Of a stretch of DNA of 64,000 nt, positions 1 to 64,000 are shown piece after piece. Under the pieces are notes generated by a model. That model ran no database searches and had not been told where the DNA came from. It saw only the letters and a program-made list of their open reading frames with translations. The DNA comes from an uncultured Planctomycetales bacterium (GTDB lineage: Bacteria > 4484-113 > JAFGCY01): assembly GCA_964609245.1 (NCBI GenBank), contig CAZSSB010000001.1, positions 79,836 through 143,835 on the forward strand. The letters are read 5' to 3'. A program made the translations under genes and the position numbers. Position 1 is the first letter of the stretch, and each line of letters opens with the position of its first letter.

Positions 1-1521
1 GTGGCTGCCGAGCTGGCGCTGATCGAGGCCCACGACGCATTCGGCCCCTCGCCGCTGCTGTCGATTACGGAGAACTACACCGAGGACTACACCCAGTACA
101 TACCGCGCGGCCACTACACGCGCACGGAGCAACGCGAGCGCTACTTCCGCACGCTGATGTGGTACGGCAGGATGAACCTGCGGCTCAAGGTGCCGGCCGA
201 GACGCGGCTGGCGCTGCTGATCACGCGGCTGTGCCATCTGACCGGATCCGGTGACAGCGCCGCCACCTCGCTGTGGGCCAGCGTTTACGACCCGACGGCG
301 TTTCTGGTCGGCCGCGCCGACGACCTGGGCATCCACGAATACACCGCCGTGGCGCGCGAGGTTTACGGCGACTCGCTGACGCTGGCCGACCTGGCCGACG
401 ACGAACTGCTGGGGCAGTTCTGCGAGCAGGCCAAGCAGCTGCCACCGCCGCAGGTCAACTCGATGTTCGTCGCGCCGGGCGAGGATATGGTGAAGGTGAC
501 CCACGGCTTCCGTTTCATGGGCCAGCGCTTCGTGCTGGACGCCTACATCTTCCAGCAGCTGCTCCACGACAAGGTCCTCGACCGCTATATGCCCAACGGG
601 CTGGACGTGCTGGCGGCCTTCGGCAATGACGAGGCGCTCGGCATCCTCGACGAGCTGGGCGAGACGGCCTATGCGAACTACGACAGCCAGATGGCGAAGG
701 TGCGCGGCGAGGTCGCCCAGCTCACGGAAGCGGACTGGACGCCCAACGTCTACTTCAGCTGGCTCTATACGCTCGACGGCGTGATCGCGGACAAGGGCGA
801 GGAGTACCCGCCGTTCATGCGGACGGCGGCCTGGACGCGCAAGGACCTGCACACCGCGCTGGGCAGCTGGGCGGAGCTCAAGCACGACACCATCCTCTAC
901 GCCAAGCAGGCCTATCCGATGGCGGGCGCGGCCCCGCCGGGCGAGGTGGTCTGGAACTGGGTCGAGCCCAATCCGCTGGCGTTCGCACGGCTCCGCGCCC
1001 TGGCCCAGCTGACCCGTGAGGGGCTCAGTCTGCGCGGCCTGCTGAGCAGCCAGCTCGACTCGCTGCTCGGCTCGCTGATCGAGCATCTGGTCAGCTTCCA
1101 GAGCATTGCCGAGCGCGAGCTGGCGGGCGAGGCCATCACCGAGGACGAGAACTGGCAGCTCAAGGGCTACGAGTGGTGGCTGGAGCATATGGTGGAGGAG
1201 TCGGGGGACTTCCAGGGCGAGCCCGATCCACACGGGATCATCGAGCCCGGCGACGAACCGGCGGCGATCATTGCCGACGTGGCCTCGGACTTCACCTTCA
1301 GCCAGGTGCGCGAGGTCGGCACGGGCCGGATCTTCGAGCTCTGCGTGGTGGTGCCCGACGGCTACGGGGGCCTGCAGGCGGCGCGCGGCGGGGTCTACTC
1401 CTACTACGAATTTACCTGGGCGATGGACGACCGCCTGACGGACGAGAAGTGGCGCGGGATGATCGACACCGGCGAGATTCCGGAGCGCCCATCCTGGACG
1501 GCGGAGTTCATCGCCGAGTAG
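1..1521 (+). CDS. Hypothetical protein, 5'-truncated by the window edge; resembles DUF3160-family proteins
   Basis: Frame is open from base 1 to the stop at 1519-1521, with G/C-rich third positions. The motif YIPRGHYTRT and the W/Y-rich C-terminal half recall DUF3160. The family call is from memory only. Confidence 0.55.
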   Translation: MAAELALIEAHDAFGPSPLLSITENYTEDYTQYIPRGHYTRTEQRERYFRTLMWYGRMNLRLKVPAETRLALLITRLCHLTGSGDSAATSLWASVYDPTAFLVGRADDLGIHEYTAVAREVYGDSLTLADLADDELLGQFCEQAKQLPPPQVNSMFVAPGEDMVKVTHGFRFMGQRFVLDAYIFQQLLHDKVLDRYMPNGLDVLAAFGNDEALGILDELGETAYANYDSQMAKVRGEVAQLTEADWTPNVYFSWLYTLDGVIADKGEEYPPFMRTAAWTRKDLHTALGSWAELKHDTILYAKQAYPMAGAAPPGEVVWNWVEPNPLAFARLRALAQLTREGLSLRGLLSSQLDSLLGSLIEHLVSFQSIAERELAGEAITEDENWQLKGYEWWLEHMVEESGDFQGEPDPHGIIEPGDEPAAIIADVASDFTFSQVREVGTGRIFELCVVVPDGYGGLQAARGGVYSYYEFTWAMDDRLTDEKWRGMIDTGEIPERPSWTAEFIAE

Positions 1522-1558
1522 TGGTGGAGCAGACCGGGGAGAGGAGTATGCTGTCTGC

Positions 1559-2377
1559 ATGACGGACGTGTCTGCTCCCTCGATCGCCGCCTGCACGCCG
1601 ACCATCGCCGCGCTGCTCGGCGCCGATCCGCCGGCGCTCAATAGCGCGCGGCCGCTGGAGACTGTGCTGGAAGCCGCGCGGCAGGCCTGTGGAGTTCGGC
1701 CGCTCGACCGCTGCCTGATCTATGCGCCGGACGCCGTCGGCGCCGTGCTCAGACGACGCAAGCTGGTGGACTTCGCCCCCGTGACTTCGCGTGCGCCGGT
1801 CGCGGTGCAGCTCCGGGCCGAGCTGCCCAGCAAGACGCCGGTTTGCTTTGCCTCGATGTTCACCGGCGCCTCGCCCGCGGCTCACGGCATCCGCCAGTAC
1901 GAGAAGCCCGTGCTGGCCTGTGACACGCTGTTCGACGCACTGCTGCATGCGGGCCGGCGGGTGGCGATCGTGGCGGTCAGGGACAGCAGCATCGATTGCA
2001 TCTTCCGCCAGCGCGAACTCGACCACTTCAGCGAGGACTACGACCCGGAGGTGACCGCCCGTACACTGGCGCTGCTGGAGCGCGACGAGCACCACTTCAT
2101 CCTGGCCTATCACCAGCAGTACGACGACACGCTGCACCGCACCACGCCGCTTGGCTCCGAGGCGCTGGCGGCGGCCCGGCGGCACGTCGACGCCTTTGCC
2201 GAATTGGCCGACGCCGCGCGCGAGCACTGGCGGGACCGCTCCTACGCGCTGGCCTTCACTCCCGACCACGGCGCGCACGTCGATGAGGAAACCGGCCGCG
2301 GCACCCACGGCTCCGACATGCCCGACGACCTGGACGTCTGGCACTACTGGGGCATGGGGGCGCCGGCGACTAGCTGA
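1559..2377 (+). CDS. Alkaline-phosphatase-superfamily enzyme, nucleotide pyrophosphatase/phosphodiesterase-like
   Basis: ATG at 1559. Motifs appear in the order expected for NPP-type enzymes: LIYAPDAVG (metal Asp), PSKTPVCFASMFTGASPAAHGI (nucleophile Thr plus HGI), YDDTLHRTTP, FTPDHGAH. Confidence 0.75.
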   Translation: MTDVSAPSIAACTPTIAALLGADPPALNSARPLETVLEAARQACGVRPLDRCLIYAPDAVGAVLRRRKLVDFAPVTSRAPVAVQLRAELPSKTPVCFASMFTGASPAAHGIRQYEKPVLACDTLFDALLHAGRRVAIVAVRDSSIDCIFRQRELDHFSEDYDPEVTARTLALLERDEHHFILAYHQQYDDTLHRTTPLGSEALAAARRHVDAFAELADAAREHWRDRSYALAFTPDHGAHVDEETGRGTHGSDMPDDLDVWHYWGMGAPATS

Positions 2378-2918
2378 TCGGTTCCATGATGGCGTCCAGC
2401 AGGGCCTCGGTTAGCTTGGGGTCGCGCTGCCGGTGGTTGAGGGCGGCCTGGATCAACTCCGGCGGCTGGCTGTACTGCTTGATCTGCAGCGCGAACTCGA
2501 CGTCGATGTCGATCAGCACGTCGAAGTAGCACCCGTTGGTCATGTAGACCTCGGTCAGGTAGTCCGGCGCGTAGTATGTTCTGGTCTCCGGCAGGTCGAG
2601 CCCCAGCGGGTTGCTCAGCCCCTTGCTCTTCGACCGGAGCCAGCCCAGCGGCTTCAGACAGCCCTCGACGTGGCTGACCACGCCCGGCCAGTCGCCGTCC
2701 TTGTCGAACACCACCAGCCAGATCGGGTCGGGATACTGCGCCGGATCCAGCTGGTGCATCGCGCTCGCCGGCTTTCTGAGCTGCCAGTCGGGATCGATCG
2801 TCAGCTGCGCGATCGGCCAGTCGGCGGGCAGCTCGTGGCTTGCACCGCTGTCAGCCGGACAGGCGCTCAGCAGGACGAGGAGAGGCACCAATGAAGCAGC
2901 GGCGGTCCTGACTCCCAT
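2370..2918 (-). CDS. Hypothetical lipoprotein
   Basis: N-terminus MGVRTAAASLVPLLVLLSAC has a signal peptide plus lipobox (LSAC). Codon bias is coherent. I recognised no family. Confidence 0.6.
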   Translation of the reverse strand: MGVRTAAASLVPLLVLLSACPADSGASHELPADWPIAQLTIDPDWQLRKPASAMHQLDPAQYPDPIWLVVFDKDGDWPGVVSHVEGCLKPLGWLRSKSKGLSNPLGLDLPETRTYYAPDYLTEVYMTNGCYFDVLIDIDVEFALQIKQYSQPPELIQAALNHRQRDPKLTEALLDAIMEPIS

Positions 2919-2949
2919 GCGGCGAGTATAGCGTCCCGCCGTGGCCGGC

Positions 2950-3942
2950 TCAGCGCAGCACTGCGCCTTTCAGCCGCCACACTATGTTCAGCCCCAGCGC
3001 GTAGCACCAGGGCCCCAGCAGACCCGCCGGCAGCGCCCCCCACATCAGCAGGTCCAGCGGCCGCCGCCTCAGCCAGCGCCAGGCGTAGCGCAGGCCATCG
3101 CAACGCCGGCCCGCCAGGAAGCTGTAGGTGACCCCCAGCACCAGCACGCGCCGCAGCAATGCGGGTGACAACCGTGCGAGGTCGCGTTCCTGCTCGTCAA
3201 TCACGACCCCGATCGCATCAGCCTGATCAGCCGCCTCCGGAATCAACTGCCAGGGGCTCGGCCCGCTCATCCGGTTGGGTGCATCACTGTGGCGCAGCAG
3301 CAGCGCCTCGCCCACGCTGCGCGTGCGAAAGCGGCGGCCGAACCGATACCAGTAGGCGGTTTCCCAGGCGCGGCTGTCCGGAAACCTGAGCTCAGCAAAC
3401 GTCGAGCGCCGGGTGCAGGTCAGCAGTTCCACCTGCCGGCGCATCCGCTCGCGGCGCCGGAGGAACGTCTCGTAGTCCCAGACCTCGTCGATCAGCGGCG
3501 GCTGCGGCGACAGACTGCCGTCGTCCAGCCGGTGCATGAACACCAGGCGGCTGATCTCGGGTGGAGTGGCAACCGCCAGCTCGTGCATCCGGTTCAGCGC
3601 GCCGGGCAGCAGCTCATCGTCGCTGTCGAAGGTGACCACCCATTCGCCGCGGGCGTGGGCGGCGCCCGTGTTGCGTGCCGGGCAGCAGCCCCGGTTGACC
3701 TCATGCCGCACCAGCCGCACCCGCGGGTCGCTGTAGCTCGCGACGGCCTCCGCGCTGCCGTCCGTGCTGCCGTCGTCAACGACGATCACCTCGAAGTCCG
3801 CGAAGTCCTGGCTGAGCACGCTGGTGAGCGCGCGGCGGATCAGCCGCGCGCGGTTGAGGCACGGAATCACGACGCTGAGCAGCGGCGCGTCGCCCGTTGC
3901 CGCCCTGGTGCTGCCGCCTACCATCCCCGTTGAGCATAGCAT
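2950..3942 (-). CDS. Family-2 glycosyltransferase
   Basis: Only the C-terminal 330 aa of track ORF 2950..5097 look real, starting at the ATG at 3942 (MLCSTGM). They carry the classic GT2 signature LLSVVIPCLNRARLIRRALTSVLSQDFADFEVIVVDDGSTDGS and FDSDDE. The upstream part of the ORF is antisense to the capD-like gene. Confidence 0.85.
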   Translation of the reverse strand: MLCSTGMVGGSTRAATGDAPLLSVVIPCLNRARLIRRALTSVLSQDFADFEVIVVDDGSTDGSAEAVASYSDPRVRLVRHEVNRGCCPARNTGAAHARGEWVVTFDSDDELLPGALNRMHELAVATPPEISRLVFMHRLDDGSLSPQPPLIDEVWDYETFLRRRERMRRQVELLTCTRRSTFAELRFPDSRAWETAYWYRFGRRFRTRSVGEALLLRHSDAPNRMSGPSPWQLIPEAADQADAIGVVIDEQERDLARLSPALLRRVLVLGVTYSFLAGRRCDGLRYAWRWLRRRPLDLLMWGALPAGLLGPWCYALGLNIVWRLKGAVLR

Positions 3943-3999
3943 TGGCAGCCCGGCGGGGATGGGCAAAGCCGCGCCGTGCCATAGCCGATAATATAGGCA

Positions 4000-5139
4000 G
4001 TGACGAAGTACAAGGAGCGGCACAAGCTCAAGGAGGCGGCCGAGCGGATCGCGGCCGCCAACCAGTTGGCCGCCGATCGCCTCAGCCCGATGACCTTTCC
4101 CAAATCGCTGGAAGAGGCCTTCCACAACAAGGCGATCCTGGTCACCGGCGGGACGGGCTCGATCGGCCGCGAGATTGTCAGCCAGGTGCTTGAGTATCAG
4201 CCGCGCGTGGTGCGCGTCCTGTCGCGCAACGAGTACAACCAGTACCAGATGCGCCGCGACTTCGGCGACCGACCGGACCTGCGCTTCCTGGTCGGCGACG
4301 TCCGCGAGCGCGAGCGGATGCTCAGGGCCTGCGAGGACGTCGAGGTGGTGTTCCACGCCGGCGCCCTCAAGCACGTCGAGATCTGCGAGTACAACCCCTT
4401 CGAGGCGGTCAAGACCAACGTGATCGGCACCCAGAACGTGGTTGAGGCCGCGCTGGACTACAACATGGAGCTGGTGGTCGGGATCAGCACGGACAAGGCC
4501 GTCAGCCCGACCAATACCATGGGGGCCACCAAGCTGCTGGGCGAGCGCGTGATCCTCAGCGCCAGCCAGTACAAGGGCGACCGTCGCACGCGCTTCTGCG
4601 TGATCCGGTTCGGCAATGTGCTGGCCAGCCGCGGCAGCGCGATTCCGTTGTTCATCGATCAGATCCGCGGCGGCGGGCCGGTGACGCTGACGCACCGCGA
4701 CGCGCGGCGCTTCTTCATGAGCATCCCCCAGGCGGTGGAACTGGCGCTTAAGGCCAGCCTCGACGCTCGCGGCGGCGAGATCTACATCCTCAAGATGCCG
4801 GTGCTCAAGATCAGCGACCTGATCCAGGCGCTGATCCGCATCTACGCGCCGCGCTTCGGGCGCAAGGCCGAGGATATCGCGGTTACGGAGATCGGCATGC
4901 TGCCGGGCGAGAAGCTGTTCGAGGCCCTGATGACGCCCGAGGAGGCGCTGTGCGCCACCGAGCATGAGGATTACTACAAGGTTGAGCCGCTGAAGGCGAT
5001 GGACCGCACCGGTCGCGAGGGGGCGCCTGCGGGCTATGACAGCGCCGTCGAGCCGTTGCTCAGCGTTGACGAAATCATGGACATGCTGGACAATCACGGC
5101 TTGGTTGAGGTGTTCCTTGAGGCACTTCCCCAGAATTAG
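4000..5139 (+). CDS. Polysaccharide biosynthesis protein, CapD/PseB-type UDP-sugar 4,6-dehydratase (short-chain dehydrogenase fold)
   Basis: Contains NKAILVTGGTGSIGREI (Rossmann), STDKAVSPTNTMGATK (catalytic YxxxK-type region in CapD-like form) and FGNVLASRGS. The start is uncertain: GTG at 4000 or the in-frame ATG at 4090 (MTFPKSLEEAF), which fits typical family length better. Confidence 0.85.
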   Translation: MTKYKERHKLKEAAERIAAANQLAADRLSPMTFPKSLEEAFHNKAILVTGGTGSIGREIVSQVLEYQPRVVRVLSRNEYNQYQMRRDFGDRPDLRFLVGDVRERERMLRACEDVEVVFHAGALKHVEICEYNPFEAVKTNVIGTQNVVEAALDYNMELVVGISTDKAVSPTNTMGATKLLGERVILSASQYKGDRRTRFCVIRFGNVLASRGSAIPLFIDQIRGGGPVTLTHRDARRFFMSIPQAVELALKASLDARGGEIYILKMPVLKISDLIQALIRIYAPRFGRKAEDIAVTEIGMLPGEKLFEALMTPEEALCATEHEDYYKVEPLKAMDRTGREGAPAGYDSAVEPLLSVDEIMDMLDNHGLVEVFLEALPQN

Positions 5140-5167
5140 ATGGTCTAAGCACGCGGCAGCCCGCCTG

Positions 5168-5431
5168 ATGTCATATACCGGCGACGTCTACGACACACCT
5201 CCCCCGATCGTCCGTGCGGCGATGACCGTCGCCTGCGCCTTCGGCGCGATCCTGATGCTCTGGCAGCTGTTCCAGGTCGGCTTCGTGATCTCGATCATCC
5301 TGACCATCGCCGGGCTGATTCTGTCCGTCTATCTGGTCTGGAGCGTGCCGCGCGCCAGCCAGACCGCGCTGGCCACCGTCGGCTACTGGGCGCTGCTGGG
5401 CGGGCTGGCGCTGTTTCTGCCGTTCGGCTAG
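5168..5431 (+). CDS. Small integral membrane protein (about 87 aa), unknown function
   Basis: ATG at 5168 lies inside track ORF 5036..5431. It has two or three hydrophobic spans (AAMTVACAFGAILMLWQLF, VISIILTIAGLILSVYLVW, YWALLGGLALFLPF) and sits between capD-like and sugar-transferase genes. Confidence 0.5.
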   Translation: MSYTGDVYDTPPPIVRAAMTVACAFGAILMLWQLFQVGFVISIILTIAGLILSVYLVWSVPRASQTALATVGYWALLGGLALFLPFG

Positions 5432-5482
5432 CGCCACCGCCGCGGCGGGCTCACTTCGCGCGGACTCCGATACAATGGATCC

Positions 5483-6784
5483 ATGCCACGCGGCGTATCC
5501 TGGTGGCACGTGCTGCTCGACGCGGCGCTGATCGCGCTGGCGTTCGTGGCCGCCCACGGGCTGCGGTTCGCCAGCGGCTGGATCGCGGCGCCGCTGGGCG
5601 TCATCCCGCTCGAGCAGTGGCTGCTGCTGCTGCTCTACTCGCTGCCGCTCTGGCTGCTGATCGCGGCGCTGCACGGCCTGTACTACACGCGGCTCAGGCA
5701 GTCCCTGAGCGCCGAGCTGGGCGCGCTGACCCACAGTGTCGCCGAGGGGCTGCTGGGCACCATCCTGCTGACGTTCGCGCTGCGCGGGCTGCCCGACAGC
5801 CGCCTGGCGCTGCTGCTGACCGTCGCGCTTTCCTGGCTGTGGCTGGCGGGGTATCGCTGGCTGTGGCGCCGGCTGGCCCGGCGACGCCCGCGGGCAATGG
5901 TGCTCGGCGATTCGCCACTGGCCGGCTACCTGCGGCGCCAGCTTGCCGGCCCGGCCGCGCGCTTCAGCCTGGCCGGCGCCAGCGAGAGTGCCGCCGAGTT
6001 TCAGCCGGAGCTGTGCGACGCGGTGTTCTGCGACGCTGCGCTGGCCGAGCAGCTGTGGCGGCGGCTGCCCGACGGTCCGGCGGAGCTGAGTGTCTACCTG
6101 CTGCCGGAGGGCGACTCGGCGGGCACGGCGGCGCTGAGCGTGGCGACCGTCGAGGGCGTGCCGACGCTGGCGGTCAAGAGCGCCGCCGACCTCATGATGA
6201 TGCGCCGCGCGAAGCGCGTGCTGGACGTCGGCGGGGCGCTGCTGCTGCTGATCCTGACCTCGCCGCTGTGGCTCTTTTCGGTGCTGGGCATCGCGCTGAG
6301 CATGCCCGGCCCCGTCTTCTTCAGCCACCGGCGGCTGGGGCTGCTGGGCGAGCCGTTCAGGCTGCTCAAGTTCCGCTCGATGGTCCGCGACGCCCACAAG
6401 ATCGCCGTCGATCTCGACGAGTTCGATGACAAGTACAAGCTGAAGCACGATCCGCGGATCACCCGCTTCGGCCGCCTGCTTCGCAAGCTGAGCCTCGACG
6501 AACTGCCGCAGCTGATCAACATCCTGCGCGGCGAGCTGAGCCTGGTCGGCCCGCGACCGATCGTGGACGACGAGGTGCCGAGGTACGGTCCGTGGGGGCG
6601 GCTGCTGCTGACGGTGCCGCCGGGGCTGACCGGGCTGTGGCAGGTCAGCGGGCGCTCAGACACCAGCTACCAGCAGCGCATCGACTTCGACCTCTACTAC
6701 ATCAACAACTGGAGCCTCGGCCTCGACCTGCTGATCCTGCTCAGAACCATCCCGGCCGTGCTGAGCCGCAAGGGCGCGTACTGA
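5483..6784 (+). CDS. Polyprenyl-phosphate glycosylphosphotransferase (WbaP/exopolysaccharide-initiating sugar transferase family)
   Basis: N-terminal TM bundle plus a C-terminal bacterial sugar-transferase domain: KRVLDVGGALLLLILTSPLWL, FRLLKFRSM, DPRITRFGRLLRKLSLDELPQLINILRGELSLVGPRP, PGLTGLWQVSGRS. Confidence 0.9.
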   Translation: MPRGVSWWHVLLDAALIALAFVAAHGLRFASGWIAAPLGVIPLEQWLLLLLYSLPLWLLIAALHGLYYTRLRQSLSAELGALTHSVAEGLLGTILLTFALRGLPDSRLALLLTVALSWLWLAGYRWLWRRLARRRPRAMVLGDSPLAGYLRRQLAGPAARFSLAGASESAAEFQPELCDAVFCDAALAEQLWRRLPDGPAELSVYLLPEGDSAGTAALSVATVEGVPTLAVKSAADLMMMRRAKRVLDVGGALLLLILTSPLWLFSVLGIALSMPGPVFFSHRRLGLLGEPFRLLKFRSMVRDAHKIAVDLDEFDDKYKLKHDPRITRFGRLLRKLSLDELPQLINILRGELSLVGPRPIVDDEVPRYGPWGRLLLTVPPGLTGLWQVSGRSDTSYQQRIDFDLYYINNWSLGLDLLILLRTIPAVLSRKGAY

Positions 6785-6800
6785 TTCCGGTTTGGGCACT

Positions 6801-6825
6801 ACAGAGATCACAGAGAGCACAGAGG
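6801..6825. repeat. Three tandem 9-nt units ACAGAGAtc / ACAGAGAgc / ACAGAGg in the intergenic region
   Basis: Read directly at 6801-6825, between the sugar-transferase stop (6784) and the maf start (6927). Confidence 0.7.
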
Positions 6826-6897
6826 TGGGATGGGAGTAGGGGGCAGGCTTGCCTGACCCACCTTGAAATGCGGGCGAGGCGAGCCTCGCCCCTACTC
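6824..6897 (+). other. Intergenic element with interleaved complementary segments (possible structured RNA or terminator-like element)
   Basis: ggtggg (6824-6829) is complementary to cccacc (6857-6862). gagtagggg (6834-6842) is complementary to cccctactc (6889-6897). ggcgagg (6873-6879) is complementary to cctcgcc (6884-6890). The first two pairs are interleaved (1-2-1'-2'). Confidence 0.35.
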
Positions 6898-6926
6898 ATG
6901 AGTCTAGGCGATGCTAACATGACCGC

Positions 6927-7511
6927 ATGCGGCTGATTCTCGCTTCCACCTCGCCCCGGCGCCGCGAGCTGCTGGCGACGCTCGGCCTCAGCTTCGACGC
7001 CCTGCCCGCGGCCGACGTCGACGAGGCGCGCATCCTGGCGGAGTGCGACGGGCCGCTTGCTCAGTGCCTGCAGCATCTGGCGTGGCTCAAGGGCGAGGCC
7101 GCCGCCGCTGCGCATCCGCGGGCCCTGGTGCTGAGCGCCGACACCGTGGTGGAGATCGAGGGCGACCTGCTGGGCAAACCCGCCGGTGAAGCCGACGCGC
7201 GCTCGATGCTTGAGCGCCTCAGCAACCGGGAGCATCGCGTGCACACCGGCGTGGCGGTGCAGCTTGCCAGCGACGGGCTGCTCCACTCAGGCTGCGAAAC
7301 CACGCGCGTGTTCTTCGCGCGGCTGAGCGCAGATACTGTCGCGCGCTACGTCGCGAGCGGCGAGCCGACCGGCAAGGCCGGCGCCTACGCCATCCAGGGC
7401 CGCGGCGCGCTGCTGGTCGAGCGCATCGACGGCGACTACAGCAACGTGGTCGGCCTGCCGCTCAGACTCACCGCCCGCCTGCTGGCTGCGGCGGGGATGG
7501 GAGTGCTGTAG
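6927..7511 (+). CDS. maf: Maf-family nucleoside triphosphate pyrophosphatase (septum formation protein Maf)
   Basis: MRLILASTSPRRRELL at the N-terminus, plus SADTVV, GKP, AGAYAIQG and NVVGLP. These are the canonical Maf motifs in order, and the 194-aa length is typical. Confidence 0.9.
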   Translation: MRLILASTSPRRRELLATLGLSFDALPAADVDEARILAECDGPLAQCLQHLAWLKGEAAAAAHPRALVLSADTVVEIEGDLLGKPAGEADARSMLERLSNREHRVHTGVAVQLASDGLLHSGCETTRVFFARLSADTVARYVASGEPTGKAGAYAIQGRGALLVERIDGDYSNVVGLPLRLTARLLAAAGMGVL

Positions 7512-7519
7512 GATTCGCC

Positions 7520-8305
7520 TCAGAACCCCAGCTTGATGCGCTGGCCCTCGGGCTTGGTGCGCAGGGGGGTCTGGGGCGCGGCGTAGCGCAGCGAGCGCAC
7601 TTTGTCGTCCAGCGACTGCTGCAGGCCGTCGTCCCAGATCTCGTGCTCCATGCAATGCGCCGCGATGTTGCGGCCCAGCCACTGGGCGTGGCGCAGGTGC
7701 GGAGTGAGTTCGATCAGCCGCTCCAGGTCGCGACGCTGGCAGCGCTCCTCCAGCAGCGCGATCATCACCTTGAAGCGCTGGCGGCTGAAGTCGCGCATGA
7801 AGTCGATCGGCTGGGTCACGAAGTAGCGGTAGCCCTTCTTCAGGTAGTCCAGCTCGCCGGCGCTGAACGCCCACATGCCGACGTAGGTCCAGGTCTGGTG
7901 GTCGATGTCCTCGGGCGGCACCTTGTTCCACAGGCGGTCCACCTCGGCGCGGTCCAGCACCAGCACGCCGCAGGCGTGCGCCCAGCAGCGCAGCGAGAGC
8001 AGCACCCGGGCCTGGACGATCTCGGCCAGCCAGGAGCCGACGTCGCGCGACAGGCGGTGCAGCGCCTCGCGGATCAGCTCGGCGCGGCGCTCGGGATCGG
8101 TCGCGAAGCTCTCCTCGATCTCGTGCTCCAGGTACTCCAGGTAGATGCTGATCGCCAGCCGCTCGCCCTCGTCGGCATCCAGGCCGTGCCAGGCCTCCCA
8201 GGCCTCCACCAGCCGCTGGCGGCAGACGTTCTCCTGGCGGCGGTAAAGGCCGTCCCAGATCGGTTCGCGCCACTGTTTGAGATACTCATCAATGCGTTCA
8301 AGCAT
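7520..8305 (-). CDS. Hypothetical cytoplasmic protein
   Basis: Likely start is the ATG at 8305 (MLERIDEYLKQW) inside track ORF 7520..8407. Codon bias is coherent and the protein is acidic and helical. I recognised no family. Confidence 0.55.
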   Translation of the reverse strand: MLERIDEYLKQWREPIWDGLYRRQENVCRQRLVEAWEAWHGLDADEGERLAISIYLEYLEHEIEESFATDPERRAELIREALHRLSRDVGSWLAEIVQARVLLSLRCWAHACGVLVLDRAEVDRLWNKVPPEDIDHQTWTYVGMWAFSAGELDYLKKGYRYFVTQPIDFMRDFSRQRFKVMIALLEERCQRRDLERLIELTPHLRHAQWLGRNIAAHCMEHEIWDDGLQQSLDDKVRSLRYAAPQTPLRTKPEGQRIKLGF

Positions 8306-8478
8306 CCGCCAGCACCGCACTCGTCGGAAGTTCCGCACAATGATACCCCAGGGGGCGTGACTGCAAACGAGTGGCACCGCCGCACAGAGGCACGCCGATA
8401 GGTGCACGGGGAGGGCTGTCGGATATACACTAGATGGCGTAGCCGTTCGCGGCAGCCCGCCGGACTCAGGAGGACCGC

Positions 8479-8829
8479 ATGCGGAGAAGGACCAAGCTGG
8501 CCGTGGTGATCAGCCACATGTTCTCGCGCAAGGCGCTGGGCTACCGCGCCTTCACCGTCACCTGGACCTACTTCGCCGTGGTGCTCTGGAACTGGATCTA
8601 CTTCCGCGAGCTGGCCTTCACCGAGTCACTGGAGGTCACAGCCACCATCGTGATCGGCAAGTTCGTCTTCTACGGCATCTGGGAGTACTTCCACCTCAAG
8701 GAGGTCGATCTTGCCGCCGTCTACGACCTCGAGGACCACGAGCGCGTCGACATGCTGGTGGTGGCCGTCGACGAGGAGGGTCACACCCACATCGAATCGC
8801 TGGAGGATCACCCGCCGGGTCACGCCTGA
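8479..8829 (+). CDS. Small membrane protein, possibly DUF2061-like
   Basis: Two hydrophobic helices (FTVTWTYFAVVLWNWIYF, VTATIVIGKFVFYGIWEYF) are followed by an acidic tail. The DUF2061 resemblance is weak and from memory. Confidence 0.45.
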   Translation: MRRRTKLAVVISHMFSRKALGYRAFTVTWTYFAVVLWNWIYFRELAFTESLEVTATIVIGKFVFYGIWEYFHLKEVDLAAVYDLEDHERVDMLVVAVDEEGHTHIESLEDHPPGHA

Positions 8830-8858
8830 CGGTTAGTTCCGCCTTGCTGACCGCAGTG

Positions 8859-10019
8859 CTACTTGCCCATGCCGACGCGCTGGCTGAGCTGCAGCTGCTT
8901 GCCCTCGGTCATGAAGCTGAGGCTGACCGCCAGTTCGGTCCGGTGGAAGTCGCGGATGGTCTCGGCCCCGCAGAGCCCCATCGCGCTGTGGATCGCGCCG
9001 ACCAGGTTCTGGCTGCCGTCGGTGACGTGGCTGGGGCCCAGCAGCACTTGCTTCAGCGGGACGCTGACGCTGCTCTTCACCCGCGTGCCGCGCGGCAGGT
9101 TGGGATCGGGGGTGGCCATCCCCCAGTGGTAGGGCGCGGCCGGGCTTTCCGGGCAGCCGGCGAAGATGCTGCCGGTCATGATCGCGTCGGCGCCACTGGC
9201 CAGTGCCTTGCAGATCTGCCCGCCCTTGCGCATCCCGCCGTCGGTGATCACGCTCACATAGCGTCCCGTTTTCTCGAAGTAGTCGTCGCGCGCCGCGGCG
9301 CAGTCGGCGGTGGCGGTGATCTGCGGAACCCCGACGCCGGTGACGCCGCGGGTGGTGCAGGCCTGGCCCGGTCCGACGCCGACCAGCACGCCCGCCGCGC
9401 CGGCCTCCATCTGGGCCAGCGCCACCTCGTAGGTCACGCAGTTGCCCAGAATCACCGGGATGGTGAGCCCGCCGATCAGTTCAGTGACATTGAGCACTCC
9501 GCCCTGCTTGCTGCGGTGCTTGGTGCTGACCACCGTGCTCTGGATCACCAGCACATCCGCTCCGGCCCTCTCGACCACGCTCGCGAACTTCAGGGCGCCC
9601 GCCGGGGTTAGGCTGACCGCCGCCCGCCGGCCGCCGTCCCTGATCTCGGCGATCCGCTTTTCGATCAGCTCGGGCAGCACCGGCTGCTTGTAGAGCTCCT
9701 GGAACAGCGCGGTGACGTGCTCGTCGTCGCTGGCGACGATCCGCTCAAGGATCGGCTGATAGTCGTCATAGCGGCAATAGATGCCCTCCAGGTTCAGCAC
9801 GCCGAGGCCGCCCAGTTCGCTGAACAGCCGCGCGATCTTCACGTCGACAACCCCGTCCATCGCGGCGGCGAGGATCGGCAGGCCGTAGCGCTGGCCGCCG
9901 AGCTCCCAGCTGACGTCGGTGTCGGCGGGATCGATCGTCGAGAGGCTGGGCACCAGCGAGACGTCGTCGAAGCCCAGCGCCAGCCTGGCCTTGCGGTTTC
10001 TGGAGAGCATGAATTCCAT
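8859..10019 (-). CDS. guaB3: IMP-dehydrogenase-related protein, GuaB3 family
   Basis: Starts [25 protein letters not shown] (IMPDH-type N-terminus) and lacks a CBS insert. Carries [36 protein letters not shown] and a C-terminal GMGK. A GAGGAGGAC ribosome-binding site lies just upstream on the minus strand. Confidence 0.85.
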
Positions 10020-10170
10020 ACGCCTTGTCCTCCTCAGCGCCGGGGCTGGAAGCGGGTATTCTAGCGACGGCGCGCTGACGGGTCAAGGCAGTGCCCGCTG
10101 CTTTGGGAGCATGCCGAGCATTCTGGTTCAACGAACTGACAGCGCTCAGTGCAGAGCTATCGCCTTGCTT

Positions 10171-10581
10171 CTACATACATGGATTGAGAATAGTCCTGCG
10201 GCACCACTCCTCATACGGTGCAGGCTCGGGAGGCTCCTGCGGTGGGTCACCCTGCGCATCCGCGAACTCGCAGCCTGCATCTGCATAGAAGTAGGGTTGC
10301 TCAGGAACTAGTGTCCACCCAACCACATAATTGCATTCCCTGATTCCATCATAATCGCTGTCAAAGCACAAGCACAGATGCATGATATGCGCTGTGCTAC
10401 CTCCCTGATTCACCCAAATCGTGCGTCCGGCATCATCCAATGCAATCGCAGTTGTAACGGGGTGGAATCAAGCCTCAACTACGACTGAGCATGAGCACTC
10501 TGTTGCCTCAGCAGTTAATGGCAGAAAGAGGGTTGATGAAAGCACCGCCACAACGATCGCGGCAAGCCTGATTGTGCGCAT
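10171..10581 (-). pseudogene. Small secreted Cys-rich protein gene interrupted by one in-frame TGA (codon 38, at 10468-10470)
   Basis: The ATG at 10581 opens MRTIRLAAIVVAVLSSTLFLPLTAEATECSCSVVVEA, followed by TGA. The same frame then continues as FHPVTTAIALDDAGRTIW... to the stop at 10171 (track ORF 10171..10440). It lies in the low-G+C islet. Confidence 0.55.
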
Positions 10582-10647
10582 ATTGGGAAACAAAGCGGTC
10601 CACTCTCCTTTGTTGGGTTCTACTCGCAGTTCAGCAAGTGTTGGGCA

Positions 10648-11232
10648 TTAACCGAGCCCAAGCAGAAAGAGCGCGCCTTCTGGTATCGTTGGCCAGTCCA
10701 CCTGAAGCTCGAGCCTCTCGATGCTGCCGTAGCTTGCGAAATCCAAGTCCGGTCCGTAGATCACGATCTCGAACGAGTTCGGGAACTTGCCATCACGGTA
10801 TCCGCTGGGCGCCCATTGAACAGCGATATTCCCTGGTGAGAACCCATCGCCGTATTCGAGGATTTCCACCGGCTTCCAGTCGTTGTGAGGATTTTCTGGC
10901 CAGTATATGATATATCCTTCGGCTACAAGATCAGTCAAATCCGTTGGATGACCTCGGAATTCATTACTAGCGATATAGCTTGCCGTAGCAGCGTATACAA
11001 CCCAGAGCGAGTAGTACTCATACGCCTGGAGCTGGAAAGGCATCCATTCCTCCGGATCCGTGTCAAGCAAAACTTGCTTCGCTTCAAGCATGTTGATCTC
11101 GGCTAGACGGGCCTCCTTCTTGTATCCTTCGGCGATTTCGTCCAAGCATTGGGCAAATGCTGGGAAGCTCGTCAGGGTCAGTGATGCGACAACAGCGGCT
11201 AACACTGCCAGAAGCGCGTATCGGCTCTTCAT
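10648..11232 (-). CDS. Secreted hypothetical protein (low-G+C islet)
   Basis: Signal peptide MKSRYALLAVLAAVVASLTLTSFPAFAQ. AAGGAAG ribosome-binding site and a TACAAT box upstream on the minus strand. Codon usage is AT-richer than in neighbouring genes. Confidence 0.7.
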   Translation of the reverse strand: MKSRYALLAVLAAVVASLTLTSFPAFAQCLDEIAEGYKKEARLAEINMLEAKQVLLDTDPEEWMPFQLQAYEYYSLWVVYAATASYIASNEFRGHPTDLTDLVAEGYIIYWPENPHNDWKPVEILEYGDGFSPGNIAVQWAPSGYRDGKFPNSFEIVIYGPDLDFASYGSIERLELQVDWPTIPEGALFLLGLG

Positions 11233-11554
11233 GCGGTCTTCCTTTTCTCGTAGTAATTCAGACCTTTTTTATTGTACCGCGAAGGGGGGGCGATGTCAAG
11301 CAACCATGGAATCACTGAACCTAGGATTGACCGGCCTGTCATTTGCCAGACCTAGTGGTTGATGCGGGTCTTGGCCAGCTGGCGAGACTGGCTGAATGAC
11401 TGGTCCAGAACCCAGTTCGCCTGCTGTCTTCCCGCGGCACACGCTAGCTTAAGAGACGGAGATTGTACCCGCTGGGAGTGGGCAAGGCAACAAGGACGCG
11501 TGGACCGCCGCGATGTGACCCTCTCGGCGAACGAAGCGGCGGGAGTGCAGGGGC

Positions 11555-12514
11555 CTACTCAGGGAAGAACCAGACCTTCCACGGATACCACATCACGTCG
11601 CTGTCGCCGTCGAAGTCTGTCACTCGTATGGCGACGAGCCGGTGGCCGATCGGGATGTCCGGGAAGCCGAAGTGATCCAAGTAGAGACCGGCCTCCGCGT
11701 GAATCGCAGTATCCGCACTGATGATGCCGGAGTAAGAGAACGCCTCACTCGGGGTCCGGCCAGCTGAGGGATCGAAGTCAAGATTGGCCTCCACGACAAC
11801 GGGCATCAGTAGATCGCTGATCAGGTAATCGACTTCAACGTGGCAGTAGTCGTTCCCGGGGGTGATGACGACCTGATTGATCCCCAGCCGCGGTCCCTGG
11901 ATCCACTTCAGCACGCATTCCTCGGTGCCCGTCAGCATCACCATCACCAGCAGCACGCCTTCCTCGGAGACGTAGGGCTCCAGCGCTTCCAGTTCCAGCA
12001 GGTCGTCCGCCGGCCCGCGGTGCCACTCCCAGCGCCCTTCCTGCCAGTTGGCCACGCCGACCGCCAGGTCGTCCCAGGACTCCGGTGGGGTTTCCCAGCA
12101 GAAGATCACCAGCGGGCGGCCGTCACGGTCATCCAGGTAGAAGTTGTAGACCGCGTAGGCCGGCTTGTAGCTGGGCGGCAGGGCTGCCGGGTCCCAGTCC
12201 GGCCAGAAGACGGCGAAGGTTCCCTCGGCGGCCATTCGATCGTGGGGTAGCGTCGGGTCGAAGTCGGACCCCAGCCGCAGCCGCGAGTAGTGGTTCGCCG
12301 AGACCTGGCGCTGCACGTCCAGCGGCAGCGTAAGGTCGGGCTGCTGCGGACTCGCTGCGGGCGGGGTGCTGTCATCGCCCGCCGGGGCCGGTTGGTCCAG
12401 AGCGCCGCCGCCTCCGCATGCAGCAAGAACCACCGCCGTCAGCACGAGTATCGTCAGCCGCGCCAGTCCCGATCCCCCGATCACCTGGCAGCGGTTCAGC
12501 CGGAAACCGCTCAT
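11555..12514 (-). CDS. Lipoprotein sharing its N-terminal domain with the 18720..20867 paralogue
   Basis: Lipobox LTAVVLAAC. The segment LPHDRMAAEGTFAVFWPDW...ANWQEGRWEWHRGP...LLVMVMLTGTEECVLKWIQ aligns with LPHNRVAAYGTDAVLFPNW...SSWEDGTWRWQTGP...CVVAVMLLGTDTWRLEWLRF of the other gene. Confidence 0.75.
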   Translation of the reverse strand: MSGFRLNRCQVIGGSGLARLTILVLTAVVLAACGGGGALDQPAPAGDDSTPPAASPQQPDLTLPLDVQRQVSANHYSRLRLGSDFDPTLPHDRMAAEGTFAVFWPDWDPAALPPSYKPAYAVYNFYLDDRDGRPLVIFCWETPPESWDDLAVGVANWQEGRWEWHRGPADDLLELEALEPYVSEEGVLLVMVMLTGTEECVLKWIQGPRLGINQVVITPGNDYCHVEVDYLISDLLMPVVVEANLDFDPSAGRTPSEAFSYSGIISADTAIHAEAGLYLDHFGFPDIPIGHRLVAIRVTDFDGDSDVMWYPWKVWFFPE

Positions 12515-12649
12515 CTGCCACCTACCTCGCCCTGGAAGCCCAGGGCCTGATTCTGCATTACGTTATACCGCCGGTCAAGGGATTGCGCAAGCTGATCGCG
12601 GCAGTGCCCCTGCTCGCAGACGCCGGCGCTGCCGGCGGCGTCCACGCTC

Positions 12650-12658
12650 TGCTAGAAT
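12650..12658 (+). promoter_or_regulatory. Candidate extended -10 promoter element (TGcTAGAAT) for the acyl-CoA dehydrogenase gene
   Basis: tgctagaat was read at 12650-12658, about 25 nt upstream of the ATG at 12684. A GGAGGA ribosome-binding site lies at 12673-12678. No clear -35 element. Confidence 0.3.
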
Positions 12659-12683
12659 GGCCGTTCTTAACCGGAGGAGCAGC

Positions 12684-13856
12684 ATGGATTTCACGCTGAG
12701 CGAAGAGCAGCAGATGGTGCGCGAGATGGTGCGCGAGTTCGCCGACGAGTGGCTGGCGCCCCGGGCCCACGAGATGGACATGGAGCGGGTTGTCCCGCGC
12801 GAACACGTCGCCAAGCTCAGCGAGCTGGGGCTGATCGCCCCGATCGTCCCCGAGGAGTATGACGGTCCGGGGATGGATTACATGAGCTACGCGCTGATCA
12901 GCGAGGAGGTCGGCCGCGTCGACGCCTCGACGGGCACCACCATCGGTGCCCACTGCAGCCTGTGCTGCGGGCCGATCCTCAACTACGCCACCGAGGAGCA
13001 GAAGAAGGAGTGGCTGCCCCAGCTGGCCAGCGGCGACAAGATCGGCTGCTTCGGCCTGACCGAGCCGATGGCGGGCAGTGACGCCGCCGGCATCCAGACC
13101 ACGGCGGTGCCCGACGGCAACGGCAACTACATCATCAACGGCGCCAAGCAGTGGATCACCAACGGTAGCTTCGCCGACGTGATCGTGCTGCTGGCCTCCA
13201 CCAACCCCAAGCGCGGCATCATGGGCATCACCGCCTTCATCGTGCCGACGGACACGCCGGGCTTCGCGGTGGGCGGAGTCGAGGACACGATGGGCATCCG
13301 CGGCAGCCAGCAGGCGGTGCTGACGTTCACCGACATGCAGGTGCCCGAGGAGTGGATTCTGGGCGGCAGGCGCGGGCTGGGCCGCGGCTTCACCGTCGCG
13401 ATGAAGACGCTGGACGCCGGCCGGATCGGCGTGGCGGCGATGGTGACCGGCATGGCCCAGGGCGCGATGGAGAAGGCGATCCAGTTCGTCAAGGAGCGCG
13501 AGCAGTTCGGCAAGGCGATCCGCGAGTTCCAGGGCCTGCAATGGTACCTGGCCGAGATGGCGACCAGCATCTACGCGATGCGCAATATGGTCTACCGCGT
13601 CGCCTGCGACAAGGACGCCGGCCGCGACGTCGCCACGCCGGCGGCGATGATCAAGCTGTTCTGCACGGACACCGCGCAGCAGGTGATCGACCACGCGCTG
13701 CAACTGCACGGCGGCTACGGCTACTGCAAGGAATACGACGTCGAGCGCTACTGGCGCGACATCCGCATCACGCGGATCTATGAGGGCACCAACGAGATCC
13801 AGAAGAACATCATCGCCCGCGACGTGCTGAAGAAAGACCCGCGGGTGTGGTATTAG
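12684..13856 (+). CDS. Acyl-CoA dehydrogenase (short/medium-chain type)
   Basis: ATG at 12684 after a GGAGGA site. MDFTLSEEQQMVREMVREFADEW, GLTEPMAGSDAAG, QWITNG, RIYEGTNEIQ. The upstream part of track ORF 12366.. is not coding. Confidence 0.92.
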   Translation: MDFTLSEEQQMVREMVREFADEWLAPRAHEMDMERVVPREHVAKLSELGLIAPIVPEEYDGPGMDYMSYALISEEVGRVDASTGTTIGAHCSLCCGPILNYATEEQKKEWLPQLASGDKIGCFGLTEPMAGSDAAGIQTTAVPDGNGNYIINGAKQWITNGSFADVIVLLASTNPKRGIMGITAFIVPTDTPGFAVGGVEDTMGIRGSQQAVLTFTDMQVPEEWILGGRRGLGRGFTVAMKTLDAGRIGVAAMVTGMAQGAMEKAIQFVKEREQFGKAIREFQGLQWYLAEMATSIYAMRNMVYRVACDKDAGRDVATPAAMIKLFCTDTAQQVIDHALQLHGGYGYCKEYDVERYWRDIRITRIYEGTNEIQKNIIARDVLKKDPRVWY

Positions 13857-13872
13857 CGATCGGCTTCCGGTA

Positions 13873-13891
13873 GCCCGCCGGCGCGGCGGGC
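13873..13891 (+). terminator. GC-rich hairpin after the acyl-CoA dehydrogenase gene (no U-tract)
   Basis: gcccgcc (13873-13879) / loop ggcgc / ggcgggc (13885-13891), 17 nt after the stop codon. Confidence 0.3.
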
Positions 13892-14156
13892 GACGCTCAG
13901 CACTTCCTCGAGGCTGTCGGGCTGGATTGGGTCGTCCAGCGCGGCGCGGTTGCGTCTCAGCGCGCCGCGGCACCGCCGGGGGCGTCCTCCCCGGCCTACC
14001 GGAGACGGCCAGCCCGGATGGGCAAGATGCGCATGGTGTCCTCCCTAAATTGTTCGGGTGCGCAGCCGAGTCAGGAACTCAGCCTGGTTTGAAGGTGGCG
14101 GGCCGCGGGTGAGGCCGGCGAGCCCGGTTGCAGCTGTCTATCGTACGGTCATGGGA

Positions 14157-14441
14157 TCAGTATAGCTCGCGCGCCAAGCGGTCGCACTCGCCACCATCAC
14201 CCCCAGGCTTCGCGACCGGCGCACAGCTGCCCGACTGCCAGCTGTCCGGATGCACGTAGCGCAGCTCATCGGCGTCGGCCGCGCGGTAGCTGACAGGGGG
14301 CGGGTCATGGCTGTCGATCGCCACCGAAGGCCACCAGCCGGCACTGCCGTCGCTGTCGAGAACCACGCTGGTCCAGCTGCCGCGGCGGCATTCCTCTGGT
14401 CCGACAGTATTCGCAGTCCCTGGTTGCCAGCCTACTCGCAG
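14157..14441 (-). pseudogene. Orphan 3'-terminal remnant of a propeller-lipoprotein paralogue
   Basis: A short open frame bounded upstream by a TAA encodes ...RGSWTSVVLDSDGSAGWWPSVAIDSHDPPPVSYRAADADELRYVHPDS. This matches the last blade of the 18720..20867 protein (RGGSWTTVVLDSDGSAGWWPSVAIDSHDLPHVSYHEADDDELRYAHLDS). There is no N-terminal part and no plausible start context. Confidence 0.7.
14239..14388. repeat. About 150-nt dispersed repeat: copy of 18721..18870 (3' end of the 18720..20867 gene)
   Basis: A hand alignment without gaps gives roughly 85-90% identity, including the shared run ggtcatggctgtcgatcgc and ggccaccagccggcactgccgtc. Confidence 0.8.
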
Positions 14442-14490
14442 TTAACGTGCTGTGCGGGCCTTTCATCCGATGCTAGCTATTACTGGACTC

Positions 14491-16452
14491 TTATTGTTCC
14501 GTTCGAAAGATCTTTGAATGCTCAACGTTGTTGCTGTCGCGATAGGTTATCGCGAGAACCACACAGTGATAATTTCCTGACTTGAACGCTTTCATCTTCA
14601 GGCCGCACAAGTACACAGCCCCCGAAACACCCGTCACAGAAACAAACTCTGAGGTTCTCTTGTCAAGCATACCGCTGGCATCTAGCTGGCCGCGGTTTAT
14701 GATGACTGAGCCGGTGTTGAGCCACTGATGATACTCAGCGGAATAGTGGGTCTTCGTTCCATCGTCATTATCTACTGTAGACATCACTATCGCTTTGGTC
14801 TCATTCTCGGGTTCTTCATCGCAGGTATTACGAGAGACAGAAGCAGTCGCCTTGGCTGGATTGTATTCGACTGGGTCGCTCCACGTTGTGCCGCTGGCAT
14901 CATTGCCGTGAGTGTAATACGCGGCGTTATCTGCTTCCCCCGTGTAGTAGTCCAGGTGGTAAGCCAGGCCCGGCACTCCGCCTGCGTCTACCAGCGACAT
15001 CGTGAAATCGATCAGCGCAGTCTCGAAGGAGTCCAATTGAACAGGCGAGTTCCAGGCTGTTCCGGCTGCATCCTGGGCGCTGATGAATCCCAGTGCGGCA
15101 TCATCCGCGCCCACAACGGTATAAGCGATCGCCGGCCGGTCGTCGATTAGCGCTGCTGACAACACGTATCCCGTGTTCACGGATTCCGTTGGCGGCACGA
15201 CTTCATCCGGATCGTCCAGCCAGGTGGTGCCCAGCTCGTCCTCAGCGCGAATGTACATCACGCGCTTGTCAGCTCCGTCGTCTTGGTGAAAAGCGATCGC
15301 GGGGCGGCCGTCGGCTTCCAGCAGGGCCGGGCAGTGGCCCGTGCCCGCCCCATCATCGACCAGCACCGGCGAGCCCCAGCTATCACCGACGGTATCTTCT
15401 GCGCGGACATACCACAATTCCTGCAGACTGCCGGTGAAGCACTGATAGGCAATCGCGGGATTGCCGCCGATTACCGCCATCGAGGCGAAGCTGCCTGGGT
15501 TGTTAGTTGCCGACAGCTCCATCGGAGTTGTCCATTCGGTGGCTTCAGTGTTGGTCGCATGGGCGAACAGCAGGCGGCCATCGTCCCAGCTGTCGGCTTC
15601 ATGGATTACAGCAGCAGCGTATTCACCCAATAGCGCGATGTCATTAATGCCGCCGAACTCACCCGGGTTCTCGAAAGTAAACGCTGGTTCGAGTGCTGGC
15701 GCCAGGGCAACCTGGTCGCTGGCGATGCCCTCAGCGGTGCCGTCCGAGGGACGTACCCAGAATGAGTCTCCAGCTTGATACTCCTCCACCTCATAGCTGA
15801 AGCGCATGCGTACTCCGCTGGCTGTTTCGCCGTCGATGAACTGCACCGTGCCGAGGGGGGTGGCGTTGCCGTTGTCGTCAGTCGCGTCGGTGGGGTAGTC
15901 TTCGGCATCGGCGCTGACGTAGACGTTGTAGCTGGTGACGCTGCAGCCAAAGGCCTGGCCGATCGGCGTGATGTCACTGACGGTGATCATGCCGTCGAAG
16001 TTGCCGTCGGCCATGGAAGCCGCTTCCCAGTCGGGCGAGTCGGTGTCCTTGTCGAAGTGCACGCCGACCGGCGTGAGGTCGTTGACGGTGACGAAGCCGT
16101 CTTGGTTGTAGTCGCCGGTATTGTAGTAATCCCAGCTCAGCGTGCGGGTGTAGTAGTCCCAGCTCAGGGCCGACTGTGAGCGCGGATCCTGGGGCGGTGC
16201 AGCCGTGACTTTGCCTCTGCCGTGCAGGTCGATCAGGACGTCCTTGAGCTGTTGTTTCAGCTTGGCGAACAGCTCGCTGTCGGTGCCCGCGGGCGGCGCC
16301 AGTGCCTCCAGTTCGGCCACTGCCGCTTCGAGTGACGGCCCGCTGTGGCTGGCAGCGGGGGAGGCTTCGACCTCCGACAGCGAGGCGGCGCCATTGCAGG
16401 CCGGCAGAACCAGCCAGCACAGGATGAGGGCAAACAAGGCAGAACGTTGCAT
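14491..16452 (-). CDS. Surface lipoprotein paralogue A: dockerin-like module plus Asp-box-like beta-propeller repeats, with a divergent low-G+C C-terminus
   Basis: Likely start is the ATG at 16452 (MQRSALFALILCWLVLPAC, lipobox). Contains YYNTGDYNQDGFVTVNDLTPVG ... DGNFDGMITVSDITPIGQAF. Repeats of the form G.PAIAY...L.Y.RAeD..G..W. The last ~125 aa are AT-rich in codons and lack the repeat. Confidence 0.85.
   Translation of the reverse strand: MQRSALFALILCWLVLPACNGAASLSEVEASPAASHSGPSLEAAVAELEALAPPAGTDSELFAKLKQQLKDVLIDLHGRGKVTAAPPQDPRSQSALSWDYYTRTLSWDYYNTGDYNQDGFVTVNDLTPVGVHFDKDTDSPDWEAASMADGNFDGMITVSDITPIGQAFGCSVTSYNVYVSADAEDYPTDATDDNGNATPLGTVQFIDGETASGVRMRFSYEVEEYQAGDSFWVRPSDGTAEGIASDQVALAPALEPAFTFENPGEFGGINDIALLGEYAAAVIHEADSWDDGRLLFAHATNTEATEWTTPMELSATNNPGSFASMAVIGGNPAIAYQCFTGSLQELWYVRAEDTVGDSWGSPVLVDDGAGTGHCPALLEADGRPAIAFHQDDGADKRVMYIRAEDELGTTWLDDPDEVVPPTESVNTGYVLSAALIDDRPAIAYTVVGADDAALGFISAQDAAGTAWNSPVQLDSFETALIDFTMSLVDAGGVPGLAYHLDYYTGEADNAAYYTHGNDASGTTWSDPVEYNPAKATASVSRNTCDEEPENETKAIVMSTVDNDDGTKTHYSAEYHQWLNTGSVIINRGQLDASGMLDKRTSEFVSVTGVSGAVYLCGLKMKAFKSGNYHCVVLAITYRDSNNVEHSKIFRTEQ
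15950..16135 (-). other. Dockerin-like double EF-hand module (paralogue A); approximate bounds
   Basis: Two loops fit D-x-[NT]-x-D-G-x-[IV]-x-x-x-D: DYNQDGFVTVND and DGNFDGMITVSD. Each is followed by [IL]TP[IV]G. Confidence 0.6.
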
Positions 16453-16605
16453 AACAGCACTCCTTACCGACGTACTAGCCGGTGGCAAAGCCGCGGCCTG
16501 CAACGCTTCAGCCGCTGAACCTCCGCGGCCCTGCCGCCGGACACACTCCCTCAGTTGTTAGACGGGCCACTTGTGGACACCCACCGCGGTGCGCGGACGC
16601 CCGCG

Positions 16606-18510
16606 CTAGCTGGCGCCGAAAGCAAGTGTTACCAGATTCAGGCTCCAGTTCCCACCGCCGCTATCCGACGGATAGGCGAAATACAGAGTGCCGCCGTCCG
16701 CGCTGCACTTGGGCTGCGCCAGCCGGCGCCAGCCGATGATGTCGCCGCCTTCCCGCATCTCGAAGGTGGTTTCCCAGTCCACGGCGTAGCCGCTGCCTGG
16801 ATCGCTGGCCAGCAGCAGGTGCAGCTGCATGAAATCCGTCCAGTTGCGATAGATCAGGAACAGCGGATCGCTGGCGGCGGGTCCGGTCACGACCGCTTGC
16901 GGCCAGAAGCCCTGGCGGCCCTCGAACTGCGATGTATCCGGCCAGCTTGCACCGTCGGCGTCATCGGCGACGTGGACGAACAGCGCGCCGTTGGGATCCG
17001 AGAACCACATCAGCGGGAGGCCGCCGTTCACCAGCAGGCTGGGGCTCTCGCCGACGTTGACGGATCCCAGATCGAAGATGGTCTGCTCAGCACTCCAGGC
17101 GGTGCCGGCGGCGTCGGTCGCGCGCACATAGCGGAACTCATTGATGTCGGAGGGGTAGTAGCCCACGGCGGGATTGCCGTTCACTTCGGCCAGCATCGGG
17201 TAGATCTGGATGTCCGTCTCCGGGCTGATGTACAGCGAATCACCCCAGGTAGTCCCTGTAGCATCGGTGGCCGTGATGTAGCGCAAGCCGAAGCGACTCT
17301 CGCCCTCACTGGCGCCTTGGGCGCCGAACGCCGCGGCGGGCATGCCGCCGATCAGGCCTTCGGCCAGGTGATCGGGGCTCGTGGTAATGGGGTCTGCCTC
17401 TACCGCGGCATTCCAGGCAGCGCCGCTGGACTCGCTGGCGCTGATGAAGTGCAGGCGGGTGACGAATTGCTCATCGGGCTTCTTGGTGAAGAAGATTGCC
17501 GGACTGCCGTCCGCCAGCACCAGCATGCGGGCTTCCGGGTTGCTCAGCTCATCGGCAACCAGCACGGAGGTTTCGGGCCAGTCGGTGCCAAGGGCGTCAT
17601 TGGCGCGGATGTAGTAGATCGACTCCGTTTCGCCTTCATCGTTGACGTACATGAAGGCGGGATTGCCATTGACCAGTTCCAGGTCGTAGGTTACCCAGAA
17701 GTCGGCGGAGATGCCATCCACCGCGCCCTGGGTCTCGCCGACCGGTGATCCGCCCTCGGCGCGGTTGCTGGCCGTTCCCTCGCTCTCGCCGTCGGTCGGC
17801 CGCACCCAGTAGGCATCACCGGCCTCGGCGCCGGTCACGGAAAAAGCAAACAGCTTGCGATCACTGGCCTCGCCCGTGGCATCGGCGAACGCGACACTGC
17901 CCAGCAGCTCCGCCTCGCCGTTGTCATCGGTCGCGCCATCGGGGTAATCGTCGGGCGAGCTGCTGGCATAGACGTTGTAGCCGGTCACGCTGCGGTCAAA
18001 GGCCTGGCCGATCGGCGTGATGTCGCTGACGGTGATGAAGCCGTCCTGGGTGCCGTCGATGCAGGACAGCGCCGAAGCTGGATCAAACGGTCCTTCCGCA
18101 TCGAAGTTCTGTCCCAGGGGGGTGATGTCGCTGACGGTGACGAATCCATCCTGGTTATAGTCGCCGGTGTTGTAGTAGTACCAGGTCAGGGTGGTTGTGT
18201 CCTGGTTCCACAGCAATGGCGCCTCCGAACGTCCGTCCAGGGGAGGCTCGGATGCCTGCTTGCCGTTGCTCATCCTCGCGGTGAGCACCCTGGCCAACTC
18301 GCGTTTGAGCCCGGCAAACAGCTGTTCATCGACGCCGGCGGGAGTCTCAAGGGATGCCAGTTCGTCGAGCGCGCTATCCAGGGAGCAACCGTCGGCTTCC
18401 GGCGGCGAATCGGTTGACTCGTCTCCGATGACGGCCCCTGGTGACGTGCCGCTGCACGCAGGCAGAAGTAGCAGGCAGCAGGCGAACAACAGACCAGTAA
18501 TGCGCGGCAT
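16606..18510 (-). CDS. Surface lipoprotein paralogue B: dockerin-like module plus Asp-box-like beta-propeller repeats
   Basis: Likely start is the ATG at 18510 (MPRITGLLFACCLLLLPAC). Contains YYNTGDYNQDGFVTVSDITPLGQNF ... DGTQDGFITVSDITPIGQAF, VTGYNVY, and repeats such as GNPAFMY, GSPAIFF, GNPAVGY with RAnDalGtdW / AtDatGttW / AtDaaGtaW. Confidence 0.85.
   Translation of the reverse strand: MPRITGLLFACCLLLLPACSGTSPGAVIGDESTDSPPEADGCSLDSALDELASLETPAGVDEQLFAGLKRELARVLTARMSNGKQASEPPLDGRSEAPLLWNQDTTTLTWYYYNTGDYNQDGFVTVSDITPLGQNFDAEGPFDPASALSCIDGTQDGFITVSDITPIGQAFDRSVTGYNVYASSSPDDYPDGATDDNGEAELLGSVAFADATGEASDRKLFAFSVTGAEAGDAYWVRPTDGESEGTASNRAEGGSPVGETQGAVDGISADFWVTYDLELVNGNPAFMYVNDEGETESIYYIRANDALGTDWPETSVLVADELSNPEARMLVLADGSPAIFFTKKPDEQFVTRLHFISASESSGAAWNAAVEADPITTSPDHLAEGLIGGMPAAAFGAQGASEGESRFGLRYITATDATGTTWGDSLYISPETDIQIYPMLAEVNGNPAVGYYPSDINEFRYVRATDAAGTAWSAEQTIFDLGSVNVGESPSLLVNGGLPLMWFSDPNGALFVHVADDADGASWPDTSQFEGRQGFWPQAVVTGPAASDPLFLIYRNWTDFMQLHLLLASDPGSGYAVDWETTFEMREGGDIIGWRRLAQPKCSADGGTLYFAYPSDSGGGNWSLNLVTLAFGAS
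17995..18185 (-). other. Dockerin-like double EF-hand module (paralogue B); approximate bounds
   Basis: Loops DYNQDGFVTVSD and DGTQDGFITVSD. The nucleotide string tggccgatcggcgtgatgtcgctgacggtgat is shared almost verbatim with the other four modules. Confidence 0.6.
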
Positions 18511-18719
18511 AAGACCACTACCTCCCGCGATCGATCTCGCCACGATTATACCTTCATTCCCATTAGCACCGCCGTCGGTACAGCGCAGCGTATCTGATCT
18601 GCGGTCCGCGAATCGGTGATCTGTCGCGAGCCGGATAGCCCATACCACCGCGCCCTCCGCTGGTGCTGCGCGGGAGTGTGCTGAGCAGCGGGCAGCGGAA
18701 CCACCACGACATCAGCTGA

Positions 18720-20867
18720 TCAGCTGTCCAGATGGGCGTAGCGCAGTTCGTCGTCGTCAGCCTCGTGGTAGCTGACATGGGGCAGGTCATGGCTGTCGAT
18801 CGCGACCGACGGCCACCAGCCGGCACTGCCGTCACTGTCGAGGACCACGGTGGTCCAGCTGCCGCCGCGGTTGGTGGTGTAGAGCAGCTGCCAGCTGTCC
18901 CAGTCCTGGTGCACGATGTGGGCAGCGTCGGTGGAGTCCAGCGCCAGGCAGGTGAAGTAGCCCTCCTTGCTGCTGCTGCTGCTGGCGGTCTCCACGACCC
19001 AGTCGCTGCCGTCGTGCCACGCGTAGCAGAGGTCATACCTGGTGCCGTTCTGGTAGCTGATGTGCGGGCGGTCGAGTGAGTCCAGTTCCACCGAGGAGAA
19101 CATCCCGACGTTGCCGGCCCCGTCCACGATCTGGGGATTGGCGGGCGGGCCGTAGCTGTAGATGTAGTAGAGGAACTGGCCGTTGGCGTCGTAGGTGCTG
19201 ATGCACGGGAGGTCTAACTGGTCGATCTCGAGCGAAACCGTAATCCCGGTGTCACCAGTCCCGTGGTCCCAGTAGTCATAACCGCCACCGCCGTCAGGAT
19301 AGGCGTACTGCATCCAGTTGAATGAGCCGTCGAAGCGGTGGTAGGCGAAATGCGCCACCTCGCTGGAGTCGAGCGCAATCGAAATACCGCCTTCACCGGC
19401 CTTCCAGATCGCCCTGACTTCGGTGATGTCCCAGGAAGTGCCGTTGTGGTAAGCGTACTTGACCCAGCCGTTGTCGTCGTCGAAGTAACCGATGTGGGGG
19501 TTGTCAGCCGAGTCCAGTACCAGCGAGGTGTTGAGCCCGACGTTGCCCGACTCGTCGACCACCTCCGTGTCCCAGCTCCCCGCCGTACAGGTGGCGAACA
19601 GCAGATCACCGAGGAAGTCGTCGTAGTAGCTGATTCGCGGCTGATCGCTGGAGTCCAGCGCGATCGAACTGAAGGCACCATGGCCGATCTGGGTGTCCAC
19701 CACATCGATCACCCACTCCAGCACGCGGACCTCCACCGATGCCGTGTCCGTGGCGCCGTCGTTGTCATGAACGCGAACGGTGGGGTGGTAGGTGCCGGCC
19801 GCGCCGTAGGTATACCAGGGGCTGGCGCCGCCGCCCAGCACCTCGTAGGTGCCGTCACCGTCCCAGTCCCAGTCGAAGCCCTCGATCGTGCCATCACTAT
19901 CCTGGGTGCCGGTCGTGTCGAACCTGACTTCGAGGGGGCCTTCGCCGAGCGCCGGGTCGGCCGCCAGACTGGCTACGGGTGCGTCGTTGACCTTGATCGT
20001 GAGCGCCGTGATCGAGCCCGTGCCGGTGGCGCCTAGGTCATCAGTCACGCGCACCTTCGCCTGATAGCTGCCGGTCGTGCTGTAGACGTGCTGGTCGAAG
20101 GGGATCGCCCCGCTGTCGGCGTCCCAGGTGCCGTCGCCGTCCCAGTCCCACTCGTACTTCACGATGCTGCCGTCGAGGTCGCTGCTGGCGGAAGCGTCGA
20201 AGTCAACCGTCAGCGGCGCCGGGCCGGCCAGCGGGGCGGCGCTGAGCTCGGCCCTGGGCGGGGCATTGGGACCGAAGCGCAGCCACTCAAGGCGCCAGGT
20301 ATCGGTCCCGAGCAGCATCACAGCCACAACGCAGGCGCCGGTCGCCGGCTCGACATAGGGGTCCAGCGTTCCCAGCGGCAGCTCGGTGCCCGCGGGGCCG
20401 GTCTGCCACCGCCAGGTGCCGTCCTCCCAGCTGCTGATGCCGATCCAGAGATCCGGCGGGCTGACGTCAGCCACCTGCCACGAAAGCCACAGGCTTGGGT
20501 CCAGGTCGTAGCCATCGAGCGTGAACCCGTAGATGCAGTAGGAAAGCCCGTCTCGGGCCGCACTGACTCCGGACTCCCAGTTGGGGAACAGCACGGCATC
20601 GGTGCCGTAGGCGGCCACGCGGTTGTGGGGCAGCAGCGGCATGTAATCCGCGCCGGCGCGGACGCGGTCGGCATCGACGTAGGAGACTCCCTTGAGCAGG
20701 TCAGCCGGCGGGGGCAGGACGGGCCCGGTCGGGGCCAGCTGGACCGGGTCCAGCGGCAGGACCTCCGCGACCGGGGTCTGGTCTGCCGCAGTCGGGACCG
20801 TGTCGCTCCCGCAGGAGGGAACAACCAGCAGGCAGCCAGCCATCAGCAAAGCAGTACTACGCAGCAT
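18720..20867 (-). CDS. Surface lipoprotein paralogue F: shared N-terminal domain, two PKD domains, 7 propeller-like repeats
   Basis: MLRSTALLMAGCLLVVPSC (lipobox). The N-domain is paralogous to the 11555..12514 gene. PKD signatures are VKYEWDWDGDGTWD and EGFDWDWDGDGTYE. Seven repeats of the form G..sS[IL]aLDS.D.PhIsY. Confidence 0.88.
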   Translation of the reverse strand: MLRSTALLMAGCLLVVPSCGSDTVPTAADQTPVAEVLPLDPVQLAPTGPVLPPPADLLKGVSYVDADRVRAGADYMPLLPHNRVAAYGTDAVLFPNWESGVSAARDGLSYCIYGFTLDGYDLDPSLWLSWQVADVSPPDLWIGISSWEDGTWRWQTGPAGTELPLGTLDPYVEPATGACVVAVMLLGTDTWRLEWLRFGPNAPPRAELSAAPLAGPAPLTVDFDASASSDLDGSIVKYEWDWDGDGTWDADSGAIPFDQHVYSTTGSYQAKVRVTDDLGATGTGSITALTIKVNDAPVASLAADPALGEGPLEVRFDTTGTQDSDGTIEGFDWDWDGDGTYEVLGGGASPWYTYGAAGTYHPTVRVHDNDGATDTASVEVRVLEWVIDVVDTQIGHGAFSSIALDSSDQPRISYYDDFLGDLLFATCTAGSWDTEVVDESGNVGLNTSLVLDSADNPHIGYFDDDNGWVKYAYHNGTSWDITEVRAIWKAGEGGISIALDSSEVAHFAYHRFDGSFNWMQYAYPDGGGGYDYWDHGTGDTGITVSLEIDQLDLPCISTYDANGQFLYYIYSYGPPANPQIVDGAGNVGMFSSVELDSLDRPHISYQNGTRYDLCYAWHDGSDWVVETASSSSSKEGYFTCLALDSTDAAHIVHQDWDSWQLLYTTNRGGSWTTVVLDSDGSAGWWPSVAIDSHDLPHVSYHEADDDELRYAHLDS
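19730..20260 (-). other. Tandem PKD domains in paralogue F; approximate bounds
   Basis: PLTVDFDASASSDLDGSIVKYEWDWDGDGTWD...YQAKVRVTDDLGATGTGS and PLEVRFDTTGTQDSDGTIEGFDWDWDGDGTYE...YHPTVRVHDNDGATDTASV. Confidence 0.8.
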
Positions 20868-20953
20868 AACACCCCACCTCCGGTGCGCGCTTGGCGGTCA
20901 TTATAGCGTCGCGGGTACCGCGTCGTTCTCAGTGCTGCTCGTGGGGACTGGCG

Positions 20954-22819
20954 CTACTTGGTGCGCTCGTCGAGCTTGCGCATCAGTTTCTCGACCCAGT
21001 ACTTGTCGGGCAGTAGCTCGTCGGGATCCTCGAGGCAGATCATGGTCACTTCGATCGTGTCGCCCGGTGCAAGGCTGCTGGGATCGATGTCGCGCCTGAT
21101 CAGTCCTTCATCCGTCTTGACATGCTCCTCGTACCGCGTGAGTTCCGAGGTGACGATCACCAGCGGATCGGGCAGCTCCGTCTCGCCGTCCTCGATCAGC
21201 ACCGCGCCGCCAAGTGTCACCACGCCCGTGTGCTCAGCGAAGGCGAGCAGTTCCCCTTCGATTTCCAGTTCCCCGCATGAGACCAGATCGCCGGAGCTGA
21301 GAGCCGCGTCGTGTTCGAGCCGCACGTCGCTGATGCCGTCGCGGTCGCTGTCCAGCAGCTCGGCTTCGTCCCCAAAATCACCGTCGAGGTCGGTATCGGT
21401 GCTGACCAGCCCGGTGGCGTGGGCCAGCCGGTTGCGGGTCTTCAGCGCATACCCATCCTCGATCTCCGGCGTCGCCGGATTGTCACCCGGCATCAGCGAG
21501 TCCACGGTCAGCATCGTGAAGTAACCACCATCCGGGTTGGGGCTGAACTCGATCGCGATGTCCAGGTCCGTCGTGCCGAAGGCCGGCAGCCTGACCGGCA
21601 CCGAAGAAATCGTGTAGTGCTCCGCTGACGCCGTGCTGACGGCACGGGTGGATGAGACCGGCCGCGAATCACCGGTGATGAGATCGACGGTCGGCAGATA
21701 GAAGATATCGAGATAGAGCAGCTGCTCGCGTGGCGCGCCGAGAAATACGGTCGCACAGCCCATCGTCCGCGTCGCCAGCGGCAGGTGCGGCACTTCCCAG
21801 CGCTCGGAGCCGATAATCTCGACCGGCTCGATCAGCCGCGAACCGCCCTTGCTGGGCGCATACGGTCCGGGGTTGGTCCCGTTGAGGTCGAAGAGATCCA
21901 GCCCGCTGAGGTCGAGGTTTGCCCGCAGGCTGATGTCGCCGATGATGTCGCCGCTGCCCGAGCCCTCGACGCCGTCCTTGTCGACGGCGACTACCGCCCA
22001 GTCATCGGCCGGCGAACCGGGCAGGACGGCGCTGTAAAGCGGTGGCAGGCCCTCGCGCGGCTGACCGGCCGAGCGCGGCACCGTCGGTTCGCCTGGTGCC
22101 GTGTCCTGGAGTGGCACGCCATTGTGCTTGACCATGTAGCCGGCGATATAGGACCCGTAGTTCTGGCCGATCGGCGTGATATCGGAGACGGTGATCTCGC
22201 CATCGGCGTTGCCGTCGACCCAGTAGGTGCGCTGGGCGGCGGCGTCCGGTGCCGCGCGGTCGTACTCCAGGCCCAGCAGCTGCCCAATGGGCGTCAGATC
22301 CGAGATGCCGACCAGACCGTCGAAATCGTAGTCGCCGGTGTTGGTCTGCGTCCAACTCAGTTCGACTAGGCCGTCGCCCGCCGAGGTGACGGCCAGATCA
22401 CTGATCACGTTGTATGCCCCGACGGGCGGCACGCTCACCAGCCTGCCCACCGCGCTGACCGGCAGCTCGATCGTGACCGGCTGGCCGGCAAGCTCGCTCA
22501 GGCCGACCACGCCCACGTCGAACCCGCCGCCGGCTGGCGCGGCGAGGCCTATGTGCTCTGGAGAACTCAACAGCTGCACGCCGTCCAGCCGCCGTCCATC
22601 CGGCAGGTCCACGTGGGCGAAAACCCCGTCGGCCGTGACAGTGGCAAACGTCAGCTCCAGAGCGCTGCCGCGATCCACCAGGCTGAGCCCGGCGATGTCA
22701 GATCCCGCCAGCGGGCTGAGCGACGGGCTGCGCATCGGCAGTTCCCGATTCGGGCCGCTGCAGCCGGCGATCACCAGCAGCGCCGCCCCCAGCAGGATTG
22801 CGCGTCCGTAAGTACTCAT
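20954..22819 (-). CDS. Surface lipoprotein paralogue D: Ig-like N-domain, dockerin-like module, Asp-rich Ca-binding-like C-terminal region
   Basis: Start is at 22837 or, more likely, the second Met at 22819 (MSTYGRAILLGAALLVIAGC, lipobox), which avoids overlap with the upstream gene stop. Contains LSWTQTNTGDYDFDGLVGISDLTPIGQLL ... DGNADGEITVSDITPIGQNY, and TDTDLDGDFGDEAELLDSDRDGISD. Confidence 0.8.
   Translation of the reverse strand: MSTYGRAILLGAALLVIAGCSGPNRELPMRSPSLSPLAGSDIAGLSLVDRGSALELTFATVTADGVFAHVDLPDGRRLDGVQLLSSPEHIGLAAPAGGGFDVGVVGLSELAGQPVTIELPVSAVGRLVSVPPVGAYNVISDLAVTSAGDGLVELSWTQTNTGDYDFDGLVGISDLTPIGQLLGLEYDRAAPDAAAQRTYWVDGNADGEITVSDITPIGQNYGSYIAGYMVKHNGVPLQDTAPGEPTVPRSAGQPREGLPPLYSAVLPGSPADDWAVVAVDKDGVEGSGSGDIIGDISLRANLDLSGLDLFDLNGTNPGPYAPSKGGSRLIEPVEIIGSERWEVPHLPLATRTMGCATVFLGAPREQLLYLDIFYLPTVDLITGDSRPVSSTRAVSTASAEHYTISSVPVRLPAFGTTDLDIAIEFSPNPDGGYFTMLTVDSLMPGDNPATPEIEDGYALKTRNRLAHATGLVSTDTDLDGDFGDEAELLDSDRDGISDVRLEHDAALSSGDLVSCGELEIEGELLAFAEHTGVVTLGGAVLIEDGETELPDPLVIVTSELTRYEEHVKTDEGLIRRDIDPSSLAPGDTIEVTMICLEDPDELLPDKYWVEKLMRKLDERTK
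22160..22345 (-). other. Dockerin-like double EF-hand module (paralogue D); approximate bounds
   Basis: Loops DYDFDGLVGISD and DGNADGEITVSD, each followed by [IL]TPIGQ. Confidence 0.55.
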
Positions 22820-22820
22820 C

Positions 22821-24353
22821 TTAAAACAGGTCCTCATAGGTCTTGGCTCCCGAGTCCAGGAGACCTGGGTTCTCTATGCAATCCGATATCACGCCGCAAA
22901 GCAGCTTGATGCCCCGTTCGATGCGCTCCGAAGTGTTACGGCTGAAGCTGAGCCTCAGTGCCGGTGCATCGCGGCGATCCGGCATCACGAACGCCGCCGG
23001 CACGAAGTCGACTCCTGCCTGCCGCGCCAGGGTCAGCAATGGCACGGATTTGATCTGCTCGGGCAGCTCCAGCCAGACGCTGAAACCGCCGTGCGGCACC
23101 CGAAAGCGGCAGCCGTCCGGCAGCTCACTGAGCAGCGTGGCACACATCACATCGCGGCGCTGCTTGTAGGCCTTGTTGGCACGTCGCAGATGCCGGGTGA
23201 AATGTCCGCGTTCAATCAGATCGTGCAGCAACACCTGCAGGAAGAAGCTGTCACTCTGGTCCGAACCCGTCTTGGCGCGCAGCAGGGGAACACTGATCGC
23301 GGCCGGACAGGTGATCCAGCCAACGCGCAGCCCCGGCAGGAAGACCTTGCTGAAGGTGCCGATGTGGATCACGTAGCCGCCCTGGTCGAGGCGTTTGAGC
23401 GGCGGATCGACCGGGCCGTCGTAGCGCAGCAGGCGCGCCCAGTCGTCCTCCACCACCGGCACGCGGTGGCTCATCGCAAGGTGCATCAGCCGTTCACGAC
23501 GCTCCGGTGACATGCAGATGCCGGTCGGATTGTGAAAAGTCGGAACCGTGACGATTGCCTTGACCTCATCGCGCTTCAGTATGCCGGCCAGGTAGTCAGT
23601 GTCCATGCCATGGTCGTCGATCGGGATGGGCACGTAGTCTATGTTGCGGGAGATCAGCAGGTTGAGCAGACCGCTGTAGGTGGGTGACTCGATCGCGACG
23701 GCCTGGCCGGGCTTGAGCAGAAAATCCAGCACCAGCGCCAGCGCACGCTGAAAGCCCCCGGTCAGGATGATGTCGTTCTCGCCCTGCGCCATCGGTACGC
23801 CGGCCAGTGCCATCTCTCTCTCGAGATGCTCTACAAGTGGCTGGTAGCCCTGGGGATGGCCGATGTCGAAGAAGAACTGCTCCGGATTCCACAGCATGTT
23901 GGTCGTGGATTGCTTGATCCGGTCGAAGGGGAACAGCTCCGGGTCGGGGTAGGCCTGAGTGAAGCGGATCATCTCGCTGCTGCCCCGGCTGACCGGCATC
24001 ATGAAGAACTCGCTGCGGAAGTCGTAGGGGTCCCACCGCATCGGCGGGTAGTCGCCGAGGCTTGGACCCAACTCATCGTGGGTGCGCAGGTTCACACCGT
24101 TGCCGCCCTGCGGCTGGGCGGCAATGAAGGTGCCGCTGCCCCGCCGCGACTCGACCACACCGTGCGCCGCCAGCTCGTCATAGGCCAGATCAACGGTGTT
24201 CTTGGACACCCCGAGCTCCTCGGCCAGCTGCCGTACGCTGGGCAGGCGTGTGCCAACGGGCAGCAGACCGTCACGGACCAGCGTTTCTATCTGGTCGCGA
24301 ATCTGCTCGTACAGCGGCTCGGTCGCCGCTCTGTTGATCTCGAGGTTCATCAC
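22821..24353 (-). CDS. MocR/PdxR-type regulator: GntR-family wHTH fused to a class-I aminotransferase-like domain
   Basis: N-terminus LYEQIRDQIETLVRDGLLPVGTRLPSVRQLAEELGVSKNTVDLAYDELAAHGVVESRRGSGTFI, followed by a ~380-aa aminotransferase fold (PTFHNPTG, GTFSKVFLPGLRVGW). GTG at 24353 or ATG at 24350. Confidence 0.9.
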   Translation of the reverse strand: MMNLEINRAATEPLYEQIRDQIETLVRDGLLPVGTRLPSVRQLAEELGVSKNTVDLAYDELAAHGVVESRRGSGTFIAAQPQGGNGVNLRTHDELGPSLGDYPPMRWDPYDFRSEFFMMPVSRGSSEMIRFTQAYPDPELFPFDRIKQSTTNMLWNPEQFFFDIGHPQGYQPLVEHLEREMALAGVPMAQGENDIILTGGFQRALALVLDFLLKPGQAVAIESPTYSGLLNLLISRNIDYVPIPIDDHGMDTDYLAGILKRDEVKAIVTVPTFHNPTGICMSPERRERLMHLAMSHRVPVVEDDWARLLRYDGPVDPPLKRLDQGGYVIHIGTFSKVFLPGLRVGWITCPAAISVPLLRAKTGSDQSDSFFLQVLLHDLIERGHFTRHLRRANKAYKQRRDVMCATLLSELPDGCRFRVPHGGFSVWLELPEQIKSVPLLTLARQAGVDFVPAAFVMPDRRDAPALRLSFSRNTSERIERGIKLLCGVISDCIENPGLLDSGAKTYEDLF

Positions 24354-24607
24354 CAGTCAGCCCAGATACCATTGGTGCCCCAATAGCCTGGGGTTAAGTA
24401 TTGCACAAATCTGTCTGGGACACAAGTACGACAGGCGGACTATGGCAGGGGACACTTCGATGCTGAGCTGAGCTTGTGGAAGCGAGTGGAGTTCCGCTCG
24501 ACGCGCTTCAATGCTGGGTGGATGCAGCCATTTAACCAAGGCTTAAGATTGTCACTGTTTAGAATCAGTTAAATTGTCCCTTGCTCTCAGGCGGATAGCG
24601 CCTTAGA

Positions 24608-24757
24608 CTCATCTCAGTTCGGCATGCGTGGCATAGCGTAGCCGGCCTGCCGGAGCCTGGAAAGCAGGCCTCGGGGATAACGGTACAACTGATCGGGCTG
24701 GTGCTGGGAAGCGCGGGGCGCCGTAGGGAGAATGCCTCATCTGAGCGAGTGGCATAG
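24608..24757. repeat. Direct repeat of a bipartite motif CTCATCT[C/G]AG ... GTGGCATAG in the MocR / lipoprotein divergent intergenic region
   Basis: Copy 1 is ctcatctcag at 24608-24617 plus gtggcatag at 24628-24636. Copy 2 is ctcatctgag at 24736-24745 plus gtggcatag at 24749-24757. Confidence 0.6.
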
Positions 24758-24887
24758 ATGAATGCTGCCGCTGCAGTCCAAGCCCACAGATGTCGGACTG
24801 GTCGTTTGGTCGCTGACATGGGCGCACCGGGGCGTCCGTGGGACCGTTACTGGTTTATTGATATTGGCCGTAGGGAGGACCGAAGTT

Positions 24888-26066
24888 ATGAAGAAGTTCC
24901 TGCTGATTTCCATCGCGATGGTTGTTGGCCTGTGGCTGCTGGCCGGCTGCGCCGGGGGGTCCAGCATTGCTGATCCCGAAGCCGGTGCCCTGGTGGCTAA
25001 GCCGGAGGGTAGCGACAAGGGAGCTGCGTCGCTGTTCGATGATCCAACTCCGGCTGACCCGGTCTGGCGCTGGTGCATGATGTATGGCCAGCACTACAAG
25101 TACGGCGGCGCGAAGCTGGTGATGGAGACCGACGCCGACGGCAACGAGTGGTGGTACATGAAGTACTGGCTTACGCCGGAAGCCCTCGCTGCCGGCTGGA
25201 TGTTCTGCGACGCCCACGTGTATGCCGGCGACGATCCGCCCACCAAGGGCAGTCCTGGCAAGTTCCCCTACAAGTGGGACTGGGAAGGCGATCCCGACGA
25301 ACTGACCACCACGGTCATGTTGCCTCTCGGGGACTGGTCGCCGTCGGACGGCGGCGACTACCTGGCGATCCACGCCACCATCTGCCGCGGGCACTGGGAA
25401 GTCGATCCCAAGACTGGCGCGGAGTACTGGGTCGAGGACGCTAACGAAACCGGCTGGGGCGGCTACTGCAGCAAGTACGATGACGCCGCGGACTGGGATG
25501 GCTACTGGAAGAAGTGGGGTGGCTGGGTCTACACGGCCTCCGGCAAGGGCCTGCCGGTCTTCGATCCCGTCATGGAGAAGTGCTACACGGCCACGCATTA
25601 CGGGCCGTTCAGCTATTGGCGCGTCCGCTTCGCAACGGAGGACTGGTACCCGTTCCCGGGCGGCAATGACTGGGTGGGCTGGTGCACCGATCCGCGCACT
25701 ATGTACAGCGGTCGGCAGTACTGCGTGGATGTGTACTCATCTTACGATCCGACGCTGCCTGCCTACGCGCAGAGCGATAACTGGGAGTTCATCTCTTACA
25801 TGATCGACATGCGCAACAAGGGCGCGGCGCCGTTCGACAAGACCTGGAGCAACAACTACTGGAAGGACCGCTTCCAGGAGGCGGTCTGGTACTTCAAGTA
25901 CGGAACCAGCAACTACTCGCCTGCGGCAGGCTCGTATGCATGGACCTTCATCAATGATGCGATCGCCAATGGCGACAACTACGTGCCGGGTCCCGGCGAC
26001 TGGTATGCGGTGATCCTCTGGCCGCGCGGCAGTTTCCAGATGAATATCATCGAAGTCGATCCTTAG
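24888..26066 (+). CDS. Trp/Tyr/Asp-rich lipoprotein of unknown function
   Basis: ATG at 24888 after a GGGAGGA site. MKKFLLISIAMVVGLWLLAGC (lipobox). By hand count the mature protein has about 27 Trp in ~370 aa. I recognised no family. Confidence 0.8.
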   Translation: MKKFLLISIAMVVGLWLLAGCAGGSSIADPEAGALVAKPEGSDKGAASLFDDPTPADPVWRWCMMYGQHYKYGGAKLVMETDADGNEWWYMKYWLTPEALAAGWMFCDAHVYAGDDPPTKGSPGKFPYKWDWEGDPDELTTTVMLPLGDWSPSDGGDYLAIHATICRGHWEVDPKTGAEYWVEDANETGWGGYCSKYDDAADWDGYWKKWGGWVYTASGKGLPVFDPVMEKCYTATHYGPFSYWRVRFATEDWYPFPGGNDWVGWCTDPRTMYSGRQYCVDVYSSYDPTLPAYAQSDNWEFISYMIDMRNKGAAPFDKTWSNNYWKDRFQEAVWYFKYGTSNYSPAAGSYAWTFINDAIANGDNYVPGPGDWYAVILWPRGSFQMNIIEVDP

Positions 26067-26091
26067 GATCGATCCACAACATTGCCGGTGA

Positions 26092-26123
26092 GGGGCGGGG
26101 CTTGACCCCGCCCCGTTTGTATT
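26092..26123. terminator. Intrinsic terminator hairpin between convergent genes
   Basis: ggggcgggg (26092-26100) / loop cttga / ccccgcccc (26106-26114), followed by gtttgtatt. It lies between the stop at 26066 (+) and the stop at 26136 (-). Confidence 0.7.
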
Positions 26124-26135
26124 GACGGCACGCGG

Positions 26136-28550
26136 CTAGTAGTAGATCGCGAAGTGGATTCCTTCCTGTGAAGCTGCGTTGGTGCTGAAGGCGATCCCGG
26201 GCCGGCCGCCGATGTCCGCCAGCGATGCGTCGGTCTGACCGCAGGCGTGCTCCGAGACCAGTTCGGTGGCGGGCGGCCAGGCGTCGCCGGTTGAATCGAG
26301 GGCCTGCTTGTAGTACAGGTTCTTCAGCCCCAGGCCGTTGTCCGCTCCACCGGCATAGGCCGCCGCGGGCCGCCCGTCGACAACCGCGATGGTGTCGCCG
26401 GTCATCAGGAACTGCAGCGAGTCGATGTGGACGCGGTGCTCGCTGTCCCAACTGGAGCCAGTGGCGTTATCCGCCCGGATGTAGTACAGCGGCCTGACGC
26501 TTTCCGGCAGGAAGTCCTTGTACAGGATCGCCGGCCGGCCGGCAACCTCGATCAGTGAGGGGAACCAGGCGAGCACGATCGTGGTGTCGACGGTGACGCT
26601 GTTCCAGCTGGTACCGGCGGCGTCGCTGGCCCAGCAGTAGGAGATGCACCAGCCGTTGTCCTCGTCCTCGTAGCAGATGCCCGGCGCGCCGTTGATATCC
26701 GCGAGGTCCATCACGCCGAACACCTCGCTGCTGACCAGCGTGGGGTCCGCCCAGCTGATGCCGTCCGGGGCGCTGGCCCGGCGGTAGACGTAGCCGTCCG
26801 GCGGGCCGCTCATAGTCCCGTAGGTCACCGTCGGGTTGCCGTCGATCACCGCCCCGCCGTATGTGGTGAGCATGACACTGATGTCAGCCGCGTGGATCAG
26901 GAATCCCCAGACGTCGCCGTCAGGATCGACGGCGCGGGTGAACGTCAGCCCGCTCGCGGTGTGATAGATCACCGCCGGGTTGTCGTCCGTTTCGACAAAT
27001 ACCAGCCAGTCTTCGAAGTCACTGCAGACCACCTTCGGCGTGTCGGTCCAGCTCTCGCCCAGCGCATCATCGGCGCGGATGAACTGCACTTCGTCGTCGG
27101 CGTGGTTGTAGAACACCACGCCCGGGCGGCCGTTGACGTTCCTGAGGTGGGGGTAATACACCTCTGTGCTGGCGGCTACCGTGTAGACGTGCCATTCCGC
27201 GACAGGCCCACTGAGCAGGATCGTGCACTCGTCGACAGCGGTGGCACCGTCGTTGTCGGTGACGCGGAGCTTCACCGTGAAATTGCCCCCGTGGGTATAG
27301 GTGAAGCTGGCCACCGGCAGGCCCCGCGCCAGCGTTTCCTCGGGCGTGGGACCGTTGTACACGCCGTCGCCGTCAAGGTCCCACTCGTAGTCCACGATGG
27401 TGCCGTCGGGATCTTGGCTCCCCGTGGCGTCGAAATCCGCCATCAATGGTGCATCGCCGGTGGTGGGAACACCCACGAGGTCCGCCACGGGTGGCAGGTT
27501 GCCTTCCTCCGTCACGGTAACAGTCACGTATTCGGTATCCGTCGCGCCGAGGTTGTCCGTGACGCGCACCACGGTGTCGAAGCTGCCCGCGTTCTCGAAG
27601 GTGTGCTGCGCCGTCGGCGTGGCGCCGGTGTCCACCCATTGCCAGCCGTCGCCAGCGCCCGTCCAGTCCCACTCGTATTTGACGACCAGCCCGTCGGGAT
27701 CGTGGCTGAGGCTGGCGTCGAAATCCACCGCCAGCGGCACGTCCCCCTCCTGCGGATCGGCGCTGATGCTGGCCACCGGCGGGATGTTGGCGGCGGCGGG
27801 CAGCTGCACGCGCGAGCTGGGGGTGCCCTCCGCGCTGCCGTCCGTGGGCCGCACCCAGCAGTACAGCTCCGGCTGAGGCTCCGCCAGCATGAAGGTAAAG
27901 CGCTTGCGGTCGGTGACGGTTCCGCCGGCGGCGCTGAACTCCACACTGCCCAGCAGCGTCGCGCCGCCGTTGCCGTCGCTTGCGGCGGCCGGGTAGTCGC
28001 TGGCACTGCTACTACCGTAGACGTTGTAGCCGCTGACCTGGCGACCGAAGCACTGGCCGATCGGCGTGATGTCGCCAATCGTGATGAAGTCGTTCTGGTC
28101 GCCGTCGACGCACGAGACGGCCGTGGCCATGTCGAAGGGTCCCTCGGCATCGAAGTTCTGGCCCAGCGGCGTGATGTCGCTGACGGTGACGAGGCCGTCC
28201 TGGTTGTAGTCGCCAGTGCTGTAGTAGTACCAGCGCAGCGCGGTGCTGCCCTCGTCCCAGCTCAGCGGGGCGCGCGAGCGGTCGTCCCGGGGCGGCTCGG
28301 TGGCGACTTTGCCGCTGCTGAATCGCTCGCTGAGCACGCGGGCCAGTTCTACCTTGAGCTCGTCAAAGAGAGCCGCATCGGTCCCCGGCGGCGATTCGAC
28401 CGCGTCCAGTTCCGCCAGCACGTCATCCAGCTGTTGAATCGTCGCGATCGGTGACGGTGAGTCGCCACCGGCCGGCAGCAGCCTGTGGCCGGAGCACGCG
28501 GGAATCAGTAGCAAAAGGCAGAACGAGGCAGCAAGCGGAATGCGCTTCAT
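26136..28550 (-). CDS. Surface lipoprotein paralogue C: dockerin-like module, two PKD domains, Asp-box-like beta-propeller repeats
   Basis: MKRIPLAASFCLLLLIPAC (lipobox). Contains YYSTGDYNQDGLVTVSDITPLGQNF ... DGDQNDFITIGDITPIGQCF, and PKD signatures VKYEWDWTGAGDGW and VDYEWDLDGDGVY. Repeats include GRPGVVFY, DNPAVIYH, GNPTVTYG, GAPGICYE, GRPAILYK, GRPAAAYA and GRPGIAFS, with A.D..G.SW motifs. Confidence 0.88.
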   Translation of the reverse strand: MKRIPLAASFCLLLLIPACSGHRLLPAGGDSPSPIATIQQLDDVLAELDAVESPPGTDAALFDELKVELARVLSERFSSGKVATEPPRDDRSRAPLSWDEGSTALRWYYYSTGDYNQDGLVTVSDITPLGQNFDAEGPFDMATAVSCVDGDQNDFITIGDITPIGQCFGRQVSGYNVYGSSSASDYPAAASDGNGGATLLGSVEFSAAGGTVTDRKRFTFMLAEPQPELYCWVRPTDGSAEGTPSSRVQLPAAANIPPVASISADPQEGDVPLAVDFDASLSHDPDGLVVKYEWDWTGAGDGWQWVDTGATPTAQHTFENAGSFDTVVRVTDNLGATDTEYVTVTVTEEGNLPPVADLVGVPTTGDAPLMADFDATGSQDPDGTIVDYEWDLDGDGVYNGPTPEETLARGLPVASFTYTHGGNFTVKLRVTDNDGATAVDECTILLSGPVAEWHVYTVAASTEVYYPHLRNVNGRPGVVFYNHADDEVQFIRADDALGESWTDTPKVVCSDFEDWLVFVETDDNPAVIYHTASGLTFTRAVDPDGDVWGFLIHAADISVMLTTYGGAVIDGNPTVTYGTMSGPPDGYVYRRASAPDGISWADPTLVSSEVFGVMDLADINGAPGICYEDEDNGWCISYCWASDAAGTSWNSVTVDTTIVLAWFPSLIEVAGRPAILYKDFLPESVRPLYYIRADNATGSSWDSEHRVHIDSLQFLMTGDTIAVVDGRPAAAYAGGADNGLGLKNLYYKQALDSTGDAWPPATELVSEHACGQTDASLADIGGRPGIAFSTNAASQEGIHFAIYY
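27225..27790 (-). other. Tandem PKD domains in paralogue C; approximate bounds
   Basis: PLAVDFDASLSHDPDGLVVKYEWDW...VVRVTDNLGATDTEYV and PLMADFDATGSQDPDGTIVDYEWDLDGDG...VKLRVTDNDGATAVDE. Confidence 0.8.
28045..28230 (-). other. Dockerin-like double EF-hand module (paralogue C); approximate bounds
   Basis: Loops DYNQDGLVTVSD and DGDQNDFITIGD (the second is slightly degenerate), each followed by ITP[LI]GQ. Confidence 0.55.
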
Positions 28551-28680
28551 TTCATCCTTCCTCCGGTGCGCGCCCGGTCGTCATTATACCGCCGCGGACC
28601 CAGCGTGGTGCCTGCAGCGGCCGGGCTGCGGCGGCACATGGCCCGCCACTTCAGGATCAAGTACGCAGCGATTCCGCTTC

Positions 28681-28709
28681 TTGACATGTGCTGCAAACGC
28701 TGATACATT
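28681..28709 (+). promoter_or_regulatory. Sigma-70-like promoter upstream of the Fur-family regulator / katG pair
   Basis: TTGACA (28681-28686), 17-nt spacer, TACATT (28704-28709), about 35 nt upstream of the GTG at 28744. Confidence 0.45.
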
Positions 28710-28743
28710 ACTACCTGCTAATTACTCGCAGATAGGAACGACT

Positions 28744-31444
<2,701 letters not shown>

Positions 31445-31472
31445 GCGCACCGAACAAGTTGCACTCGATGAT

Positions 31473-31516
31473 TGACCGCGCCCTGGTCGGCAAGCACTGC
31501 GGCTGGGGCGCGGTCA
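31473..31516 (+). terminator. Long hairpin downstream of katG
   Basis: tgaccgcgccc (31473-31483) is complementary to gggcgcggtca (31506-31516), with a 22-nt loop. It starts 29 nt after the katG stop. No clear U-tract. Confidence 0.4.
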
Positions 31517-31621
31517 TGATGCTCGGTATCGCAATCAGCAGGATGCCCAGGCAGTGGTTCGCGCTGACTCGGGCGCGGCGCGGCAAGGGCAGAGGGAGCG
31601 CAGCGGCTACAATCATCGCCG

Positions 31622-32380
31622 GTGACGATGCCGGTATTTGAGACGCGCTCCCTCTGTCTGACCTATCCGGACGGCACGCGCGCGCTCACGGGCGTCGATT
31701 TCCGCATCGCCGCCGGCGAGGTGGTGGCGGTGATCGGCCGCAGCGGGGCGGGCAAGTCCACCCTGCTGAGGTGCCTCAACGGCCTGCTGACGCCCACCAG
31801 CGGGCAGGTGCTGTTCCGCGGCACGCCGGTGCACTCCAGTCGGGCGCACGCGCGGATGGTGCGCCGCGACGTCGGGATGATCTTCCAGAGCTTCGGGCTG
31901 GTGCCGCGCGTCAGCGTGCTGACCAACGTGCTGATCGGCCGCAGCGGGCAGATTCCGCAGTGGCGCGGGGCGCTGTTCTTCTTCACCAGTGCCGAGAAGC
32001 AGCGGGGGCTCCGGGCGCTCAGCCGCGTCGAGATCCTCGACCAGTGGCAGAAGCGGCCGCGCGATCTGAGCGGCGGCCAGCAGCAGCGCGTCGCCATCGC
32101 CCGCGCGCTGTGCCAGGACCCGGCGGTGCTGCTGGCGGACGAGCCGGTCTCCAGCCTCGATCCGGCCACGGCGCGCATCGTGCTGGACTACGCGGTGCGC
32201 ATCTGCCGCGAGGAAGGGATCGCGATGGTCGCCAACCTGCACAGCGTGGCGCTGGCCCGCGAGTACGGCGACAAGATCGTGGCGTTCCGTGACGGCCGCG
32301 TGGTCTTCGAGGGCGCGCCGGCCGCGCTGACCGAGGAAGTCCTGCAGGAGGTGTACGGTGAGCACTTCGCCGACTTCTGA
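31622..32380 (+). CDS. phnC: ABC transporter ATP-binding protein, phosphonate (PhnC) type
   Basis: Walker A GRSGAGKST, LSGGQQQRVAIARAL, Walker B LLADEP, and paired with a PhnE-type permease. GTG at 31622 or ATG at 31628. Confidence 0.8.
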   Translation: MTMPVFETRSLCLTYPDGTRALTGVDFRIAAGEVVAVIGRSGAGKSTLLRCLNGLLTPTSGQVLFRGTPVHSSRAHARMVRRDVGMIFQSFGLVPRVSVLTNVLIGRSGQIPQWRGALFFFTSAEKQRGLRALSRVEILDQWQKRPRDLSGGQQQRVAIARALCQDPAVLLADEPVSSLDPATARIVLDYAVRICREEGIAMVANLHSVALAREYGDKIVAFRDGRVVFEGAPAALTEEVLQEVYGEHFADF

Positions 32381-33359
32381 GCAGGACCACATCACGCCGC
32401 CGAGGCGCCGGCGCGGCTGGCGCGACCATCTGTGGTCGGGGCTCAAGTGGCTGGGGATCGCGCTGTTCGTGGCCTACCTCTGGGCCAGCTTCGTGCGCAC
32501 CGAGTTCAACATGTATACGCTGGTCGCCGGCGCGAAGGACATCAAGCGCGTGATGAGCGAGCTGGCGCACCCCGACTTCAGCTGGTACGTCTACGAGACC
32601 GAGCGCGTGCCACTGCTGGACGAAGCGGGGCAGCCGCAGGTAGACAGCAGCGGCGAGCCGCTGACCGAGAGCGCAGTCAAGCTCGGCGCCGATGGCCAGC
32701 CGATCATCAAGCTGGACTCCAGGACCGGTCGGCCCAAGTGGGGTACGCTGCCGACGCTGCTGGACAGCATGAACGAGACGGTCCAGATCAGCCTGATCGG
32801 TACGCTGATCGCGGTGCTGCTCAGCTTCCCGCTGGCCTTCTTCGCCAGCCGCAATCTGACGCGCGGCAGCGCCGCGGGGCTGGTGCTCTACGGCACCACG
32901 CGCTTCATCTTCAACGTGCTCAGGGCTTTTCCACCGTTTATTCTGGCGATCATCTTCGTGTTCATGGTGGGGCCGGGGCCGTTTCCGGGCGTGCTGGCGC
33001 TGGGGCTGCACAGCATTGGCATGCTGGGCAAGCTGTTCAGCGAGGCGATCGAGAGCGTCGATCCCGCCCCCGTCGAGGCGGTGCGCGCCACGGGCGCCAG
33101 CAACTTCCTGGTGGTCTGGTACGGCATCCTGCCGCAGGTGGTGCCGCAGTTCCTCAGTTTCAGCCTCTATCGCTGGGACATCAACATCCGCATGAGCATC
33201 ATCCTGGGCATCGTCGGCGCGGGCGGCATCGGCTTCCTGCTGGATCAGTACATCCGGATGTTCCGCTACCAGCAGGCCTCAACGTGCTTCCTGATCATCC
33301 TGGTGGCGGTGACCCTGCTGGACTACGCCAGCGCCTGGTTCCGCGAGCGACTGGGGTAG
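32358..33359 (+). CDS. phnE: Phosphonate ABC transporter permease (PhnE type) with an extended N-terminal or periplasmic region
   Basis: Contains NETVQISLIGTLIAVLLSFPLAFFASRN, EAIESVDPAPVEAVRATGAS, ILPQVVPQFLSFSLYRWDINIRMSIILGIVGAGGIG. Overlaps phnC by 23 nt. Confidence 0.85.
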   Translation: MSTSPTSEQDHITPPRRRRGWRDHLWSGLKWLGIALFVAYLWASFVRTEFNMYTLVAGAKDIKRVMSELAHPDFSWYVYETERVPLLDEAGQPQVDSSGEPLTESAVKLGADGQPIIKLDSRTGRPKWGTLPTLLDSMNETVQISLIGTLIAVLLSFPLAFFASRNLTRGSAAGLVLYGTTRFIFNVLRAFPPFILAIIFVFMVGPGPFPGVLALGLHSIGMLGKLFSEAIESVDPAPVEAVRATGASNFLVVWYGILPQVVPQFLSFSLYRWDINIRMSIILGIVGAGGIGFLLDQYIRMFRYQQASTCFLIILVAVTLLDYASAWFRERLG

Positions 33360-33365
33360 GCCGGG

Positions 33366-33980
33366 CTACTGCCGGCTCAGGCCAACCAGCCAGCGGAACT
33401 CGCTCGCCATCCAGCGCCCCAGTTCATAGAGCAGCCAGCACGCCAGCACGGGCAGCGCGGCCATCGCCGCCAGCGTGGCCAGCAGCGCCCGCTGCAGCAG
33501 CCGCCAATTCAACGCAGCTAGACCGATCATCAGCAGGAAGTCCGGCGCCAGCCAGATGAACAAGCCGCGAGGCGAACCGATGTAGCTTAGCTCTAGTGCG
33601 TAGATGTTGCTGATCAGGAGCAGCAAGTAGCTGGCGGCCAGCAGAGCCGCCCACGCAGCGCCAAGCCCAGGTGTCGTGCGGACCCTGATGGTAGGTGGCC
33701 AGTCCGCGGCGGGCGCCTCGTCTTCCGCGATGGACGATTCAAGCTCGGCTACCACCTGCTGTGCCGCATCGTACTGGCGCTCGTCGACCAGCACGTCAGC
33801 CCAGGGGCGCAGCTCGAAGGTGAAGCCGGGCTGCATCGGGATTTCGTTGAGCAGCTGCACGCTGTGAATGCCGCGGGCTTCCAGCTGATCGCGCACGGCG
33901 AGCGCCATGTACTCGCCCGTCGCTTGATAAACGACCCTCAGCTGTCCCACGCTGAGAGTATAACCGCGCCGCCGCTTCAC
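33366..33980 (-). CDS. DUF2007-like (putative signal-transducing) domain fused to a membrane domain
   Basis: N-terminus LRVVYQATGEYMALAVRDQLEARGIHSVQLLNE...QYDAAQQVVAEL has the DUF2007 pattern. Three or four hydrophobic helices follow. Confidence 0.55.
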   Translation of the reverse strand: MKRRRGYTLSVGQLRVVYQATGEYMALAVRDQLEARGIHSVQLLNEIPMQPGFTFELRPWADVLVDERQYDAAQQVVAELESSIAEDEAPAADWPPTIRVRTTPGLGAAWAALLAASYLLLLISNIYALELSYIGSPRGLFIWLAPDFLLMIGLAALNWRLLQRALLATLAAMAALPVLACWLLYELGRWMASEFRWLVGLSRQ

Positions 33981-34043
33981 CGGCCACGCCGGTCCATGTG
34001 CTACCGTGCTGGCTCACAATCAAGCCACCGGAGTATCCGCCTG

Positions 34044-35252
34044 ATGTCTGAGGAGCAGAGAGCACCGAGCCGCGGCGCTGGCACAGCGGCCACCGCACTG
34101 CTGATCATTGCCGTCATCGCCGCCACGGTCGGCCTGGCCTGGCTGGCGCGCGCCGTGCTGGCCGAGCAGAAGGAGGAGATGCCGCAGCTGCCGGAGCTCA
34201 GACTCAGCGCCGAGATGACGCTGGGCCAGATCGCCCAGGCCAACGAGCTGCCGGCGAAGCTGATCGGCCGGGCGCTGGAAGCTGAGCTGCCCGATCAGGC
34301 TCAGACGACGCTCGGCGAACTGGGCATCGGCGTGGAGGACGCGCGCCGCGAGATCATCAAGGCGCACGCGCTGATGATCGAGCGCCAGACCAAGGACTTC
34401 ACCAAGATCTACCTCAAGTTCAGTCTCTGGATCCTGTTGCTGATCCTGCCGCTGGTGCTGCTGATCCGGCGGCGCCTCAGCCGCGGCTGGCGGCTTGGGA
34501 TGCTCGCGGGCGCGGTGCTGGTCTTCGGCATCATCCTGGGCAGCGACCCCTCGCCGATGGGCACCGTCAAGGACATGATCGCGCTGGGCGGGATGCACCG
34601 CGTGGTCTTCATCCCGCGCCTGATCGCGCTTGTCGTGTTTTTGCTTTTGGTCGTGGCCGCCAACAAGTTCATCTGCTCCTGGGGCTGCCAGCTGGGCACG
34701 CTGCAGGAACTGCTCTATCGGCTCAACCGTCGGGGCCAGAAGCGGCGCGGGGTGCTGCCGCTGCTGAAAATCCCCTACGCCGTCAGCAACGCCGTCCGCA
34801 TCGCGTTCTTCGTCGTCTTCACCGTGGTGGCCTTCGCCTGGGCCTTCGATCTGATCGGCCCGATCGACCCGTTCAAGGTCTTCAACCCGCCGGTGCTGAC
34901 CGCGCTGGGTGCGGGCTTCATCCTGCTGCTGCTGGTGCTCAGCCCGCTGATCTACCGGCCGTGGTGCCATCTGGCCTGTCCGTTCGGGCTGGTCAGCTGG
35001 CTGTTCGAGCGCCTCAGCTTCGTCAAGGTGCGCGTCGATTACGACAAGTGCATCGCCTGCAAGGCCTGCATGAACGACTGCCCCAGCGACGCGATGCGCG
35101 GCATTCTGCTCAGGCACAAGCTGCCCTCGGACTGCTTCAGCTGCGGCGACTGCCTGGCAAGCTGCCCGACAGGCGCGGTGCAGTTCACCCGCGCCGGCGG
35201 CGTGCCGCGCTCACAGCAGACGGCGGAGAAGCTGGCGAAGCTGCGGGGCTAG
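34044..35252 (+). CDS. Membrane polyferredoxin (NapH/COG0348-like 4Fe-4S binding protein)
   Basis: ATG at 34044 (MSEEQRAP). Multiple TM helices, CSWGCQLGTLQELL and CHLACPFGLVSWL motifs, and a C-terminal 2x[4Fe-4S] region (CIACKACMNDCP, CFSCGDCLASCP). Confidence 0.8.
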   Translation: MSEEQRAPSRGAGTAATALLIIAVIAATVGLAWLARAVLAEQKEEMPQLPELRLSAEMTLGQIAQANELPAKLIGRALEAELPDQAQTTLGELGIGVEDARREIIKAHALMIERQTKDFTKIYLKFSLWILLLILPLVLLIRRRLSRGWRLGMLAGAVLVFGIILGSDPSPMGTVKDMIALGGMHRVVFIPRLIALVVFLLLVVAANKFICSWGCQLGTLQELLYRLNRRGQKRRGVLPLLKIPYAVSNAVRIAFFVVFTVVAFAWAFDLIGPIDPFKVFNPPVLTALGAGFILLLLVLSPLIYRPWCHLACPFGLVSWLFERLSFVKVRVDYDKCIACKACMNDCPSDAMRGILLRHKLPSDCFSCGDCLASCPTGAVQFTRAGGVPRSQQTAEKLAKLRG

Positions 35253-35291
35253 TGCTCGGGAAAGCGGTGACGGAGCATTCGGCGCCGGAGG

Positions 35292-35561
35292 CTACTCCTC
35301 TTCCGGCATGTCGATCGGCTGGGCCTCGGCCAATTCGCCCAGCGTGCCGCGGAAGGCGCCGATCAGTTCCTGGGCGCGATTGACGTCCTGCTCCTCGACC
35401 TGTACTTCACCCCAGCTGCCGCCGGACCGCATGTCAGGAATGCCGTATCCGGGTATCTGGTGGGAGCGGATCATCGCGCCGATGCCATTCTCGCGCAGCA
35501 TATCGCGGATGGTCAGCGCGCTGAACTCGTCCGCGGCGCGATAGACGCTCACCAGCGCCAT
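35292..35561 (-). CDS. Small DUF2007-like protein (89 aa)
   Basis: ATG at 35561. MALVSVYRAADEFSALTIRDMLRENGIGAMIR...VEEQDVNRAQELI. The rest of track ORF 35292..36344 is antisense to the next gene. Confidence 0.6.
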   Translation of the reverse strand: MALVSVYRAADEFSALTIRDMLRENGIGAMIRSHQIPGYGIPDMRSGGSWGEVQVEEQDVNRAQELIGAFRGTLGELAEAQPIDMPEEE

Positions 35562-35604
35562 ATGTCCCTCCGAGGCGTCCGGCCAGCGGCCGGCCGCAGG
35601 TTTG

Positions 35605-37176
35605 CTACTCCGCGATGTTGACGATCTGCGGGTCGCCCAGTTCGGGGATGCCGACGGGCACGCCGTAGGTCGCGCCCCACAGATACAGGTAGACCGAGGA
35701 CTGCGGGAAGCGGAAGCACTCCTCGTTGATGCCGTCGTCGATGCAGCGGAACTTGACGTAGCCGACGAAGCCCTCGCCGTCCTTGGGCTCGTCCAGGTCC
35801 TTGCGCTGGGTGGCGTTGAAGCCCACCTCGCGATAGCCGTCGGCGATGTCGCCGACGTCGGCGCCGACGAACAGCGGCGGCTCCAGCAGGTTGGGATGCT
35901 CGGTGGACAGCTCATCGGTGTAGAACGCGACGCTGTCCACGTACTCCACCAGCGTGGAATCGTACTCGAAGCGCACGTTGGCGCTGAACAGCCCCTCGAC
36001 ATTGGCGACCCTGACCCCGATGTAGAACTCGTTGCCAACGTTGAGCAGCTCACTCTTGGGCGCCTGAATCTCGAAGCTGAGCGCCACGCCCGGCGGCACC
36101 ACCATGGTGGTCGCCACGTTGCTGACCGGCCCCTCCAGCGGCGTCTCGCCGGGCTTGCCGACCGGCACCACGTACCAGCCGAAGCTGCCGGGTTCCTCGG
36201 GGGTGTCGAGGAAGGTGTACTGCAGCCGCGTCTTCTGGCCGTTGTAGTCGCGCGGCGCCGACGGCCCCGTGGGCTCGGCGTTGTTGAGCACCTTCTCCCA
36301 GCGGCCGCTATCCGCGGGGTCGGGCTCTTCCTCGGGCTCAGCAAGCGGGGTGCGGTAGACGTTGTACCCCGTGATGAAGCTGAGGAAGCTCTGGCCGATC
36401 GGCGTGATGTCGGCGACGGTGATCAGGCCGTCCTCGTCGCCGTCGACCACCTCGATCAGCGCCCAGTCATCTTCGCCTTCGACGGCGGGCTGATCGAAAT
36501 AGAGCCCCAGCGGGGTGAGATCGTTGACGCCTACCTCACCGTCGAGGTTGTAGTCGCCGTTGTGGCGCTCAAACCAGCTCAGCGTCGCCGAGCTCTCGCC
36601 GTCGTAGATCGCCTGCAGATCCTTGACCTTGGAGCGCGGGACCTGGCTGATCTCCGCCGGTATCTTGGCCACGGGCTCGGCGCCCGCAGTGAAACTGACC
36701 ACCGCCAGCGGCTCGGCCGGATCGAGCAGTGCCCCGCCGGTGCCGGTAACGGCGATCGCCACCAGCCCCCGGCGCACGATCGCCAGGCCCAGTCCGTCGC
36801 CGCGCTTTACCTCGGCGGACGTGACGTGCTCGCGCTCGGGGTCGAACCGCACGTACAGACTGGCGCTGGGCAGCGCCGCGTCGCTGTAGATCGCCAGCGT
36901 ATCGCCGGCGGCCTCGAGGCGCAGCGCCGCCAGCGTCTCGGCGTCAGGCAGGTTGGCTGCGCCGAGCGCGCTGACGCGATAGCCGCCGCTGCTGACAAAC
37001 GGCGCGGTCGCTAGCGCTTCCATCAGTGGCCTGACTTCGATGCTGGGCGCCAGCGGGTTCCAGGCGGCCGCCTTGCCCGCCGTCGGGTCCAGCTCCGGCT
37101 GCTCGAGGCTCAGGGCTCCGCCGCAGCCCGTCAGACACAGTACCAGCACGATCAGTGGGATAATTGCACGCATCAT
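35605..37176 (-). CDS. Surface lipoprotein paralogue E: Ig-like N-domain, dockerin-like module, cohesin-like C-terminal domain
   Basis: Start at the MM pair 37176/37173 (MMRAIIPLIVLVLCLTGC, lipobox). Contains LSWFERHNGDYNLDGEVGVNDLTPLG ... DGDEDGLITVADITPIGQSF and TGYNVY. C-terminal FYIGVRVANVEGLFSANVRFEYDSTLVEYV ... GFVGYVKFRCI. Confidence 0.85.
   Translation of the reverse strand: MMRAIIPLIVLVLCLTGCGGALSLEQPELDPTAGKAAAWNPLAPSIEVRPLMEALATAPFVSSGGYRVSALGAANLPDAETLAALRLEAAGDTLAIYSDAALPSASLYVRFDPEREHVTSAEVKRGDGLGLAIVRRGLVAIAVTGTGGALLDPAEPLAVVSFTAGAEPVAKIPAEISQVPRSKVKDLQAIYDGESSATLSWFERHNGDYNLDGEVGVNDLTPLGLYFDQPAVEGEDDWALIEVVDGDEDGLITVADITPIGQSFLSFITGYNVYRTPLAEPEEEPDPADSGRWEKVLNNAEPTGPSAPRDYNGQKTRLQYTFLDTPEEPGSFGWYVVPVGKPGETPLEGPVSNVATTMVVPPGVALSFEIQAPKSELLNVGNEFYIGVRVANVEGLFSANVRFEYDSTLVEYVDSVAFYTDELSTEHPNLLEPPLFVGADVGDIADGYREVGFNATQRKDLDEPKDGEGFVGYVKFRCIDDGINEECFRFPQSSVYLYLWGATYGVPVGIPELGDPQIVNIAE
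35608..36090 (-). other. Cohesin-like domain of paralogue E; approximate bounds
   Basis: The pattern F.I.V.v.nV.gL.sa.v.f.YD...Le.v, plus a later G.vgyv.F strand, matches my memory of the cohesin beta-sandwich consensus. No HMM search was run. Confidence 0.45.
36390..36565 (-). other. Dockerin-like double EF-hand module (paralogue E); approximate bounds
   Basis: Loops DYNLDGEVGVND and DGDEDGLITVAD, each followed by [LI]TP[LI]G. Confidence 0.55.
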
Positions 37177-37310
37177 GTTCCTTCCGGCAAGTACAGCCTT
37201 TGTTACCATCGCTCGGTCGACAAATGGCGTAGCTGCCCCTCTGGTTCTGGTGAGACTAACCGCACATTATAACAACCGGTGGCCTGTGCCGGGGGTCCGG
37301 AAGCACCGCC

Positions 37311-38123
37311 GTGGCGGCTGAGGAGCGCAGACACCGCGCCATACTGGTGGGGATCAGCCCGCATGCCGAGAGCGACGCCGTGGTGCGGCTGTTCGCGGAC
37401 GGCCGGGGCGCGCTGGTGGCCCGCGCCCGTGGGCTGCGCAAGGCACAGAGCAAGCTGGCGCCGCGGCTGCAGCCCGCCGACGAGCTGGAGGTGCGGACCG
37501 CGGCCGGCCGCGGCGGGGTGGGGCTGCTGATCGGCGTCGAGCCGGTCCGAAGCCATCCACACTGGCGCGCCGACCTGGGCCTGCTGGCGCTGTACTGGTT
37601 CATGGCGGAATGCCTGTACGTCGGCGCCGGTGAAGAGCAGGTCAACGCCGACATGTACCGCCTGCTGGCGAACCTGCTGCGCAGTGAACCGGACGGCGAG
37701 CTGCGCTATGGCGCGGCGGCGGTGTTCAGCCTGAAGCTGCTGGGGCTGCACGGCCTGCTGGCCGACCTGAGCTGCTGCGCGCTCGACGGCCACGCGCTGG
37801 CGCCGGACGAACCGGCCCACCTGCTGCCCCGCGGGGACGGGCTGGTGGGCCGCGCGGCCTATAACGAGCACTACGCGCGCAGCGGCGGCGGCATGCTCAG
37901 GCTCGATGCGGAGCGGCGGCGGCGCTGGCTGACGCTGCTGACCGGCGCGCTGCTGGACTATCCCGCGGTAGGAGCCGACCAGCTGGATGCCGCGTTGCTG
38001 ATTCAGCATGCGGCACGGCTGCTGAGCGGAACTGCGGCCGCCCCGATCCGCAGCGTGCAGTTCCTGGTGCAGCAGTGGCGGCTGCCCACCCTTGAGGAGT
38101 TGCTGCGCGACCAGCACCTCTAG
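37311..38123 (+). CDS. recO: DNA repair protein RecO
   Basis: OB-fold N-terminus (AILVGISPHAESDAVVRLFADGRGALVARARGLRKAQSKLAPRLQP), FSLKLLGLHGLLADLSCCALDG, and C-terminal IRSVQFLVQQW. Length and motif order fit RecO. Confidence 0.7.
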   Translation: MAAEERRHRAILVGISPHAESDAVVRLFADGRGALVARARGLRKAQSKLAPRLQPADELEVRTAAGRGGVGLLIGVEPVRSHPHWRADLGLLALYWFMAECLYVGAGEEQVNADMYRLLANLLRSEPDGELRYGAAAVFSLKLLGLHGLLADLSCCALDGHALAPDEPAHLLPRGDGLVGRAAYNEHYARSGGGMLRLDAERRRRWLTLLTGALLDYPAVGADQLDAALLIQHAARLLSGTAAAPIRSVQFLVQQWRLPTLEELLRDQHL

Positions 38124-38152
38124 CGGTCCGGCGGGAACTGCGCGGCGGCGGG

Positions 38153-38659
38153 TTAGCTCGACTGGCTTTCGAGCAGGGAGATCAGCTTCAGCAGACGCGG
38201 ATCGTCGGTGAGGCCGCGGGCCTGTTTCAGAGCCTTCAGTCCGGCCTCCAGGTCGCCGCGCTGGACGAACAGCGCCGCCGCGACCAGCGCCACCACCGCC
38301 GGCTGGCTGGCCAGTTCCTCCTGGGGCAGCGCCTGCAGCTCCCGCTGCGCCGTTTCGCCGTCGCCCTGCGAGATGTGCTGAATGACGCGCAGCATCCCGC
38401 GGCTGGCTGCGGGCGCGGCTGCGGCGGCCCCCGACTCGGCGGGCTGGTCCGGCTCGCCGGTGGGCGGGTCGGCCAGCAGCACGGGCGGCTGGGGCTCGGC
38501 GGGCCGCGGGGGGCCGTCGGGGCCCTGCTGCGCCACGAGCTGCACCAGGTTGCCGAGGCGGTCCGACAGCTCGTCCACGCGCTGCTCCAGCTCCAGCAGC
38601 CGGATGCGGATCGCCGTCAGTTCGCCGTCGGGCGGGGTGGAGGCCTCGCTATCGGTCAT
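38153..38659 (-). CDS. Coiled-coil / Pro-rich / TPR-like small protein, last gene of the pseudokinase-giant operon
   Basis: Its start overlaps the stop of the 1800-aa gene by 4 nt (38656-38659). It has an N-terminal heptad-like LTAIRIRLLELEQRVDELSDRLGNLVQLV, a Pro-rich linker and a helical C-terminus. Confidence 0.7.
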   Translation of the reverse strand: MTDSEASTPPDGELTAIRIRLLELEQRVDELSDRLGNLVQLVAQQGPDGPPRPAEPQPPVLLADPPTGEPDQPAESGAAAAAPAASRGMLRVIQHISQGDGETAQRELQALPQEELASQPAVVALVAAALFVQRGDLEAGLKALKQARGLTDDPRLLKLISLLESQSS

Positions 38660-41600
38660 GACCGGCCGTCGTCCTCCTCGGGCTCCTCCGGGACGCCCAG
38701 CATCGACAGGATCTCGCCCAGGATCTCCTGCTGCCGGTCATCCCGCGGCTCGGGCGCCGCGGCGCGGTCTTGCTGGTCGGCGCTGGCGTAGAGGGCCTGC
38801 AGACGCTGGCGGCTGTCGCGGTAGTTGTGCTTGAGCACCAGGATCTGCTCCAGGCAGCGGACCGCGGCCTCGCGGTCCTGGCGCTGCTCGTAGGCGGTGG
38901 CCATCCCGTAGAGCGCGCGCAGCCGCAGCTCGTTGTGCTCGGTGTCGTCACCCAGGCGGCGCAGGACGTCCTCGAAGGCCCTCAGCGAGATGCGGTAGTC
39001 GCCGGTCAGCACGAAGCACTCGCCCAGCTCGACCGAGAGCAGCGGACTGCCCTGGCCGCGGTCGAGGCCGGCCTGCAGCTCGCCGATGGCCTCGACCGGC
39101 TCGTCGACGGCGCACAGCAGGCGCGCGATCTCGATGGTGCGCTCGACGCTGTCCGGCTCGCCGCGCAGCTGCTCGATCCGCTGGCGGTTGATCGCCGTGG
39201 CCAGCTCGGCCTGACGCCGCTTGGCGGGCTCCTGATCGGGCAGCAGCTCCAGCGCCGCGCTGACGCGCTGGTGGGCCTGTTCCAGGTCACCGGCTTCCTC
39301 GACCAGCTGCGAGAGGCGCAGCTGGGCCGCCGCGCGGATGTGGAGGTCGGCCTGTTTGTCGCGGGTGGCCTGCTCATACAGCCGCTGGGCCGCGGCCGGA
39401 TCGCCCTGCAGCTCCTTGAGCTGCGCGGCACGGTACTTGAGGTCGCCGCCCGGTTGCTCTTCCAGCCAGCCGGACGGCAGCGGATTGCTGGTGGCGTGGG
39501 CCCAGACCAGGTGGTCGGCGGCCAGCGGCAATTCGCCCGCTTCGCGCAGGTGACCGACCAGCCAGCGGCGGGCGGCCGTCGATGCCGGGGTGCTGAGCAG
39601 CGCCTCGGCCAGCGCGGTTGCGGCAGCCGTGTGTTCGTCCAGCGCGGCGCTGCCCAGGGCCTCGAGCGCCGTCGCCGCCGCCTCGTGATCGCCCCGCAGC
39701 AGGTGGACTTCCACCAGCGCCACCTGCTGGGCGACGGCATATTCGTCGGTCGCCAGCTGGGTGAGCACGTCAAGCGCCAGCTGCGCCAGGTCGTCGTCCT
39801 CCAAGATGAAGTTGAGCGCCAGCTGCCAGGCCCGGGCCTGGTCGCCGAGCTGCCCGAACAGCTGCAGCAGCAGCCGGATCAGGCCGGGGCTGTCCGCGGA
39901 GTCGCGGATCAGCGCCAGCACGGTGCGGATCAGCTGGTGGACCTCGCCGGTGGGCAGGTCCGCGTCGCGGGCGGCGAGCAGCTGCTCGACGAACTCCTGG
40001 CGGCCGCTCTCCGTGCTGAGATCCAGCAGCTGCAGGCGGGCCAGCAGCACCGGCGCCACGTTGCTCGCCACGCGCTGGTATTCGCTGAGCGCCTTGAGCG
40101 CCTGCTCGCGTCCGGCCGGGCTGGTCTCGGCCAGCTTGCGGGCGGCCAGCGCGACCGCGGTGAGGTCGTCCCGCAGCACGGCGGCGCGCATCTGCAGGGC
40201 GTGCAGTTCCTGCCAGCGCGCGGACTCCTCCGGCAGCTGGCTGGCATCGAAGCCGGCCAAAGCTTCCAGCAGCTCGGGGCCCGGCTCATCGACCAGCTGC
40301 CAGGCCTGCTGCACGTAGCCCAGCGCCTCCTCGGCCTGATTCAGTTTCAGTGCCAGGTGATGCAGGTGCAGCGCCAGCTCGCAGCGCTGCTCGGGGGACA
40401 GCTCGACGCGCTCGGCGTTGTTCCACAGCTCGCTGGCAAGTTCATACAGCTCGTCAGCCGACCAGCGCGGCAGCAGCCAGGTCAGCGCCGACAGCGCCCA
40501 GCCCCAGTCGCCGGGCCGCTCGGACTGCGCCACGCATTTCAGCGCCAGCAGGTGCAGCGGATACTGCATCGGGTTGGGCGCCAGCGCGCCGTGGTGGCGC
40601 AGCTGGGTCAGGATCGGCACGGCCAGGCTGGCGTCCTGCTCCAGCGCCGCGGCGTATTCCTCGGCGCTGTCCTGCCACAGATTGACGCGGATATAGGCCT
40701 GGCCCAGCTGCATGCTGGCGCCCGGACCCCCGCCGCTGTCGCGGATCTCGGCCAGCAGCGGCGCGTACTCCGGATAGTCGCGGACGGTATCGCGCAGGCC
40801 GGCCAGGCGGTCCAGGGCGTCCTCGGTGCGGCCGGCCATGAACAGCAGGCGTCCCCAGGTGACCACCAGCGCCGTGGGCATCCCGCCATCCTCGAGGGCC
40901 AGCTTGTCGAACAGCTCCAGCAGGCTGGCAGCGGCGTCAGGCCCCTGGGCGAGGATCCCTTCAATCAACTCGTGGGCTTCCTCGCCCTGGCCGTGCAATG
41001 CCGCCAGGATCAGCCGGAGGTGCCGCGCGTCCACGTTGTCTTCGGCGCTGGCCAGTGGCTCGGCGATCTCCGTCGAGAGGCTGCCGACCACCTTGCGCAT
41101 CTCGCTGTCGCGGTCCTGGTAGATCTGCACGAGCCTGAGCAGGTGCTTGGTCGCCAGCGCGTAGTTGGGATTCGGCCCGGCCAGTTGCAGGGTGATCAGT
41201 TCGCGCAGCACCGCCTCGGCGTCCCCGCCGGCCTCGGCCACTTGCGCGGCGAGGGCGGCGGCCGCCTCGTGGGCGCCCTGCCCGCACAGCTCACGGACGG
41301 CGCTCAGCGCGCGCGCCTGGTCGCCGGCGGCCAGGGCCAGTCGCCCCAGCTGCTCGACGTGCTCGCTGGTGGTCGCGGTCAGGCCCAGGGTCTCCAGGGT
41401 GTCGAGGCACCACTGTGGGTCGCCGGTGGCCTCGGCCGTGGTTGTCAGCGTCTCCAGCGCCGCGGCTGGCTGCTCGGCCTGCAGCGCCTCGGCCACCACT
41501 TCGGCGGCTTCGCGCAGCAGCTCGGGGGGGTCGCCCGCGGGCAGCAGCTGCGGCAGGGCCGCCTTCAGCGCCTCGAGGGCCTCTTCATCGCCGCCGCGGG

Positions 41601-44058
41601 ACAGCTTGAGCAGATGGCGCAGGTGTTCGGCGGGATCACCGAACTGGCGCCCGGAGGCCAGCAGGTAGCGGGCCGCGGGCTCGAAGCCGGCGTCGCACAG
41701 CTCCTGCAGCGCCTGGTCGACAAACGCGCGGATGTCTGCGGCGGATGCTTCCGTGGACTCGTCGGTCAGCCGCGCGTCAAGGCAGCGGACCAGTTCCAGC
41801 TGCTGATCCGGGCCGCGGCTGGCCAGCAGGCCGTGCATTTGCTCGGCGGCTTCGCGCAGGCTGTCGGCGGGCAGCTGATCGCAGAGCAGTTTAACCGGCA
41901 CCAACGCCTGCTCGGCGGGATCGATCTCGGCGATCATCTCGACCGCGCGCTGCCAGTCGCCCTGCCGGGCCAGGGTCTCGCACTCGACCAGCAGCCGCGC
42001 GCCGGCCGGGACCGGCACACCCAGCTCCTCGGCCAGCGAGAGCGCGACTTGCGGCTCGACCTGCTGGGCCGCGGCCTGCAGCGCCGCCGGAATCTGCTCC
42101 GCAGTCCCGGTGCCGGCTACGAACATCAGGTACAGCCGCGTCCACTGAATCCGCAGCTGCGGCTGCCCGTCGTCGGGCATCGCGTCGAGCAGCGGCCTAA
42201 GTTCACTGAGCCACTCCAGCGGCTCGGCCGGCAGCTGCTCGCCGGCGATCTGGGCCAGCGACTCGATCTCACCGACCGCCACCGGCAGCAGCTCGCGGTG
42301 GCCCTCGCTGACGGTCAGATACGTCGCCTGCTGAGCGCGCCGGCGGTGGACCAGCGCGGGATCCAAAGCTTCACGCCACTGGCGGTAGGCCGCTTCGATC
42401 TGCTCATCGTCCGGGGCCAGCAGGCTGGCCGTCGTCGCCGGTTCAAAGCCGGCCTCCGGGTCACTGGAGGCCAGGTGCTGGGTGCGGGCCAGCACCATCA
42501 GCACGGGCGGCGACGGCTCGGCCTGGGCCACAATTTGGGTTTCAAGTGCCGCCAGCAAGCCGCCGCGCTGTTCATCGTTGGCGGGCAGCGTCGCCAGCTG
42601 GTCCAGCGCTGCGGCGTAGTCCTCGCGGGCCAGCTCCAGCCTGGCCAGCAGCGCCGCGGCGGCGGGCTCGGGCTCGTCCGGCAGGCTGGCGCGCAGCAGG
42701 TCCACGATCGCGCCGACGTCGTCCGGATCTTCGATCGCGACGGCATCCAGCAGCTCGGTCAGCCCGGCGAGGTCCTCCTGGGCCAGCAGGCGTCCCGCCA
42801 GCCAGCCGCGCGCCGCGCCGACTTGCCAGGCCGGCTGGTCGGTGGCCGCCAGTTCGCGCAGCAGTGACGCGGCCTCAGCGGCCGTCAGCTCGCCTTCGAA
42901 CGTCGCCGCGAGTTGCTCCTCCAGCTCGGCCGGCGAGCTGCTGGCGGCAAGCGCGTCCATGCTGGTGGGGGTCGCCGTCACCGCGGCCGGCACCTGGGTC
43001 ACCTTGCCCTGGGTGACGGCCTGGGTCAGCAACTGCCCGGCTTCCTCCGGGCGTGCGGTTCCCGCCTGCTCGTGACGCTGATCCCAGCGCTCGACGAGCT
43101 GGGGAATCCGGTCGGGCGGTTCAACCTTGAGTGTCTGTTTGAGGGCGAAGAGCGACAGGCGCGCATCCAGCGGCAGGTGGTCGTGACCCAGCAGGAACTC
43201 GACCAGCCGCTCGCCGTGGATCTGGGCGCGCGTCAGTTTGTCCTGGACCTGATTCCAGCCCAGCTTGCCCTGGGCGAAGTCGTCGAGCACGGGCTCCAGC
43301 ACCAGGCTGTGCAGCCCCCACTCGGCGGCGGGACGCACGCGCAGCAGCTTCTCCGTGGACTCCGCGTAGGCCGGCGGCAGGCGTTCGGCGTCACCGGCGA
43401 TCTCGATCAGCAGCGTCTCCGCCTGCTGTTCCTCCTTGCGGGCCAGCAGGCTGTCCGCCATCAGCAGCTGCACGCTGATCAGGTCCTCGCCCAGCTTGTG
43501 CTTGTTGGCCAGCAGCTCCTTGAGCGCCTCGATCGTCAGGTCCTGCTCGGTCTGCAGCGCGTCCTTCTTGACCAGCTGCAGCAGCTCGTAGGCGTAGTCC
43601 TTCCAATCGTCACTCTCGCCGGTCAGCTGCGCCCGTTCGGCCAGGTATTGCAGCGCGCGTTCCGGCCCCAGGCTGCCCTTGGTGATCCGCCAGCTGAGCA
43701 GCGCCACGCGTTCGGTTTTCAGATGCGTGGGCAGCTCCAGCAGCCGGTCGACGAGCTTCTGCAGGCCCGGCACCACGGCGATCTTGCGGCTGCGGGCGAC
43801 CAATTCGGCAAAGGCCGGATATGCCACAACGCCGTTCTTCAGCGCCAGCGACGCCTCCACCAGCGCCTCGGCCCCGTTGGTCAGCAGCCCGGGATTGGCG
43901 TTGGCCGGCTTGTCCACAACCCCCATGTAGCGTTTGGTGTAGGTCTGGAGTGCGCGCAGCAAGCCGGCTTCCTTGCGCTTCTGCTGCTGCGGATTCAGGC
44001 GGCGAAAAGACTCGACCTGTCTAAGCAGCCCCTTGCCGAAGTCAAAGCCCTTGAACAT
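38656..44058 (-). CDS. Giant (1800 aa) all-alpha helical-repeat protein with C-terminal TPR-like repeats
   Basis: ATG at 44058. Third-position G/C bias is consistent over 5.4 kb and the protein is L/A/E/Q-rich. TPR-like units lie near the C-terminus (LRALYGMATAYEQRQDREAAVRCLEQILVLKHNY). I saw no Walker A, signal peptide or TM segment. Confidence 0.85.
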   Translation of the reverse strand: MFKGFDFGKGLLRQVESFRRLNPQQQKRKEAGLLRALQTYTKRYMGVVDKPANANPGLLTNGAEALVEASLALKNGVVAYPAFAELVARSRKIAVVPGLQKLVDRLLELPTHLKTERVALLSWRITKGSLGPERALQYLAERAQLTGESDDWKDYAYELLQLVKKDALQTEQDLTIEALKELLANKHKLGEDLISVQLLMADSLLARKEEQQAETLLIEIAGDAERLPPAYAESTEKLLRVRPAAEWGLHSLVLEPVLDDFAQGKLGWNQVQDKLTRAQIHGERLVEFLLGHDHLPLDARLSLFALKQTLKVEPPDRIPQLVERWDQRHEQAGTARPEEAGQLLTQAVTQGKVTQVPAAVTATPTSMDALAASSSPAELEEQLAATFEGELTAAEAASLLRELAATDQPAWQVGAARGWLAGRLLAQEDLAGLTELLDAVAIEDPDDVGAIVDLLRASLPDEPEPAAAALLARLELAREDYAAALDQLATLPANDEQRGGLLAALETQIVAQAEPSPPVLMVLARTQHLASSDPEAGFEPATTASLLAPDDEQIEAAYRQWREALDPALVHRRRAQQATYLTVSEGHRELLPVAVGEIESLAQIAGEQLPAEPLEWLSELRPLLDAMPDDGQPQLRIQWTRLYLMFVAGTGTAEQIPAALQAAAQQVEPQVALSLAEELGVPVPAGARLLVECETLARQGDWQRAVEMIAEIDPAEQALVPVKLLCDQLPADSLREAAEQMHGLLASRGPDQQLELVRCLDARLTDESTEASAADIRAFVDQALQELCDAGFEPAARYLLASGRQFGDPAEHLRHLLKLSRGGDEEALEALKAALPQLLPAGDPPELLREAAEVVAEALQAEQPAAALETLTTTAEATGDPQWCLDTLETLGLTATTSEHVEQLGRLALAAGDQARALSAVRELCGQGAHEAAAALAAQVAEAGGDAEAVLRELITLQLAGPNPNYALATKHLLRLVQIYQDRDSEMRKVVGSLSTEIAEPLASAEDNVDARHLRLILAALHGQGEEAHELIEGILAQGPDAAASLLELFDKLALEDGGMPTALVVTWGRLLFMAGRTEDALDRLAGLRDTVRDYPEYAPLLAEIRDSGGGPGASMQLGQAYIRVNLWQDSAEEYAAALEQDASLAVPILTQLRHHGALAPNPMQYPLHLLALKCVAQSERPGDWGWALSALTWLLPRWSADELYELASELWNNAERVELSPEQRCELALHLHHLALKLNQAEEALGYVQQAWQLVDEPGPELLEALAGFDASQLPEESARWQELHALQMRAAVLRDDLTAVALAARKLAETSPAGREQALKALSEYQRVASNVAPVLLARLQLLDLSTESGRQEFVEQLLAARDADLPTGEVHQLIRTVLALIRDSADSPGLIRLLLQLFGQLGDQARAWQLALNFILEDDDLAQLALDVLTQLATDEYAVAQQVALVEVHLLRGDHEAAATALEALGSAALDEHTAAATALAEALLSTPASTAARRWLVGHLREAGELPLAADHLVWAHATSNPLPSGWLEEQPGGDLKYRAAQLKELQGDPAAAQRLYEQATRDKQADLHIRAAAQLRLSQLVEEAGDLEQAHQRVSAALELLPDQEPAKRRQAELATAINRQRIEQLRGEPDSVERTIEIARLLCAVDEPVEAIGELQAGLDRGQGSPLLSVELGECFVLTGDYRISLRAFEDVLRRLGDDTEHNELRLRALYGMATAYEQRQDREAAVRCLEQILVLKHNYRDSRQRLQALYASADQQDRAAAPEPRDDRQQEILGEILSMLGVPEEPEEDDGRS

Positions 44059-44096
44059 CCGCTGTTCCTGACCTACCTACTGGCTTTCTCTATACA

Positions 44097-44801
44097 CTAC
44101 AGGTCGGCGGTGATACAGTCCAGCAGCACCTGGCGGATCGCGGTCCCCAGCGCCCTGTATCCACCGGCCGGGTCCTCGGCCCATAACTCCGCCGCCGTTC
44201 GCAGCGCGCGGTGATTCTCCGTATCCGGCTCTTCCGGTCCGATCAGCTGCCCCAGCAGCTTGAGCGCGCCGCGGCGCTCGGCCTCCAACTCGTCGGCCGG
44301 CGCCTCCGCCTGCGCGCGGTTGAAACCCGCCAGGCGCACCCAGCGCACCAGGGGCGTGGCCCACAGGTTCTCCAGGTCCAGGCCGCCGTGGACGACGGGT
44401 TGATCCATCGTCTGCAGAAACTGGATCACGTCCAGCACGTCGGCGGCCAGGCGCACGCGGTCGGTGGCGGGCAGCGAGTCCAGCAGCGTCGCCGTCAGCG
44501 GCTGCTCCGCCTGCCAGGCGAACAGCAGGAAGGGGGTGGAGGAAGCCTGCGGCTCATCGACCAGCTGCAGGACGTGGGGGTGCTGGATCCCTCCCAGAAT
44601 CGCGTGTTCGGCGGCGATCCGCTGGTCGGATTCGGCGGTACCGTCCGGGCACTTGATCCAGAAGCGCTGCCCGGTGCCGCGATCGCGACCCAGGTAGACG
44701 GGTTCCGTAGTGGTAACCAGGTCCAGCCGGGACTCCAGCAGGAAGCCCGCCTGAACGACGTCCGGTGCTCCGGTTACCTCGGTGGCACGTGCGGTGAACA
44801 T
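44097..44801 (-). CDS. Protein-kinase-like domain protein with degenerate catalytic motifs (predicted pseudokinase)
   Basis: Kinase-like order: LGRDRGTGQRFWIKC (G-loop and Lys), AAEHAILGGIQHPHVLQLVD (alphaC Glu plus HPxhhxL), VVHGGLDLENLW in place of HRDLKPEN, and LAGFNRA in place of DFG. Confidence 0.65.
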   Translation of the reverse strand: MFTARATEVTGAPDVVQAGFLLESRLDLVTTTEPVYLGRDRGTGQRFWIKCPDGTAESDQRIAAEHAILGGIQHPHVLQLVDEPQASSTPFLLFAWQAEQPLTATLLDSLPATDRVRLAADVLDVIQFLQTMDQPVVHGGLDLENLWATPLVRWVRLAGFNRAQAEAPADELEAERRGALKLLGQLIGPEEPDTENHRALRTAAELWAEDPAGGYRALGTAIRQVLLDCITADL

Positions 44802-45041
44802 GCGCCTGTCTTCTCCTCCAGAGGAGGATTCTACCTAGTACTGCATCAACCCTCGATAACGCATGCCGCCCAAGCGGCGTGACTTCAGTCCACGAAATAC
44901 ATAACTACGGTGACCGCTGTCCGTCATGAAACCCTGACGCGACTCAATCGGCTACCCACAATTATATCTGAGTGGCGCCGCCGATAAACGGTTTCAACGC
45001 AGGTTTAACCGAATCCCCGGCTTGAGCCTGTGGCTGTGACT

Positions 45042-45069
45042 GGGGCCCACCTGAGATCAGGCGGGCCCC
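45042..45069 (-). terminator. Strong GC hairpin downstream of flgE
   Basis: On the mRNA strand GGGGCCCGCCUGA pairs with UCAGGUGGGCCCC (13 bp including one G-U). No U-tract. Confidence 0.5.
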
Positions 45070-45079
45070 AGTGCGGCTA

Positions 45080-45095
45080 CCGGCGCTGACGCCGG
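45080..45095 (-). terminator. Short hairpin immediately after the flgE stop codon
   Basis: ccggcg / ctga / cgccgg palindrome at 45080-45095, abutting the stop at 45096-45098. Confidence 0.35.
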
Positions 45096-47504
45096 CTACC
45101 GTTTCAGGTTGACGATCTCGTTGAGGATCTCGTCCTGGGTGGTGAACACGCGGCTGTTGGCCTGGAGGCCGCGCTGCGTGATGATCAGATTGGTGAATTC
45201 CAGCGACATGTCGATGTTGGACTGCTCCACGTAGCCGCTGAACACCACGCCCGCGCCACCGGTGCCGGGCTGCAGCTTGACCGCCGAGCCCGAGTTGGTG
45301 GTGGACTGGAACGTGGTGGCGCCCAGCCGCTGCAGACCCTCGGGGTTGCTGAAGGTCGCCAGTGACAGCTGCGCGATCGGCCGCCGCTGGCCGTTGTCGA
45401 AGAAGGCGATGATCGTGCCGCTGGCGTCGGCCTCGAAGTCGGAGAGCACGCCCATCGCGTAACCGTCCTGCTCGCGGGCCGCCGTCGTGGTGGCCGAGGC
45501 GAACTGGGTGATGCCGTCAATCATGTTGCCGCCGCCGTCGAAGATCAGATCCACGGACGACTGCGAGGCGCCGGGGGCGGTGAACTGCACCGGATTGGCG
45601 GCGTTGCCGCTGGTGAGCAGGCCGTCGATGCTGAACTCCATGCGGCCGGTGGTATTGGTCAGCAGGATGTTGGGCTCCTCCGGCAGACTGACCTCGTAGT
45701 CCCAGATGTTCTCGTTGACGTGGGTGAACGTGACGGTCAGGTTGTGGGCGTTGCCCAGTGAGTCGTAGACCAGCCGGCTGGTGGTGTGGCGGAAGGCGTC
45801 CTCGGTGCGGAAGGTGGCCTGGCCGGCGCCCAGCTCATCGATGCTGATGTTGACGCCCGGCAGCAGCGGGAAGGTGGCGCTGGCGCCCTGGATGGCGGTC
45901 TGCACCGCGGAGAGCGTGCTGCTGACGTAGTTCTGCGTCGGCGCGCCGTCGGGCGGCGATGCCACCAGCAGCGGCGGAATCTCCGGCGTGTAGGCCCAGT
46001 CCTCGTAGAACCGCGTCAGCGGCTGCGAGCCGTCGTCGGGGGTGAACACCAGTTCCGCCTGCGCGTTGATGCCGTTGTCGATGACGCCGACGTCGTTAAC
46101 CGCGTCCCAGCCGGCCAGTGAGGTCAGGCCCCAGCGCGAGGCGGCGCCGGGCGCCACGCTGTCGTCGATGTAGATGTCGACGCTCTCATAGCCCGCCAAC
46201 ACGTTGGGTGCCACGCGGGCGGTGTAGTCGGCCTGCTGCTGCTGGCCCTCGAAGGCGTGGGTGAAGGTGATTGTGCCGTTGGCGTTAGCGGTGGCGACGA
46301 CCGAGATGTCGGGCGTGTTGTTGATCTCGTTGGCCAGGATCACGGCGTTCTGGGCCGCGGTGTTGGTGATGGCGTAGGTGTCGGCGAGGGTGACCTGTAC
46401 GCCGTTGATGAACAGCGAGTCACCCGTCACCGGGGCGTTGACGCCCGTACCGACCGGTACCGAGGTGGTGTCGGTCGCGGCCTTGGCGTCGGTCACCGTA
46501 ATCGAGTTGCGTCCGACCAGGAACTTGCCCGGCTCGGTCGCTGCCGCGATCGTGGTGGCCACCGACGGCAGTCCGGTCAGCGGCGCCAGCGAGGCGTCGA
46601 TGGTGAACGAGGTGCCGGGGCTCACGGACTGGATGTAGACCTGGTACTCGTTGTTGTCGTTCTGCACCACGGTGGCCTGCACCTGCTTGTTGAGGATGTC
46701 GTTGTAGTTGATCATGTCGGCGATGATCTGGCTGTACTCCTGGGGATCGGCGGCGTTGACGCCCACCGGGGGCAGCGTCAGGATTTCGCCGTTGATGTCC
46801 AGCGTCTCGGTGCCGCCGACCACCGGGTAGTTGAGCGGGTCGTCGTCGACCGGGTTGCCGACCAGGGTCGCCCAGGGCTGGGCGGCGCCGGCGAAGGTCA
46901 GGATCCCCGTGGTGCCGACGCTGGCGGTCTCGTTGTTGGCGCTGCCGTAGCGGAAGCTGGCGCTGTCGAGGTTGCTGGCGAAGTCCAGCCAGGTCGAGGG
47001 CCGGGCCTCGAGCTTCTTGCCGAACTCGATGATGATGTCGCCCGTGCCCTTGCCGGGATCGACGGCGGTGCCGTCGGAGTTGAGCTGGTTGTAGCCCTGC
47101 AGCCGGTAGCCGTCGCCGGAGACCAGCGCGCCGTTGCGGTCGAGGCTGAAGTTGCCGGCCCGGGTGTAGATCTCCTGGTTGCCGCTCAGCACGATGAAGA
47201 AGCCGGCGCCGTTGATCGCGAAGTCGGTCGGCCGGGCCGTGTTCTCCAGCGCCGACTGCTGCATCAGCGTCTGGATCGCCGCGACCTGCATACCGAGGCC
47301 GACCTGGCGGGGATTGGTGCCGCCGACGACGTCCGACGGCGCGCTGGCGCCGCGCAGCGTCTGACTGAGCACGTCGGCGAACAACAGGCTGGAGCCCTTG
47401 TAGCCCGCCGAGTTGACGTTGGCGAGATTGTTGGCGATCACGTCGATGCGCAATTGGTGGTTGCGCAAGCCGGTCGCCGCAGTGAAGAATGCACTTCCTG
47501 CCAT
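45096..47504 (-). CDS. flgE: Flagellar hook protein FlgE (unusually long, 802 aa)
   Basis: N-terminus FTAATGLRNHQLRIDVIANNLANVNSAGYK and C-terminus GYVEQSNIDMSLEFTNLIITQRGLQANSRVFTTQDEILNEIVNL are the canonical rod/hook terminal segments. A GGAGGA ribosome-binding site lies 6 nt upstream. Confidence 0.93.
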   Translation of the reverse strand: MAGSAFFTAATGLRNHQLRIDVIANNLANVNSAGYKGSSLLFADVLSQTLRGASAPSDVVGGTNPRQVGLGMQVAAIQTLMQQSALENTARPTDFAINGAGFFIVLSGNQEIYTRAGNFSLDRNGALVSGDGYRLQGYNQLNSDGTAVDPGKGTGDIIIEFGKKLEARPSTWLDFASNLDSASFRYGSANNETASVGTTGILTFAGAAQPWATLVGNPVDDDPLNYPVVGGTETLDINGEILTLPPVGVNAADPQEYSQIIADMINYNDILNKQVQATVVQNDNNEYQVYIQSVSPGTSFTIDASLAPLTGLPSVATTIAAATEPGKFLVGRNSITVTDAKAATDTTSVPVGTGVNAPVTGDSLFINGVQVTLADTYAITNTAAQNAVILANEINNTPDISVVATANANGTITFTHAFEGQQQQADYTARVAPNVLAGYESVDIYIDDSVAPGAASRWGLTSLAGWDAVNDVGVIDNGINAQAELVFTPDDGSQPLTRFYEDWAYTPEIPPLLVASPPDGAPTQNYVSSTLSAVQTAIQGASATFPLLPGVNISIDELGAGQATFRTEDAFRHTTSRLVYDSLGNAHNLTVTFTHVNENIWDYEVSLPEEPNILLTNTTGRMEFSIDGLLTSGNAANPVQFTAPGASQSSVDLIFDGGGNMIDGITQFASATTTAAREQDGYAMGVLSDFEADASGTIIAFFDNGQRRPIAQLSLATFSNPEGLQRLGATTFQSTTNSGSAVKLQPGTGGAGVVFSGYVEQSNIDMSLEFTNLIITQRGLQANSRVFTTQDEILNEIVNLKR

Positions 47505-47510
47505 TGATAT

Positions 47511-47568
47511 TCCTCCATGAATAGGGTGGGTGTCCGCGACTGCCTCGGCAGCCTCGGCTCATGGAGGA
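47511..47568 (-). promoter_or_regulatory. Anti-Shine-Dalgarno hairpin in the flgE 5' leader
   Basis: A perfect 10-nt inverted repeat: tcctccatga (47511-47520, complement of the flgE GGAGGA site) and tcatggagga (47559-47568), 38 nt apart. Confidence 0.45.
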
Positions 47569-47716
47569 GCGGCCCACCGCTGTCGATTGGTGGGTCCCTG
47601 GACCTCCCGGCCCCGTCCGCCTGGCTGGCGGGCGGTGCGCGGGTCCGGTCCTCCGCTCCTGACTTGTTTTCAAACTGGTCGGCGGCGCGACGAACTGTTC
47701 CGTCGTCGGTCGCCGG

Positions 47717-48112
47717 TTATACGAACACTGCGCTGTCGATATTGGTCACCACGTTCTGAGACAACTGATCCTGGTCGAAGGCGGTGATGACGGTGCGGCT
47801 GGGGATGTTGACGACCATCGCATAGTCGCCGGACACCATCAGGCTGTCGCGGCTGCCCTTGGCGGCGGCGCGGTCGACGGCGGCCTCGATGCGGGTCAGC
47901 TCGGTCGCTCCCAGTTCGATGCCGCGGCTCTCCAGCCGGCGCACCGCGTGGGCGCTGAACTTGACGCCCGCCGCCGTGCGCAGCGATTCATCGAGAAGCT
48001 GTCGAAACGCAAGCCCGTTCAGGTCCGCCTGCGGTCGGGCCGCGGTGCTTGACTGCGACCTCGAGTGTGCGGCGGACTGAACCGGCTGTCCCGGCAGCAG
48101 TTTGTCGATCAC
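47717..48112 (-). CDS. Flagellar operon protein of the TIGR02530 type (small gene between flgD and flgE)
   Basis: KFSAHAVRRLESRGIELGATELTRIEAAVDRAAAKGSRDSLMVSGDYAMVVNIPSRTVITAFDQDQLSQNVVTNIDSAVFV matches my recollection of this family (..FSKHA..RL..R.I.....L.....A...A..KG.K.SL......A.IV.V...TV.TA........VFTNIDS). Its GTG start overlaps the flgD TGA. Confidence 0.75.
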   Translation of the reverse strand: MIDKLLPGQPVQSAAHSRSQSSTAARPQADLNGLAFRQLLDESLRTAAGVKFSAHAVRRLESRGIELGATELTRIEAAVDRAAAKGSRDSLMVSGDYAMVVNIPSRTVITAFDQDQLSQNVVTNIDSAVFV

Positions 48113-48642
48113 GACTCCTCACCTCCTTGCTCCTCCCCGGCCAGCTCCTCCAGCTGCTCCAGCTGCTCGCTTAGCAGGGCCTCGTCCTCGGGCGAGATGT
48201 CGTCGACGGTCAGCACCTGATCGAGCAGCAGCAGCTTGTCGCCGACCTTCAGCGTCGCGGCGCCCTCAAGCACCTCGACGCGCTCGACGTAGCCCGTCAC
48301 CGACTCGTTGTTGGCGTCCAGCCCTTCCACGTAGCTGCCGATCAGCATCGCGGCTTCGCCCAGGCGCGACGAGGCCATCGATTCCTCCAGCAGGCCGTTG
48401 ATGCTGATCAGCTGCTCGAGGCTGTTGATCGCCGCCAGCTGCTGGGTGAACTCCCCGCTGTCGGTCGGATTCATCGGGTCCTGGTTCTTGAGCTGCTCGA
48501 TCATCAGCCGCATGAAGCTCTGGCTGTCACTGATCTCGTTGGGGTCGCTGACGACCGGATTCTCTGGGTCCGGGTTGACCACGATCCGCGAGTTGGCCTC
48601 GCCGACGAACTGGATGCTGTCCCCGGCATTTACTCCGCTCAT
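48109..48642 (-). CDS. flgD: Flagellar hook assembly/capping protein FlgD
   Basis: SQSFMRLMIEQLKNQDPMNPTDSGEFTQQLAAINSLEQL is the FlgD N-terminal signature. A beta-rich central domain and an acidic tail follow. Confidence 0.9.
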   Translation of the reverse strand: MSGVNAGDSIQFVGEANSRIVVNPDPENPVVSDPNEISDSQSFMRLMIEQLKNQDPMNPTDSGEFTQQLAAINSLEQLISINGLLEESMASSRLGEAAMLIGSYVEGLDANNESVTGYVERVEVLEGAATLKVGDKLLLLDQVLTVDDISPEDEALLSEQLEQLEELAGEEQGGEES

Positions 48643-48659
48643 AGTACGGTCTCCTTGGC

Positions 48660-50717
48660 TCAGCCGCCGCGGCTGAGCGGGGATGTCTGCTTGACCGCCG
48701 GCTCGATGACCGGGGTTGATCTGCTGGCGCTGCCCTCCTGGCGGGCGGCGCTATCTTCGTCGCTGTGCTCCTGCTGCTGGCGTCCGCCGGAGCGCTCGCC
48801 GTCGCCCTCGATCTCCACGATCTGCAGTTCGACGACGTACAGGCCGGCTTCCTCCAGGCTCTGGCGCAGGGCGTCCATGCTGTCCTTCAGCTGCTCCTTG
48901 GGCACGTTCGCCGCTACGGCCAGCTGCATCGCCACCGCGTCGCCGCGGACCGAGATGTTGACGAACATCTTGCCAAGGCTCGGCGGGTTCAGATCGAGGT
49001 GCGCGTTGTACAGGCCGTTGCCCGCGTTGCGCGCCTGCTCGACCTTGTCGAACAGCTGCTCCAGCAGCTGCTGATACTGCAGGCCCTGGTAGGGTGCGAT
49101 CTCGAAGCGCGTACCGACGAACTCCATCAGTTGCGCCGGCAGCTGTGCGGCCTGGGGCTGGATCGCCGTCAGGTCCAGCTCGACGGTCGCAAGCCCGCTG
49201 GCGGTCGGCAGTGGCTCCAGCCGCTGAGGTTCCAGCCGCTGGGGCTGCTGGGCCAGCAGGGCCTGGTCAGGCGAATCGGGCGCCAGTTGTACCAGCGCCT
49301 GGTCCGCGGTCCAGCCGTTGCTCGCCAGCGGCTGGGCGGCGGCGTTGGCCGTGCCGCCGGTACCGCCGGACACGGCCGGTGCCGTTACTGCCGGTGTCGA
49401 CTTGCGCACTGGCGTCTGGTCGGCGCCCAGCATCCTTCGCAGCTGCGTGTCGGCCGTTAGGGCCTGTGCCGCCGGCTGGCCGTCCGATGTGGATACCGCG
49501 GTCAGCTCAGCGGCTGTCGCCGCGGGCGGCTGGGCCGTCTTCGCGGTGGCGGTGAAGGACCTGTCGGCCGCGGTCACCGCGACCGTCGGATTGGATGGGG
49601 ACGGGTTGACGACTGCCTCAGTCTCGCCACCGATCGGCAGACCGGCTGTAGCCGGCGTCGCAGTCAGTTGGGGCTGCGAGGCGGCCGCGGGTGTCGGGCT
49701 GGCGGGTACCGGCTGAGGCTGCGTGCTGGTCAGATTCGGCGCGATCGCTTGGCCGTCCGCCGTGATGGCGGGCAGCGCCGCGTCGAGCCGGCTGATCGTC
49801 AGCTGGGCGCTGAGTGCCGCACTGCTGCCGCCGGTCGTCTCGACCGTCACGTTGTACGTCTGGGTCGCCGCCGGCTGCAGCATGGACTGCTCGGTCGCCG
49901 GCTGCGGCTGAGCAGCCTGCAGGCTGAGTCTGACGGTCGAACCGTCCGATGCCGTCAGCTCGCTGGTCAGGACCGGTGGAGCGGTCTGCACCGCCTCCGT
50001 GCCGGGCTGGCCTGCGCCAATCACGCCCGCCGTCGCGAACCACTTGATGCTCGCCGGGGCGGCCGCCAGTTCAGCTGCGCCCGCCAGGATCGACCCGGTT
50101 GGCGTTTGGGTGCCGCTGGCGGCGGTCGCCAGGGACATGGTCCGGCCGGCGGCGTCGGTTTGACCTGCTGTCGCGGACCATGGCAGGCTCAGGCTGAGGC
50201 CCAGGGCCGAGGTCAGCACGGGCTGGCTGGACTCCACCGCGACTTGGGCGTCGGAGCCGCCCAGCACCGCGGCGAGATCGGCCAGCAGCTGCCGCCACCC
50301 GGCCAGCAGTGTCAGGACGGTCTCGGCCGGCGCCTGCGGAGCAGCCGGTTGCGGACTGCCCGCGGCGAGCGCCTCGCCGGTGTCCTGACTGTAGTCAGAC
50401 GGAAGCTCGGCTGCGCCGTATTGGCCCAGTAGAGCGGCCAGGCATTCGGTTAGCGCTCTGAGCAGGCCGTCGGCGCTGCTAGGCTGCGCGGATGTCCCGT
50501 CGCCCGCCGTGAGGCTTGGCGGTGCCAGGCCATCACCGATGGTCACTGCCAGTTCGCTGTTCGGCTGTTGTTCCAGGCTGGCCAGCTCGGGCTGCACGTA
50601 CTGCTGGAGCGCCAGCAGGAATCCATCCGCGGGCTGTGACTCGCTGCTTGAAACCGTGGGCAGGCCCGCGATCTCGCTGGAAGCCTGGATCAGGGTAATC
50701 AGGTTTGCCGCGTTCAC
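48660..50717 (-). CDS. fliK: Flagellar hook-length control protein FliK
   Basis: AAGGAGG site plus GTG start. A long A/P/T/Q-rich ruler region is followed by a C-terminal Flg_hook-type domain: LDLNPPSLGKMFVNISVRGDAVAMQLAVAANVPKEQLKDSMDALRQSLEEAGL. Confidence 0.85.
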   Translation of the reverse strand: MNAANLITLIQASSEIAGLPTVSSSESQPADGFLLALQQYVQPELASLEQQPNSELAVTIGDGLAPPSLTAGDGTSAQPSSADGLLRALTECLAALLGQYGAAELPSDYSQDTGEALAAGSPQPAAPQAPAETVLTLLAGWRQLLADLAAVLGGSDAQVAVESSQPVLTSALGLSLSLPWSATAGQTDAAGRTMSLATAASGTQTPTGSILAGAAELAAAPASIKWFATAGVIGAGQPGTEAVQTAPPVLTSELTASDGSTVRLSLQAAQPQPATEQSMLQPAATQTYNVTVETTGGSSAALSAQLTISRLDAALPAITADGQAIAPNLTSTQPQPVPASPTPAAASQPQLTATPATAGLPIGGETEAVVNPSPSNPTVAVTAADRSFTATAKTAQPPAATAAELTAVSTSDGQPAAQALTADTQLRRMLGADQTPVRKSTPAVTAPAVSGGTGGTANAAAQPLASNGWTADQALVQLAPDSPDQALLAQQPQRLEPQRLEPLPTASGLATVELDLTAIQPQAAQLPAQLMEFVGTRFEIAPYQGLQYQQLLEQLFDKVEQARNAGNGLYNAHLDLNPPSLGKMFVNISVRGDAVAMQLAVAANVPKEQLKDSMDALRQSLEEAGLYVVELQIVEIEGDGERSGGRQQQEHSDEDSAARQEGSASRSTPVIEPAVKQTSPLSRGG

Positions 50718-50764
50718 ATTCTCACCTCCTTGTGAGTGGATTCGGCACCGGCTTCGCCCGGTGG

Positions 50765-51484
50765 TTACGCCACGTTTGAATCCGGCGGTGGACGGCCGCT
50801 GCCGCTGCTCGCCGGGGGTGCGCCGCCTTCCTCCATGGTGTCCGCGGGGCTGCTTTCATCAGCCGCGGGTGGCGGCTCGGCAGCCGGCTCGGAGCCGGCT
50901 GTATCAGGTTGCATCTCGGTAGTATCCTCGCCGGAAGCTGGCGGCGGCACGTCCGGGACCGCCCGGCCAAGCGCCAGTAGTTCCTCAATCCACCGCGCGG
51001 CCATGGCCGGATCGGCCTCCTCCAGGATGCGTGCCAGGTCGCGCTCGTGCAGTGTGGCCAGCAGGCCGCGCGCGGACTCAGGTTCCAGCTCGGCCAGCAG
51101 GTGCGCCGCGGCCCGGCCGTCCATCCGCGCCAGTGCCTGCCCCAGCTCTCGCTGCGGATCAGGCTGATATTGCTCCGCCGTCGGTGCGCCCGGATCGGTT
51201 TCGGTTGCCGGGTCGGGCGCAGGCGGCTCGGGCGGGAACAGCTGGGGTGCGGTGCCGCCGCGGGCGGACGCGGACTTGCCGCCGGCCGGCGAGGCCACCA
51301 GAGCCCCGAAGTCGATGGCGCCGCGCTGAATCTGAGTCAGCAGCGCGATCACCGCCACCAAGGCCAGCAGGCCCGCCAACGCGGCGTTGGAATAGCCCGG
51401 CCGTGGGCGCGCACCCATGACTACACGGGCTTGCGCGGACCGACCCGGCCCGAATGCGGTTTGCTCAATACTCCCCAACGTCAA
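50765..51484 (-). CDS. MgtE-N-like flagellar operon protein (YlxF/MotE-like)
   Basis: One TM helix (AALAGLLALVAVIALL), then LARMDGRAAAHLLAELEPESARGLLATLHERDLARILEEADPAMAARWIEEL (MgtE intracellular N-domain pattern). It lies directly upstream of fliK, as in Bacillus-type fla operons. The start codon is uncertain (alternative Met at 51418). Confidence 0.6.
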   Translation of the reverse strand: MTLGSIEQTAFGPGRSAQARVVMGARPRPGYSNAALAGLLALVAVIALLTQIQRGAIDFGALVASPAGGKSASARGGTAPQLFPPEPPAPDPATETDPGAPTAEQYQPDPQRELGQALARMDGRAAAHLLAELEPESARGLLATLHERDLARILEEADPAMAARWIEELLALGRAVPDVPPPASGEDTTEMQPDTAGSEPAAEPPPAADESSPADTMEEGGAPPASSGSGRPPPDSNVA

Positions 51485-51528
51485 TCATATCGGCGCCGGG
51501 GCCGGGCGCTTGAGCCCGCGGGCTGGGA

Positions 51529-51882
51529 CTAGTCGCGGTAGATGATGATGTTCTTGGTCATCGTCTTGCCGGGCGACAGGTTGAACTCCCCGCAGTCGTT
51601 GCGCAGTTCGCCGCCGCCGACCGGGACAGTCTTGATGATGTATCTGCCCGGCTCCACGCTCTTGAACATGAAGTTGCCCTTGTCATCGGCGTTCTCACTG
51701 GTCACCAGCGTTCCCGTCTCGGCGTCGATTAGCTGCACGGCGATGAAGCCCTGGCCCTGGCCCCCCTCGTTCATCAGCTGGCCGGCGATGTTGCCCGGGA
51801 TATTGCCGACGACGTTGCAGGATCCCAGCGCAAACGTCGCCAGGATCAGGCAGGCTGTCATAGTCATATACAGTGTCTTCAC
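51529..51882 (-). CDS. Mini-lipoprotein with a carboxypeptidase-regulatory-like (transthyretin-like) fold
   Basis: MKTLYMTMTACLILATFALGSC (lipobox). GFIAVQLIDAETGTLVTSENADDKGNFMFKSVEPGRYIIK is a typical CarboxypepD_reg pattern. Confidence 0.65.
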   Translation of the reverse strand: MKTLYMTMTACLILATFALGSCNVVGNIPGNIAGQLMNEGGQGQGFIAVQLIDAETGTLVTSENADDKGNFMFKSVEPGRYIIKTVPVGGGELRNDCGEFNLSPGKTMTKNIIIYRD

Positions 51883-51894
51883 GATTTCCTCACT

Positions 51895-52941
51895 TCACGC
51901 GCGCCAAATGAACCGGCTGCCACCGTCGCTGCGGGCGACATCACCGATCACGGCTGCGCCGTATTGCCGTTCCTTGCAGAATTCCATGACCTGGTCGGCC
52001 TCGTCGCTCTTGGCCACCACCACGAAGCCCACACCCATGTTGAAGACGTGCCACATCTCATCATCCGTGACGCGGCCCCGGCGCTGGATTATATCAAAGA
52101 CGGGCGGCCGGTCGATTCCGTTCCGGTCGATTCGGGCCGCCAGCTCCGCGGGCAGCACCCGCGGCACGTTGTCGATCAGGCCACCGCCGCTGATGTGGGC
52201 CGCGGCCGCGATGCTGAAACGTTCCGTCAGGGCCATCATCTCGTTGGCGTAGCAGCGGGTGGGGCGCAGCAGGGCATCGCGGAGGGAAGTGCCCAGGCTG
52301 GGATCGACCGCCAGCCACTCGTCGTCGGTCATGTCGGCCAGCGCCCTGCGTGCCAGTGAGAACCCGTTGCAGTGCACGCCGGTGCTACTGAGGCCGATCA
52401 GCACGTCGCCGGCGCTGACCTGCTGCGGGCCGTTCATCCGGTCGCGGTCGACCAACCCGACGGCGAAGCCGACCAGATCGAAGTCCCCCGGGCTGTAAAC
52501 ATCGTTCATCTCAGCGACTTCGCCGCCGATCAGCGCACAGTCGATCTCCTGGCAGCCAGCGGCAACTCCGCTGACGATCGCCGCCACTTCGTCCGGCACG
52601 ACCTTGTTGAGCGCCAGGTAATCGAGAAAGAACAGCGGGCGAGCACCGCTGACAATGATGTCGTTGACCACGCAGCCGACGACGTCGCGGCCGGCCCACT
52701 CCCAGGTGCGAAAGCGCGAGTGGAGGATCGTCTTGGTGCCGAGGCTGTCCGTGCTGTTGACCAGCACGGGTTGCGCGAAGCCATCCAGCTGCGGCGCGAA
52801 GGCCGCGCCGAAGGCGCCGACGCCGGCCAGCACTTCCGGCCCGTGGGTGGCCTCCACGGCCGCCCGAAACCGCGCGATGGCCTCATCCTGAGCGGCAATG
52901 CTGACGCCGGTTGCTTCGTAGGTCAGCGGCTTATCCGGCAT
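51895..52941 (-). CDS. purM: Phosphoribosylformylglycinamidine cyclo-ligase (AIR synthetase)
   Basis: LTYEATGVSI, VNSTDSLGTKT, DVVGCVVNDIIVSGARPLFFLDY, GGEVAEM and HISGGG are the PurM motifs in order, in 348 aa. Confidence 0.95.
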   Translation of the reverse strand: MPDKPLTYEATGVSIAAQDEAIARFRAAVEATHGPEVLAGVGAFGAAFAPQLDGFAQPVLVNSTDSLGTKTILHSRFRTWEWAGRDVVGCVVNDIIVSGARPLFFLDYLALNKVVPDEVAAIVSGVAAGCQEIDCALIGGEVAEMNDVYSPGDFDLVGFAVGLVDRDRMNGPQQVSAGDVLIGLSSTGVHCNGFSLARRALADMTDDEWLAVDPSLGTSLRDALLRPTRCYANEMMALTERFSIAAAAHISGGGLIDNVPRVLPAELAARIDRNGIDRPPVFDIIQRRGRVTDDEMWHVFNMGVGFVVVAKSDEADQVMEFCKERQYGAAVIGDVARSDGGSRFIWRA

Positions 52942-53106
52942 GCTCCGGCCTCCCTGTTGCCTGGGCGTTCACCGGAGCGCATGATACCAGAGTGCAACGC
53001 ACGCTATACTTGCCTCCGTGCAGACCAGGCGCCACCGGTGGCCGGCCTGCGCACGTGCAACAATGAGGGCACCGCCGTCGCCAGGCGGCGGCCAGGAGGA
53101 AGCCAG

Positions 53107-54315
53107 ATGGAGGCAGTCAAAACCATGTTCTCACACCGGATCGCGCAGCGCATGTCCGGTTGTGGCACCGAGGGCGCATTCGTGGTGCTGGCCGAAGCCA
53201 AGCAACTGGAGGCCCAGGGCCGAGACATCGTTCACCTGCAGATCGGCGAGCCGGACTTCGACACCGCGCCGAACATCATCGAGCGTGCCAAGCAGGCGCT
53301 GGATCAAGGCTTCACCCACTACACGCCATCGGCGGGACTGTGGGAGATGCGCGAGCGCTACGCGGAGTACGTCTGCCGGCGCTACGGGGTCAGCGGGATC
53401 ACCGGGCGCAACATCGTGATCACGCCGGGCGCCAAGCCCATCTGCTTTCTGGTGGGCGTCGCGCTGATCGATCCCGGTGACGAGGTCATCATCTTCGATC
53501 CCACCTATCCGGCGTATGAGAACGCCGCCCACCTGATGGGCGGCGTGGTGAAGCGGTTACCGCTGACGGAGGAATCAGGCTTCCGCTTCGACCACGACCA
53601 GCTGGCCAGCTTGGTGACTGACAAGACCAAGCTGTTCTACATGAACACTCCCCAGAACCCGACCGGCGGCGTATTGACGATGGAGGATCTCGAGTTCATC
53701 GCCGAACTGGCCCGCCGACGCAACTTCTACGTCTTCAGCGACGAGATCTACAACCGGCTGGTCTACGACGGCGAGCATGCCAGCATCCTGCACGTCCCGG
53801 ATTTCCTGGAGCAGACGATCATGCTCGACGGTCATTCCAAGACCTACGCCATGACAGGCTGGCGGCTGGGATTCTCGATCAGCAGCGAGCAGGTCGTCGA
53901 CCACATGACGGTGCTGATGACCAACGCCAACAGCTGCACCGCGGCCTTCACCCAGGTCGCCGGCGCGGAGGCGCTGCTGGGCGATCAAAGCAGCGTCGAT
54001 GAGATGGTGGCGCGGTTCAAGATGCGGCGCAACCTGATCGTCGACGGCCTGAACTCGATTCCCGGCGTGACCTGCACGCTGCCTGCCGGTGCGTTCTACG
54101 CCTATCCCAATGTCAAGGAATTCACGGAGAAGCAGGGCCGGACCGCCCGCGAGTTGCAGCACATCCTGCTGCACGAGTACGGCGTGGCCTGCCTGGACGG
54201 TACGTGCTTCGGACCGGGCGGCGAAGGCTACCTGCGCTTCAGCTACGCCAACAGCAAGGAGAACATCGAGAAGGGCCTGGAGCGGCTGCGGGACGCGTTC
54301 AGCCATCTGGGATAG
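53107..54315 (+). CDS. Pyridoxal-phosphate-dependent aminotransferase, class I (aspartate/aromatic type)
   Basis: ATG at 53107 inside track ORF 52372... Contains IVHLQIGEPDFDTAPNI, YTPSAGL, NTPQNPTGGV, FSDEIY, GHSKTYAMTGWRLGF (PLP lysine) and LRFSYA. Confidence 0.92.
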   Translation: MEAVKTMFSHRIAQRMSGCGTEGAFVVLAEAKQLEAQGRDIVHLQIGEPDFDTAPNIIERAKQALDQGFTHYTPSAGLWEMRERYAEYVCRRYGVSGITGRNIVITPGAKPICFLVGVALIDPGDEVIIFDPTYPAYENAAHLMGGVVKRLPLTEESGFRFDHDQLASLVTDKTKLFYMNTPQNPTGGVLTMEDLEFIAELARRRNFYVFSDEIYNRLVYDGEHASILHVPDFLEQTIMLDGHSKTYAMTGWRLGFSISSEQVVDHMTVLMTNANSCTAAFTQVAGAEALLGDQSSVDEMVARFKMRRNLIVDGLNSIPGVTCTLPAGAFYAYPNVKEFTEKQGRTARELQHILLHEYGVACLDGTCFGPGGEGYLRFSYANSKENIEKGLERLRDAFSHLG

Positions 54316-54406
54316 CCAGCCACCGCCCGGCCTTGCACCGATACCGGCCGAGCGATGAAGGTGCGGCAAACGCACGGTATATAGTAGTGGCAACAGAGGA
54401 GTGCAT

Positions 54407-54754
54407 ATGAGGAGCGTATTCGCGGCACTGATGCTGGTGGTATTCGTGGCAGTCAGCGTAGTCGGCTGCTTCGATCCCGAGCCATCCGAGGTTTCGATCA
54501 TCGCGACCATGAATGGTGAGCCGCAGGGCGTCACGGTCCAGGTCTTCAACAGCAAGGGCCTGCAGATCCAGGAGGTCTCCACCGACTGGAACGGCATCGG
54601 TTACATCTCGCAGCTGGCGCCGGGTACTTACACCTTGAAGTTCCTGGACAAGTCGGGTGGGCTGTATCCGGCGGAGCGGACGATCAACCTCAGGCCCGGT
54701 GAGTCGCTGCCGTGCGTGGTAGAGCTGTCCGAGACCCCGTCGACCGCCGAATAA
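54407..54754 (+). CDS. Mini-lipoprotein with a carboxypeptidase-regulatory-like fold (paralogue of 51529..51882)
   Basis: ATG at 54407, 6 nt after a GAGGA site. MRSVFAALMLVVFVAVSVVGC (lipobox). VTVQVFNSKGLQIQEVSTDWNGIGYISQLAPGTYTLK. Confidence 0.65.
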   Translation: MRSVFAALMLVVFVAVSVVGCFDPEPSEVSIIATMNGEPQGVTVQVFNSKGLQIQEVSTDWNGIGYISQLAPGTYTLKFLDKSGGLYPAERTINLRPGESLPCVVELSETPSTAE

Positions 54755-54801
54755 GCACCGCTCGTCCGCGGGCGGAGTGACTGCGACGATATGAACCCAA
54801 G

Positions 54802-56031
54802 CTAGGCTTCGTGCCGCAGCGCGGCGATCGGGTCCTGCCGCGCGGCCCGCAGCGCCGGGTAGGCGCCGAACAGGATGCCCGTACCCAGGCCGAATGCCAC
54901 GGCCGACAGCACGGTCGCCAGGCTGACGTACGGCTCCCACTCGGCGTAGGAGCAGTACAGATGCACGCCGAGGATTCCCACCGCGATGCCCAGCAGCGCG
55001 CCGAGCAGCGCCTGCGCGGTGGCCTCCAGCAGAAACTGCAGCACAATCCCGCTGGCCGGGGCGCCCACCGCCCGCCGCACCCCGATCTCCTGGCGCCGCT
55101 GCATCACGCGGATCAGCATCACGTTCATGATGCCCAGCCCGGCGACCAGCAGGGCGATGCTGGCGATGCCGGTCAACACGGCCCGGAAGATGCCCAGCGT
55201 CGATGACAGCAGATCGCGGGCTTCCTTGATGGTGAAGACGCTGAAGGTCTCGTCCAGGATCTCGTCCGGCGTCAGCAGCGTGGCGAGTTGGCGGCGGACG
55301 GCAGCCACCGCCTGCTGCTCGCTGACGTCGTTGCGGTAGCGCGCGAACATACCATGGACACCGGGGAACTCGAACAGCTCCTGGGCGGTACTCAAGGGGA
55401 TGAAGACGCGGTCGTCGATGTCCTCCAGCCCGATGCGGCCCTTGGGCTCCATCACGCCGACGACGGTGAACTGCTCGCCGCGGATGACCAGGCTCTGGCC
55501 CAGCGGGTCGTCATCGCCGAACAACTCGCGGCGCAGCGTCTCACCGGGGCAGACCACCCGGGCCCGCTCCTGCACGTCCTGCTCCGTCAGCCAGCGGCCC
55601 TCCTGCACTTCCTGGCCGCGCAGGATGCTGAAGGCGGCGCTGACGCCCTGGACGGTGGTGAAGCTGCGCTGCTCGCCTCGCTCGACGTGCGCCGGCATCA
55701 GCATCGCGGCGGCCACCGCCTCGATCTCCTCCGCCGCGGCGACGACCCGGCGGGCGTCGTCCGGCACGTGGGCCGACATCTGGGACATGTTGATGCCGCC
55801 GAGGGGGCCCTGCTGGACGTCGATGTAGGGCGTGACGATCAGCAGGTTGGCGCCGAAGTCCCCGATCAGACCCAGCGTCTGGCGGCGGCCGAGGTCCGTG
55901 ATGCTGATCAGCAGGATGATGTTGGCCACGCCGATCGTGACGCCCAGCACCGCCAGCGCGCTCTGCATCCCGAAGCGCGCCAGCTGGCGCAGCGCGTAGC
56001 CGGCGAAATAGGTCAGCACCACGCCCATCAT
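54802..56031 (-). CDS. ABC transporter permease, MacB/FtsX family
   Basis: An N-terminal TM helix, a periplasmic MacB-type domain and a C-terminal FtsX 3-TM bundle (RRQEIGVRRAVGA, ILFGAYPALRAA). No partner ATPase gene is adjacent. Confidence 0.85.
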   Translation of the reverse strand: MMGVVLTYFAGYALRQLARFGMQSALAVLGVTIGVANIILLISITDLGRRQTLGLIGDFGANLLIVTPYIDVQQGPLGGINMSQMSAHVPDDARRVVAAAEEIEAVAAAMLMPAHVERGEQRSFTTVQGVSAAFSILRGQEVQEGRWLTEQDVQERARVVCPGETLRRELFGDDDPLGQSLVIRGEQFTVVGVMEPKGRIGLEDIDDRVFIPLSTAQELFEFPGVHGMFARYRNDVSEQQAVAAVRRQLATLLTPDEILDETFSVFTIKEARDLLSSTLGIFRAVLTGIASIALLVAGLGIMNVMLIRVMQRRQEIGVRRAVGAPASGIVLQFLLEATAQALLGALLGIAVGILGVHLYCSYAEWEPYVSLATVLSAVAFGLGTGILFGAYPALRAARQDPIAALRHEA

Positions 56032-56146
56032 ACCGCTGCCACCGCGGCACGCTGTGCTTGTCGGGCAGCGCTCTGTATAATCATGGTGAGCTGTAGGGAG
56101 CTTCGCTAGATGTTGACACTACCGGAGTTAGGGGCGGCGTAAGGCA

Positions 56147-56755
56147 GTGAAACCACGCTATGATCCGCGAGTATTCCTGGCACTGACTCTGTCTCGCACG
56201 GCCCAGGAACGAATGGCCCAGGTCCAGGAGGGCATCGGCCAGTATCTGGCCAACTGGCACTCGATCCCCTCGATCAACTTCCACGTCACGCTGCGGTTCT
56301 TCGGCGAGATACCGGAGAGCCGCATTGAGGAGATCAACGCCGACTGCCGCAGGCTGGTCCGGGCGTTCGAGCCGCTGACGCTGCACTGGAACACCGTCGA
56401 CTACTTCGGCCGGCCCCAGGCGGCGCGCGTGCTGTTCATCGGTGCCGAGGAATCCGCGGAACTAAAGCAGATGGTCGCGGCGATCATGAAGCAGTTCCCC
56501 GGCGAGGACCAGCGCAAGCGCTTCCGCGGTCACGTCACGCTGGCCAAGGCGCGCAAGCACATGGAGCCGGGGCTGGCGCGGATGAACGCCAACATGCTGC
56601 GCCGGCTGCGCGAACTGGGCCGGATCGGCCCCGACCCGATCGAGGTGGACCTGACCACCGTCCATCGCGAGATCGTACTGATGGAGACCATCTGGGTCGG
56701 CCGCGCCGTGGAATACGAGGTCCGCGAGCGCTACCCGCTGGCCAAGGGAGGCTGA
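56147..56755 (+). CDS. thpR: RNA 2',3'-cyclic phosphodiesterase (2H phosphoesterase, LigT/ThpR)
   Basis: Two H-x-T-x motifs at the expected spacing: FHVTLRFFG and GHVTLAKA. Length is about 200 aa. Confidence 0.85.
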   Translation: MKPRYDPRVFLALTLSRTAQERMAQVQEGIGQYLANWHSIPSINFHVTLRFFGEIPESRIEEINADCRRLVRAFEPLTLHWNTVDYFGRPQAARVLFIGAEESAELKQMVAAIMKQFPGEDQRKRFRGHVTLAKARKHMEPGLARMNANMLRRLRELGRIGPDPIEVDLTTVHREIVLMETIWVGRAVEYEVRERYPLAKGG

Positions 56756-56784
56756 GGCGTCGGGCGCCGGGTCACGCCCCGCTG

Positions 56785-57969
56785 CTAGTTCTCGTAGTCG
56801 AATTCCTCGCCGCCGTCGATCGCGGCGTCCTCGACCGTCACCGGCACATAGACGCGCAGTTCGATGCTGGTGCGCGCCTGGACCAGCAGCTTGCCGTCCG
56901 GCGCCAGGGAGAACTGCGCGCAGTCGGCGTCGATCGCGTGCTTGTCGCCGCTGAGGACGTCGATCAGCCACAGCTGGTTGGTGATCCAGTCCGTGGTATT
57001 GCTGAGCAGCACCAGGCCGGGGCTGGACAGGGCCTGCACGGCGACCGGATGGGCACTGAGCGGAATCTGCCGCGGTCCGCTCTGGCCCGGGATCTCGGCT
57101 TCCAGGTAGTAGGGCAGGCCACCGCCGGTGGACGCCAGGCAACCGGCGCGTCCCCAGATGGCTTCGGCACCGCAGAGGATGTCATCGGGTCCGAGGGCGA
57201 AGGAGCACTCGCGCGCCTGCAGGTCGAAACTGGCCAGGCCGTGCCGCGTCTGGAACTGCCCGTCGTAGAGCTTGGCCGCCCCCCAGAAGCGCGGCGCGTC
57301 CAGCATTGCGCCGCCCCACCACAGCTCATCCACGAAGTTGATGTCCTCCGTGGTCAGCCGCCAGTGCTCCACGCCCGCCGCCAGGTCGATCATCAGCAGA
57401 CTCACGTCGCTGCCGCCGTTGACCGCGTCGTGCACAAAGACCACGAAGCGATCATCGGGCGAAAACAGCGCGTGGCGGATCTGCATGCCGGCCGGCGGCT
57501 CGAAGCGCTTGATCCTGAAGTCAGGTCGGCCGGAGATGTCGATCAGCACCCACTCACGGTTGCCGCTGTCGGTGAACCAGTTGAAGAACAGGTAGTTCTT
57601 GCGCGGGCTGATTGTCCAGCTGAGCCGTCCGGCCAGCTCCGGGCCGCAGACGTACTGCCGCATGAAGTTGGCGGAGATGAAGGGCTCCGGCAGTGAGGCG
57701 GTGGGGTAGGTGTGGCGGGACACTTCCGTGCCGTCGGGAGTCAGGGACAGCGTCAGGTAGTGCTCGCTGTCCAGCCAGGCGACGCCGGCGACCACGCCGT
57801 GGCTGGGGTAGATGCGTTCCGCCAGTTCGTAGCTGACGGTGGCCCAGGCCAGGCCGGGAAGCAGCACTGCGGCCAGCAGGAGCCCGGCGATGATTGTATG
57901 CGTGCTGCGGCGCGCGTCCTGGTGTCCCGTGACGGCCGGCTGGGATCGCAAGCGATTGGCCCAATGCAC
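56785..57969 (-). CDS. Secreted hypothetical protein with TolB/PD40-like beta-propeller motifs
   Basis: Signal-anchor IIAGLLLAAVLLPGLAWA, with recurring SPDxxxhhF-type strands (ALFSPDDRFVVFV, FSLAPDGKLLVQA). The function call is weak. Confidence 0.5.
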   Translation of the reverse strand: MHWANRLRSQPAVTGHQDARRSTHTIIAGLLLAAVLLPGLAWATVSYELAERIYPSHGVVAGVAWLDSEHYLTLSLTPDGTEVSRHTYPTASLPEPFISANFMRQYVCGPELAGRLSWTISPRKNYLFFNWFTDSGNREWVLIDISGRPDFRIKRFEPPAGMQIRHALFSPDDRFVVFVHDAVNGGSDVSLLMIDLAAGVEHWRLTTEDINFVDELWWGGAMLDAPRFWGAAKLYDGQFQTRHGLASFDLQARECSFALGPDDILCGAEAIWGRAGCLASTGGGLPYYLEAEIPGQSGPRQIPLSAHPVAVQALSSPGLVLLSNTTDWITNQLWLIDVLSGDKHAIDADCAQFSLAPDGKLLVQARTSIELRVYVPVTVEDAAIDGGEEFDYEN

Positions 57970-58035
57970 CAGCCAATTATAGTGGCCGCCGCCGCCGCGG
58001 GGGCGCAGCGGGTTCCCGAGGGCCGGACGAACTCG

Positions 58036-58269
58036 TTAGGCCTTGAGCTTGTCGATGACTGCGACGACGTCGCCCACCGTCTTGAACTCGTCAGTATCCT
58101 CGTTGGAGAAGTCGACCTCGTACTTGTCCTCGATGACCATGACCAGGTCCGCCAGGTCGAGCGAGTCCGCGCCCAGGTCATCGATGAAGTTGGACTCGGT
58201 CTTGATATCGCCAGGATCCACCGAGAGTTTCTCGGCAATCATCTGCTGCAGTTCCTCGAATACAGGCAT
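58036..58269 (-). CDS. acpP: Acyl carrier protein
   Basis: 77 aa with LGADSLDLADLVMVIEDKYEV, which contains the phosphopantetheine Ser in the DSLD motif. Confidence 0.95.
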   Translation of the reverse strand: MPVFEELQQMIAEKLSVDPGDIKTESNFIDDLGADSLDLADLVMVIEDKYEVDFSNEDTDEFKTVGDVVAVIDKLKA

Positions 58270-58298
58270 CGCTGGCTCCCTCAGGTTATTCTGGCCGC

Positions 58299-58508
58299 CT
58301 ATTCCTCTTCGGCCTTGGTGCGCTCGCGCTTGACGAACACCTGCCGGCCGGCGTAGAAACCGCAGCTGGGGCAGGCGAAGTGCGTGCGCTTGAGAGTTCC
58401 ACAGCGCGGACAGCGGTTCAGCTCCGGCTTGCTGATCTGGCTCAGGAAATTAGCCGCGCGACGACTGCGCGTCTTGCTCCGCCGCAGCTTGTATTTCGGA
58501 AGTGCCAT
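58299..58508 (-). CDS. rpmF: 50S ribosomal protein L32
   Basis: MALPKYKLRRSKTRSRRA, plus a CxxC...CxxC zinc ribbon (CPRCG, CPSCG). Confidence 0.93.
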   Translation of the reverse strand: MALPKYKLRRSKTRSRRAANFLSQISKPELNRCPRCGTLKRTHFACPSCGFYAGRQVFVKRERTKAEEE

Positions 58509-58689
58509 TCCTCACCGCTTCTCCGCAAAGGTTCCTCTCACGGAATGTGGGATTATAGCCACGGCGGCGCGCCTGTCAACCACTGAGCCGGCACGCCTGT
58601 CCGGCGCCCACAACCAGGCATATCTATACCACAGCGGCCGCCGTTTTGTGCTGTGCGGCACAATCGACTATAATCAACGGGACGTGGGG

Positions 58690-60498
58690 ATGCGCGTAAG
58701 CTTCAGCGTGCAGTGGATTTGCGCTGCCGGACTGCTGATGGCGGCGTGCCTTTGTGCCGCCGCCGCTATGGCCGCCGAGACGGTGGCGATCGAGGTGGAG
58801 CCGGCGGTTGAAGCCGTTGCCGCCCCGGATCCGGCGCCGACGGAGGCGGAGCCTGCCGAGGACGCCGCCCCCAGCGAAGCCACCGAGATCTCGCTACTGG
58901 AACTCATCTCCTGGCGCCAGGTTGGCCCGCCGCCGCTCGCGGTGCAGCCGCCGAGCGAGGAGCACACGACGGCCGCCTTGCTGCCCGCAGCCGATGACCA
59001 CGTCGTCGGCGCCAGCCTCGAGGGCGAGACGGAGGAGTCCGTGCTCGAGCAGCTGTTCGACAACCAGACCTACGAGGGTCTGCGGCGCCGGCAGTCGGGC
59101 CGGACTGATCCCGCCCCGGCGCTGCCCGCGCGCCGGCCGGCGGCCCGTGCGCCCCGGGCGGGCTGGCGGATCGACGGCAGCGTCACGTTGGCGCCGGGCT
59201 ATGCGACCTACGCCGACGCGGACTACGTCGGCTTCGCGCTGCGCGAATCGCTGGACCTGCTCAGCGGCGACCGCTACGAGTTCTACCAGATCTACGAGAC
59301 CGAGCACAGCTTCGTCAACGCCGGTCTGCTGACGCTGGGCGCCCGTCAGCGGCTCCGGGACGTGGCCTGGCGCGGCGACCTGCGGCTGAAGGAGGAGTTC
59401 CGGCTCTACCGCGACCGCGACGAGGGCGTCTACGACCGTCAGGAGGGGCTGTTCGAGCTGCGCTTCGATCCCGAGTGGCTGTGCGGCTGTCTCGAAGCGG
59501 ACATCGGATACAAATACCGCATTCGGGTCTACGAGACGTTCTCGACGCGCAGCTACATCTACCAGGGCGGGCGGGCGGAGCTCAAGTATCAGCTGTCGCC
59601 GCGCGTGGCGACGCGGGTGCTGGGGCGCCTCGATGACTACAACTACAGCCAGGGCAGCACCCTGAGCAGCAACCGCCACGCCGTGGGCAACGAGTGGCAG
59701 TGGGAAGTCGTGGACGGCCTGCAGCTGAGCGCCGGCGCGGCGCGGGAGCGCAAGAACTATAACCTGAGCAAGACGCGCACCTATGAGAAGCAGGGCTACG
59801 AGGTCGGCGCGGACTGGCGGATCGACGCGGACAGCAGCCTGCGAGTCAAGGGCAAGCTGGTCGACTACGACCGCGAACTGCGGCCGGAGAGCAGCTACGA
59901 GGACGCCTCGCTGGAGGTGCGCTATCGCCGCAACCTCAGCGACCGGCTCGACGCCGAGCTGCGCCTGCGGGAGCGGCAGAAGGACTACGACCTGGGGACG
60001 GCAAGCGACCTCGACCAGCACAGCGTGGATCTGCGGATGAACTACAACCCGACCTGGGACTGGAACATCTACGCCGGGCTGGGGCGGACTCAGTACGATT
60101 ACGTGAACGCGGCGCGGGCCTTCGAGCGCCGGGACGCCGGCGTCGGCGTCAGCTACTACATGAATCGTTTCAGCGCCAGCGCGGACTACTTCCGTCGGGA
60201 GTACGTGTTCGACGCCGACGCGGACCGCGACTATGCGCGGGACGACCTCAACTGCTATCTGGACTACCGTTTCGGTCCGCAGCGCTGGCGGGTATATTAC
60301 GGGATCGGCATGCTTGGTCAGACCGATCCGGCGTCGGTAAATGAGTACAGCGAGACCCGGCTGGGTGCGGCCTGGGATTATGAACTCGACCCCTGTGTCG
60401 ACCTCAGGCTGAGCTATGAGTACCACGTTCGCGACTACGACGCCTATGACGATATCGAGTATGGCCAGCTCGAGGCCAGGCTCGAATTCGAGCTGTAG
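58690..60498 (+). CDS. Predicted outer-membrane beta-barrel protein
   Basis: ATG at 58690 inside track ORF 58384... Signal peptide MRVSFSVQWICAAGLLMAACLCAAAAMAAE and an acidic/Pro-rich linker. Long runs of alternating aromatic/polar strands rich in Y, R and D follow (RLGAAWDYELDPCVDLRLSYEYHVRDY), ending in LEARLEFEL. Confidence 0.6.
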   Translation: MRVSFSVQWICAAGLLMAACLCAAAAMAAETVAIEVEPAVEAVAAPDPAPTEAEPAEDAAPSEATEISLLELISWRQVGPPPLAVQPPSEEHTTAALLPAADDHVVGASLEGETEESVLEQLFDNQTYEGLRRRQSGRTDPAPALPARRPAARAPRAGWRIDGSVTLAPGYATYADADYVGFALRESLDLLSGDRYEFYQIYETEHSFVNAGLLTLGARQRLRDVAWRGDLRLKEEFRLYRDRDEGVYDRQEGLFELRFDPEWLCGCLEADIGYKYRIRVYETFSTRSYIYQGGRAELKYQLSPRVATRVLGRLDDYNYSQGSTLSSNRHAVGNEWQWEVVDGLQLSAGAARERKNYNLSKTRTYEKQGYEVGADWRIDADSSLRVKGKLVDYDRELRPESSYEDASLEVRYRRNLSDRLDAELRLRERQKDYDLGTASDLDQHSVDLRMNYNPTWDWNIYAGLGRTQYDYVNAARAFERRDAGVGVSYYMNRFSASADYFRREYVFDADADRDYARDDLNCYLDYRFGPQRWRVYYGIGMLGQTDPASVNEYSETRLGAAWDYELDPCVDLRLSYEYHVRDYDAYDDIEYGQLEARLEFEL

Positions 60499-60531
60499 CC
60501 CGGGTCGGGGCCCCGCCTAGGAGGCGCTGAA

Positions 60532-62505
60532 ATGGTGAAGACAGGCAAGCGGTGTACTGCTGTTGCATCCCTGACGGTGTTGGCGGCGCTGTTGCTGCTG
60601 ATTCCCGCCGCGGCCCAGGATGAGGACGCCTCGATCCTGCTGGCGCGGCTGCTGGGTACCGTCGAGGTCGCCCACGCCGACCTGACCGCCGCCGAGTGGA
60701 TCGCCGCCGGCGTTGGGATGGAGATCGGCAGCGGCTGGCGGCTGCGTACCGGTGAGGCGTCCAAGGCGCAGTTGGTCTTTCCGCGCGACAACGTGGTGAT
60801 TCTCAAGGAGAATTCCGTCCTCTACGTCGACAAACTGGACGCGGGAGGCGGGGCCGGCTTGCAGGCCAGCGCCGGCAGCCTGTTGGTTGACCTGGCCAAT
60901 GCGCTGGCGCCCGGCTCGGACTTCGAGCTGGAGACCCCGACGGCGCTGGCGGTGGTCCGCGGCACCAAATACGGTGCGGCTGACATTAGTGAGTACAACG
61001 TGACCTTCTACGGTTACAGCGGGCTCGTCGACATCTTCGACAGCGCGGGGCAGTTCCCGCCGGTGCAGCTGGGAGCGGGCTTTGCCGTTGACGTGGCGGC
61101 GGGCGAGGCGCCCGGCGAGCCCTACCTGCCCGGACCCGAGGCGCAGCAGTTCGTGGCGGATGCCGAGGACAGCGAGGGTTTCGAGGCGGTCGAGGAGCAG
61201 GCCGGGCTGCTGGCGGCGGAGCTCATGGCGATCCTGGGGCGGCTGGAGGAACTGGACGCTGTCCTGGCGGACTACGAGGATGAGTGGGCTCGCTACGAGC
61301 GCCGCGACCAGACCAGCCACCTGCTGTTCCTTTACGCCCAGGTGCTGAGCCTGCGCGACGAGGTGGATGCCGCCGCTGATGACTACGCGGCGGCGGTCGC
61401 GGATCAGGAGGAGCTGGCGGGCGAGCTGGGCGAGCAGATCGAAGCGTTGCTGGCCGATCTTTACGCGCGCCTCGACGACCTGGCCAGCGAGGCCGAGCCG
61501 CTGATCGGTGATGAGGAGGAGCTGCTGGAGATGCTGCGCGGCGCAATCCCGCCGGGCGCGCCGGCGCTGGGGCTGCGCTGGAATCTGATCGATACCGACA
61601 ACGACGGGGTTTCAGACCTTGACGAGCTGGCGCTGGGCACCGACCCGATGGTCAGCAACGACGACGGGTTCTTCGACCTGATCGCGCCCGACGACGGCGA
61701 GGAGTTCGACTACCCGGAGACCGACCTGGTCACCTTCGAGTTCGAGCCGCTCGACAGCGAGATCGTGCTCAGCTACGACCTGCGGCTCGAGGCCGACGGC
61801 GTGCAGTGGCAGCGCCGCGACGTGGACGCGGCCGAGGACGTTGATCTCAGCGTGCTGGTGGGGCCGGGCGGGGTCTTCGCCGACCTGCTGGCCGCCGCCG
61901 AGACGCTGGACATCGATTGGGTGGTGCTGGCCAATCTCGATGCCGACCGGCTGGTGGGCCGGGTGGCGGCTCAGGCACCAGCGGGTCCGCCCGCCGGGCC
62001 GGCCAGCGTGCCCAGCCAGCAGTGGACGGTGACCCTGAACGTGCCGCCGCCGGACCAGTTCGTCGTCATCGACCTGGTGCCCGCCGGGCCGGTGACGGTA
62101 GCCCCGGAAGACCGCGTGCGGGTGCGGGCGGAGATCGACGAGGTCACCGACCTCGGCGAGTGGGAGCTAACAATCGTCTACGACCCGTCGGTGCTGGAGT
62201 TCGATATCGGCCGCCGGCTGGGCCTGTTCGCGGGCGCCACGCTGTTCTTCGGCGACCAGCTGGGCGGCGTGCTGACCGTCAGCGGCAGCGTGCCGCGCGG
62301 CGCGCCGGCCGTCACCGGCACCGGTGAGCTGTTCGAACTGGAGTTCCTGGCGCTGGAGGAGGGCACCAGCACCGTCGAGATCACCGACGTGGCGCTGACC
62401 GACATCCTGGACCGCGAGATCGTGGCCGAGGGAGGCGAGACGGTGGACATCGACGTGCTTGCCAACGCCTTCGGCTCGACGACGGGCAGCTACTTCAAGG
62501 ACTAG
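60532..62505 (+). CDS. Secreted FecR-domain protein with a coiled-coil region, a TSP3-like Ca-binding motif and a cohesin-like C-terminal domain
   Basis: Signal peptide ...LAALLLLIPAAAQ. FecR-like GSGWRLRTGEASKAQLVFPRDNVVILKENSVLYV...FELETPTALAVVRGTKY, DTDNDGVSDLDELALGTDP, and C-terminal RVRAEIDEVTDLGEWELTIVYDPSVLEF...ELFELEFLALEEGTSTVEI. Confidence 0.8.
   Translation: MVKTGKRCTAVASLTVLAALLLLIPAAAQDEDASILLARLLGTVEVAHADLTAAEWIAAGVGMEIGSGWRLRTGEASKAQLVFPRDNVVILKENSVLYVDKLDAGGGAGLQASAGSLLVDLANALAPGSDFELETPTALAVVRGTKYGAADISEYNVTFYGYSGLVDIFDSAGQFPPVQLGAGFAVDVAAGEAPGEPYLPGPEAQQFVADAEDSEGFEAVEEQAGLLAAELMAILGRLEELDAVLADYEDEWARYERRDQTSHLLFLYAQVLSLRDEVDAAADDYAAAVADQEELAGELGEQIEALLADLYARLDDLASEAEPLIGDEEELLEMLRGAIPPGAPALGLRWNLIDTDNDGVSDLDELALGTDPMVSNDDGFFDLIAPDDGEEFDYPETDLVTFEFEPLDSEIVLSYDLRLEADGVQWQRRDVDAAEDVDLSVLVGPGGVFADLLAAAETLDIDWVVLANLDADRLVGRVAAQAPAGPPAGPASVPSQQWTVTLNVPPPDQFVVIDLVPAGPVTVAPEDRVRVRAEIDEVTDLGEWELTIVYDPSVLEFDIGRRLGLFAGATLFFGDQLGGVLTVSGSVPRGAPAVTGTGELFELEFLALEEGTSTVEITDVALTDILDREIVAEGGETVDIDVLANAFGSTTGSYFKD
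62041..62470 (+). other. Cohesin-like domain at the C-terminus of the FecR-domain protein; approximate bounds
   Basis: FVVIDLVPAGPVTVAPEDRVRVRAEIDEVTDLGEWELTIVYDPSVLEFD ... GTGELFELEFLALEEGTSTVEITDVAL follows the cohesin strand pattern as I remember it. No HMM search was run. Confidence 0.5.
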
Positions 62506-62532
62506 GCGCCGGGCCTCAGCTACAATCTGCGC

Positions 62533-64000
62533 ATGGCATCGGGCCTGACCGGCAAGTCGCTTGTGGTCGTGGTGCTGGCGTTCCTGCTGCTGGTGGTGGC
62601 CTACGTCACGCCCGTACCGCGGCGCTGGCTGAACACCCTGGATCTGCTGGCCACGCAGGTGCGCTACGCCCTGCGCGGGCCGGTGGCGCCCGGTGACGAC
62701 CTCAAGGTCGTCGGGATCACGGAGAACGCCATCGCGCACTTCGCTTCGATGGGCGTCTACTACCCGTTCCCCCGCGACTGGCAGGCGCTGGCGCTGCGGC
62801 GCCTGGCCGATGCCGGCGCGCGGGTGGTGGTGGTCGACATCCTGTTCTCCGAGGCCGACAGCTGGGACGAAACCGAGGACGCGGCGCTGCGCGACGCGAT
62901 CGCCTACTGCCGGGAGCGGGGCTGCGAGGTGGTGCTGGCGGCGGTGGTGGAGCGCCAGGACTACGCCGAAGGGGCCTACAGCGAGACGCTGATCACGCCG
63001 GCGCCGCTGATCATGGACGCCGCGCCGGCGCTGGGAGTAAGCAACACCTGGGAGAAACTGAGCTTCAAGCTCAACGAACTGGTGGACCTGAGCCTGCCGC
63101 TGGGCCCCGACGGCCAGCCCCAGACCTACAACACCCAGGCGGTTGAGGCCTTCCGGCTGTACTGCGAGCAGGAAGGGCGCGACTGGCAGATGGAGCTGGA
63201 CGAGGCACTGGTAACCGTTACCAACCGCAAGACCGGCAAGGTGCAGCGAGTCTTCCGCGTCAACTACTGCGCCCCTCCGGAACGCTACGCCGGCCATGTC
63301 TATTCCTTCGAGCGCCTGTTTCCGGAAACCTGGCTGGAAGAAGACGCGCAGAGCCAGGCCGCACCGATCTCGATGCGCGAGCTGACGGCCGGGGAGCAGG
63401 CCCAGCTGGCCGGGATCTTCGCCGATGCGATCGTGTTCGTCGGCAGCCGGGCCCGGGCCGACAACGACTACTTCAACACGCCCTTCGGCCAGATGTTCGG
63501 TGTCGACACCAACGCCCAGGCCTTCGATACGCTGGCGCGCCACCGGCTGGTGCGCACGGTGCCGCCGCTGACCACGCTGCTGATCGCCGCGCTGCTGGCG
63601 CTGGCCGCCTGGCGCATCGCTCTGATCCGCCCGCTGTGGCGCGGTTCCCTGGTGGGGGGCGTGGTGTTCATCGTCGCGATCCTGGCCAACGCCGGGCTGT
63701 TTGCCGTGGTCCAGGTCGAGCTGAGCCTGAGCGTCACCCTGCTGGGCCTGCTGCTGCCGGGCGTGTCGTCCACCGTCTACCAGGGCGTACTGGAGGAGGT
63801 CGAGCGCCGGCGCATTCGGCTGATCTTCGGGCGCTACGTCAGCGACGCGATCGTGGCCCAGATCATCGAGGATCCCAGCGTGGCCGGGCTGGGCGGAATC
63901 GAGCGCACGGTGGCGGTGCTGTTCAACGATATTCGCAGCTACTCGACGATCACCGAGCGCCTCAGCCCGCAGCAGATTGTCGAGTTCCTCAACGTCTACC
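62533..64000 (+). CDS. CHASE2-sensor adenylate/guanylate cyclase, 3'-truncated by the window edge (not in the supplied ORF track)
   Basis: My own translation from the ATG at 62533 stays open to base 64000. It has an N-terminal TM helix, a periplasmic CHASE2-like region (VVVVDILFSE..., DNDYFNTPFG), three TM helices, and then the start of a class III cyclase domain (RTVAVLFNDIRSYSTITERLSPQQIVEFLNVY). Confidence 0.8.
   Translation, partial: MASGLTGKSLVVVVLAFLLLVVAYVTPVPRRWLNTLDLLATQVRYALRGPVAPGDDLKVVGITENAIAHFASMGVYYPFPRDWQALALRRLADAGARVVVVDILFSEADSWDETEDAALRDAIAYCRERGCEVVLAAVVERQDYAEGAYSETLITPAPLIMDAAPALGVSNTWEKLSFKLNELVDLSLPLGPDGQPQTYNTQAVEAFRLYCEQEGRDWQMELDEALVTVTNRKTGKVQRVFRVNYCAPPERYAGHVYSFERLFPETWLEEDAQSQAAPISMRELTAGEQAQLAGIFADAIVFVGSRARADNDYFNTPFGQMFGVDTNAQAFDTLARHRLVRTVPPLTTLLIAALLALAAWRIALIRPLWRGSLVGGVVFIVAILANAGLFAVVQVELSLSVTLLGLLLPGVSSTVYQGVLEEVERRRIRLIFGRYVSDAIVAQIIEDPSVAGLGGIERTVAVLFNDIRSYSTITERLSPQQIVEFLNVY

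Follow-up and report, generated by a model that had tools for sequence, protein, structure and literature searches.

The window, by which we mean the whole 64-kb stretch of DNA analysed, carries seven minus-strand open reading frames (genes A–G) with shared modules, each lying where the earlier note had placed it (Table 1). All seven begin with a signal peptide that ends in a lipobox cysteine. The lipoboxes of D (AGC), E (AAC) and G (TGC) are canonical; A, B, C and F carry a proline at position −2 (LPAC, VPSC), and their orthologues present a canonical box at the aligned cysteine. A relaxed lipobox scan of the window returned 11 credible lipoprotein ORFs, in agreement with the previous count of at least eleven. 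The double-loop signature was found in A, B, D, F and G and was absent from C and E. The 20-nt string TGGCCGATCGGCGTGATRTC, described as recurring near-verbatim in five genes, occurs with 0 mismatches in exactly these five carriers (expected count 0.03), and an extra copy in F with 2 mismatches corresponds to the first dockerin repeat. A helical leader is present only in A, B and F among the seven; in the B model, it consists of helices 44–53 and 62–80 (pLDDT >90). C and E have a common N-terminal domain (34% identity, 206 aa, E = 7e-30), which differs from those of the others, and they are tied to the other five only via common cargo modules.

Table 1. Features of the window (positions in nucleotides unless stated).
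Feature	Position	Strand	Remarks
Gene A	14491..16452	−	653-aa lipoprotein
Gene A, Fn3-nested dockerin module	15706-16200, dockerin 15958-16116	−	module E=5e-61
Gene A, propeller	about 14833-15660	−	4 clear blades
Gene B	16606..18510	−	634-aa lipoprotein
Gene B, Fn3-nested dockerin	17755-18249, dockerin 18007-18165	−	module E=2.5e-64
Gene B, 7-bladed beta-propeller	16609-17721	−	last two blades degenerate
Gene C	18720..20867	−	715-aa lipoprotein without dockerin; N-terminal domain as in E
Gene C, two PKD domains	19722-20267	−	PKD_4 91.8 bits
Gene C, seven ~47-aa propeller repeats	18723-19712	−	second subtype; weak BNR_4
Gene D	20954..22819	−	621-aa lipoprotein
Gene D, Fn3-nested dockerin	21914-22420, dockerin 22166-22336	−	module E=1e-40
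Gene E	11555..12514	−	319-aa lipoprotein; only C-type N-terminal domain in common; without dockerin
Gene F	26136..28550	−	804-aa lipoprotein
Gene F, Fn3-nested dockerin	27804-28298, dockerin 28056-28214	−	module E=2.5e-63
Gene F, two PKD domains	27216-27788	−	Pfam PKD_4
Gene F, 7-repeat propeller	26139-27203	−	
Gene G	35605..37176	−	523-aa conserved lipoprotein
Gene G, Fn3-nested dockerin	36106-36642, dockerin 36394-36558	−	
Gene G, C-terminal cohesin	35608-36099 (aa 360-523)	−	
Second cohesin-bearing secreted protein	60532..62505	+	657 aa
Second protein, cohesin	62089-62391 (aa 520-620)	+	Cohesin 26.8 bits vs gathering 24.1
Porin-like outer-membrane barrel gene	58690-60498		directly before ORF 60532-62505; weak Porin_4 and MtrB_PioB
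Lipoprotein ORF besides A–G	2370-2918	−	relaxed lipobox scan
Lipoprotein ORF besides A–G	24888-26066	+	relaxed lipobox scan
Lipoprotein ORF besides A–G	51529-51882	−	relaxed lipobox scan
Lipoprotein ORF besides A–G	54407-54754	+	relaxed lipobox scan

In gene A, the lipobox is followed by a disordered tether, a helical hairpin, the Fn3-nested dockerin, a propeller and a low-GC C-terminal tail (GC 0.49 at 14500–14799). Gene B runs from a helical hairpin (aa 44–80) through the Fn3-nested dockerin to a 7-bladed β-propeller (AF2 model, pLDDT 78.8), and gene F has the order helical hairpin, Fn3-nested dockerin, two PKD domains and 7-repeat propeller. Gene D places the nested dockerin between an N-terminal β-rich domain and a ~320-aa C-terminal region with TSP3-like D-x-D-x-D-G motifs; this region gave no Pfam match in any of about 14 orthologues and no PDB match. 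Gene G comprises an N-terminal β-sandwich (aa 40–175), the Fn3-nested dockerin and a C-terminal cohesin (AF2 model, pLDDT 89, pTM 0.86). The second cohesin protein consists of a signal peptide, a FecR domain (Pfam 32.7), a bacterial TSP3 repeat (TSP3_bac 28.3) and the C-terminal cohesin.

The double-loop segment had been described as two EF-hand-type calcium loops as in dockerins. The family profile (A2) matched solved dockerins over both loops with E = 7e-6 to 1e-3, the best being 4fl4_A (6.7e-6) and 2y3n_B (5.5e-5), with 2ccl_B, 1ohz_B and CelD also matched, whereas calmodulins appeared only at E = 0.009 or weaker. Loop positions 1, 3, 5 and 12 are D, N/D, D/N and D in 25–30 of 30 members in both loops, the Asp at position 12 being present in every member, and the dockerin halves within each protein are identical at 9–16 of 21 positions. 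The relatives P0143 (44.2 bits) and L022 (25.7 bits) scored above the Dockerin_1 gathering score of 22.9; A (17.1 bits) and B (15.2 bits) scored below it, and D, F and G gave no Pfam match to Dockerin_1. Judged from its sequence, the segment is a real dockerin. Its helix face, D-I-T-P-I-G-Q, shows almost no variation in any paralogue or lineage, which fits equally a shared partner or structural packing on the host Fn3 domain.

The dockerin sits in the B-C loop of an Fn3 domain. After excision of the dockerin, the profile (A5) matched fibronectin Fn3 domains (6xax_B, 1.3e-8) and aligned end to end with FN3con (4u3h_A, 1.7e-4), and its alignments to Fn3 continued unbroken over the excision junction. 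Single sequences with the dockerin excised gave weak fn3 matches spanning the junction. The AF2 secondary structure of B and G presented two strands, three helices and then the remaining sandwich strands (four per model). The nested topology is established at the level of sequence profiles and secondary structure: in this composite module, a two-calcium dockerin of ~55 residues with an internal duplication takes the place of the B-C loop, and each protein carries the module once. The nesting is a point that the earlier reading had missed.

Repeats of ~45–50 aa make up the propellers, with seven in F, five clear and two degenerate in B and four clear in A; gene C has seven repeats of another subtype. 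The propeller-like character reported for these ~45-aa repeats is real, as they fold as a β-propeller in the B model analysed with Foldseek. Their description as Asp-box/BNR blades holds for the Asp-box-like turn (A-x-D-x-x-G-T-x-W) but not for the BNR assignment, as Pfam BNR was not matched and the repeats are closer to 7-bladed lectins. The structures nearest to the B propeller were those of PLL/PHL, fucose lectins with seven blades (TM 0.59–0.70, E = 3e-10 to 6e-8), which were a better match than 6-bladed sialidases. The tandem PKD pairs proposed for two proteins were recovered in C (92 bits) and F (87 bits) by PKD_4, far over the Pfam thresholds. Screened with Pfam, 64 family representatives and 9 relatives yielded PKD, fn3, propellers, Ig/cadherin and one cohesin, and no hydrolase or protease. 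The cargo is non-catalytic, consisting of 7-bladed lectin-like propellers and PKD domains, and the propeller ligands are probably glycans.

It is very improbable that the locus encodes a carbohydrate-active enzyme complex, a true cellulosome analogue in which the propellers would be glycoside hydrolases (sialidase-, GH145- or GH43-like) on dockerins. The Foldseek matches of the propeller did include sialidases, a pseudaminidase, GH145 (BT3686) and GH32/43, and weak BNR_4 in C and BNR_2 in some homologues would agree with this; nevertheless, the best matches were non-enzymatic lectins, and TM values were lower among the enzymes (sialidases about 0.5, GH145 0.52–0.60, GH32/43 0.28–0.44). Among 32 propeller homologues, only the repeated G/P/W positions were invariant, and Arg, Tyr, Glu and Asp were nowhere conserved beyond the blade repeat. 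The window proteins and 73 relatives showed no FRIP motif and no enzyme domain of Pfam, NCBIfam or CAZyme type. The proteins are lipobox-bearing, unannotated and non-enzymatic, as first described; the double loops match dockerin models and the family is no well-annotated enzyme class, the two points on which the earlier note had staked its reading.

Cohesins are encoded in the same window, by gene G and ORF 60532–62505. Pfam Cohesin was detected in 35 of 39 G orthologues (best 7.3e-12) and Dockerin_1 in seven of the 39; the Cohesin score of G itself, 19.8 bits, is under the Pfam gathering score. Foldseek retrieved cohesins for the G model with probability 1.0 and TM up to 0.74, among them type I and type II cohesins, including the non-cellulosomal 2xdh of A. 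fulgidus. More than 50 G orthologues were found, and G-specific peptide patterns located them in at least about 10 of the about 21 MAG species with the module, a lower bound. Pfam Cohesin was recognised in just one of the 64 family representatives, which makes sockets scarce in comparison with plugs. In G, the high pTM may reflect intramolecular packing between the protein's own cohesin and dockerin. These cohesins had escaped the earlier reading.

About 2,700 clusters share the module (2,712, 1,949 and 685 representative clusters at E ≤ 1e-3, 1e-10 and 1e-30, respectively) and make up a family without annotation, whose MAGs of origin bear the labels "bacterium", "Planctomycetales" or "UBP7". 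Most members have a lipobox, relatives often form tandem paralogue arrays, and some contain 2–4 modules per protein. Conserved orthologues exist elsewhere for each paralogue; for B, D, F and G, other MAGs encode co-linear ones with 50–84% identity, including a full-length orthologue of F (P0005, 50% identical), and paralogue-to-paralogue identity is lower, at 26–38%. As orthologues are closer than paralogues, the repertoire is old, conserved and stable, not rapidly diversifying, contrary to the diversification suggested previously.

We propose, at about an even chance, a non-cellulosomal, enzyme-free cohesin–dockerin assembly of envelope binding proteins, built on lipoproteins. A, B, D, F and G would be tethered through the N-terminal lipid anchor and a disordered linker, presenting variable cargo downstream of the module: a propeller with or without a PKD pair (A, B, F), the C-terminal region of D or the cohesin of G. 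The dockerins would plug, in a Ca2+-dependent manner, into the cohesins of G and/or the FecR–TSP3–cohesin protein, which would bring the binding modules together in multi-protein assemblies at the cell envelope. As G combines plug and socket in one protein, it is a candidate adaptor or anchor and could form chains. Such an arrangement would serve adhesion or the capture of substrates through multivalent binding, probably to glycans. We infer that these cohesins bind these dockerins and that the proteins face outwards. With cohesins in the window, the "adhesion repertoire" of the earlier note would become a specific assembly mechanism.

A lesser though real chance is given to independent lipoprotein lectins or adhesins, each acting alone, in which the dockerin-like insert would give the Fn3 stalk a structural element stabilised by Ca2+, or a Ca2+ sensor, and would have no cohesin partner, and the cohesin folds of G and ORF 60532–62505 would have other ligands. 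The TPIGQ face is almost invariant in very divergent members, as for an intramolecular packing surface, and plugs far outnumber detectable sockets; for many dockerin-like repeats outside cellulosomes, no partner is known. However, the insert retains its two-fold duplication and both Ca2+ loops, beyond the needs of a single stabilising site, and some relatives carry multiple modules. The co-occurrence of cohesin and nested dockerin in the highly conserved G family and the second cohesin gene within the same 64 kb also argue for the assembly.

Diderm lipoproteins may face the periplasm, and it is conceivable, though unlikely, that these are periplasm-facing envelope lipoproteins similar to the BamB/PQQ-like propeller lipoproteins, with roles in outer-membrane biogenesis, transport or sensing; any cohesin–dockerin contacts would then organise proteins beneath the outer membrane. 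This would accord with the PQQ_2/BamB-type propellers carried by some relatives and with the FecR domain of the second cohesin protein, whose gene adjoins the porin-like barrel gene. Against it, cargo such as PKD, cadherin-like, Ig and lectin-like propeller domains typically belongs to extracellular proteins, the propeller module is common to T9SS-secreted Bacteroidota proteins (Por_Secre_tail in homologues), and many paralogues occur per genome, unlike single-copy biogenesis factors.

The proposed outward-facing assembly resembles several known systems. The type I clostridial pair (C. thermocellum Xyn10B dockerin–CipA cohesin, 1ohz/2ccl) has the same duplicated ~22-residue segment, each half being a 12-residue Ca2+ loop (D1, N/D3, D/N5, D12) and then a helix; the alignment of the family profile extends over both loops, and the G cohesin fold matches 1aoh, 2ccl_A and others. 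Type I dockerins are C-terminal, whereas the dockerin here is internal in the Fn3 B-C loop and has a helix with the motif D-I-T-P-I-G-Q-N-F, in which the Pro is conserved. Instead of secreted Firmicutes enzymes, lipoproteins of what is probably a diderm carry it, and the cargo is non-catalytic, with no multi-cohesin scaffoldin and no CBM. In Clostridium perfringens toxin complexes, cohesin–dockerin pairs likewise assemble sialidase-fold propeller proteins outside cellulosomes; Adams et al. reportedly found in 2008 that the FIVAR-dockerin of the NanJ sialidase binds the μ-toxin cohesin. Those proteins are secreted, active glycoside hydrolases of a Gram-positive pathogen, whereas the present ones are lipid-anchored and no catalytic residues were found.

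The Photorhabdus PLL/PHL lectins (5c9l, 6rgg, 5mxe), to which the B propeller showed its closest structural similarity, are also seven-bladed and are non-enzymatic and sugar-binding. Sequence identity is only 10–14%, the blade motif here is G-x-P-A-I-x-Y ... L-x-Y-V-R-A-x-D-x-x-G-T-x-W, and PLL/PHL are soluble lectins, whereas these propellers are lipoprotein cargo with predicted sugar binding. Cohesin/dockerin proteins of ANME archaea and their sulfate-reducing partners, highly expressed in consortia, have been read as adhesins and similarly combine cohesin/dockerin with Ig, fibronectin or PKD-type domains for cell–cell or matrix adhesion (PMC10553843). They belong to other lineages, and the portion of that paper drawn on here does not describe a nested Fn3–dockerin, lipoprotein anchoring or propeller cargo.

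The XDoc dyads of type II dockerins (4u3s, 4wi0, 5m0y) also couple an Ig-like β-sandwich to a dockerin, presumably stabilising it, and 4u3s_B and 4wi0_B were among the profile matches; their modules stand in tandem, whereas the present sandwich is split by the dockerin between strands B and C. Non-cellulosomal cohesin/dockerin proteins, such as that of Archaeoglobus fulgidus (2xdh, among the structural matches of G), show that both domains occur outside cellulose degradation, sometimes in one polypeptide; Peer et al. are said to have surveyed such proteins in 2009. In comparison, the present proteins form a large lineage-typical family with a fixed Fn3-nested dockerin module, lipid anchoring and tandem arrays, together with a single conserved cohesin-plus-dockerin lipoprotein.

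The seven lipoprotein ORFs listed in an earlier note, here genes A-G, were all recovered at the same positions on the minus strand, and a relaxed lipobox scan put the number of credible lipoprotein ORFs in the 64 kb at eleven, as counted before. Each of A-G (7/7) opens with a predicted N-terminal signal peptide ending in a putative lipobox cysteine. When the pattern [LVI][ASTVI][GAS]-C was applied, the lipoboxes of D (IAGC), E (LAAC) and G (LTGC) were canonical, and those of the other four (4/7) carried proline at position -2 (LPAC in A, B and F; VPSC in C). Proline at -2 is disallowed by the PROSITE lipobox rule and is unusual among Lgt/LspA substrates; orthologues of A, B, C and F in other MAGs present a canonical lipobox at the same aligned cysteine. 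A phage origin was rejected, as none of the seven proteins had a PHROGs match. Neither an Rfam family nor a tRNA was detected in the window, and scanning the array for promoters and terminators gave counts at the level of shuffled sequence.

Positions of the genes and sequence features discussed in the text
Feature	Position	Strand	Description
A	14491-16452	-	ORF call
B	16606-18510	-	ORF call
C	18720-20867	-	ORF call
D	20954-22819	-	ORF call
E	11555-12514	-	ORF call
F	26136-28550	-	ORF call
G	35605-37176	-	ORF call
LPAC/VPSC lipobox codons	A 16398-16409; B 18456-18467; C 20811-20822; F 28496-28507		
Shared 20-nt string	15956-15975; 18005-18024; 22164-22183; 28054-28073; 36392-36411		second dockerin repeat (DITPIGQ)
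SNP cluster in gene A	15853-15877		codons 192-200; 3576-3600 in strain locus L054
Alternative upstream start codon of D	22837		would make D overlap the MocR-type ORF
MocR-type regulator	22821-24353	-	GntR HTH and class I/II aminotransferase domain
Trp/Tyr-rich lipoprotein	24888-26066	+	392 aa; flanked by D and F, which lie on the other strand; unmatched in Pfam and NCBIfam
Fur-family regulator	28759-29202	+	
katG	29252-31444	+	catalase-peroxidase
All-helical ORF	38656-44058	-	1800 aa, Ala/Leu/Glu-rich, TPR-like by eye; upstream of flgE
flgE	45096-47504		flagellar hook gene, unusually long (802 aa), D1 and D2 domains separated by a large insert
FliK-like ORF	48660-50717		
Small lipobox protein	51529-51882	-	
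Small lipobox protein	54407-54754	+	
Porin-like outer-membrane barrel gene	58690-60498	+	weak Porin_4 and MtrB/PioB matches
FecR-TSP3-cohesin protein	60532-62505	+	signal peptide, FecR domain, bacterial TSP3 repeat, cohesin
Low-GC stretch	14500-14799		3' end of gene A
Low-GC stretch	10300-11200		
Secreted protein	10648-11232		194 aa, no Pfam match

A type I dockerin consists of two tandem segments of ~22 residues, in each of which a 12-residue EF-hand-like Ca2+ loop (D1, N/D3, D/N5, hydrophobic 8, D12) leads into a helix. Classical EF-hands use Glu at position 12 of the calcium loop, and Asp at this position is a habit of dockerins. The double-loop signature previously noted in five proteins was borne out for A, B, D, F and G, and both profile matches and ligand positions agree with its reading as a pair of dockerin-like Ca loops. 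The Pfam check was divided, as all window proteins stayed below the Dockerin_1 (PF00404) gathering threshold of 22.9 bits (A 17.1, B 15.2; no match at E <=0.1 in D, F or G), whereas relatives exceeded it (P0143, 44.2 bits; L022, an ORF of MAG 4484_113, 25.7 bits). Dockerin_1 was detected at E <=1e-5 in 9/64 family representatives and at E <=0.01 in 7/39 orthologues of G (best 4.9e-6). A profile of 21 modules searched against all PDB sequences returned solved dockerins at the top (4fl4_A, 6.7e-6; 2y3n_B, 5.5e-5), and the Xyn10B dockerin (2ccl_B/1ohz_B) and CelD were also matched, with both loops covered; calmodulins ranked behind, at E 0.009 or weaker. Across 30 members, positions 1, 3, 5 and 12 were occupied by D30, N18/D12, D19/N11 and D30 in loop 1, and by D29, D13/N12, D14/N13 and D30 in loop 2. 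The two halves are internally duplicated, with 9-16 of 21 residues identical in each of the five window proteins, and the segment forms three helices in the AF2 models of B and G. At the level of sequence, the double loop of A, B, D, F and G is thus a dockerin.

The dockerin does not stand as a separate domain but is predicted to sit in the B-C loop of an Fn3 domain, and this composite is referred to here as the module. The insertion point was derived from Fn3 alignments across the junction together with the order of strands and helices in the AF2 models (DSSP strings). The modules, at aa 85-249 of A, 88-252 of B, 134-302 of D, 85-249 of F and 179-357 of G, all open with '...DL.......TL.W', and the motifs 'GYNVY....' and 'YWVRP.DG..EG..S' follow the dockerin. 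An ordinary Fn3 domain is a contiguous seven-strand sandwich with a B-strand Trp and a C-strand 'GY.V.Y' motif; in these proteins it is non-contiguous. In silico deletion of the dockerin from 30 members of the family gave a profile that matched fibronectin Fn3 domains (6xax_B, 1.3e-8) and, end to end, the consensus FN3con (4u3h_A, 1.7e-4) in the PDB, with alignments crossing the deletion junction uninterrupted ('LsW | ..vtGYrV'). Single excised sequences gave weak fn3 matches over the junction, at 15-19 bits against the PF00041 threshold of 25. In the models of B and G, two β-strands are followed by the three helices and then by the remaining strands of the sandwich. The helical leader described earlier corresponds to a confident helical hairpin N-terminal to the module in A, B and F; in D and G a beta-rich domain takes its place. 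Elsewhere, L050, L051 and L053 (MAGs CP060262.1, HKST-UBA03 and HKST-UBA01) hold three to four consecutive paralogues of ~1140 aa, each with a nested dockerin and then four PKD domains; their dockerin halves are separated by a longer linker, and the profile matches them in two pieces.

Tandem PKD pairs, as reported for two proteins, were found above the gathering threshold in C and F (PKD_4, PF18911/PF00801; 91.8 and 87.2 bits, two stretches each). The ~45-aa repeats were recovered as units of ~45-50 aa in A, B and F, with a second subtype in C, and the blade turn A-x-D-x-x-G-T-x-W is indeed one residue longer than the Asp-box S-x-D-x-G-x-T-W. Pfam BNR models found no match in A, B or F, and C gave a weak BNR_4 match (16.8 against a threshold of 27.3 bits). 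In the AF2 model of B (pLDDT 79), the best PDB matches of the propeller were the seven-bladed fucose lectins PLL and PHL of Photorhabdus (E ~1e-9, TM 0.64-0.70), ahead of sialidases (TM about 0.5) and GH145. We infer seven blades from the strand pattern and the repeats. Among 32 propeller homologues, the columns conserved in >=90% were the repeated blade Gly, Pro and Trp only; an Arg triad, an FRIP motif and a conserved acid pair are absent. The inferred blade number, the lectin-first matches and this conservation pattern do not support a six-bladed sialidase with its catalytic Arg triad, Tyr/Glu nucleophile pair and acid/base Asp. Propellers of this type are also found in Bacteroidota, Verrucomicrobiota and Chloroflexota, in T9SS-secreted as well as DUF4959 proteins.

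A Pfam census of nine relatives and 64 family representatives showed the module accompanied by PKD, fn3, several propeller types and Ig/cadherin domains; PKD was present in 28 of the 64 representatives and cohesin in one. An enzymatic role is the less likely explanation of these proteins: no hydrolase or protease domain occurred in the nine relatives or 64 representatives, and no catalytic Pfam or NCBIfam domain in the window proteins. The C-terminal 320 aa of D drew a blank in Pfam and NCBIfam, as did a 12-orthologue profile against the PDB. C and E are dockerin-less and have in common an N-terminal domain of another kind (E=7e-30), for which Pfam, PDB and PHROGs gave no match.

Cohesin matches were found in two proteins of the window. 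In G, the Cohesin model (PF00963) scored 19.8 bits, under the gathering score of 24.1, and was matched at E <=0.01 in 35 of 39 orthologues (best 7.3e-12); in all, more than 50 orthologues of G, about 525 aa long, share 40-84% identity with it. The AF2 model of G (pLDDT 89.2, pTM 0.86) shows a predicted cohesin-type β-sandwich (jelly-roll) fold, and Foldseek matched it to type I and type II cohesins of the PDB with probability 1.00 and target TM <=0.74 (5nrm_A, 1aoh, 4uyq_A, 3l8q and 2xdh, the last a non-cellulosomal Archaeoglobus cohesin). On the basis of the orthologue matches, the confident model and these structural matches, G is read as a lipoprotein in which an N-terminal sandwich precedes the Fn3-nested dockerin and a cohesin (aa 360-523) occupies the C-terminus. 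The top Foldseek match of the G model was a cohesin dyad over about 500 columns, which raised the N-terminal sandwich as a possible second cohesin. No relation of the sandwich to cohesins was seen in sequence: its hhalign probability against the C-terminal cohesin of G was 0.1, and its profile had no match among PDB sequences. This domain also precedes the module in other proteins.

The second cohesin, in the region aa 515-657 of the FecR-TSP3-cohesin protein, scored 26.8 bits and thus passed the gathering score. Its ORF starts 33 nt after the porin-like barrel gene, and its N-terminal part shows a weak likeness to the Leptospira adhesins LipL45 and Lsa33 (NCBIfam).

The cohesin-dockerin pairing is the textbook case of programmable extracellular protein assembly. 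The domain identities, their co-location and their conservation are directly supported by the observations above, and a non-cellulosomal cohesin-dockerin assembly is the best-supported reading of the locus. In the presence of Ca2+, the nested dockerins of the lipid-anchored proteins would plug into the cohesin of G, of the FecR-TSP3-cohesin protein or of both, and envelope complexes made of non-catalytic binding modules would result. G could act as an adaptor, because plug and socket lie on one protein. The main rival holds that the inserted dockerin serves only as a structural element stabilised by Ca2+; both the near-invariant D-I-T-P-I-G-Q helix face and the small number of cohesins compared with dockerins speak for it. 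A periplasmic role of the lipoproteins is less likely; for the cohesin-dockerin assembly we infer the pairing itself, an outward orientation and a ligand.

A bolder form of the assembly reading is a 'lectinosome', a lipid-anchored, enzyme-free, Ca2+-dependent cell-surface scaffold with plugged-in lectins. G would polymerise head-to-tail or bridge to the FecR-TSP3-cohesin protein at the outer-membrane barrel, and A, B, D, F and many genomic paralogues would serve as interchangeable propeller/PKD lectins, in a host belonging to an uncultured phylum-level lineage. Taken as a whole, we consider this proposal rather unlikely. If true, the assembly principle of the cellulosome would have been put to use a second time, independently, for multivalent adhesion or for prey or particle capture and not for catalysis, and the Fn3-nested dockerin would be a domain topology without earlier description.

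The near-verbatim DNA string reported for five genes was found as an exact 20-nt string in A, B, D, F and G only, against an expectation of 0.03. The codons of the second dockerin repeat are identical in the five paralogues, down to ACG, a minority codon for Thr, with a chance of about 1e-4 under the codon usage of the window; the first repeat encodes nearly the same peptide with varying codons. Within the string lies a perfect 10-nt palindrome, GCCGATCGGC, with no other occurrence in the window, and a 17-mer of it is exact in some distant orthologues of G (L009, L011, L012 and L013). Recent gene conversion was rejected as the source because the modules of A and B are only 76% identical in DNA, without a long identical tract, and codon bias by itself is insufficient to fully account for the identity.

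A near-identical strain (L054/L055/L056) differs from the window by 21 SNPs over 7.6 kb (99.7% identity). Eight of the 21 cluster within 25 nt of gene A and change DDNGNATPLG to EDNGSADLLG, four residues in one loop of the Fn3 domain, while the other 645 residues of A are identical. The cluster has the appearance of a micro-conversion or a mutational hotspot; a search of the paralogues in the window yielded no exact donor.

Against a window GC of ~67%, two low-GC stretches were observed. One (0.49) lies where an unrelated Lys/Asn-rich tail replaces the propeller repeats of A, and the other (0.50-0.55) spans the 194-aa secreted protein; both may be recent acquisitions or replacements. The MocR-type regulator is directly upstream of the D-C-B-A array and co-directional with it, and may control the array. 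The Fur-family regulator lies immediately upstream of katG, a PerR-like oxidative-stress pair embedded between F and G. The two small lipobox proteins (115-117 aa) each have one CarboxypepD_reg/SdrD_B-like prealbumin-fold domain, below Pfam thresholds.

The distribution of the family was determined with family profiles, as had been proposed, and a large family across MAGs was found. The full module profile matched 2,712 clusters at E <=1e-3 and 685 at <=1e-30 among 1.84 billion representatives. Some members contain 2-4 modules, and most N-terminally complete ones have a lipobox. In GTDB species genomes, the G profile identified 49 loci, spread over about 21 MAGs whose labels read 'bacterium', 'Planctomycetales bacterium' or 'UBP7' and in which 2-4 module genes commonly stand in tandem; these MAGs include the complete 4.1-Mb CP060262.1, with at least eight module genes in three loci. 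According to a review, genomes of UBP7 ('Ca. Bimafiota') have 0.83-1.39 Mb and 36-53% GC, values that the ~67% GC and the complete 4.1-Mb MAG of this lineage do not fit, so that UBP7 was not adopted as its phylum name. Co-linear orthologues elsewhere share 58% (B), 62% (D), 50% full-length (F) and up to 84% (G) identity, whereas the window paralogues share only 26-38%, a level of amino-acid divergence at which synonymous sites are saturated. By these identities, the repertoire earlier described as diversifying is thus an ancient and maintained expansion without rapid diversification.

Database names of the family proteins are 'hypothetical' or 'PKD domain-containing', and no NCBIfam model covers the family. 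To our knowledge, mechanistic understanding of cohesin-dockerin pairing is limited to cellulosomes and a few toxin complexes, and the function of many genomic non-cellulosomal cohesins and dockerins is opaque. The locus offers a compact case, in which a composite module marking about 2,700 unannotated protein clusters is joined to a consistent lipid anchor, non-catalytic lectin-like cargo and a conserved cohesin-bearing partner protein. Should the pairing hold, it would reveal how a lineage without cultured members, whose MAGs bear the labels UBP7, Planctomycetales or 'bacterium', organises the binding proteins on its surface. The designer-scaffold toolkit would gain a new dockerin topology, and annotation pipelines could cover a large family of 'hypothetical proteins' with a model.

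The component families, namely dockerin, cohesin, Fn3, PKD and β-propeller, are already known. In the databases and literature searched, no description was found of four features, namely the fixed Fn3-nested dockerin topology, its systematic anchoring in lipoproteins, propeller lectins as cargo, and a conserved lipoprotein that combines cohesin and dockerin. In the cellulosome the dockerin-bearing subunits are carbohydrate-active enzymes, whereas no catalytic domain was detected in the proteins here. A cellulosome scaffoldin combines several cohesins with a cellulose-binding module, whereas G has one confirmed cohesin, and Pfam detected no CBM in the window proteins or the G orthologues. Non-cellulosomal cohesin and dockerin proteins as such are known, and in ANME-SRB consortia they are read as adhesins (PMC10553843).

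Follow-up and report, generated by a model that had tools for sequence, protein, structure and literature searches.

Protein E and its gene

The window (the whole stretch of DNA that was analysed, 64,000 nucleotides) carries on its minus strand, at 35605..37173, the gene for a 522-aa lipoprotein referred to here as E. The longest E open reading frame, 35605..37209 on the same strand, would specify 534 aa. However, since homologues have 522-524 aa, M13 (37173) is taken to be the true start. The signal peptide and lipobox (MRAIIPLIVLVLCLTG/C) are encoded by 37123..37173 (minus strand). The lipobox is LTGC, and its cysteine, Cys17, is invariant in 37 orthologues.

From its N-terminus E consists of a cohesin-type domain, a dockerin nested within an Fn3-like domain, and a C-terminal cohesin. 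Its AF2 model (pLDDT 89.2, pTM 0.86) is compact and made up of four domains, without flexible linkers; what linkers there are are very short, and pLDDT stays above 77 at every domain junction. Such a model suits a self-contained rigid protein no less well than an open adaptor. NCBIfam holds no family for E, for the dockerin lipoproteins or for the small cohesin protein type considered below.

Cohesin domains

HMM matches and predicted folds identify as cohesins both the C-terminal domain of E (35608..36090, minus strand) and the C-terminal domain of a secreted FecR protein encoded elsewhere in the window. For E this agrees with the preliminary description, in which its last ~160 aa were considered cohesin-like: both Pfam matches of its family and the predicted fold point the same way. 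The curated cut-off of Pfam Cohesin (PF00963) is 24.1 bits. E's own sequence reaches 19.8 bits (E 9.8e-4), below the cut-off and with only profile positions 4-49 aligned, but 33/37 E orthologues are matched at E<=0.01, the best at 1e-9, and the highest score among them is 42.2 bits. The cut-off is thus passed by the FecR protein and by the E family, not by E's own sequence. Foldseek comparison of the predicted E structure with the PDB gave mostly cohesins (probability 1.00, TM (target) 0.55-0.74), with a cohesin dyad as top match. Type II cohesins are the nearest by sequence, and the PDB matches of a profile of the C-terminal domain were all to this type; phmmer of E against PDB sequences yielded no more than a weak alignment with a dockerin (4fl4_A, E 0.46). 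An HMM built from the E cohesin family recovers E alone when the genome is scanned, so the cohesins of this genome are mutually divergent.

A further cohesin-type domain is probably present in the N-terminal part of E, namely a beta-sandwich encoded by 36679..37005 (minus strand), for which hhalign and Foldseek suggest a divergent cohesin. In hhalign comparisons the N-terminal domain of E aligns with the N-terminal domains of 17 paralogues (P 1.4e-12), and the family of these paralogue domains in turn aligns with the FecR cohesin (P 5.5e-5). One family member (the C28 protein) scores 24.2 bits with Pfam Cohesin, barely above the cut-off, and two further members match at E 1e-3 to 8e-3. Pfam gave zero matches for ten single N-terminal domains, the cohesin nature of which is read from profile comparisons only; against the PDB the profile of these domains is weak, its cohesin matches (E~0.05) being interspersed with Ig light chains.

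A dockerin within a predicted Fn3-like domain

The dockerin-like module of E was placed at about 36390-36565 when the protein was first described as a lipoprotein. It is found at 36385..36561 (minus strand), and the lipobox is present. Each of its two 12-residue Ca loops (DYNLDGEVGVND and DGDEDGLITVAD) is followed by a helix, three helices are predicted in the AF2 model, and all Ca ligands are retained in both repeats. Pfam Dockerin_1 (PF00404), for which the curated cut-off is 22.9 bits, does not match E at E<1 and matches 7/37 of its orthologues. Search with this HMM had been proposed as a check on the modules. Genome-wide, its cut-off is exceeded by 14 modules, and E<0.1 is reached by 41, with scores of 17.0 and 15.1 bits for two modules of the window. 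The modules match one another at E 1e-25 to 1e-33 (87/87 mutually homologous) and this, together with the 14 above the Dockerin_1 cut-off, excludes chance. The ligands of the first repeat are D1 in 85/85 modules, N/D3 in 82/85, D/N5 in 84/85 and D12 in 84/85; those of the second repeat are equivalent. Best matches of the dockerin profile in the PDB are dockerins and X-dockerins, though weak. Judged from their sequences, these are dockerins that have kept their Ca ligands. Their two repeats are 45% identical and have homogeneous predicted recognition positions, features shared with dual-binding type I dockerins. The helix residues are nearly uniform across 85 modules.

In the model of E the dockerin sits inside the B-C loop of an Fn3-like domain, a feature that is new here. 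Strands A-B of this host domain (ATLSW) are encoded by 36562..36624 and strands C-G (GYNVYR ... FGWYVVPV) by 36100..36384, both on the minus strand; the former were assigned from DSSP of the model and hhalign across the splice, the latter from the model and hhalign. Strands flank the dockerin helices on both sides, in a pattern consistent with Fn3. When the dockerin was excised, the alignment of host domains matched, with 91% probability by hhalign (P 9e-7), an Fn3 profile derived independently from this genome, a comparison spanning only 28 columns, those of strands B-C across the splice. Pfam fn3 gave no match at E<1 with five dockerin-excised single host sequences.

The FecR-cohesin protein and the CHASE2 operon

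The secreted FecR protein (60532..62505, plus strand) comprises a FecR domain (60739-60978, plus strand; Pfam FecR 32.7 bits), a coiled coil, a TSP3 Ca motif (61591-61650, plus strand; Pfam TSP3_bac), an Ig-like domain and a C-terminal cohesin. The latter, noticed earlier as a cohesin-like domain at 62041-62470, extends over 62023..62466 (plus strand) and is kept in 10 homologues. Its Pfam Cohesin match (aa 520-620) scores 26.8 bits, or 29.3 in the genome scan, above the 24.1 cut-off, and cohesins are all of the best 50 PDB matches of the FecR model with Foldseek (top 2xdh, TM 0.81, rmsd 2.9). HMM and structural similarity to cohesins, on which the original proposal hinged, is found for both C-terminal domains. 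In the FecR model the pLDDT of the C-terminal domain is 76-92, and the pTM of the whole is 0.36. A phmmer search of PDB sequences with the FecR protein found nothing. With NCBIfam, the FecR domain matches only FecR-type lipoproteins of Leptospira.

The first gene of the operon (58690..60498, plus strand) encodes a predicted outer-membrane beta-barrel with weak Porin_4 / MtrB_PioB matches. In L010 the gene that lies upstream of the FecR-cohesin orthologue encodes a protein 46% identical to it. On the other side of the FecR-cohesin gene is that for a CHASE2 sensor with a class III nucleotidyl cyclase (62533..64000, plus strand), which is cut by the end of the window. The full protein has 664 aa (Pfam CHASE2 88 bits, Guanylate_cyc 85 bits), and a gene for an HDOD protein comes next downstream. 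That one of the cohesins belongs to a CHASE2-cyclase module had been deduced from the window, and the comparison bears this out: the cyclase domain is confirmed, and the gene for the FecR-cohesin protein shows linkage to that for the CHASE2 and class III cyclase protein, lying directly upstream of it in 19 of the 22 phylum genomes with both genes. In the closest relative the FecR-cohesin gene does not adjoin CHASE2.

Dockerin proteins of the genome

Five dockerin-like modules had been counted in the window and five are found. In addition to that of E, they are those of the lipoprotein encoded by 14491-16503 (module at 15952..16116; Dockerin_1 17.0 bits, family HMM 111 bits), the lipoprotein of 16606-18648 (18001..18168; Dockerin_1 15.1 bits and family HMM), the lipoprotein of 20954-22837 (22157..22339; family HMM), which also has an N-terminal beta domain, and the PKD lipoprotein of 26136-28550 (28050..28217; Pfam and family HMM), all on the minus strand. 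Pfam detects no GH or CBM in these five open reading frames.

The genome as a whole has 87 nested dockerin modules in 81 open reading frames, the products of which are mostly lipoproteins, at least 48 with a clear lipobox. The module is N-proximal, near the lipidated N-terminus, and the passengers C-terminal to it are variable. Pfam families among the passengers of 78 dockerin open reading frames are PKD (21), fn3 (7), PQQ-like propellers (4), S8 (3), CotH (2), TIG (2) and CAP (1), and there are many unannotated domains. On passenger content of this kind (PKD, Fn3, propellers, S8, CotH, TIG) the reading as a cellulosome is rejected. Dockerins of classic type, C-terminal and not nested, also occur in this genome, on S8 subtilases. 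About 19 dockerin lipoproteins have an N-terminal cohesin-type domain directly beside the dockerin. There are also small lipoproteins that are cohesin-only and have no other recognisable function. A Pfam cohesin scan of the genome gave 8 matches in 8 different open reading frames.

Distribution across the phylum

Copy numbers, domain identities, synteny and phyletic co-occurrence are shown by the data, and the system is genome-wide and phylum-wide rather than a local cluster. All 24 of the phylum species genomes have the dockerin module, 23 of them, with genome sizes of 1.5-4 Mb, in 20-88 copies each. Pfam cohesins are present in 23/24, the only exception being a genome with just 2 modules. 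E is a single-copy core gene, found in one copy in 23/24 of the genomes, and its synteny is conserved (TPR-recO-E-DUF2007). One genome (G023) has kept an E-like gene while having nearly no other dockerin proteins, from which it follows that the function of E is independent of a large client set. When 1.84 billion library proteins were searched with the composite module as a whole, 2,083 protein clusters matched. A literature search on the UBP7 lineage and on candidate-phylum dockerin lipoproteins found no description of the system.

A proposed function and its rivals

Our main reading, to which we give a probability of about 50%, is that a non-cellulosomal cohesin-dockerin system is a hallmark of this uncultured bacterial phylum and serves to organise lipoproteins through Ca-dependent contacts. 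A common handle, the two-repeat Ca-binding dockerin in the B-C loop of the Fn3-like domain, is shared by ~80 proteins per genome, mostly lipoproteins, and the bearers of cohesin-type domains are few, namely E, the FecR-TSP3-cohesin protein, the small cohesin-only lipoproteins and the ~19 dockerin lipoproteins. Ca-dependent pairing of the two would tether the lipoproteins and organise them on the envelope. E could act as an adaptor or hub, comparable to a type II cohesin binding an X-module-dockerin dyad. A dockerin lipoprotein would potentially be brought to the CHASE2 sensor by the cohesin of the FecR protein, and we propose that the status of the envelope or of a ligand would in this way feed into cyclic-nucleotide signalling. 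Here binding, the choice of partners and the cellular compartment are what we infer. That dockerin-bearing propeller lipoproteins are cross-linked or recruited by cohesins, as the preliminary description had it, is suggested by the co-occurrence of both module types.

A wider version of the main reading is tentative and on the doubtful side. The Fn3-nested dockerin would be a universal tag, present on 20-88 lipoproteins per genome (2-3% of genes), that is read by E and by the FecR cohesin, in a code by which the whole phylum organises its envelope. The essential-like single-copy E would display or array the tagged lipoproteins, and the FecR cohesin would report on surface lipoproteins, as to their occupancy or ligand state, directly into cyclic-nucleotide signalling via the CHASE2 cyclase. 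Such a code, if true, would be the first case of a cohesin-dockerin pair in signal transduction and lipoprotein display and not in enzyme scaffolding.

Several observations temper these proposals. E's own sequence is under the Pfam cut-off for Cohesin and unmatched by Dockerin_1. Tethering by cohesin and dockerin is not obviously needed, because the presumed partners are usually both lipid-anchored. The dockerin helices are strongly conserved, which might be due to their packing on the Fn3 host and not to a cohesin interface.

It is unlikely that the dockerin-like module is instead only a Ca-stabilised insert, there to stiffen an Fn3 stalk next to the membrane anchor, and does not bind cohesins; the ligands of the cohesin folds may then be glycans or other proteins, as for many such beta-sandwiches. 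The modules are always in the same host domain and at the same N-proximal position, the near-uniform helix residues of the 85 modules would suit an internal packing surface, both presumed partner classes are already membrane-anchored and, to our knowledge, most non-cellulosomal dockerins have no known partner. However, cohesins and modules co-occur across the phylum and are jointly lost or reduced in G023, the internal symmetry of the two dockerin repeats is retained, and the small lipoproteins that have a cohesin have nothing else of recognisable function. The dockerins on S8 proteases, being non-nested and C-terminal, have no Fn3 host to stiffen. Decidedly less probable is that the cohesin binds the dockerin of its own chain, in E and the ~19 lipoproteins, to give a rigid self-capped stalk and no network, with any trans contacts limited to those between cohesin-less clients and free cohesins. 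The four-domain E model, with its pTM of 0.86, pLDDT above 77 over the junctions and very short linkers, is what would be expected of such a stalk, and the FecR protein, at pTM 0.36, contrasts with it; in the ~19 paralogues a cohesin-type module lies right beside the dockerin, and E persists in G023 nearly without client proteins. Against this, a tree of 81 dockerins does not separate those of proteins with a cohesin from those of proteins without one, so there is no sign of specialised cis partners, though the tree is poorly resolved. The tree has 18 label changes, compared with a mean of 20.3 on shuffling, and 56/500 shuffles were as low. Dockerins beside a cis cohesin do not form a clade of their own in this poorly resolved tree.

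A true cellulosome-like polysaccharide-degrading complex, with its enzymes encoded outside the window, is most improbable. Cohesins and many dockerins are present, and single dockerin proteins do have weak matches to GHL15, Glucodextran_B and Sde0182_C. However, at E<=1e-4 Pfam finds a canonical GH, CE, PL or CBM in 0/78 dockerin open reading frames, in keeping with the original view that this is not a cellulosome. Moreover, the genome scan brought up no scaffoldin combining tandem cohesins with a CBM (0 of its 8 cohesin matches were accompanied by a CBM), and the dockerins are N-proximal on lipoproteins and not C-terminal on secreted enzymes.

Significance

Cohesin-dockerin pairs are textbook high-affinity protein connectors, yet nearly all understanding of them comes from the cellulosomes of Firmicutes. 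We know of no partners for thousands of non-cellulosomal cohesin and dockerin modules and, likewise, of no ligands for the CHASE2 sensor class. The lineage offers a compact, self-consistent test case, with one stereotyped dockerin handle on ~80 lipoproteins and a few candidate receptors with cohesins, among them the product of a universal single-copy gene (E) and one wired to a CHASE2 cyclase. As the modules are small and suited to recombinant expression, their partners can be mapped by direct tests despite the hosts being uncultured. If the binding is true, cohesin-dockerin biology would be extended to lipoprotein display and signalling in diderm-looking bacteria, and an Fn3-nested dockerin scaffold would be added to the toolbox of synthetic biology.

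Relation to known systems

Non-cellulosomal cohesin-dockerin systems were already known; the nesting in Fn3 (as modelled), the phylum scale, E as a core gene and the adjacency to CHASE2 are what is new here. The type II cohesin/X-module-dockerin pairs of clostridia, such as SdbA-CipA of C. thermocellum (2B59/5K39) and ScaB-ScaA of A. cellulolyticus (4U3S), have several likenesses to the modules described here. The C-terminal cohesin of E has its profile matches, and some of its best Foldseek matches, among type II cohesins, the dockerin is coupled to an Ig-like beta-sandwich, comparable to the X module, and there are two F-hand Ca loops with the canonical D1/N3/D5/D12 ligands. However, the dockerin is here predicted to lie inside an Fn3-like domain, and not after an X module, and in the lipoproteins it is near the N-terminus. 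SLH anchors, a tandem-cohesin scaffoldin and carbohydrate-active enzymes are lacking here, the helix motif is T-P-[IL]-G instead of L-L-K-R, and the host looks diderm, having an outer-membrane barrel gene.

Cohesin and dockerin modules in non-cellulosomal organisms, sometimes both in one polypeptide, were reportedly described by Peer et al. in FEMS Microbiol Lett in 2009, a paper cited in PMC6461901 and PMC10066038. Non-cellulosomal cohesins of known structure include that of A. fulgidus (2XDH), the best match of the FecR cohesin at TM 0.81, and those of C. perfringens (2JH2, 2VO8). Different here is that dockerin and Fn3 form one fixed composite, that it occurs in 20-88 copies per genome throughout the phylum, and that one cohesin protein is universal and single-copy.

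A non-cellulosomal cohesin-dockerin complex, the 'planctosome', has been proposed, from genomes alone, for Nemodlikiaceae Planctomycetes, its parts being an adaptor with dockerin and cohesin, an anchor with TSP3 repeats and cohesin, and dockerin-bearing peptidases (Andrei et al. 2019, PMC6461901). The S8 subtilases with classic C-terminal dockerins are the counterparts here of these peptidases. However, the lineage is another one, lipoproteins bearing PKD or propeller passengers make up most of the clients, the dockerin lies within what is modelled as an Fn3 domain, dockerin proteins are far more numerous, and one cohesin protein belongs to a FecR/CHASE2 cyclase operon.

In the 'BiofilmReg' operon of Burkholderia, a secreted FecR-domain protein is encoded beside a membrane CHASE2 sensor (PMC5192318), the same FecR/CHASE2 adjacency that is kept here in 19/22 genomes. 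The output there is a histidine kinase, whereas here it is a class III cyclase. In place of the LysM of the Burkholderia FecR protein, that described here has the coiled coil, TSP3, Ig-like domain and C-terminal cohesin, and an outer-membrane barrel gene precedes its gene.

In public records the metagenome-assembled genomes of the phylum are variously labelled 'bacterium', UBP7/UBP7_A or 'Planctomycetales bacterium'. On relatives, 'UBP7', which NCBI taxonomy does not list, is a record name only: UBP7 sensu stricto has genomes of 0.8-1.4 Mb with 36-53% GC, and the genome here is 3.3 Mb with 67% GC.

Cohesin domains of a lipoprotein and a FecR protein

At its longest, the open reading frame of lipoprotein E is 534 aa (35605..37209, minus strand). 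Its database homologues (n=52) are 522-524 aa long, indicating M13 (37173) as the true start, from which a signal peptide runs to a lipobox, LTG|C. The C-terminal 161 residues (35608-36090, minus strand) had been suspected of being a cohesin from their strand pattern, and at the family level the case for this is clear. The single sequence reaches 19.8 bits against Pfam Cohesin (E 9.8e-4, under cut-off, profile positions 4-49 only). Of 37 orthologues, 33 match Pfam Cohesin, the best at 1e-9, and one orthologue scores 42.2 bits; a profile of the domain compared with all PDB sequences recovers type II cohesins only (best 5g5d/5k39, E 4.9e-4). The AF2 model of E (pLDDT 89.2, pTM 0.86) gives a PDB Foldseek list that is mostly cohesins (probability 1.00, target TM 0.55-0.74), headed by a type II cohesin dyad at E 6.6e-9.

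The secreted FecR protein (60532-62505, plus strand) begins with a cleavable signal peptide and contains a FecR domain at aa 70-149, a TSP3 Ca motif at 354-373 and a Pfam Cohesin match at aa 520-620. The cohesin proposed for its end is confirmed: it scores 26.8 bits against a curated cut-off of 24.1 and is kept in 10 of 10 homologues found. AF2 models this C-terminal domain at pLDDT 76-92, and the best 50 Foldseek matches in PDB are all cohesins, led by 2xdh, a non-cellulosomal cohesin of Archaeoglobus fulgidus (TM 0.81, rmsd 2.9 Å, 139 columns).

A dockerin predicted to be nested in an Fn3-like domain

The dockerin-like module of E, located to about 36390-36565 in the preliminary description, lies at 36385-36561 (minus strand) and comprises a pair of 12-residue loops, DYNLDGEVGVND and DGDEDGLITVAD, with a short helix after each. 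The count of five such modules in the window stands; clearly homologous ones occur in the lipoproteins at 14491-16503, 16606-18648, 20954-22837 and 26136-28550, and the adjoining PKD/propeller protein (18720-20867) is without one. Against Pfam Dockerin_1, E gives no match and two of its paralogues in the window give 15-17 bits; seven E orthologues match, as do 41 places genome-wide at E<0.1, and 14 places exceed the cut-off. The domains described beforehand are confirmed, and the hallmarks of both module types are intact. In repeat 1, each calcium ligand (loop positions 1, 3, 5 and 12) is retained by 82-85 of 85 modules, and repeat 2 is equivalent. Predicted recognition positions 10, 11, 17 and 18 are nearly uniform among modules (V-S ... 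G-Q/V) and the two repeats average 45% identity, a pattern pointing to a small number of specificities and perhaps to dual binding.

The dockerin helices of the E model (aa 216-224, 237-243 and 253-261 in 522-aa numbering) sit between strands ATLSWFE and ITGYNVYR, and further strands follow. As modelled, the two correspond to Fn3 strand B, with its Trp, and strand C, with its Tyr motif. The dockerin columns were removed from the alignment of genome modules, and the remainder was compared by hhalign with a separate Fn3 profile, itself derived from canonical Fn3 domains of this genome that all lie outside the modules. The two align across the splice (probability 91%, P 9e-7, 28 columns only); no spliced single host sequence reaches Pfam fn3. 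Predicted structure thus gives good support, and profile comparison partial support, to an Fn3-like host whose B-C loop contains the dockerin.

Scale and passengers in the genome

The host genome is a 3.28-Mb MAG of 114 contigs, 88% complete. Starting from the five window modules, iterated HMM searches of all its ORFs find 87 modules in 81 ORFs, many dockerins against few cohesins. The module nearly always lies 70-230 residues past the N-terminus, and a crude pattern picks out a clear lipobox in at least 48 of the ORFs. Five ORFs have two Fn3-dockerin modules each (among them contig positions C8:73383-75590, C8:81092-83389, C43:7214-9235 and C40:10728-13047). A second dockerin type, classic, C-terminal and non-nested, is present beside the nested one in three proteins, two S8 subtilases (one tandem) and a TIG lipoprotein (C4:101549-103393, C21:21452-24427 and C36:1470-3230; loci L016, L032 and L042).

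Passenger sequence is largely unannotated. Pfam domains in 78 module ORFs comprise PKD (21), fn3 (7), PQQ-like propellers (4), S8 (3), CotH, TIG and BNR_4 (2 each) and CAP (1). No canonical glycoside hydrolase or CBM was found among these 78, so the earlier view that this is not a cellulosome, formed on the window, extends to the whole genome.

Pfam cohesin-type matches fall in eight places: E, the FecR protein, three small near-cohesin-only lipoproteins (C9_24479 at 26.2 bits, C13_65233 and C21_405) and three dockerin lipoproteins, where the match is N-terminal to the Fn3-dockerin. Module lipoproteins have two classes of spacer between lipidated Cys and module. The longer (135-230 aa, about 19 ORFs) forms a beta domain whose strands follow a cohesin-like order, and one protein of this class attains the Pfam Cohesin cut-off at 24.2 bits. 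The profile of this family matches the FecR cohesin (P 5.5e-5), the C-terminal cohesin of E (P 4.5e-4) and, at P 1.4e-12, the N-terminal domain of E. Single N-terminal beta-domain sequences find nothing in Pfam, and the family profile matches PDB weakly. A second, N-terminal cohesin-type domain in E is on these profile matches only probable, and is consistent with a cohesin dyad being the top match of the E model.

Distribution across the phylum

The MAGs in which homologues of E occur bear the labels 'bacterium', UBP7 or 'Planctomycetales bacterium', and one isolate name has UBP7_A. An exhaustive search of 1.84 billion representative proteins with the module profile gave 2,083 clusters (1,564 at E<=1e-10). 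Among the 150 clusters listed, most are matched over nearly all 163 profile positions, typically at residues ~80-340. The composite module is present in all 24 genomes that a species-level collection contains for the phylum, with 20-88 copies in 23 of them, even in genomes of 1.5-2.3 Mb. Pfam Cohesin exceeds cut-off in 23 of the 24, and the two module types strictly co-occur. The cohesin type of E is single-copy in 21 and in two copies in 2 more, missing only from a 62%-complete genome; a protein with both cohesin and dockerin is in this sense universal. The genome without Pfam Cohesin, G023, is the sole member of a separate family in the class. It has 2 modules, no FecR-cohesin protein, no CHASE2 and an E-like match at E 5e-11. 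Either the system has been nearly lost there in nature, or G023 shows the ancestral state.

The E neighbourhood is kept across the lineage: an 1,800-aa TPR protein, a small ORF, recO, E and a DUF2007 gene. Here these are, as in family- and order-level relatives, the TPR-like gene (38656-44058, minus), a 168-aa ORF (38153-38659, minus) and recO (37311-38123, plus). A membrane polyferredoxin (33864-35252) has a DUF2007 ('putative signal transducing') gene on either side, at 35292-35561 and 33366-33980 (minus); the gene of the free 89-aa DUF2007 protein is directly downstream of E and syntenic with it in four comparison loci (L005-L008). Its phylum-wide presence, copy number and neighbourhood thus make E a single-copy core gene, and the composite module is a lineage hallmark.

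The CHASE2 operon

The FecR-cohesin gene is followed by one whose product joins CHASE2 to a class III nucleotidyl cyclase; read from the full contig, this product has 664 aa. Just beyond the window end and 3′ of the cyclase is an HDOD protein (L052:2140-3063) which may be in the same signalling operon, and 5′ of the FecR-cohesin gene is a predicted outer-membrane barrel gene conserved together with it. That the FecR-cohesin gene goes with a CHASE2-cyclase gene, as proposed, is borne out across the phylum: of 22 genomes having both genes, 19 have them directly adjacent, no more than about 350 bp apart. In the other three the genes are ~5 kb apart, separated by a contig break, or unlinked (G013, of the same genus, where the CHASE2 genes are on other contigs). 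The cohesin end is kept in all three families of the class and is fixed to this sensory operon.

Variants occur. In a Zodletone relative (L010, JAFGCY010000004.1, genes after 8073) three unannotated genes (178, 207 and 401 aa) replace CHASE2. In G011 (C21:65796-75929) the FecR ... cohesin region is within a giant 3,502-aa ORF directly adjoining a CHASE2 gene; in G012 of the same genus (C5:127682-138372) it is in ORFs of 2,519 and 1,230 aa, with CHASE2 ~5 kb off.

Proposed mechanism and alternatives

Calcium-dependent cohesin-dockerin contacts may organise lipoproteins on the envelope, with E as adaptor or hub, and the cohesin of the FecR protein would bring a dockerin lipoprotein to the CHASE2 sensor. 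This reading has a probability of about one half. A clearly weaker candidate is that the module is a Ca-stabilised structural insert lacking a cohesin partner. The uniform dockerin helices, and the fact that both presumed partners are already anchored, fit such an insert, but it does not sit well with the co-occurrence of cohesins and modules, the free cohesin-only lipoproteins or the non-nested dockerins on S8 proteases.

Docking might instead be in cis, inside E and inside cohesin-bearing lipoproteins. E is compact, with no flexible linkers (pTM 0.86, against 0.36 for the beads-on-a-string FecR protein), and it is retained in G023 where there are almost no clients; however, dockerins adjoining a cis cohesin form no separate clade in a poorly resolved tree of 81 dockerins, and cis docking is considered unlikely. 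A genuine cellulosome, rejected on passenger content, is highly improbable.

Comparison with known systems

Cohesin and dockerin modules are reportedly widespread outside cellulosomes (Peer et al. 2009, as cited by later authors). The closest mechanistic analogue is the type II cohesin / X-module-dockerin pair; the E cohesin is type II-like by sequence and the dockerin is, like that of an X-module-dockerin, structurally coupled to an Ig-like sandwich. Of the same kind as the present system is the 'planctosome', a complex proposed on the strength of Planctomycetes genomes (PMC6461901), in which an adaptor would carry dockerin and cohesin, an anchor TSP3 and cohesin, and peptidases a dockerin. 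Unlike in it and other non-cellulosomal modules, the dockerin here is nested in an Fn3-like domain, placed on lipoproteins and expanded phylum-wide to 2-3% of genes, and there is a single-copy core cohesin-dockerin protein together with a conserved FecR-cohesin/CHASE2-cyclase operon. FecR-domain partners beside CHASE2 sensors are known elsewhere, as in a Burkholderia operon (PMC5192318), compared with which the cohesin is the lineage-specific element. A literature search on the lineage and on dockerin lipoproteins found no description of this system.

The window also has ordinary genes: flagellar hook FlgE of 802 aa with a large D2 insert (45096-47504, minus), FliK (48660-50717, minus), catalase-peroxidase KatG (29252-31444, plus) and, wedged in the lipoprotein array, a GntR/aminotransferase (MocR-type) regulator (22821-24353, minus).

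Follow-up and report, generated by a model that had tools for sequence, protein, structure and literature searches.

The window analysed here is a stretch of 64,000 nucleotides from the genome of an uncultured bacterium, in which three genes on the minus strand (the trio) encode a small kinase-like protein, a giant helical-repeat protein and a coiled-coil protein. The genes and features of the locus, in order of position, are the following.

37203..38117, minus strand: open reading frame antisense to recO, a shadow of that gene
37311..38123, plus strand: recO, convergent to the trio, called at the same position in relatives
38153..38659, minus strand: gene 3, coiled-coil / linker / TPR-like protein of 168 aa (open reading frame)
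38656..44058, minus strand: gene 2, predicted giant alpha-solenoid of 1800 aa (open reading frame, orthologues)
44097..44801, minus strand: gene 1, predicted pseudokinase of 234 aa (open reading frame, family profile, AF2 model)
44802..44960, minus strand: 5' leader of about 150-160 nt, with a conserved hairpin (44919-44943) and a GGAGGAG ribosome-binding site
44961..44968, minus strand: predicted -10 promoter element GATATAAT, conserved in relatives
45040..45096, minus strand: pair of G+C-rich hairpins that immediately follow the stop codon of flgE (-55.3 kcal/mol, z = -7.75)

The tight packing described in the initial annotation was read directly on the sequence: genes 1 and 2 are separated by 38 nt, and the start of gene 3 overlaps the stop codon of the giant by 4 nt in an ATGA. 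In all relatives gene 3 begins either within the end of the giant gene or no more than 31 nt from its stop codon. The three genes are real and not shadow frames, because their GC3 is 0.87-0.92 as against 0.74-0.81 in the long opposite-strand shadow reading frames, and because at least 16 genomes or contigs carry full-length orthologues. Upstream are found a gene for an MgtE_N-domain protein (ylxF-like), fliK, flgD, a PF12611 gene and flgE. On its 3' side the operon is bounded by the convergent recO. A cluster of five to six genes was considered on account of a conserved 304-aa gene following the trio in tblastn searches, and was discarded, this gene being the antisense shadow of recO; the downstream minus-strand frame (37203-38117) being such a shadow, the operon therefore comprises exactly three genes. 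The next gene, a separate unit beyond the convergent recO, encodes a lipoprotein of 534 aa that matches cohesin weakly.

A TATAAT box was read on the minus strand at 44961-44966, as annotated. The GATATAAT box that contains it lies 144-169 nt 5' of the pseudokinase ATG in 8 of 12 relatives, whichever gene adjoins upstream; TATAAT itself is three-fold over-represented genome-wide. That the trio operon has a promoter of its own, as the initial annotation had proposed from TATAAT, is shown by the conservation of this predicted element despite differing upstream genes. The -10 box is of the sigma-70-like type, and neither a sigma-28 nor a sigma-54 motif was found upstream of the pseudokinase. A scan for consensus promoters and terminators called no promoter for the trio because the -35 element is weak; relatives share a TGAAAC box, 22-24 nt 5' of the -10 element, which is not a genome-wide motif. 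The leader matched no family in an Rfam search. The hairpins noticed earlier behind flgE were computed as two strong structures, and relatives carry hairpin-plus-T-run sequences in the same spacer. They are probably a terminator or an mRNA stabiliser, parting the hook operon from the trio.

The first product had been read as a pseudokinase, and profile, model and structure searches uphold this. The AF2 model (pLDDT 87, pTM 0.84) has the bilobal kinase fold and gave at least 1,892 PDB matches at E <= 0.001 in Foldseek with TM scores of 0.6-0.7, the best 50 of which are all kinase domains. The family profile matches 553 PDB kinase sequences (best E = 4e-7), and comparison with PF00069 (Pkinase) gave 19.9 bits and E = 5e-4, below the gathering cut-off of 31.7. 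In the alignment to kinases the catalytic Asp residues are missing: the HRD Asp position is occupied by G, R, E or S and the DFG Asp position by G or S in all eight aligned relatives. The GRDRGTG motif, previously taken for the glycine-rich loop, was misplaced, since the profile alignment to ULK3 places it after the Gly-loop position and before the VAIK strand; what aligns with the loop itself, LDLVTTTEPVY, holds zero glycines. The VAIK Lys (K50) is kept in six of the eight relatives and missing in two, which have Ala at the alphaC Glu position, and N145 is likewise kept in six of eight. An invariant Trp stands at the position of the VAIK Ala, which in active kinases contacts adenine. The activation segment is shortened and the APE motif absent. 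Eighteen residues are invariant in the family, including six Arg, three Trp and one His, and none of them is acidic. No invariant Asp, Glu, Asn or Lys occurs anywhere in the eight aligned relatives, and therefore the family has no metal ligand or catalytic base. Searched against 5.8 billion proteins, the family profile found no remote homologues beyond orthologues and generic kinase matches. In one relative gene 1 is apparently frameshifted beside an otherwise intact giant; if this frameshift is real, the giant could function without the pseudokinase.

The giant measures 1,800-2,000 residues across relatives and consists of a conserved N-domain (1-345), a variable linker (about 350-480), an indel-free core (976-1545), identical in its length of 570 residues in 10 of 12 sequences, and C-terminal TPRs (about 1540-1760). 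It is very acidic, with a net charge of -124. The initial annotation had described a helical-repeat protein devoid of NTPase motif, signal peptide and transmembrane segment, and motif scan, TPR matches and the N-domain model agree with it. The model of residues 1-345 (pLDDT 93) has 18 helices and resembles generic TPR superhelices alone, weakly (E ~1e-3). At residues 1540-1760 there are several TPR matches in Pfam and NCBIfam, each below its own cut-off, and orthologues carry precomputed matches to TPR_2, TPR_19 and similar families. The family profile of the giant matched the PDB through its C-terminal TPRs only, with no other remote homologue. Residues 1-1200, about two thirds of the protein, matched orthologues alone among 1.84 billion representative proteins, generic TPR matches aside. 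A STAND NTPase (NB-ARC/AAA plus TPR) was considered and ruled out, as the Walker A pattern [AG]xxxxGK[ST] is absent from all three trio proteins and none of them matches an NTPase family. No signal peptide or transmembrane segment was found in the giant, which by these features is a predicted cytoplasmic acidic alpha-solenoid. The third protein shows the three-part order given before: it begins with a coiled coil, continues with a variable linker rich in Pro and Ala, and ends in a conserved TPR-like domain.

Within one family of the candidate phylum UBP7_A, all ten genomes carry the pseudokinase, and none of the 31 other genomes sampled has it. In four genera the trio occupies one and the same syntenic site, and in the source genome it is single-copy, without paralogues. 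It is conserved as a unit, the complete set being read at each family locus long enough to show all three genes. The trio is a single-copy, apparently vertically inherited core feature of this family, and it is a putative new protein family whose only matches outside its own UBP7_A family are generic kinase and TPR matches. To our knowledge nothing is known of the cell biology of UBP7_A, for which the trio would be a lineage-defining invention, core to the sampled genomes of its family.

We regard it as somewhat probable that the trio is a self-contained operon encoding a non-catalytic cytoplasmic scaffold complex. The pseudokinase would be a degenerate kinase domain serving as a protein-binding module and not as an enzyme, and the acidic alpha-solenoid of 1,800-2,000 residues would provide the platform. 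The gene 3 protein would act as an oligomerising adaptor, its synthesis being tied to that of the giant by translational coupling. We infer that the three proteins bind one another and that their complex lacks enzymatic activity; it would not be a flagellar part.

A role in motility, which the initial annotation had raised from the position of the genes, would make the trio a motility- or pole-associated factor, e.g. a cytoplasmic landmark or regulator placing or controlling the flagellum and co-expressed with the hook genes. In 11 of 16 contexts, from four genera, flgE is indeed the gene immediately upstream of the trio and points the same way, and in one relative (L023) a secondary rearrangement has placed it behind flbD-fliM-fliY-RR-fliO-fliP instead of flgE, with a chance of about 1-2% by a rough estimate. 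However, four of the sixteen contexts have a non-flagellar upstream neighbour, and six flagellate genomes of sister families are without the trio; in three of these fliM-fliN-fliO-fliP apparently follow flgE directly, an order confirmed by Pfam in one genome and supported by matching gene sizes in the two others. In relative G009 hook/rod, FlhA, FliP and flagellin genes (four flagellar marker families) are all absent, the hook block being precisely missing from the locus, yet both the pseudokinase gene and the giant gene remain intact there, with dN/dS of 0.09-0.19 compared with 0.10-0.20 in flagellate congeners; by these values both genes are under purifying selection without flagella. The sigma-70-like promoter, the lack of sigma-28 and sigma-54 motifs and the hairpins behind flgE also speak against this role. 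An occurrence mostly in non-flagellated hosts, named beforehand as an argument against any motility link, is borne out in part. Taken together, these comparisons leave the proposed role unsupported and we consider it rather unlikely. The trio, it appears, does not need the flagellum, its link to motility is only positional, and its place behind flgE is best read as inherited gene order at the border between two transcription units. A looser tie to motility or to the cell pole may exist, because most contexts follow flgE and the move behind fliP is unlikely by chance. Large TPR or coiled-coil proteins are also found near motility genes elsewhere: PflA/PflB, FlcA, HubP/FimV and SgmX are TPR proteins of flagellar motors or polar landmarks. 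No sequence similarity between these and the trio was found, and PflA, PflB and FlcA lie in the periplasm or are anchored in the membrane, unlike the giant, which is moreover kept in an aflagellate genome.

Several supposed pseudokinases have proved catalytic, e.g. SelO and SidJ, and by this precedent the gene 1 product might be an atypical active enzyme modifying the giant or another substrate via non-canonical residues, a reading that could appeal to the retention of K50 and N145 in most relatives. We hold it to be very improbable in view of the lack of invariant Asp, Glu, Asn or Lys, the missing Gly-rich loop, the Trp at the adenine-contacting position, and the short activation segment with no APE motif. 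Least probable of all would be a conflict or defence module pairing a TPR sensor with a kinase-like effector. Weak matches link the pseudokinase to the kinase domains of the defence families PD-T4-6 (1e-7), mad6 and MkoA, but these span the generic kinase domain only and neither the giant nor gene 3 has any PADLOC match; the single copy at one syntenic site in four genera and neighbours that include no NTPase, nuclease or mobile element also weigh against defence.

The proposed non-catalytic scaffold complex has analogues in eukaryotes, where pseudokinase scaffolds are well studied; they are barely so in bacteria. In STRAD-MO25, SCYL1, ULK4 and Vps15 an ARM, HEAT or TPR solenoid that recruits clients binds, or is fused to, a kinase domain that is dead or weak, and the trio would follow the same logic of a pseudokinase with a helical-repeat scaffold. 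Those systems differ in being mostly fused or provided with a known partner kinase, and apart from the general kinase and solenoid folds no homology to them is detectable. The trio could be a bacterial equivalent of the pseudokinase-solenoid hubs of eukaryotes (STRAD-MO25, ULK4), i.e. a large cytoplasmic organising platform arisen in one uncultured phylum and positioning or regulating cell-pole or envelope machinery, with the flagellum as one client where present; we consider this quite unlikely.

Among bacterial kinases, the combination of a kinase fold with TPR-type repeats is shared with PknG, Strep1/2, GN-NS1 and Myxo1, Hanks-type Ser/Thr kinases with C-terminal TPR, and in the bSTK atlas TPR is given as the sole domain recurring beside several bacterial kinase families (bioRxiv 10.1101/2025.01.12.632604). 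In distinction to the PknG type, the kinase of the trio is dead and on a separate polypeptide, and two thirds of its repeat protein of 1,800-2,000 residues belong to no known family. The atlas describes seven pseudokinase families (CP1, DYD, ActPs1-3, DLHK, GLW), all with substitutions of the Lys (bioRxiv 10.1101/2025.01.12.632604), whereas, comparing by these descriptions only, most gene 1 members keep the VAIK Lys. Bacterial pseudokinase families and YukC/EssB resemble gene 1 in having the kinase fold without the residues of the catalytic triad, with structural scaffold use shown or proposed; YukC/EssB is, however, the membrane pseudokinase of the type VIIb secretion system (PMC9600267), and the gene 1 protein is predicted to be soluble and stand-alone.

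Gene 1 thus offers a small, apparently soluble and stand-alone bacterial pseudokinase, encoded in every case next to a giant solenoid and a putative coiled-coil adaptor, and suited to structural and binding work by heterologous expression. The locus also illustrates that conserved adjacency inside one family does not amount to functional linkage; here the two are parted by a natural loss of flagella.

Three minus-strand ORFs were read out at exactly the coordinates of the initial annotation, together with the 38 nt gap between the first two genes, the ATGA overlap between the last two and a TATAAT box at 44961-44966, and the operon reading is supported.

Features of the three-gene locus, in window positions
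45040-45096, minus strand: two perfect G+C-rich hairpins after flgE (-55.3 kcal/mol, z = -7.75; no U-tract)
44802-44960, minus strand: leader, about 160 nt
44097-44801, minus strand: pK, pseudokinase, 234 aa
38656-44058, minus strand: giant protein, 1800 aa
38153-38659, minus strand: cc, coiled-coil protein, 168 aa
37311-38123, plus strand: recO, with RecO_N and RecO_C domains

Upstream are found a MgtE_N-domain gene (ylxF-like), fliK, flgD, a small PF12611 gene and flgE (802 aa). The genome has 67% G+C and long opposite-strand ORFs occur, e.g. 38770-42867 (plus, 1365 aa). Codon-position G+C settles the minus strand as coding: GC3 is 0.87-0.92 in the three genes and 0.95 in flgE, while shadow ORFs on the opposite strand have GC1 above GC3. 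Conservation in tblastn suggested further minus-strand genes downstream in the operon, which were ruled out; the 304 aa ORF at 37203-38117 (minus) is an antisense shadow of recO (GC3 0.78 versus 0.90). In a high-G+C genome such antisense frames can mimic conserved genes in tblastn. The recO gene, placed at the same position by gene callers in relatives, converges on cc with a 29 nt spacer, and the operon is composed of three genes and no more. A 534 aa lipoprotein with a weak cohesin match, beyond recO, belongs to a separate unit.

Alone, pK matches Pfam Pkinase with 19.9 bits (E = 5e-4), under the cut-off of 31.7. With a profile built from eight members of the family, 553 kinase sequences in the PDB are matched (best E = 4e-7), in an alignment spanning the N-lobe to the DFG position. 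AF2 predicts the structure with confidence (pLDDT 87, pTM 0.84), and a Foldseek search with this model gave at least 1,892 matches (E <= 0.001, TM 0.6-0.7); all 50 of the matches listed are kinase domains. With the kinase fold recovered by profile, model and Foldseek, and both the HRD and DFG aspartates replaced, the proposal that pK is a pseudokinase is borne out. The sequence GRDRGTG, first taken for a G-loop-like motif, is not the Gly-rich loop and aligns after the Gly-loop position and before the VAIK strand.

Kinase motif positions in the pK family, mapped by profile alignment
HRD Asp: G, R, E or S
DFG Asp: G or S
Gly-rich loop: no glycine
VAIK Ala (adenine contact): invariant Trp48
VAIK Lys: kept in 6 of 8
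Activation segment: short, without APE motif

The family has 18 invariant residues, six Arg, three Trp and one His among them, and no acidic one. In the relative L027 the pK region (5981-7100) carries in-frame stops and frameshifts and the first approximately 88 codons of the giant gene are shifted to another frame, the remaining 5.6 kb being intact, owing either to local decay of the gene or to a local misassembly. Besides pK, only two kinase-domain ORFs are present in the window's genome. A 1018 aa ORF on its contig C23 (33633-35198) has two tandem kinase domains; the first, which does not reach the Pfam cut-off, is possibly another pseudokinase, joined to an active kinase.

Motif and hydropathy scans of the giant protein agree with the initial annotation: a Walker A motif was not found in the sequence, and the highest 19-residue hydropathy is only 1.19, so that there is no membrane segment. 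The net charge is -124. Homologues form only 17 clusters among 5.8 billion proteins, all full-length (1,800-1,990 aa) and all from records labelled just "bacterium" or "Planctomycetales bacterium". Compared exhaustively with 1.84 billion representatives, residues 1-1200, about two thirds of the protein, hit 28 sequences, each an orthologue or orthologue fragment.

Regions of the giant protein, from orthologue alignments
1-345: N-domain, conserved
about 350-480: linker, variable, up to about 175 residues longer in relatives
976-1545: core, exactly 570 residues in 10 of 12 sequences
C-terminal TPRs: sole region with Pfam, NCBIfam and PDB sequence matches

The densest invariant stretch (residues 1040-1210) is inside the core. 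The N-domain model (pLDDT 93, 18 helices) resembles only generic TPR superhelices, and these weakly (E about 1e-3, TM 0.2-0.3). The cc protein consists of a conserved segment of heptads, with profile matches to GCN4-type coiled coils, then a variable Pro/Ala-rich linker and, at the C-terminus, a conserved domain (about 80 residues) weakly matching TPR_21 and TPR_14. In every relative the cc start overlaps the stop of the giant gene or is at most 31 nt from it, a spacing that fits translational coupling.

In 8 of 12 relatives, two of them with a non-flagellar upstream neighbour, a GATATAAT box precedes the pK start by 144-169 nt. TATAAT occurs 435 times in the window's genome versus 148 expected (3-fold over-represented) while TATAAA, TTATAA, AATATA and TAATAT show a depletion of 2- to 6-fold; TATAAT is therefore the general -10 element of the lineage. 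No sigma-28 or sigma-54 motif was found upstream of pK. By alignment, several relatives have terminator-like hairpin-plus-T-run sequences in the flgE-pK spacer. A conserved hairpin (44919-44943) in the leader lies immediately behind the -10 box; it shows some compensatory changes and has G(G/T)GTT(T/A) in the loop. About 25 nt downstream is a second conserved motif, (A/G)GTTA, with GTTA at 44905 and 44860. The leader matches no Rfam family; the hairpin and GTTA motifs could be the binding site of a regulator.

From its position behind the hook genes the possibility of a role of the operon in motility organelle placement or regulation had been raised. Of the 16 distinct contexts, 11 have the three genes immediately behind flgE. 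Dependence of the operon on the flagellum is refuted. Flagella without such an operon occur in six sister-family genomes, and in three of these flgE appears to run straight into fliM-fliN-fliO-fliP (confirmed by Pfam in one genome; in the two others gene sizes and order agree). In the relative G009, a whole-genome profile search with Flg_bbr_C, FHIPEP, FliP and Flagellin_N gave no match at all; the same profiles gave 5, 1, 1 and 6 matches in its congener G006. With hook/rod, FlhA, FliP and flagellin all without match, the flagellar genes of G009 have apparently all been lost. On its contig C263 pK adjoins a 236 aa gene and an aminotransferase, which in the window border the hook block on its far side, so that the ylxF-to-flgE block is precisely absent. 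Both pK and the giant gene, over the 785 codons available, are intact, with dN/dS of 0.09-0.19, equal to the 0.10-0.20 of flagellate congeners, and function has therefore been retained without the flagellum.

A looser role in motility or at the pole would agree with the 11 contexts and with locus L023 (557-12966), where the operon is preceded by flbD-fliM-fliY, a response regulator, fliO and fliP rather than flgE. As this block is on a separate contig (C19) in the window's genome, the order in L023 is a derived rearrangement, which again landed behind a flagellar operon. Such a role is nevertheless rather unlikely given G009, the flagellate sister-family genomes and the non-flagellar upstream neighbours in G001, L025 and L027. 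The flgE-pK spacer is a site of repeated breakpoints among relatives, as expected where two transcription units meet. In L023 the -10 box is degenerate (AAATAAAGT), and read-through from the flagellar operon may therefore matter there.

The operon, single-copy in the genome, is a lineage-specific system: pK is present in all ten genomes that represent the window's family, from four genera, and in none of 31 others, a sample taken from its order, its class and further afield. To our knowledge, the phylum UBP7_A has no cultured member. The same-genus genome G001 (MAG Zod_Metabat.1143, JAFGCY01) is assigned by GTDB to phylum UBP7_A, class and order 4484-113 (supplementary table, PMC9040765).

The best-supported reading is that of a non-catalytic cytoplasmic scaffold complex, in which the dead kinase domain would be a binding module, the giant solenoid a platform and cc an adaptor; we infer that the three proteins interact and that they organise a cellular process. 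Phosphotransfer or nucleotidyl transfer of any kind by pK seems unlikely, because the family has no metal ligand and no catalytic base; pK is very unlikely to be an atypical enzyme. A defence module is very improbable; there are PADLOC matches, but to the generic kinase domain only. Possibly pK might act as an allosteric partner of an active kinase.

STRAD-MO25, SCYL1, ULK4 and Vps15 are eukaryotic pseudokinase-solenoid pairs, which the operon resembles by analogy; no specific homology to them was found. Five bacterial kinase families contain recurrent kinase-TPR fusions, and bacterial pseudokinases have been sorted into seven families (bioRxiv 10.1101/2025.01.12.632604). In the type VIIb secretion system, YukC/EssB serves as a pseudokinase scaffold (PMC9600267). 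Three features set the present operon apart from these systems: its kinase and repeat parts are encoded by separate genes, its kinase part is soluble, and the partner of the latter is a giant protein for which residues 1-1200, about two thirds of the length, found relatives among its orthologues only.

Flagellin_N matches in the window's family (in the window's genome on contigs C26 at 26143, C20 at 1003, C29 at 28278 and C7 at 6164; six loci in G006) sit in open frames that are some 900 aa long, and its flagellins thus appear to be giant; its hook protein has 780-800 aa.
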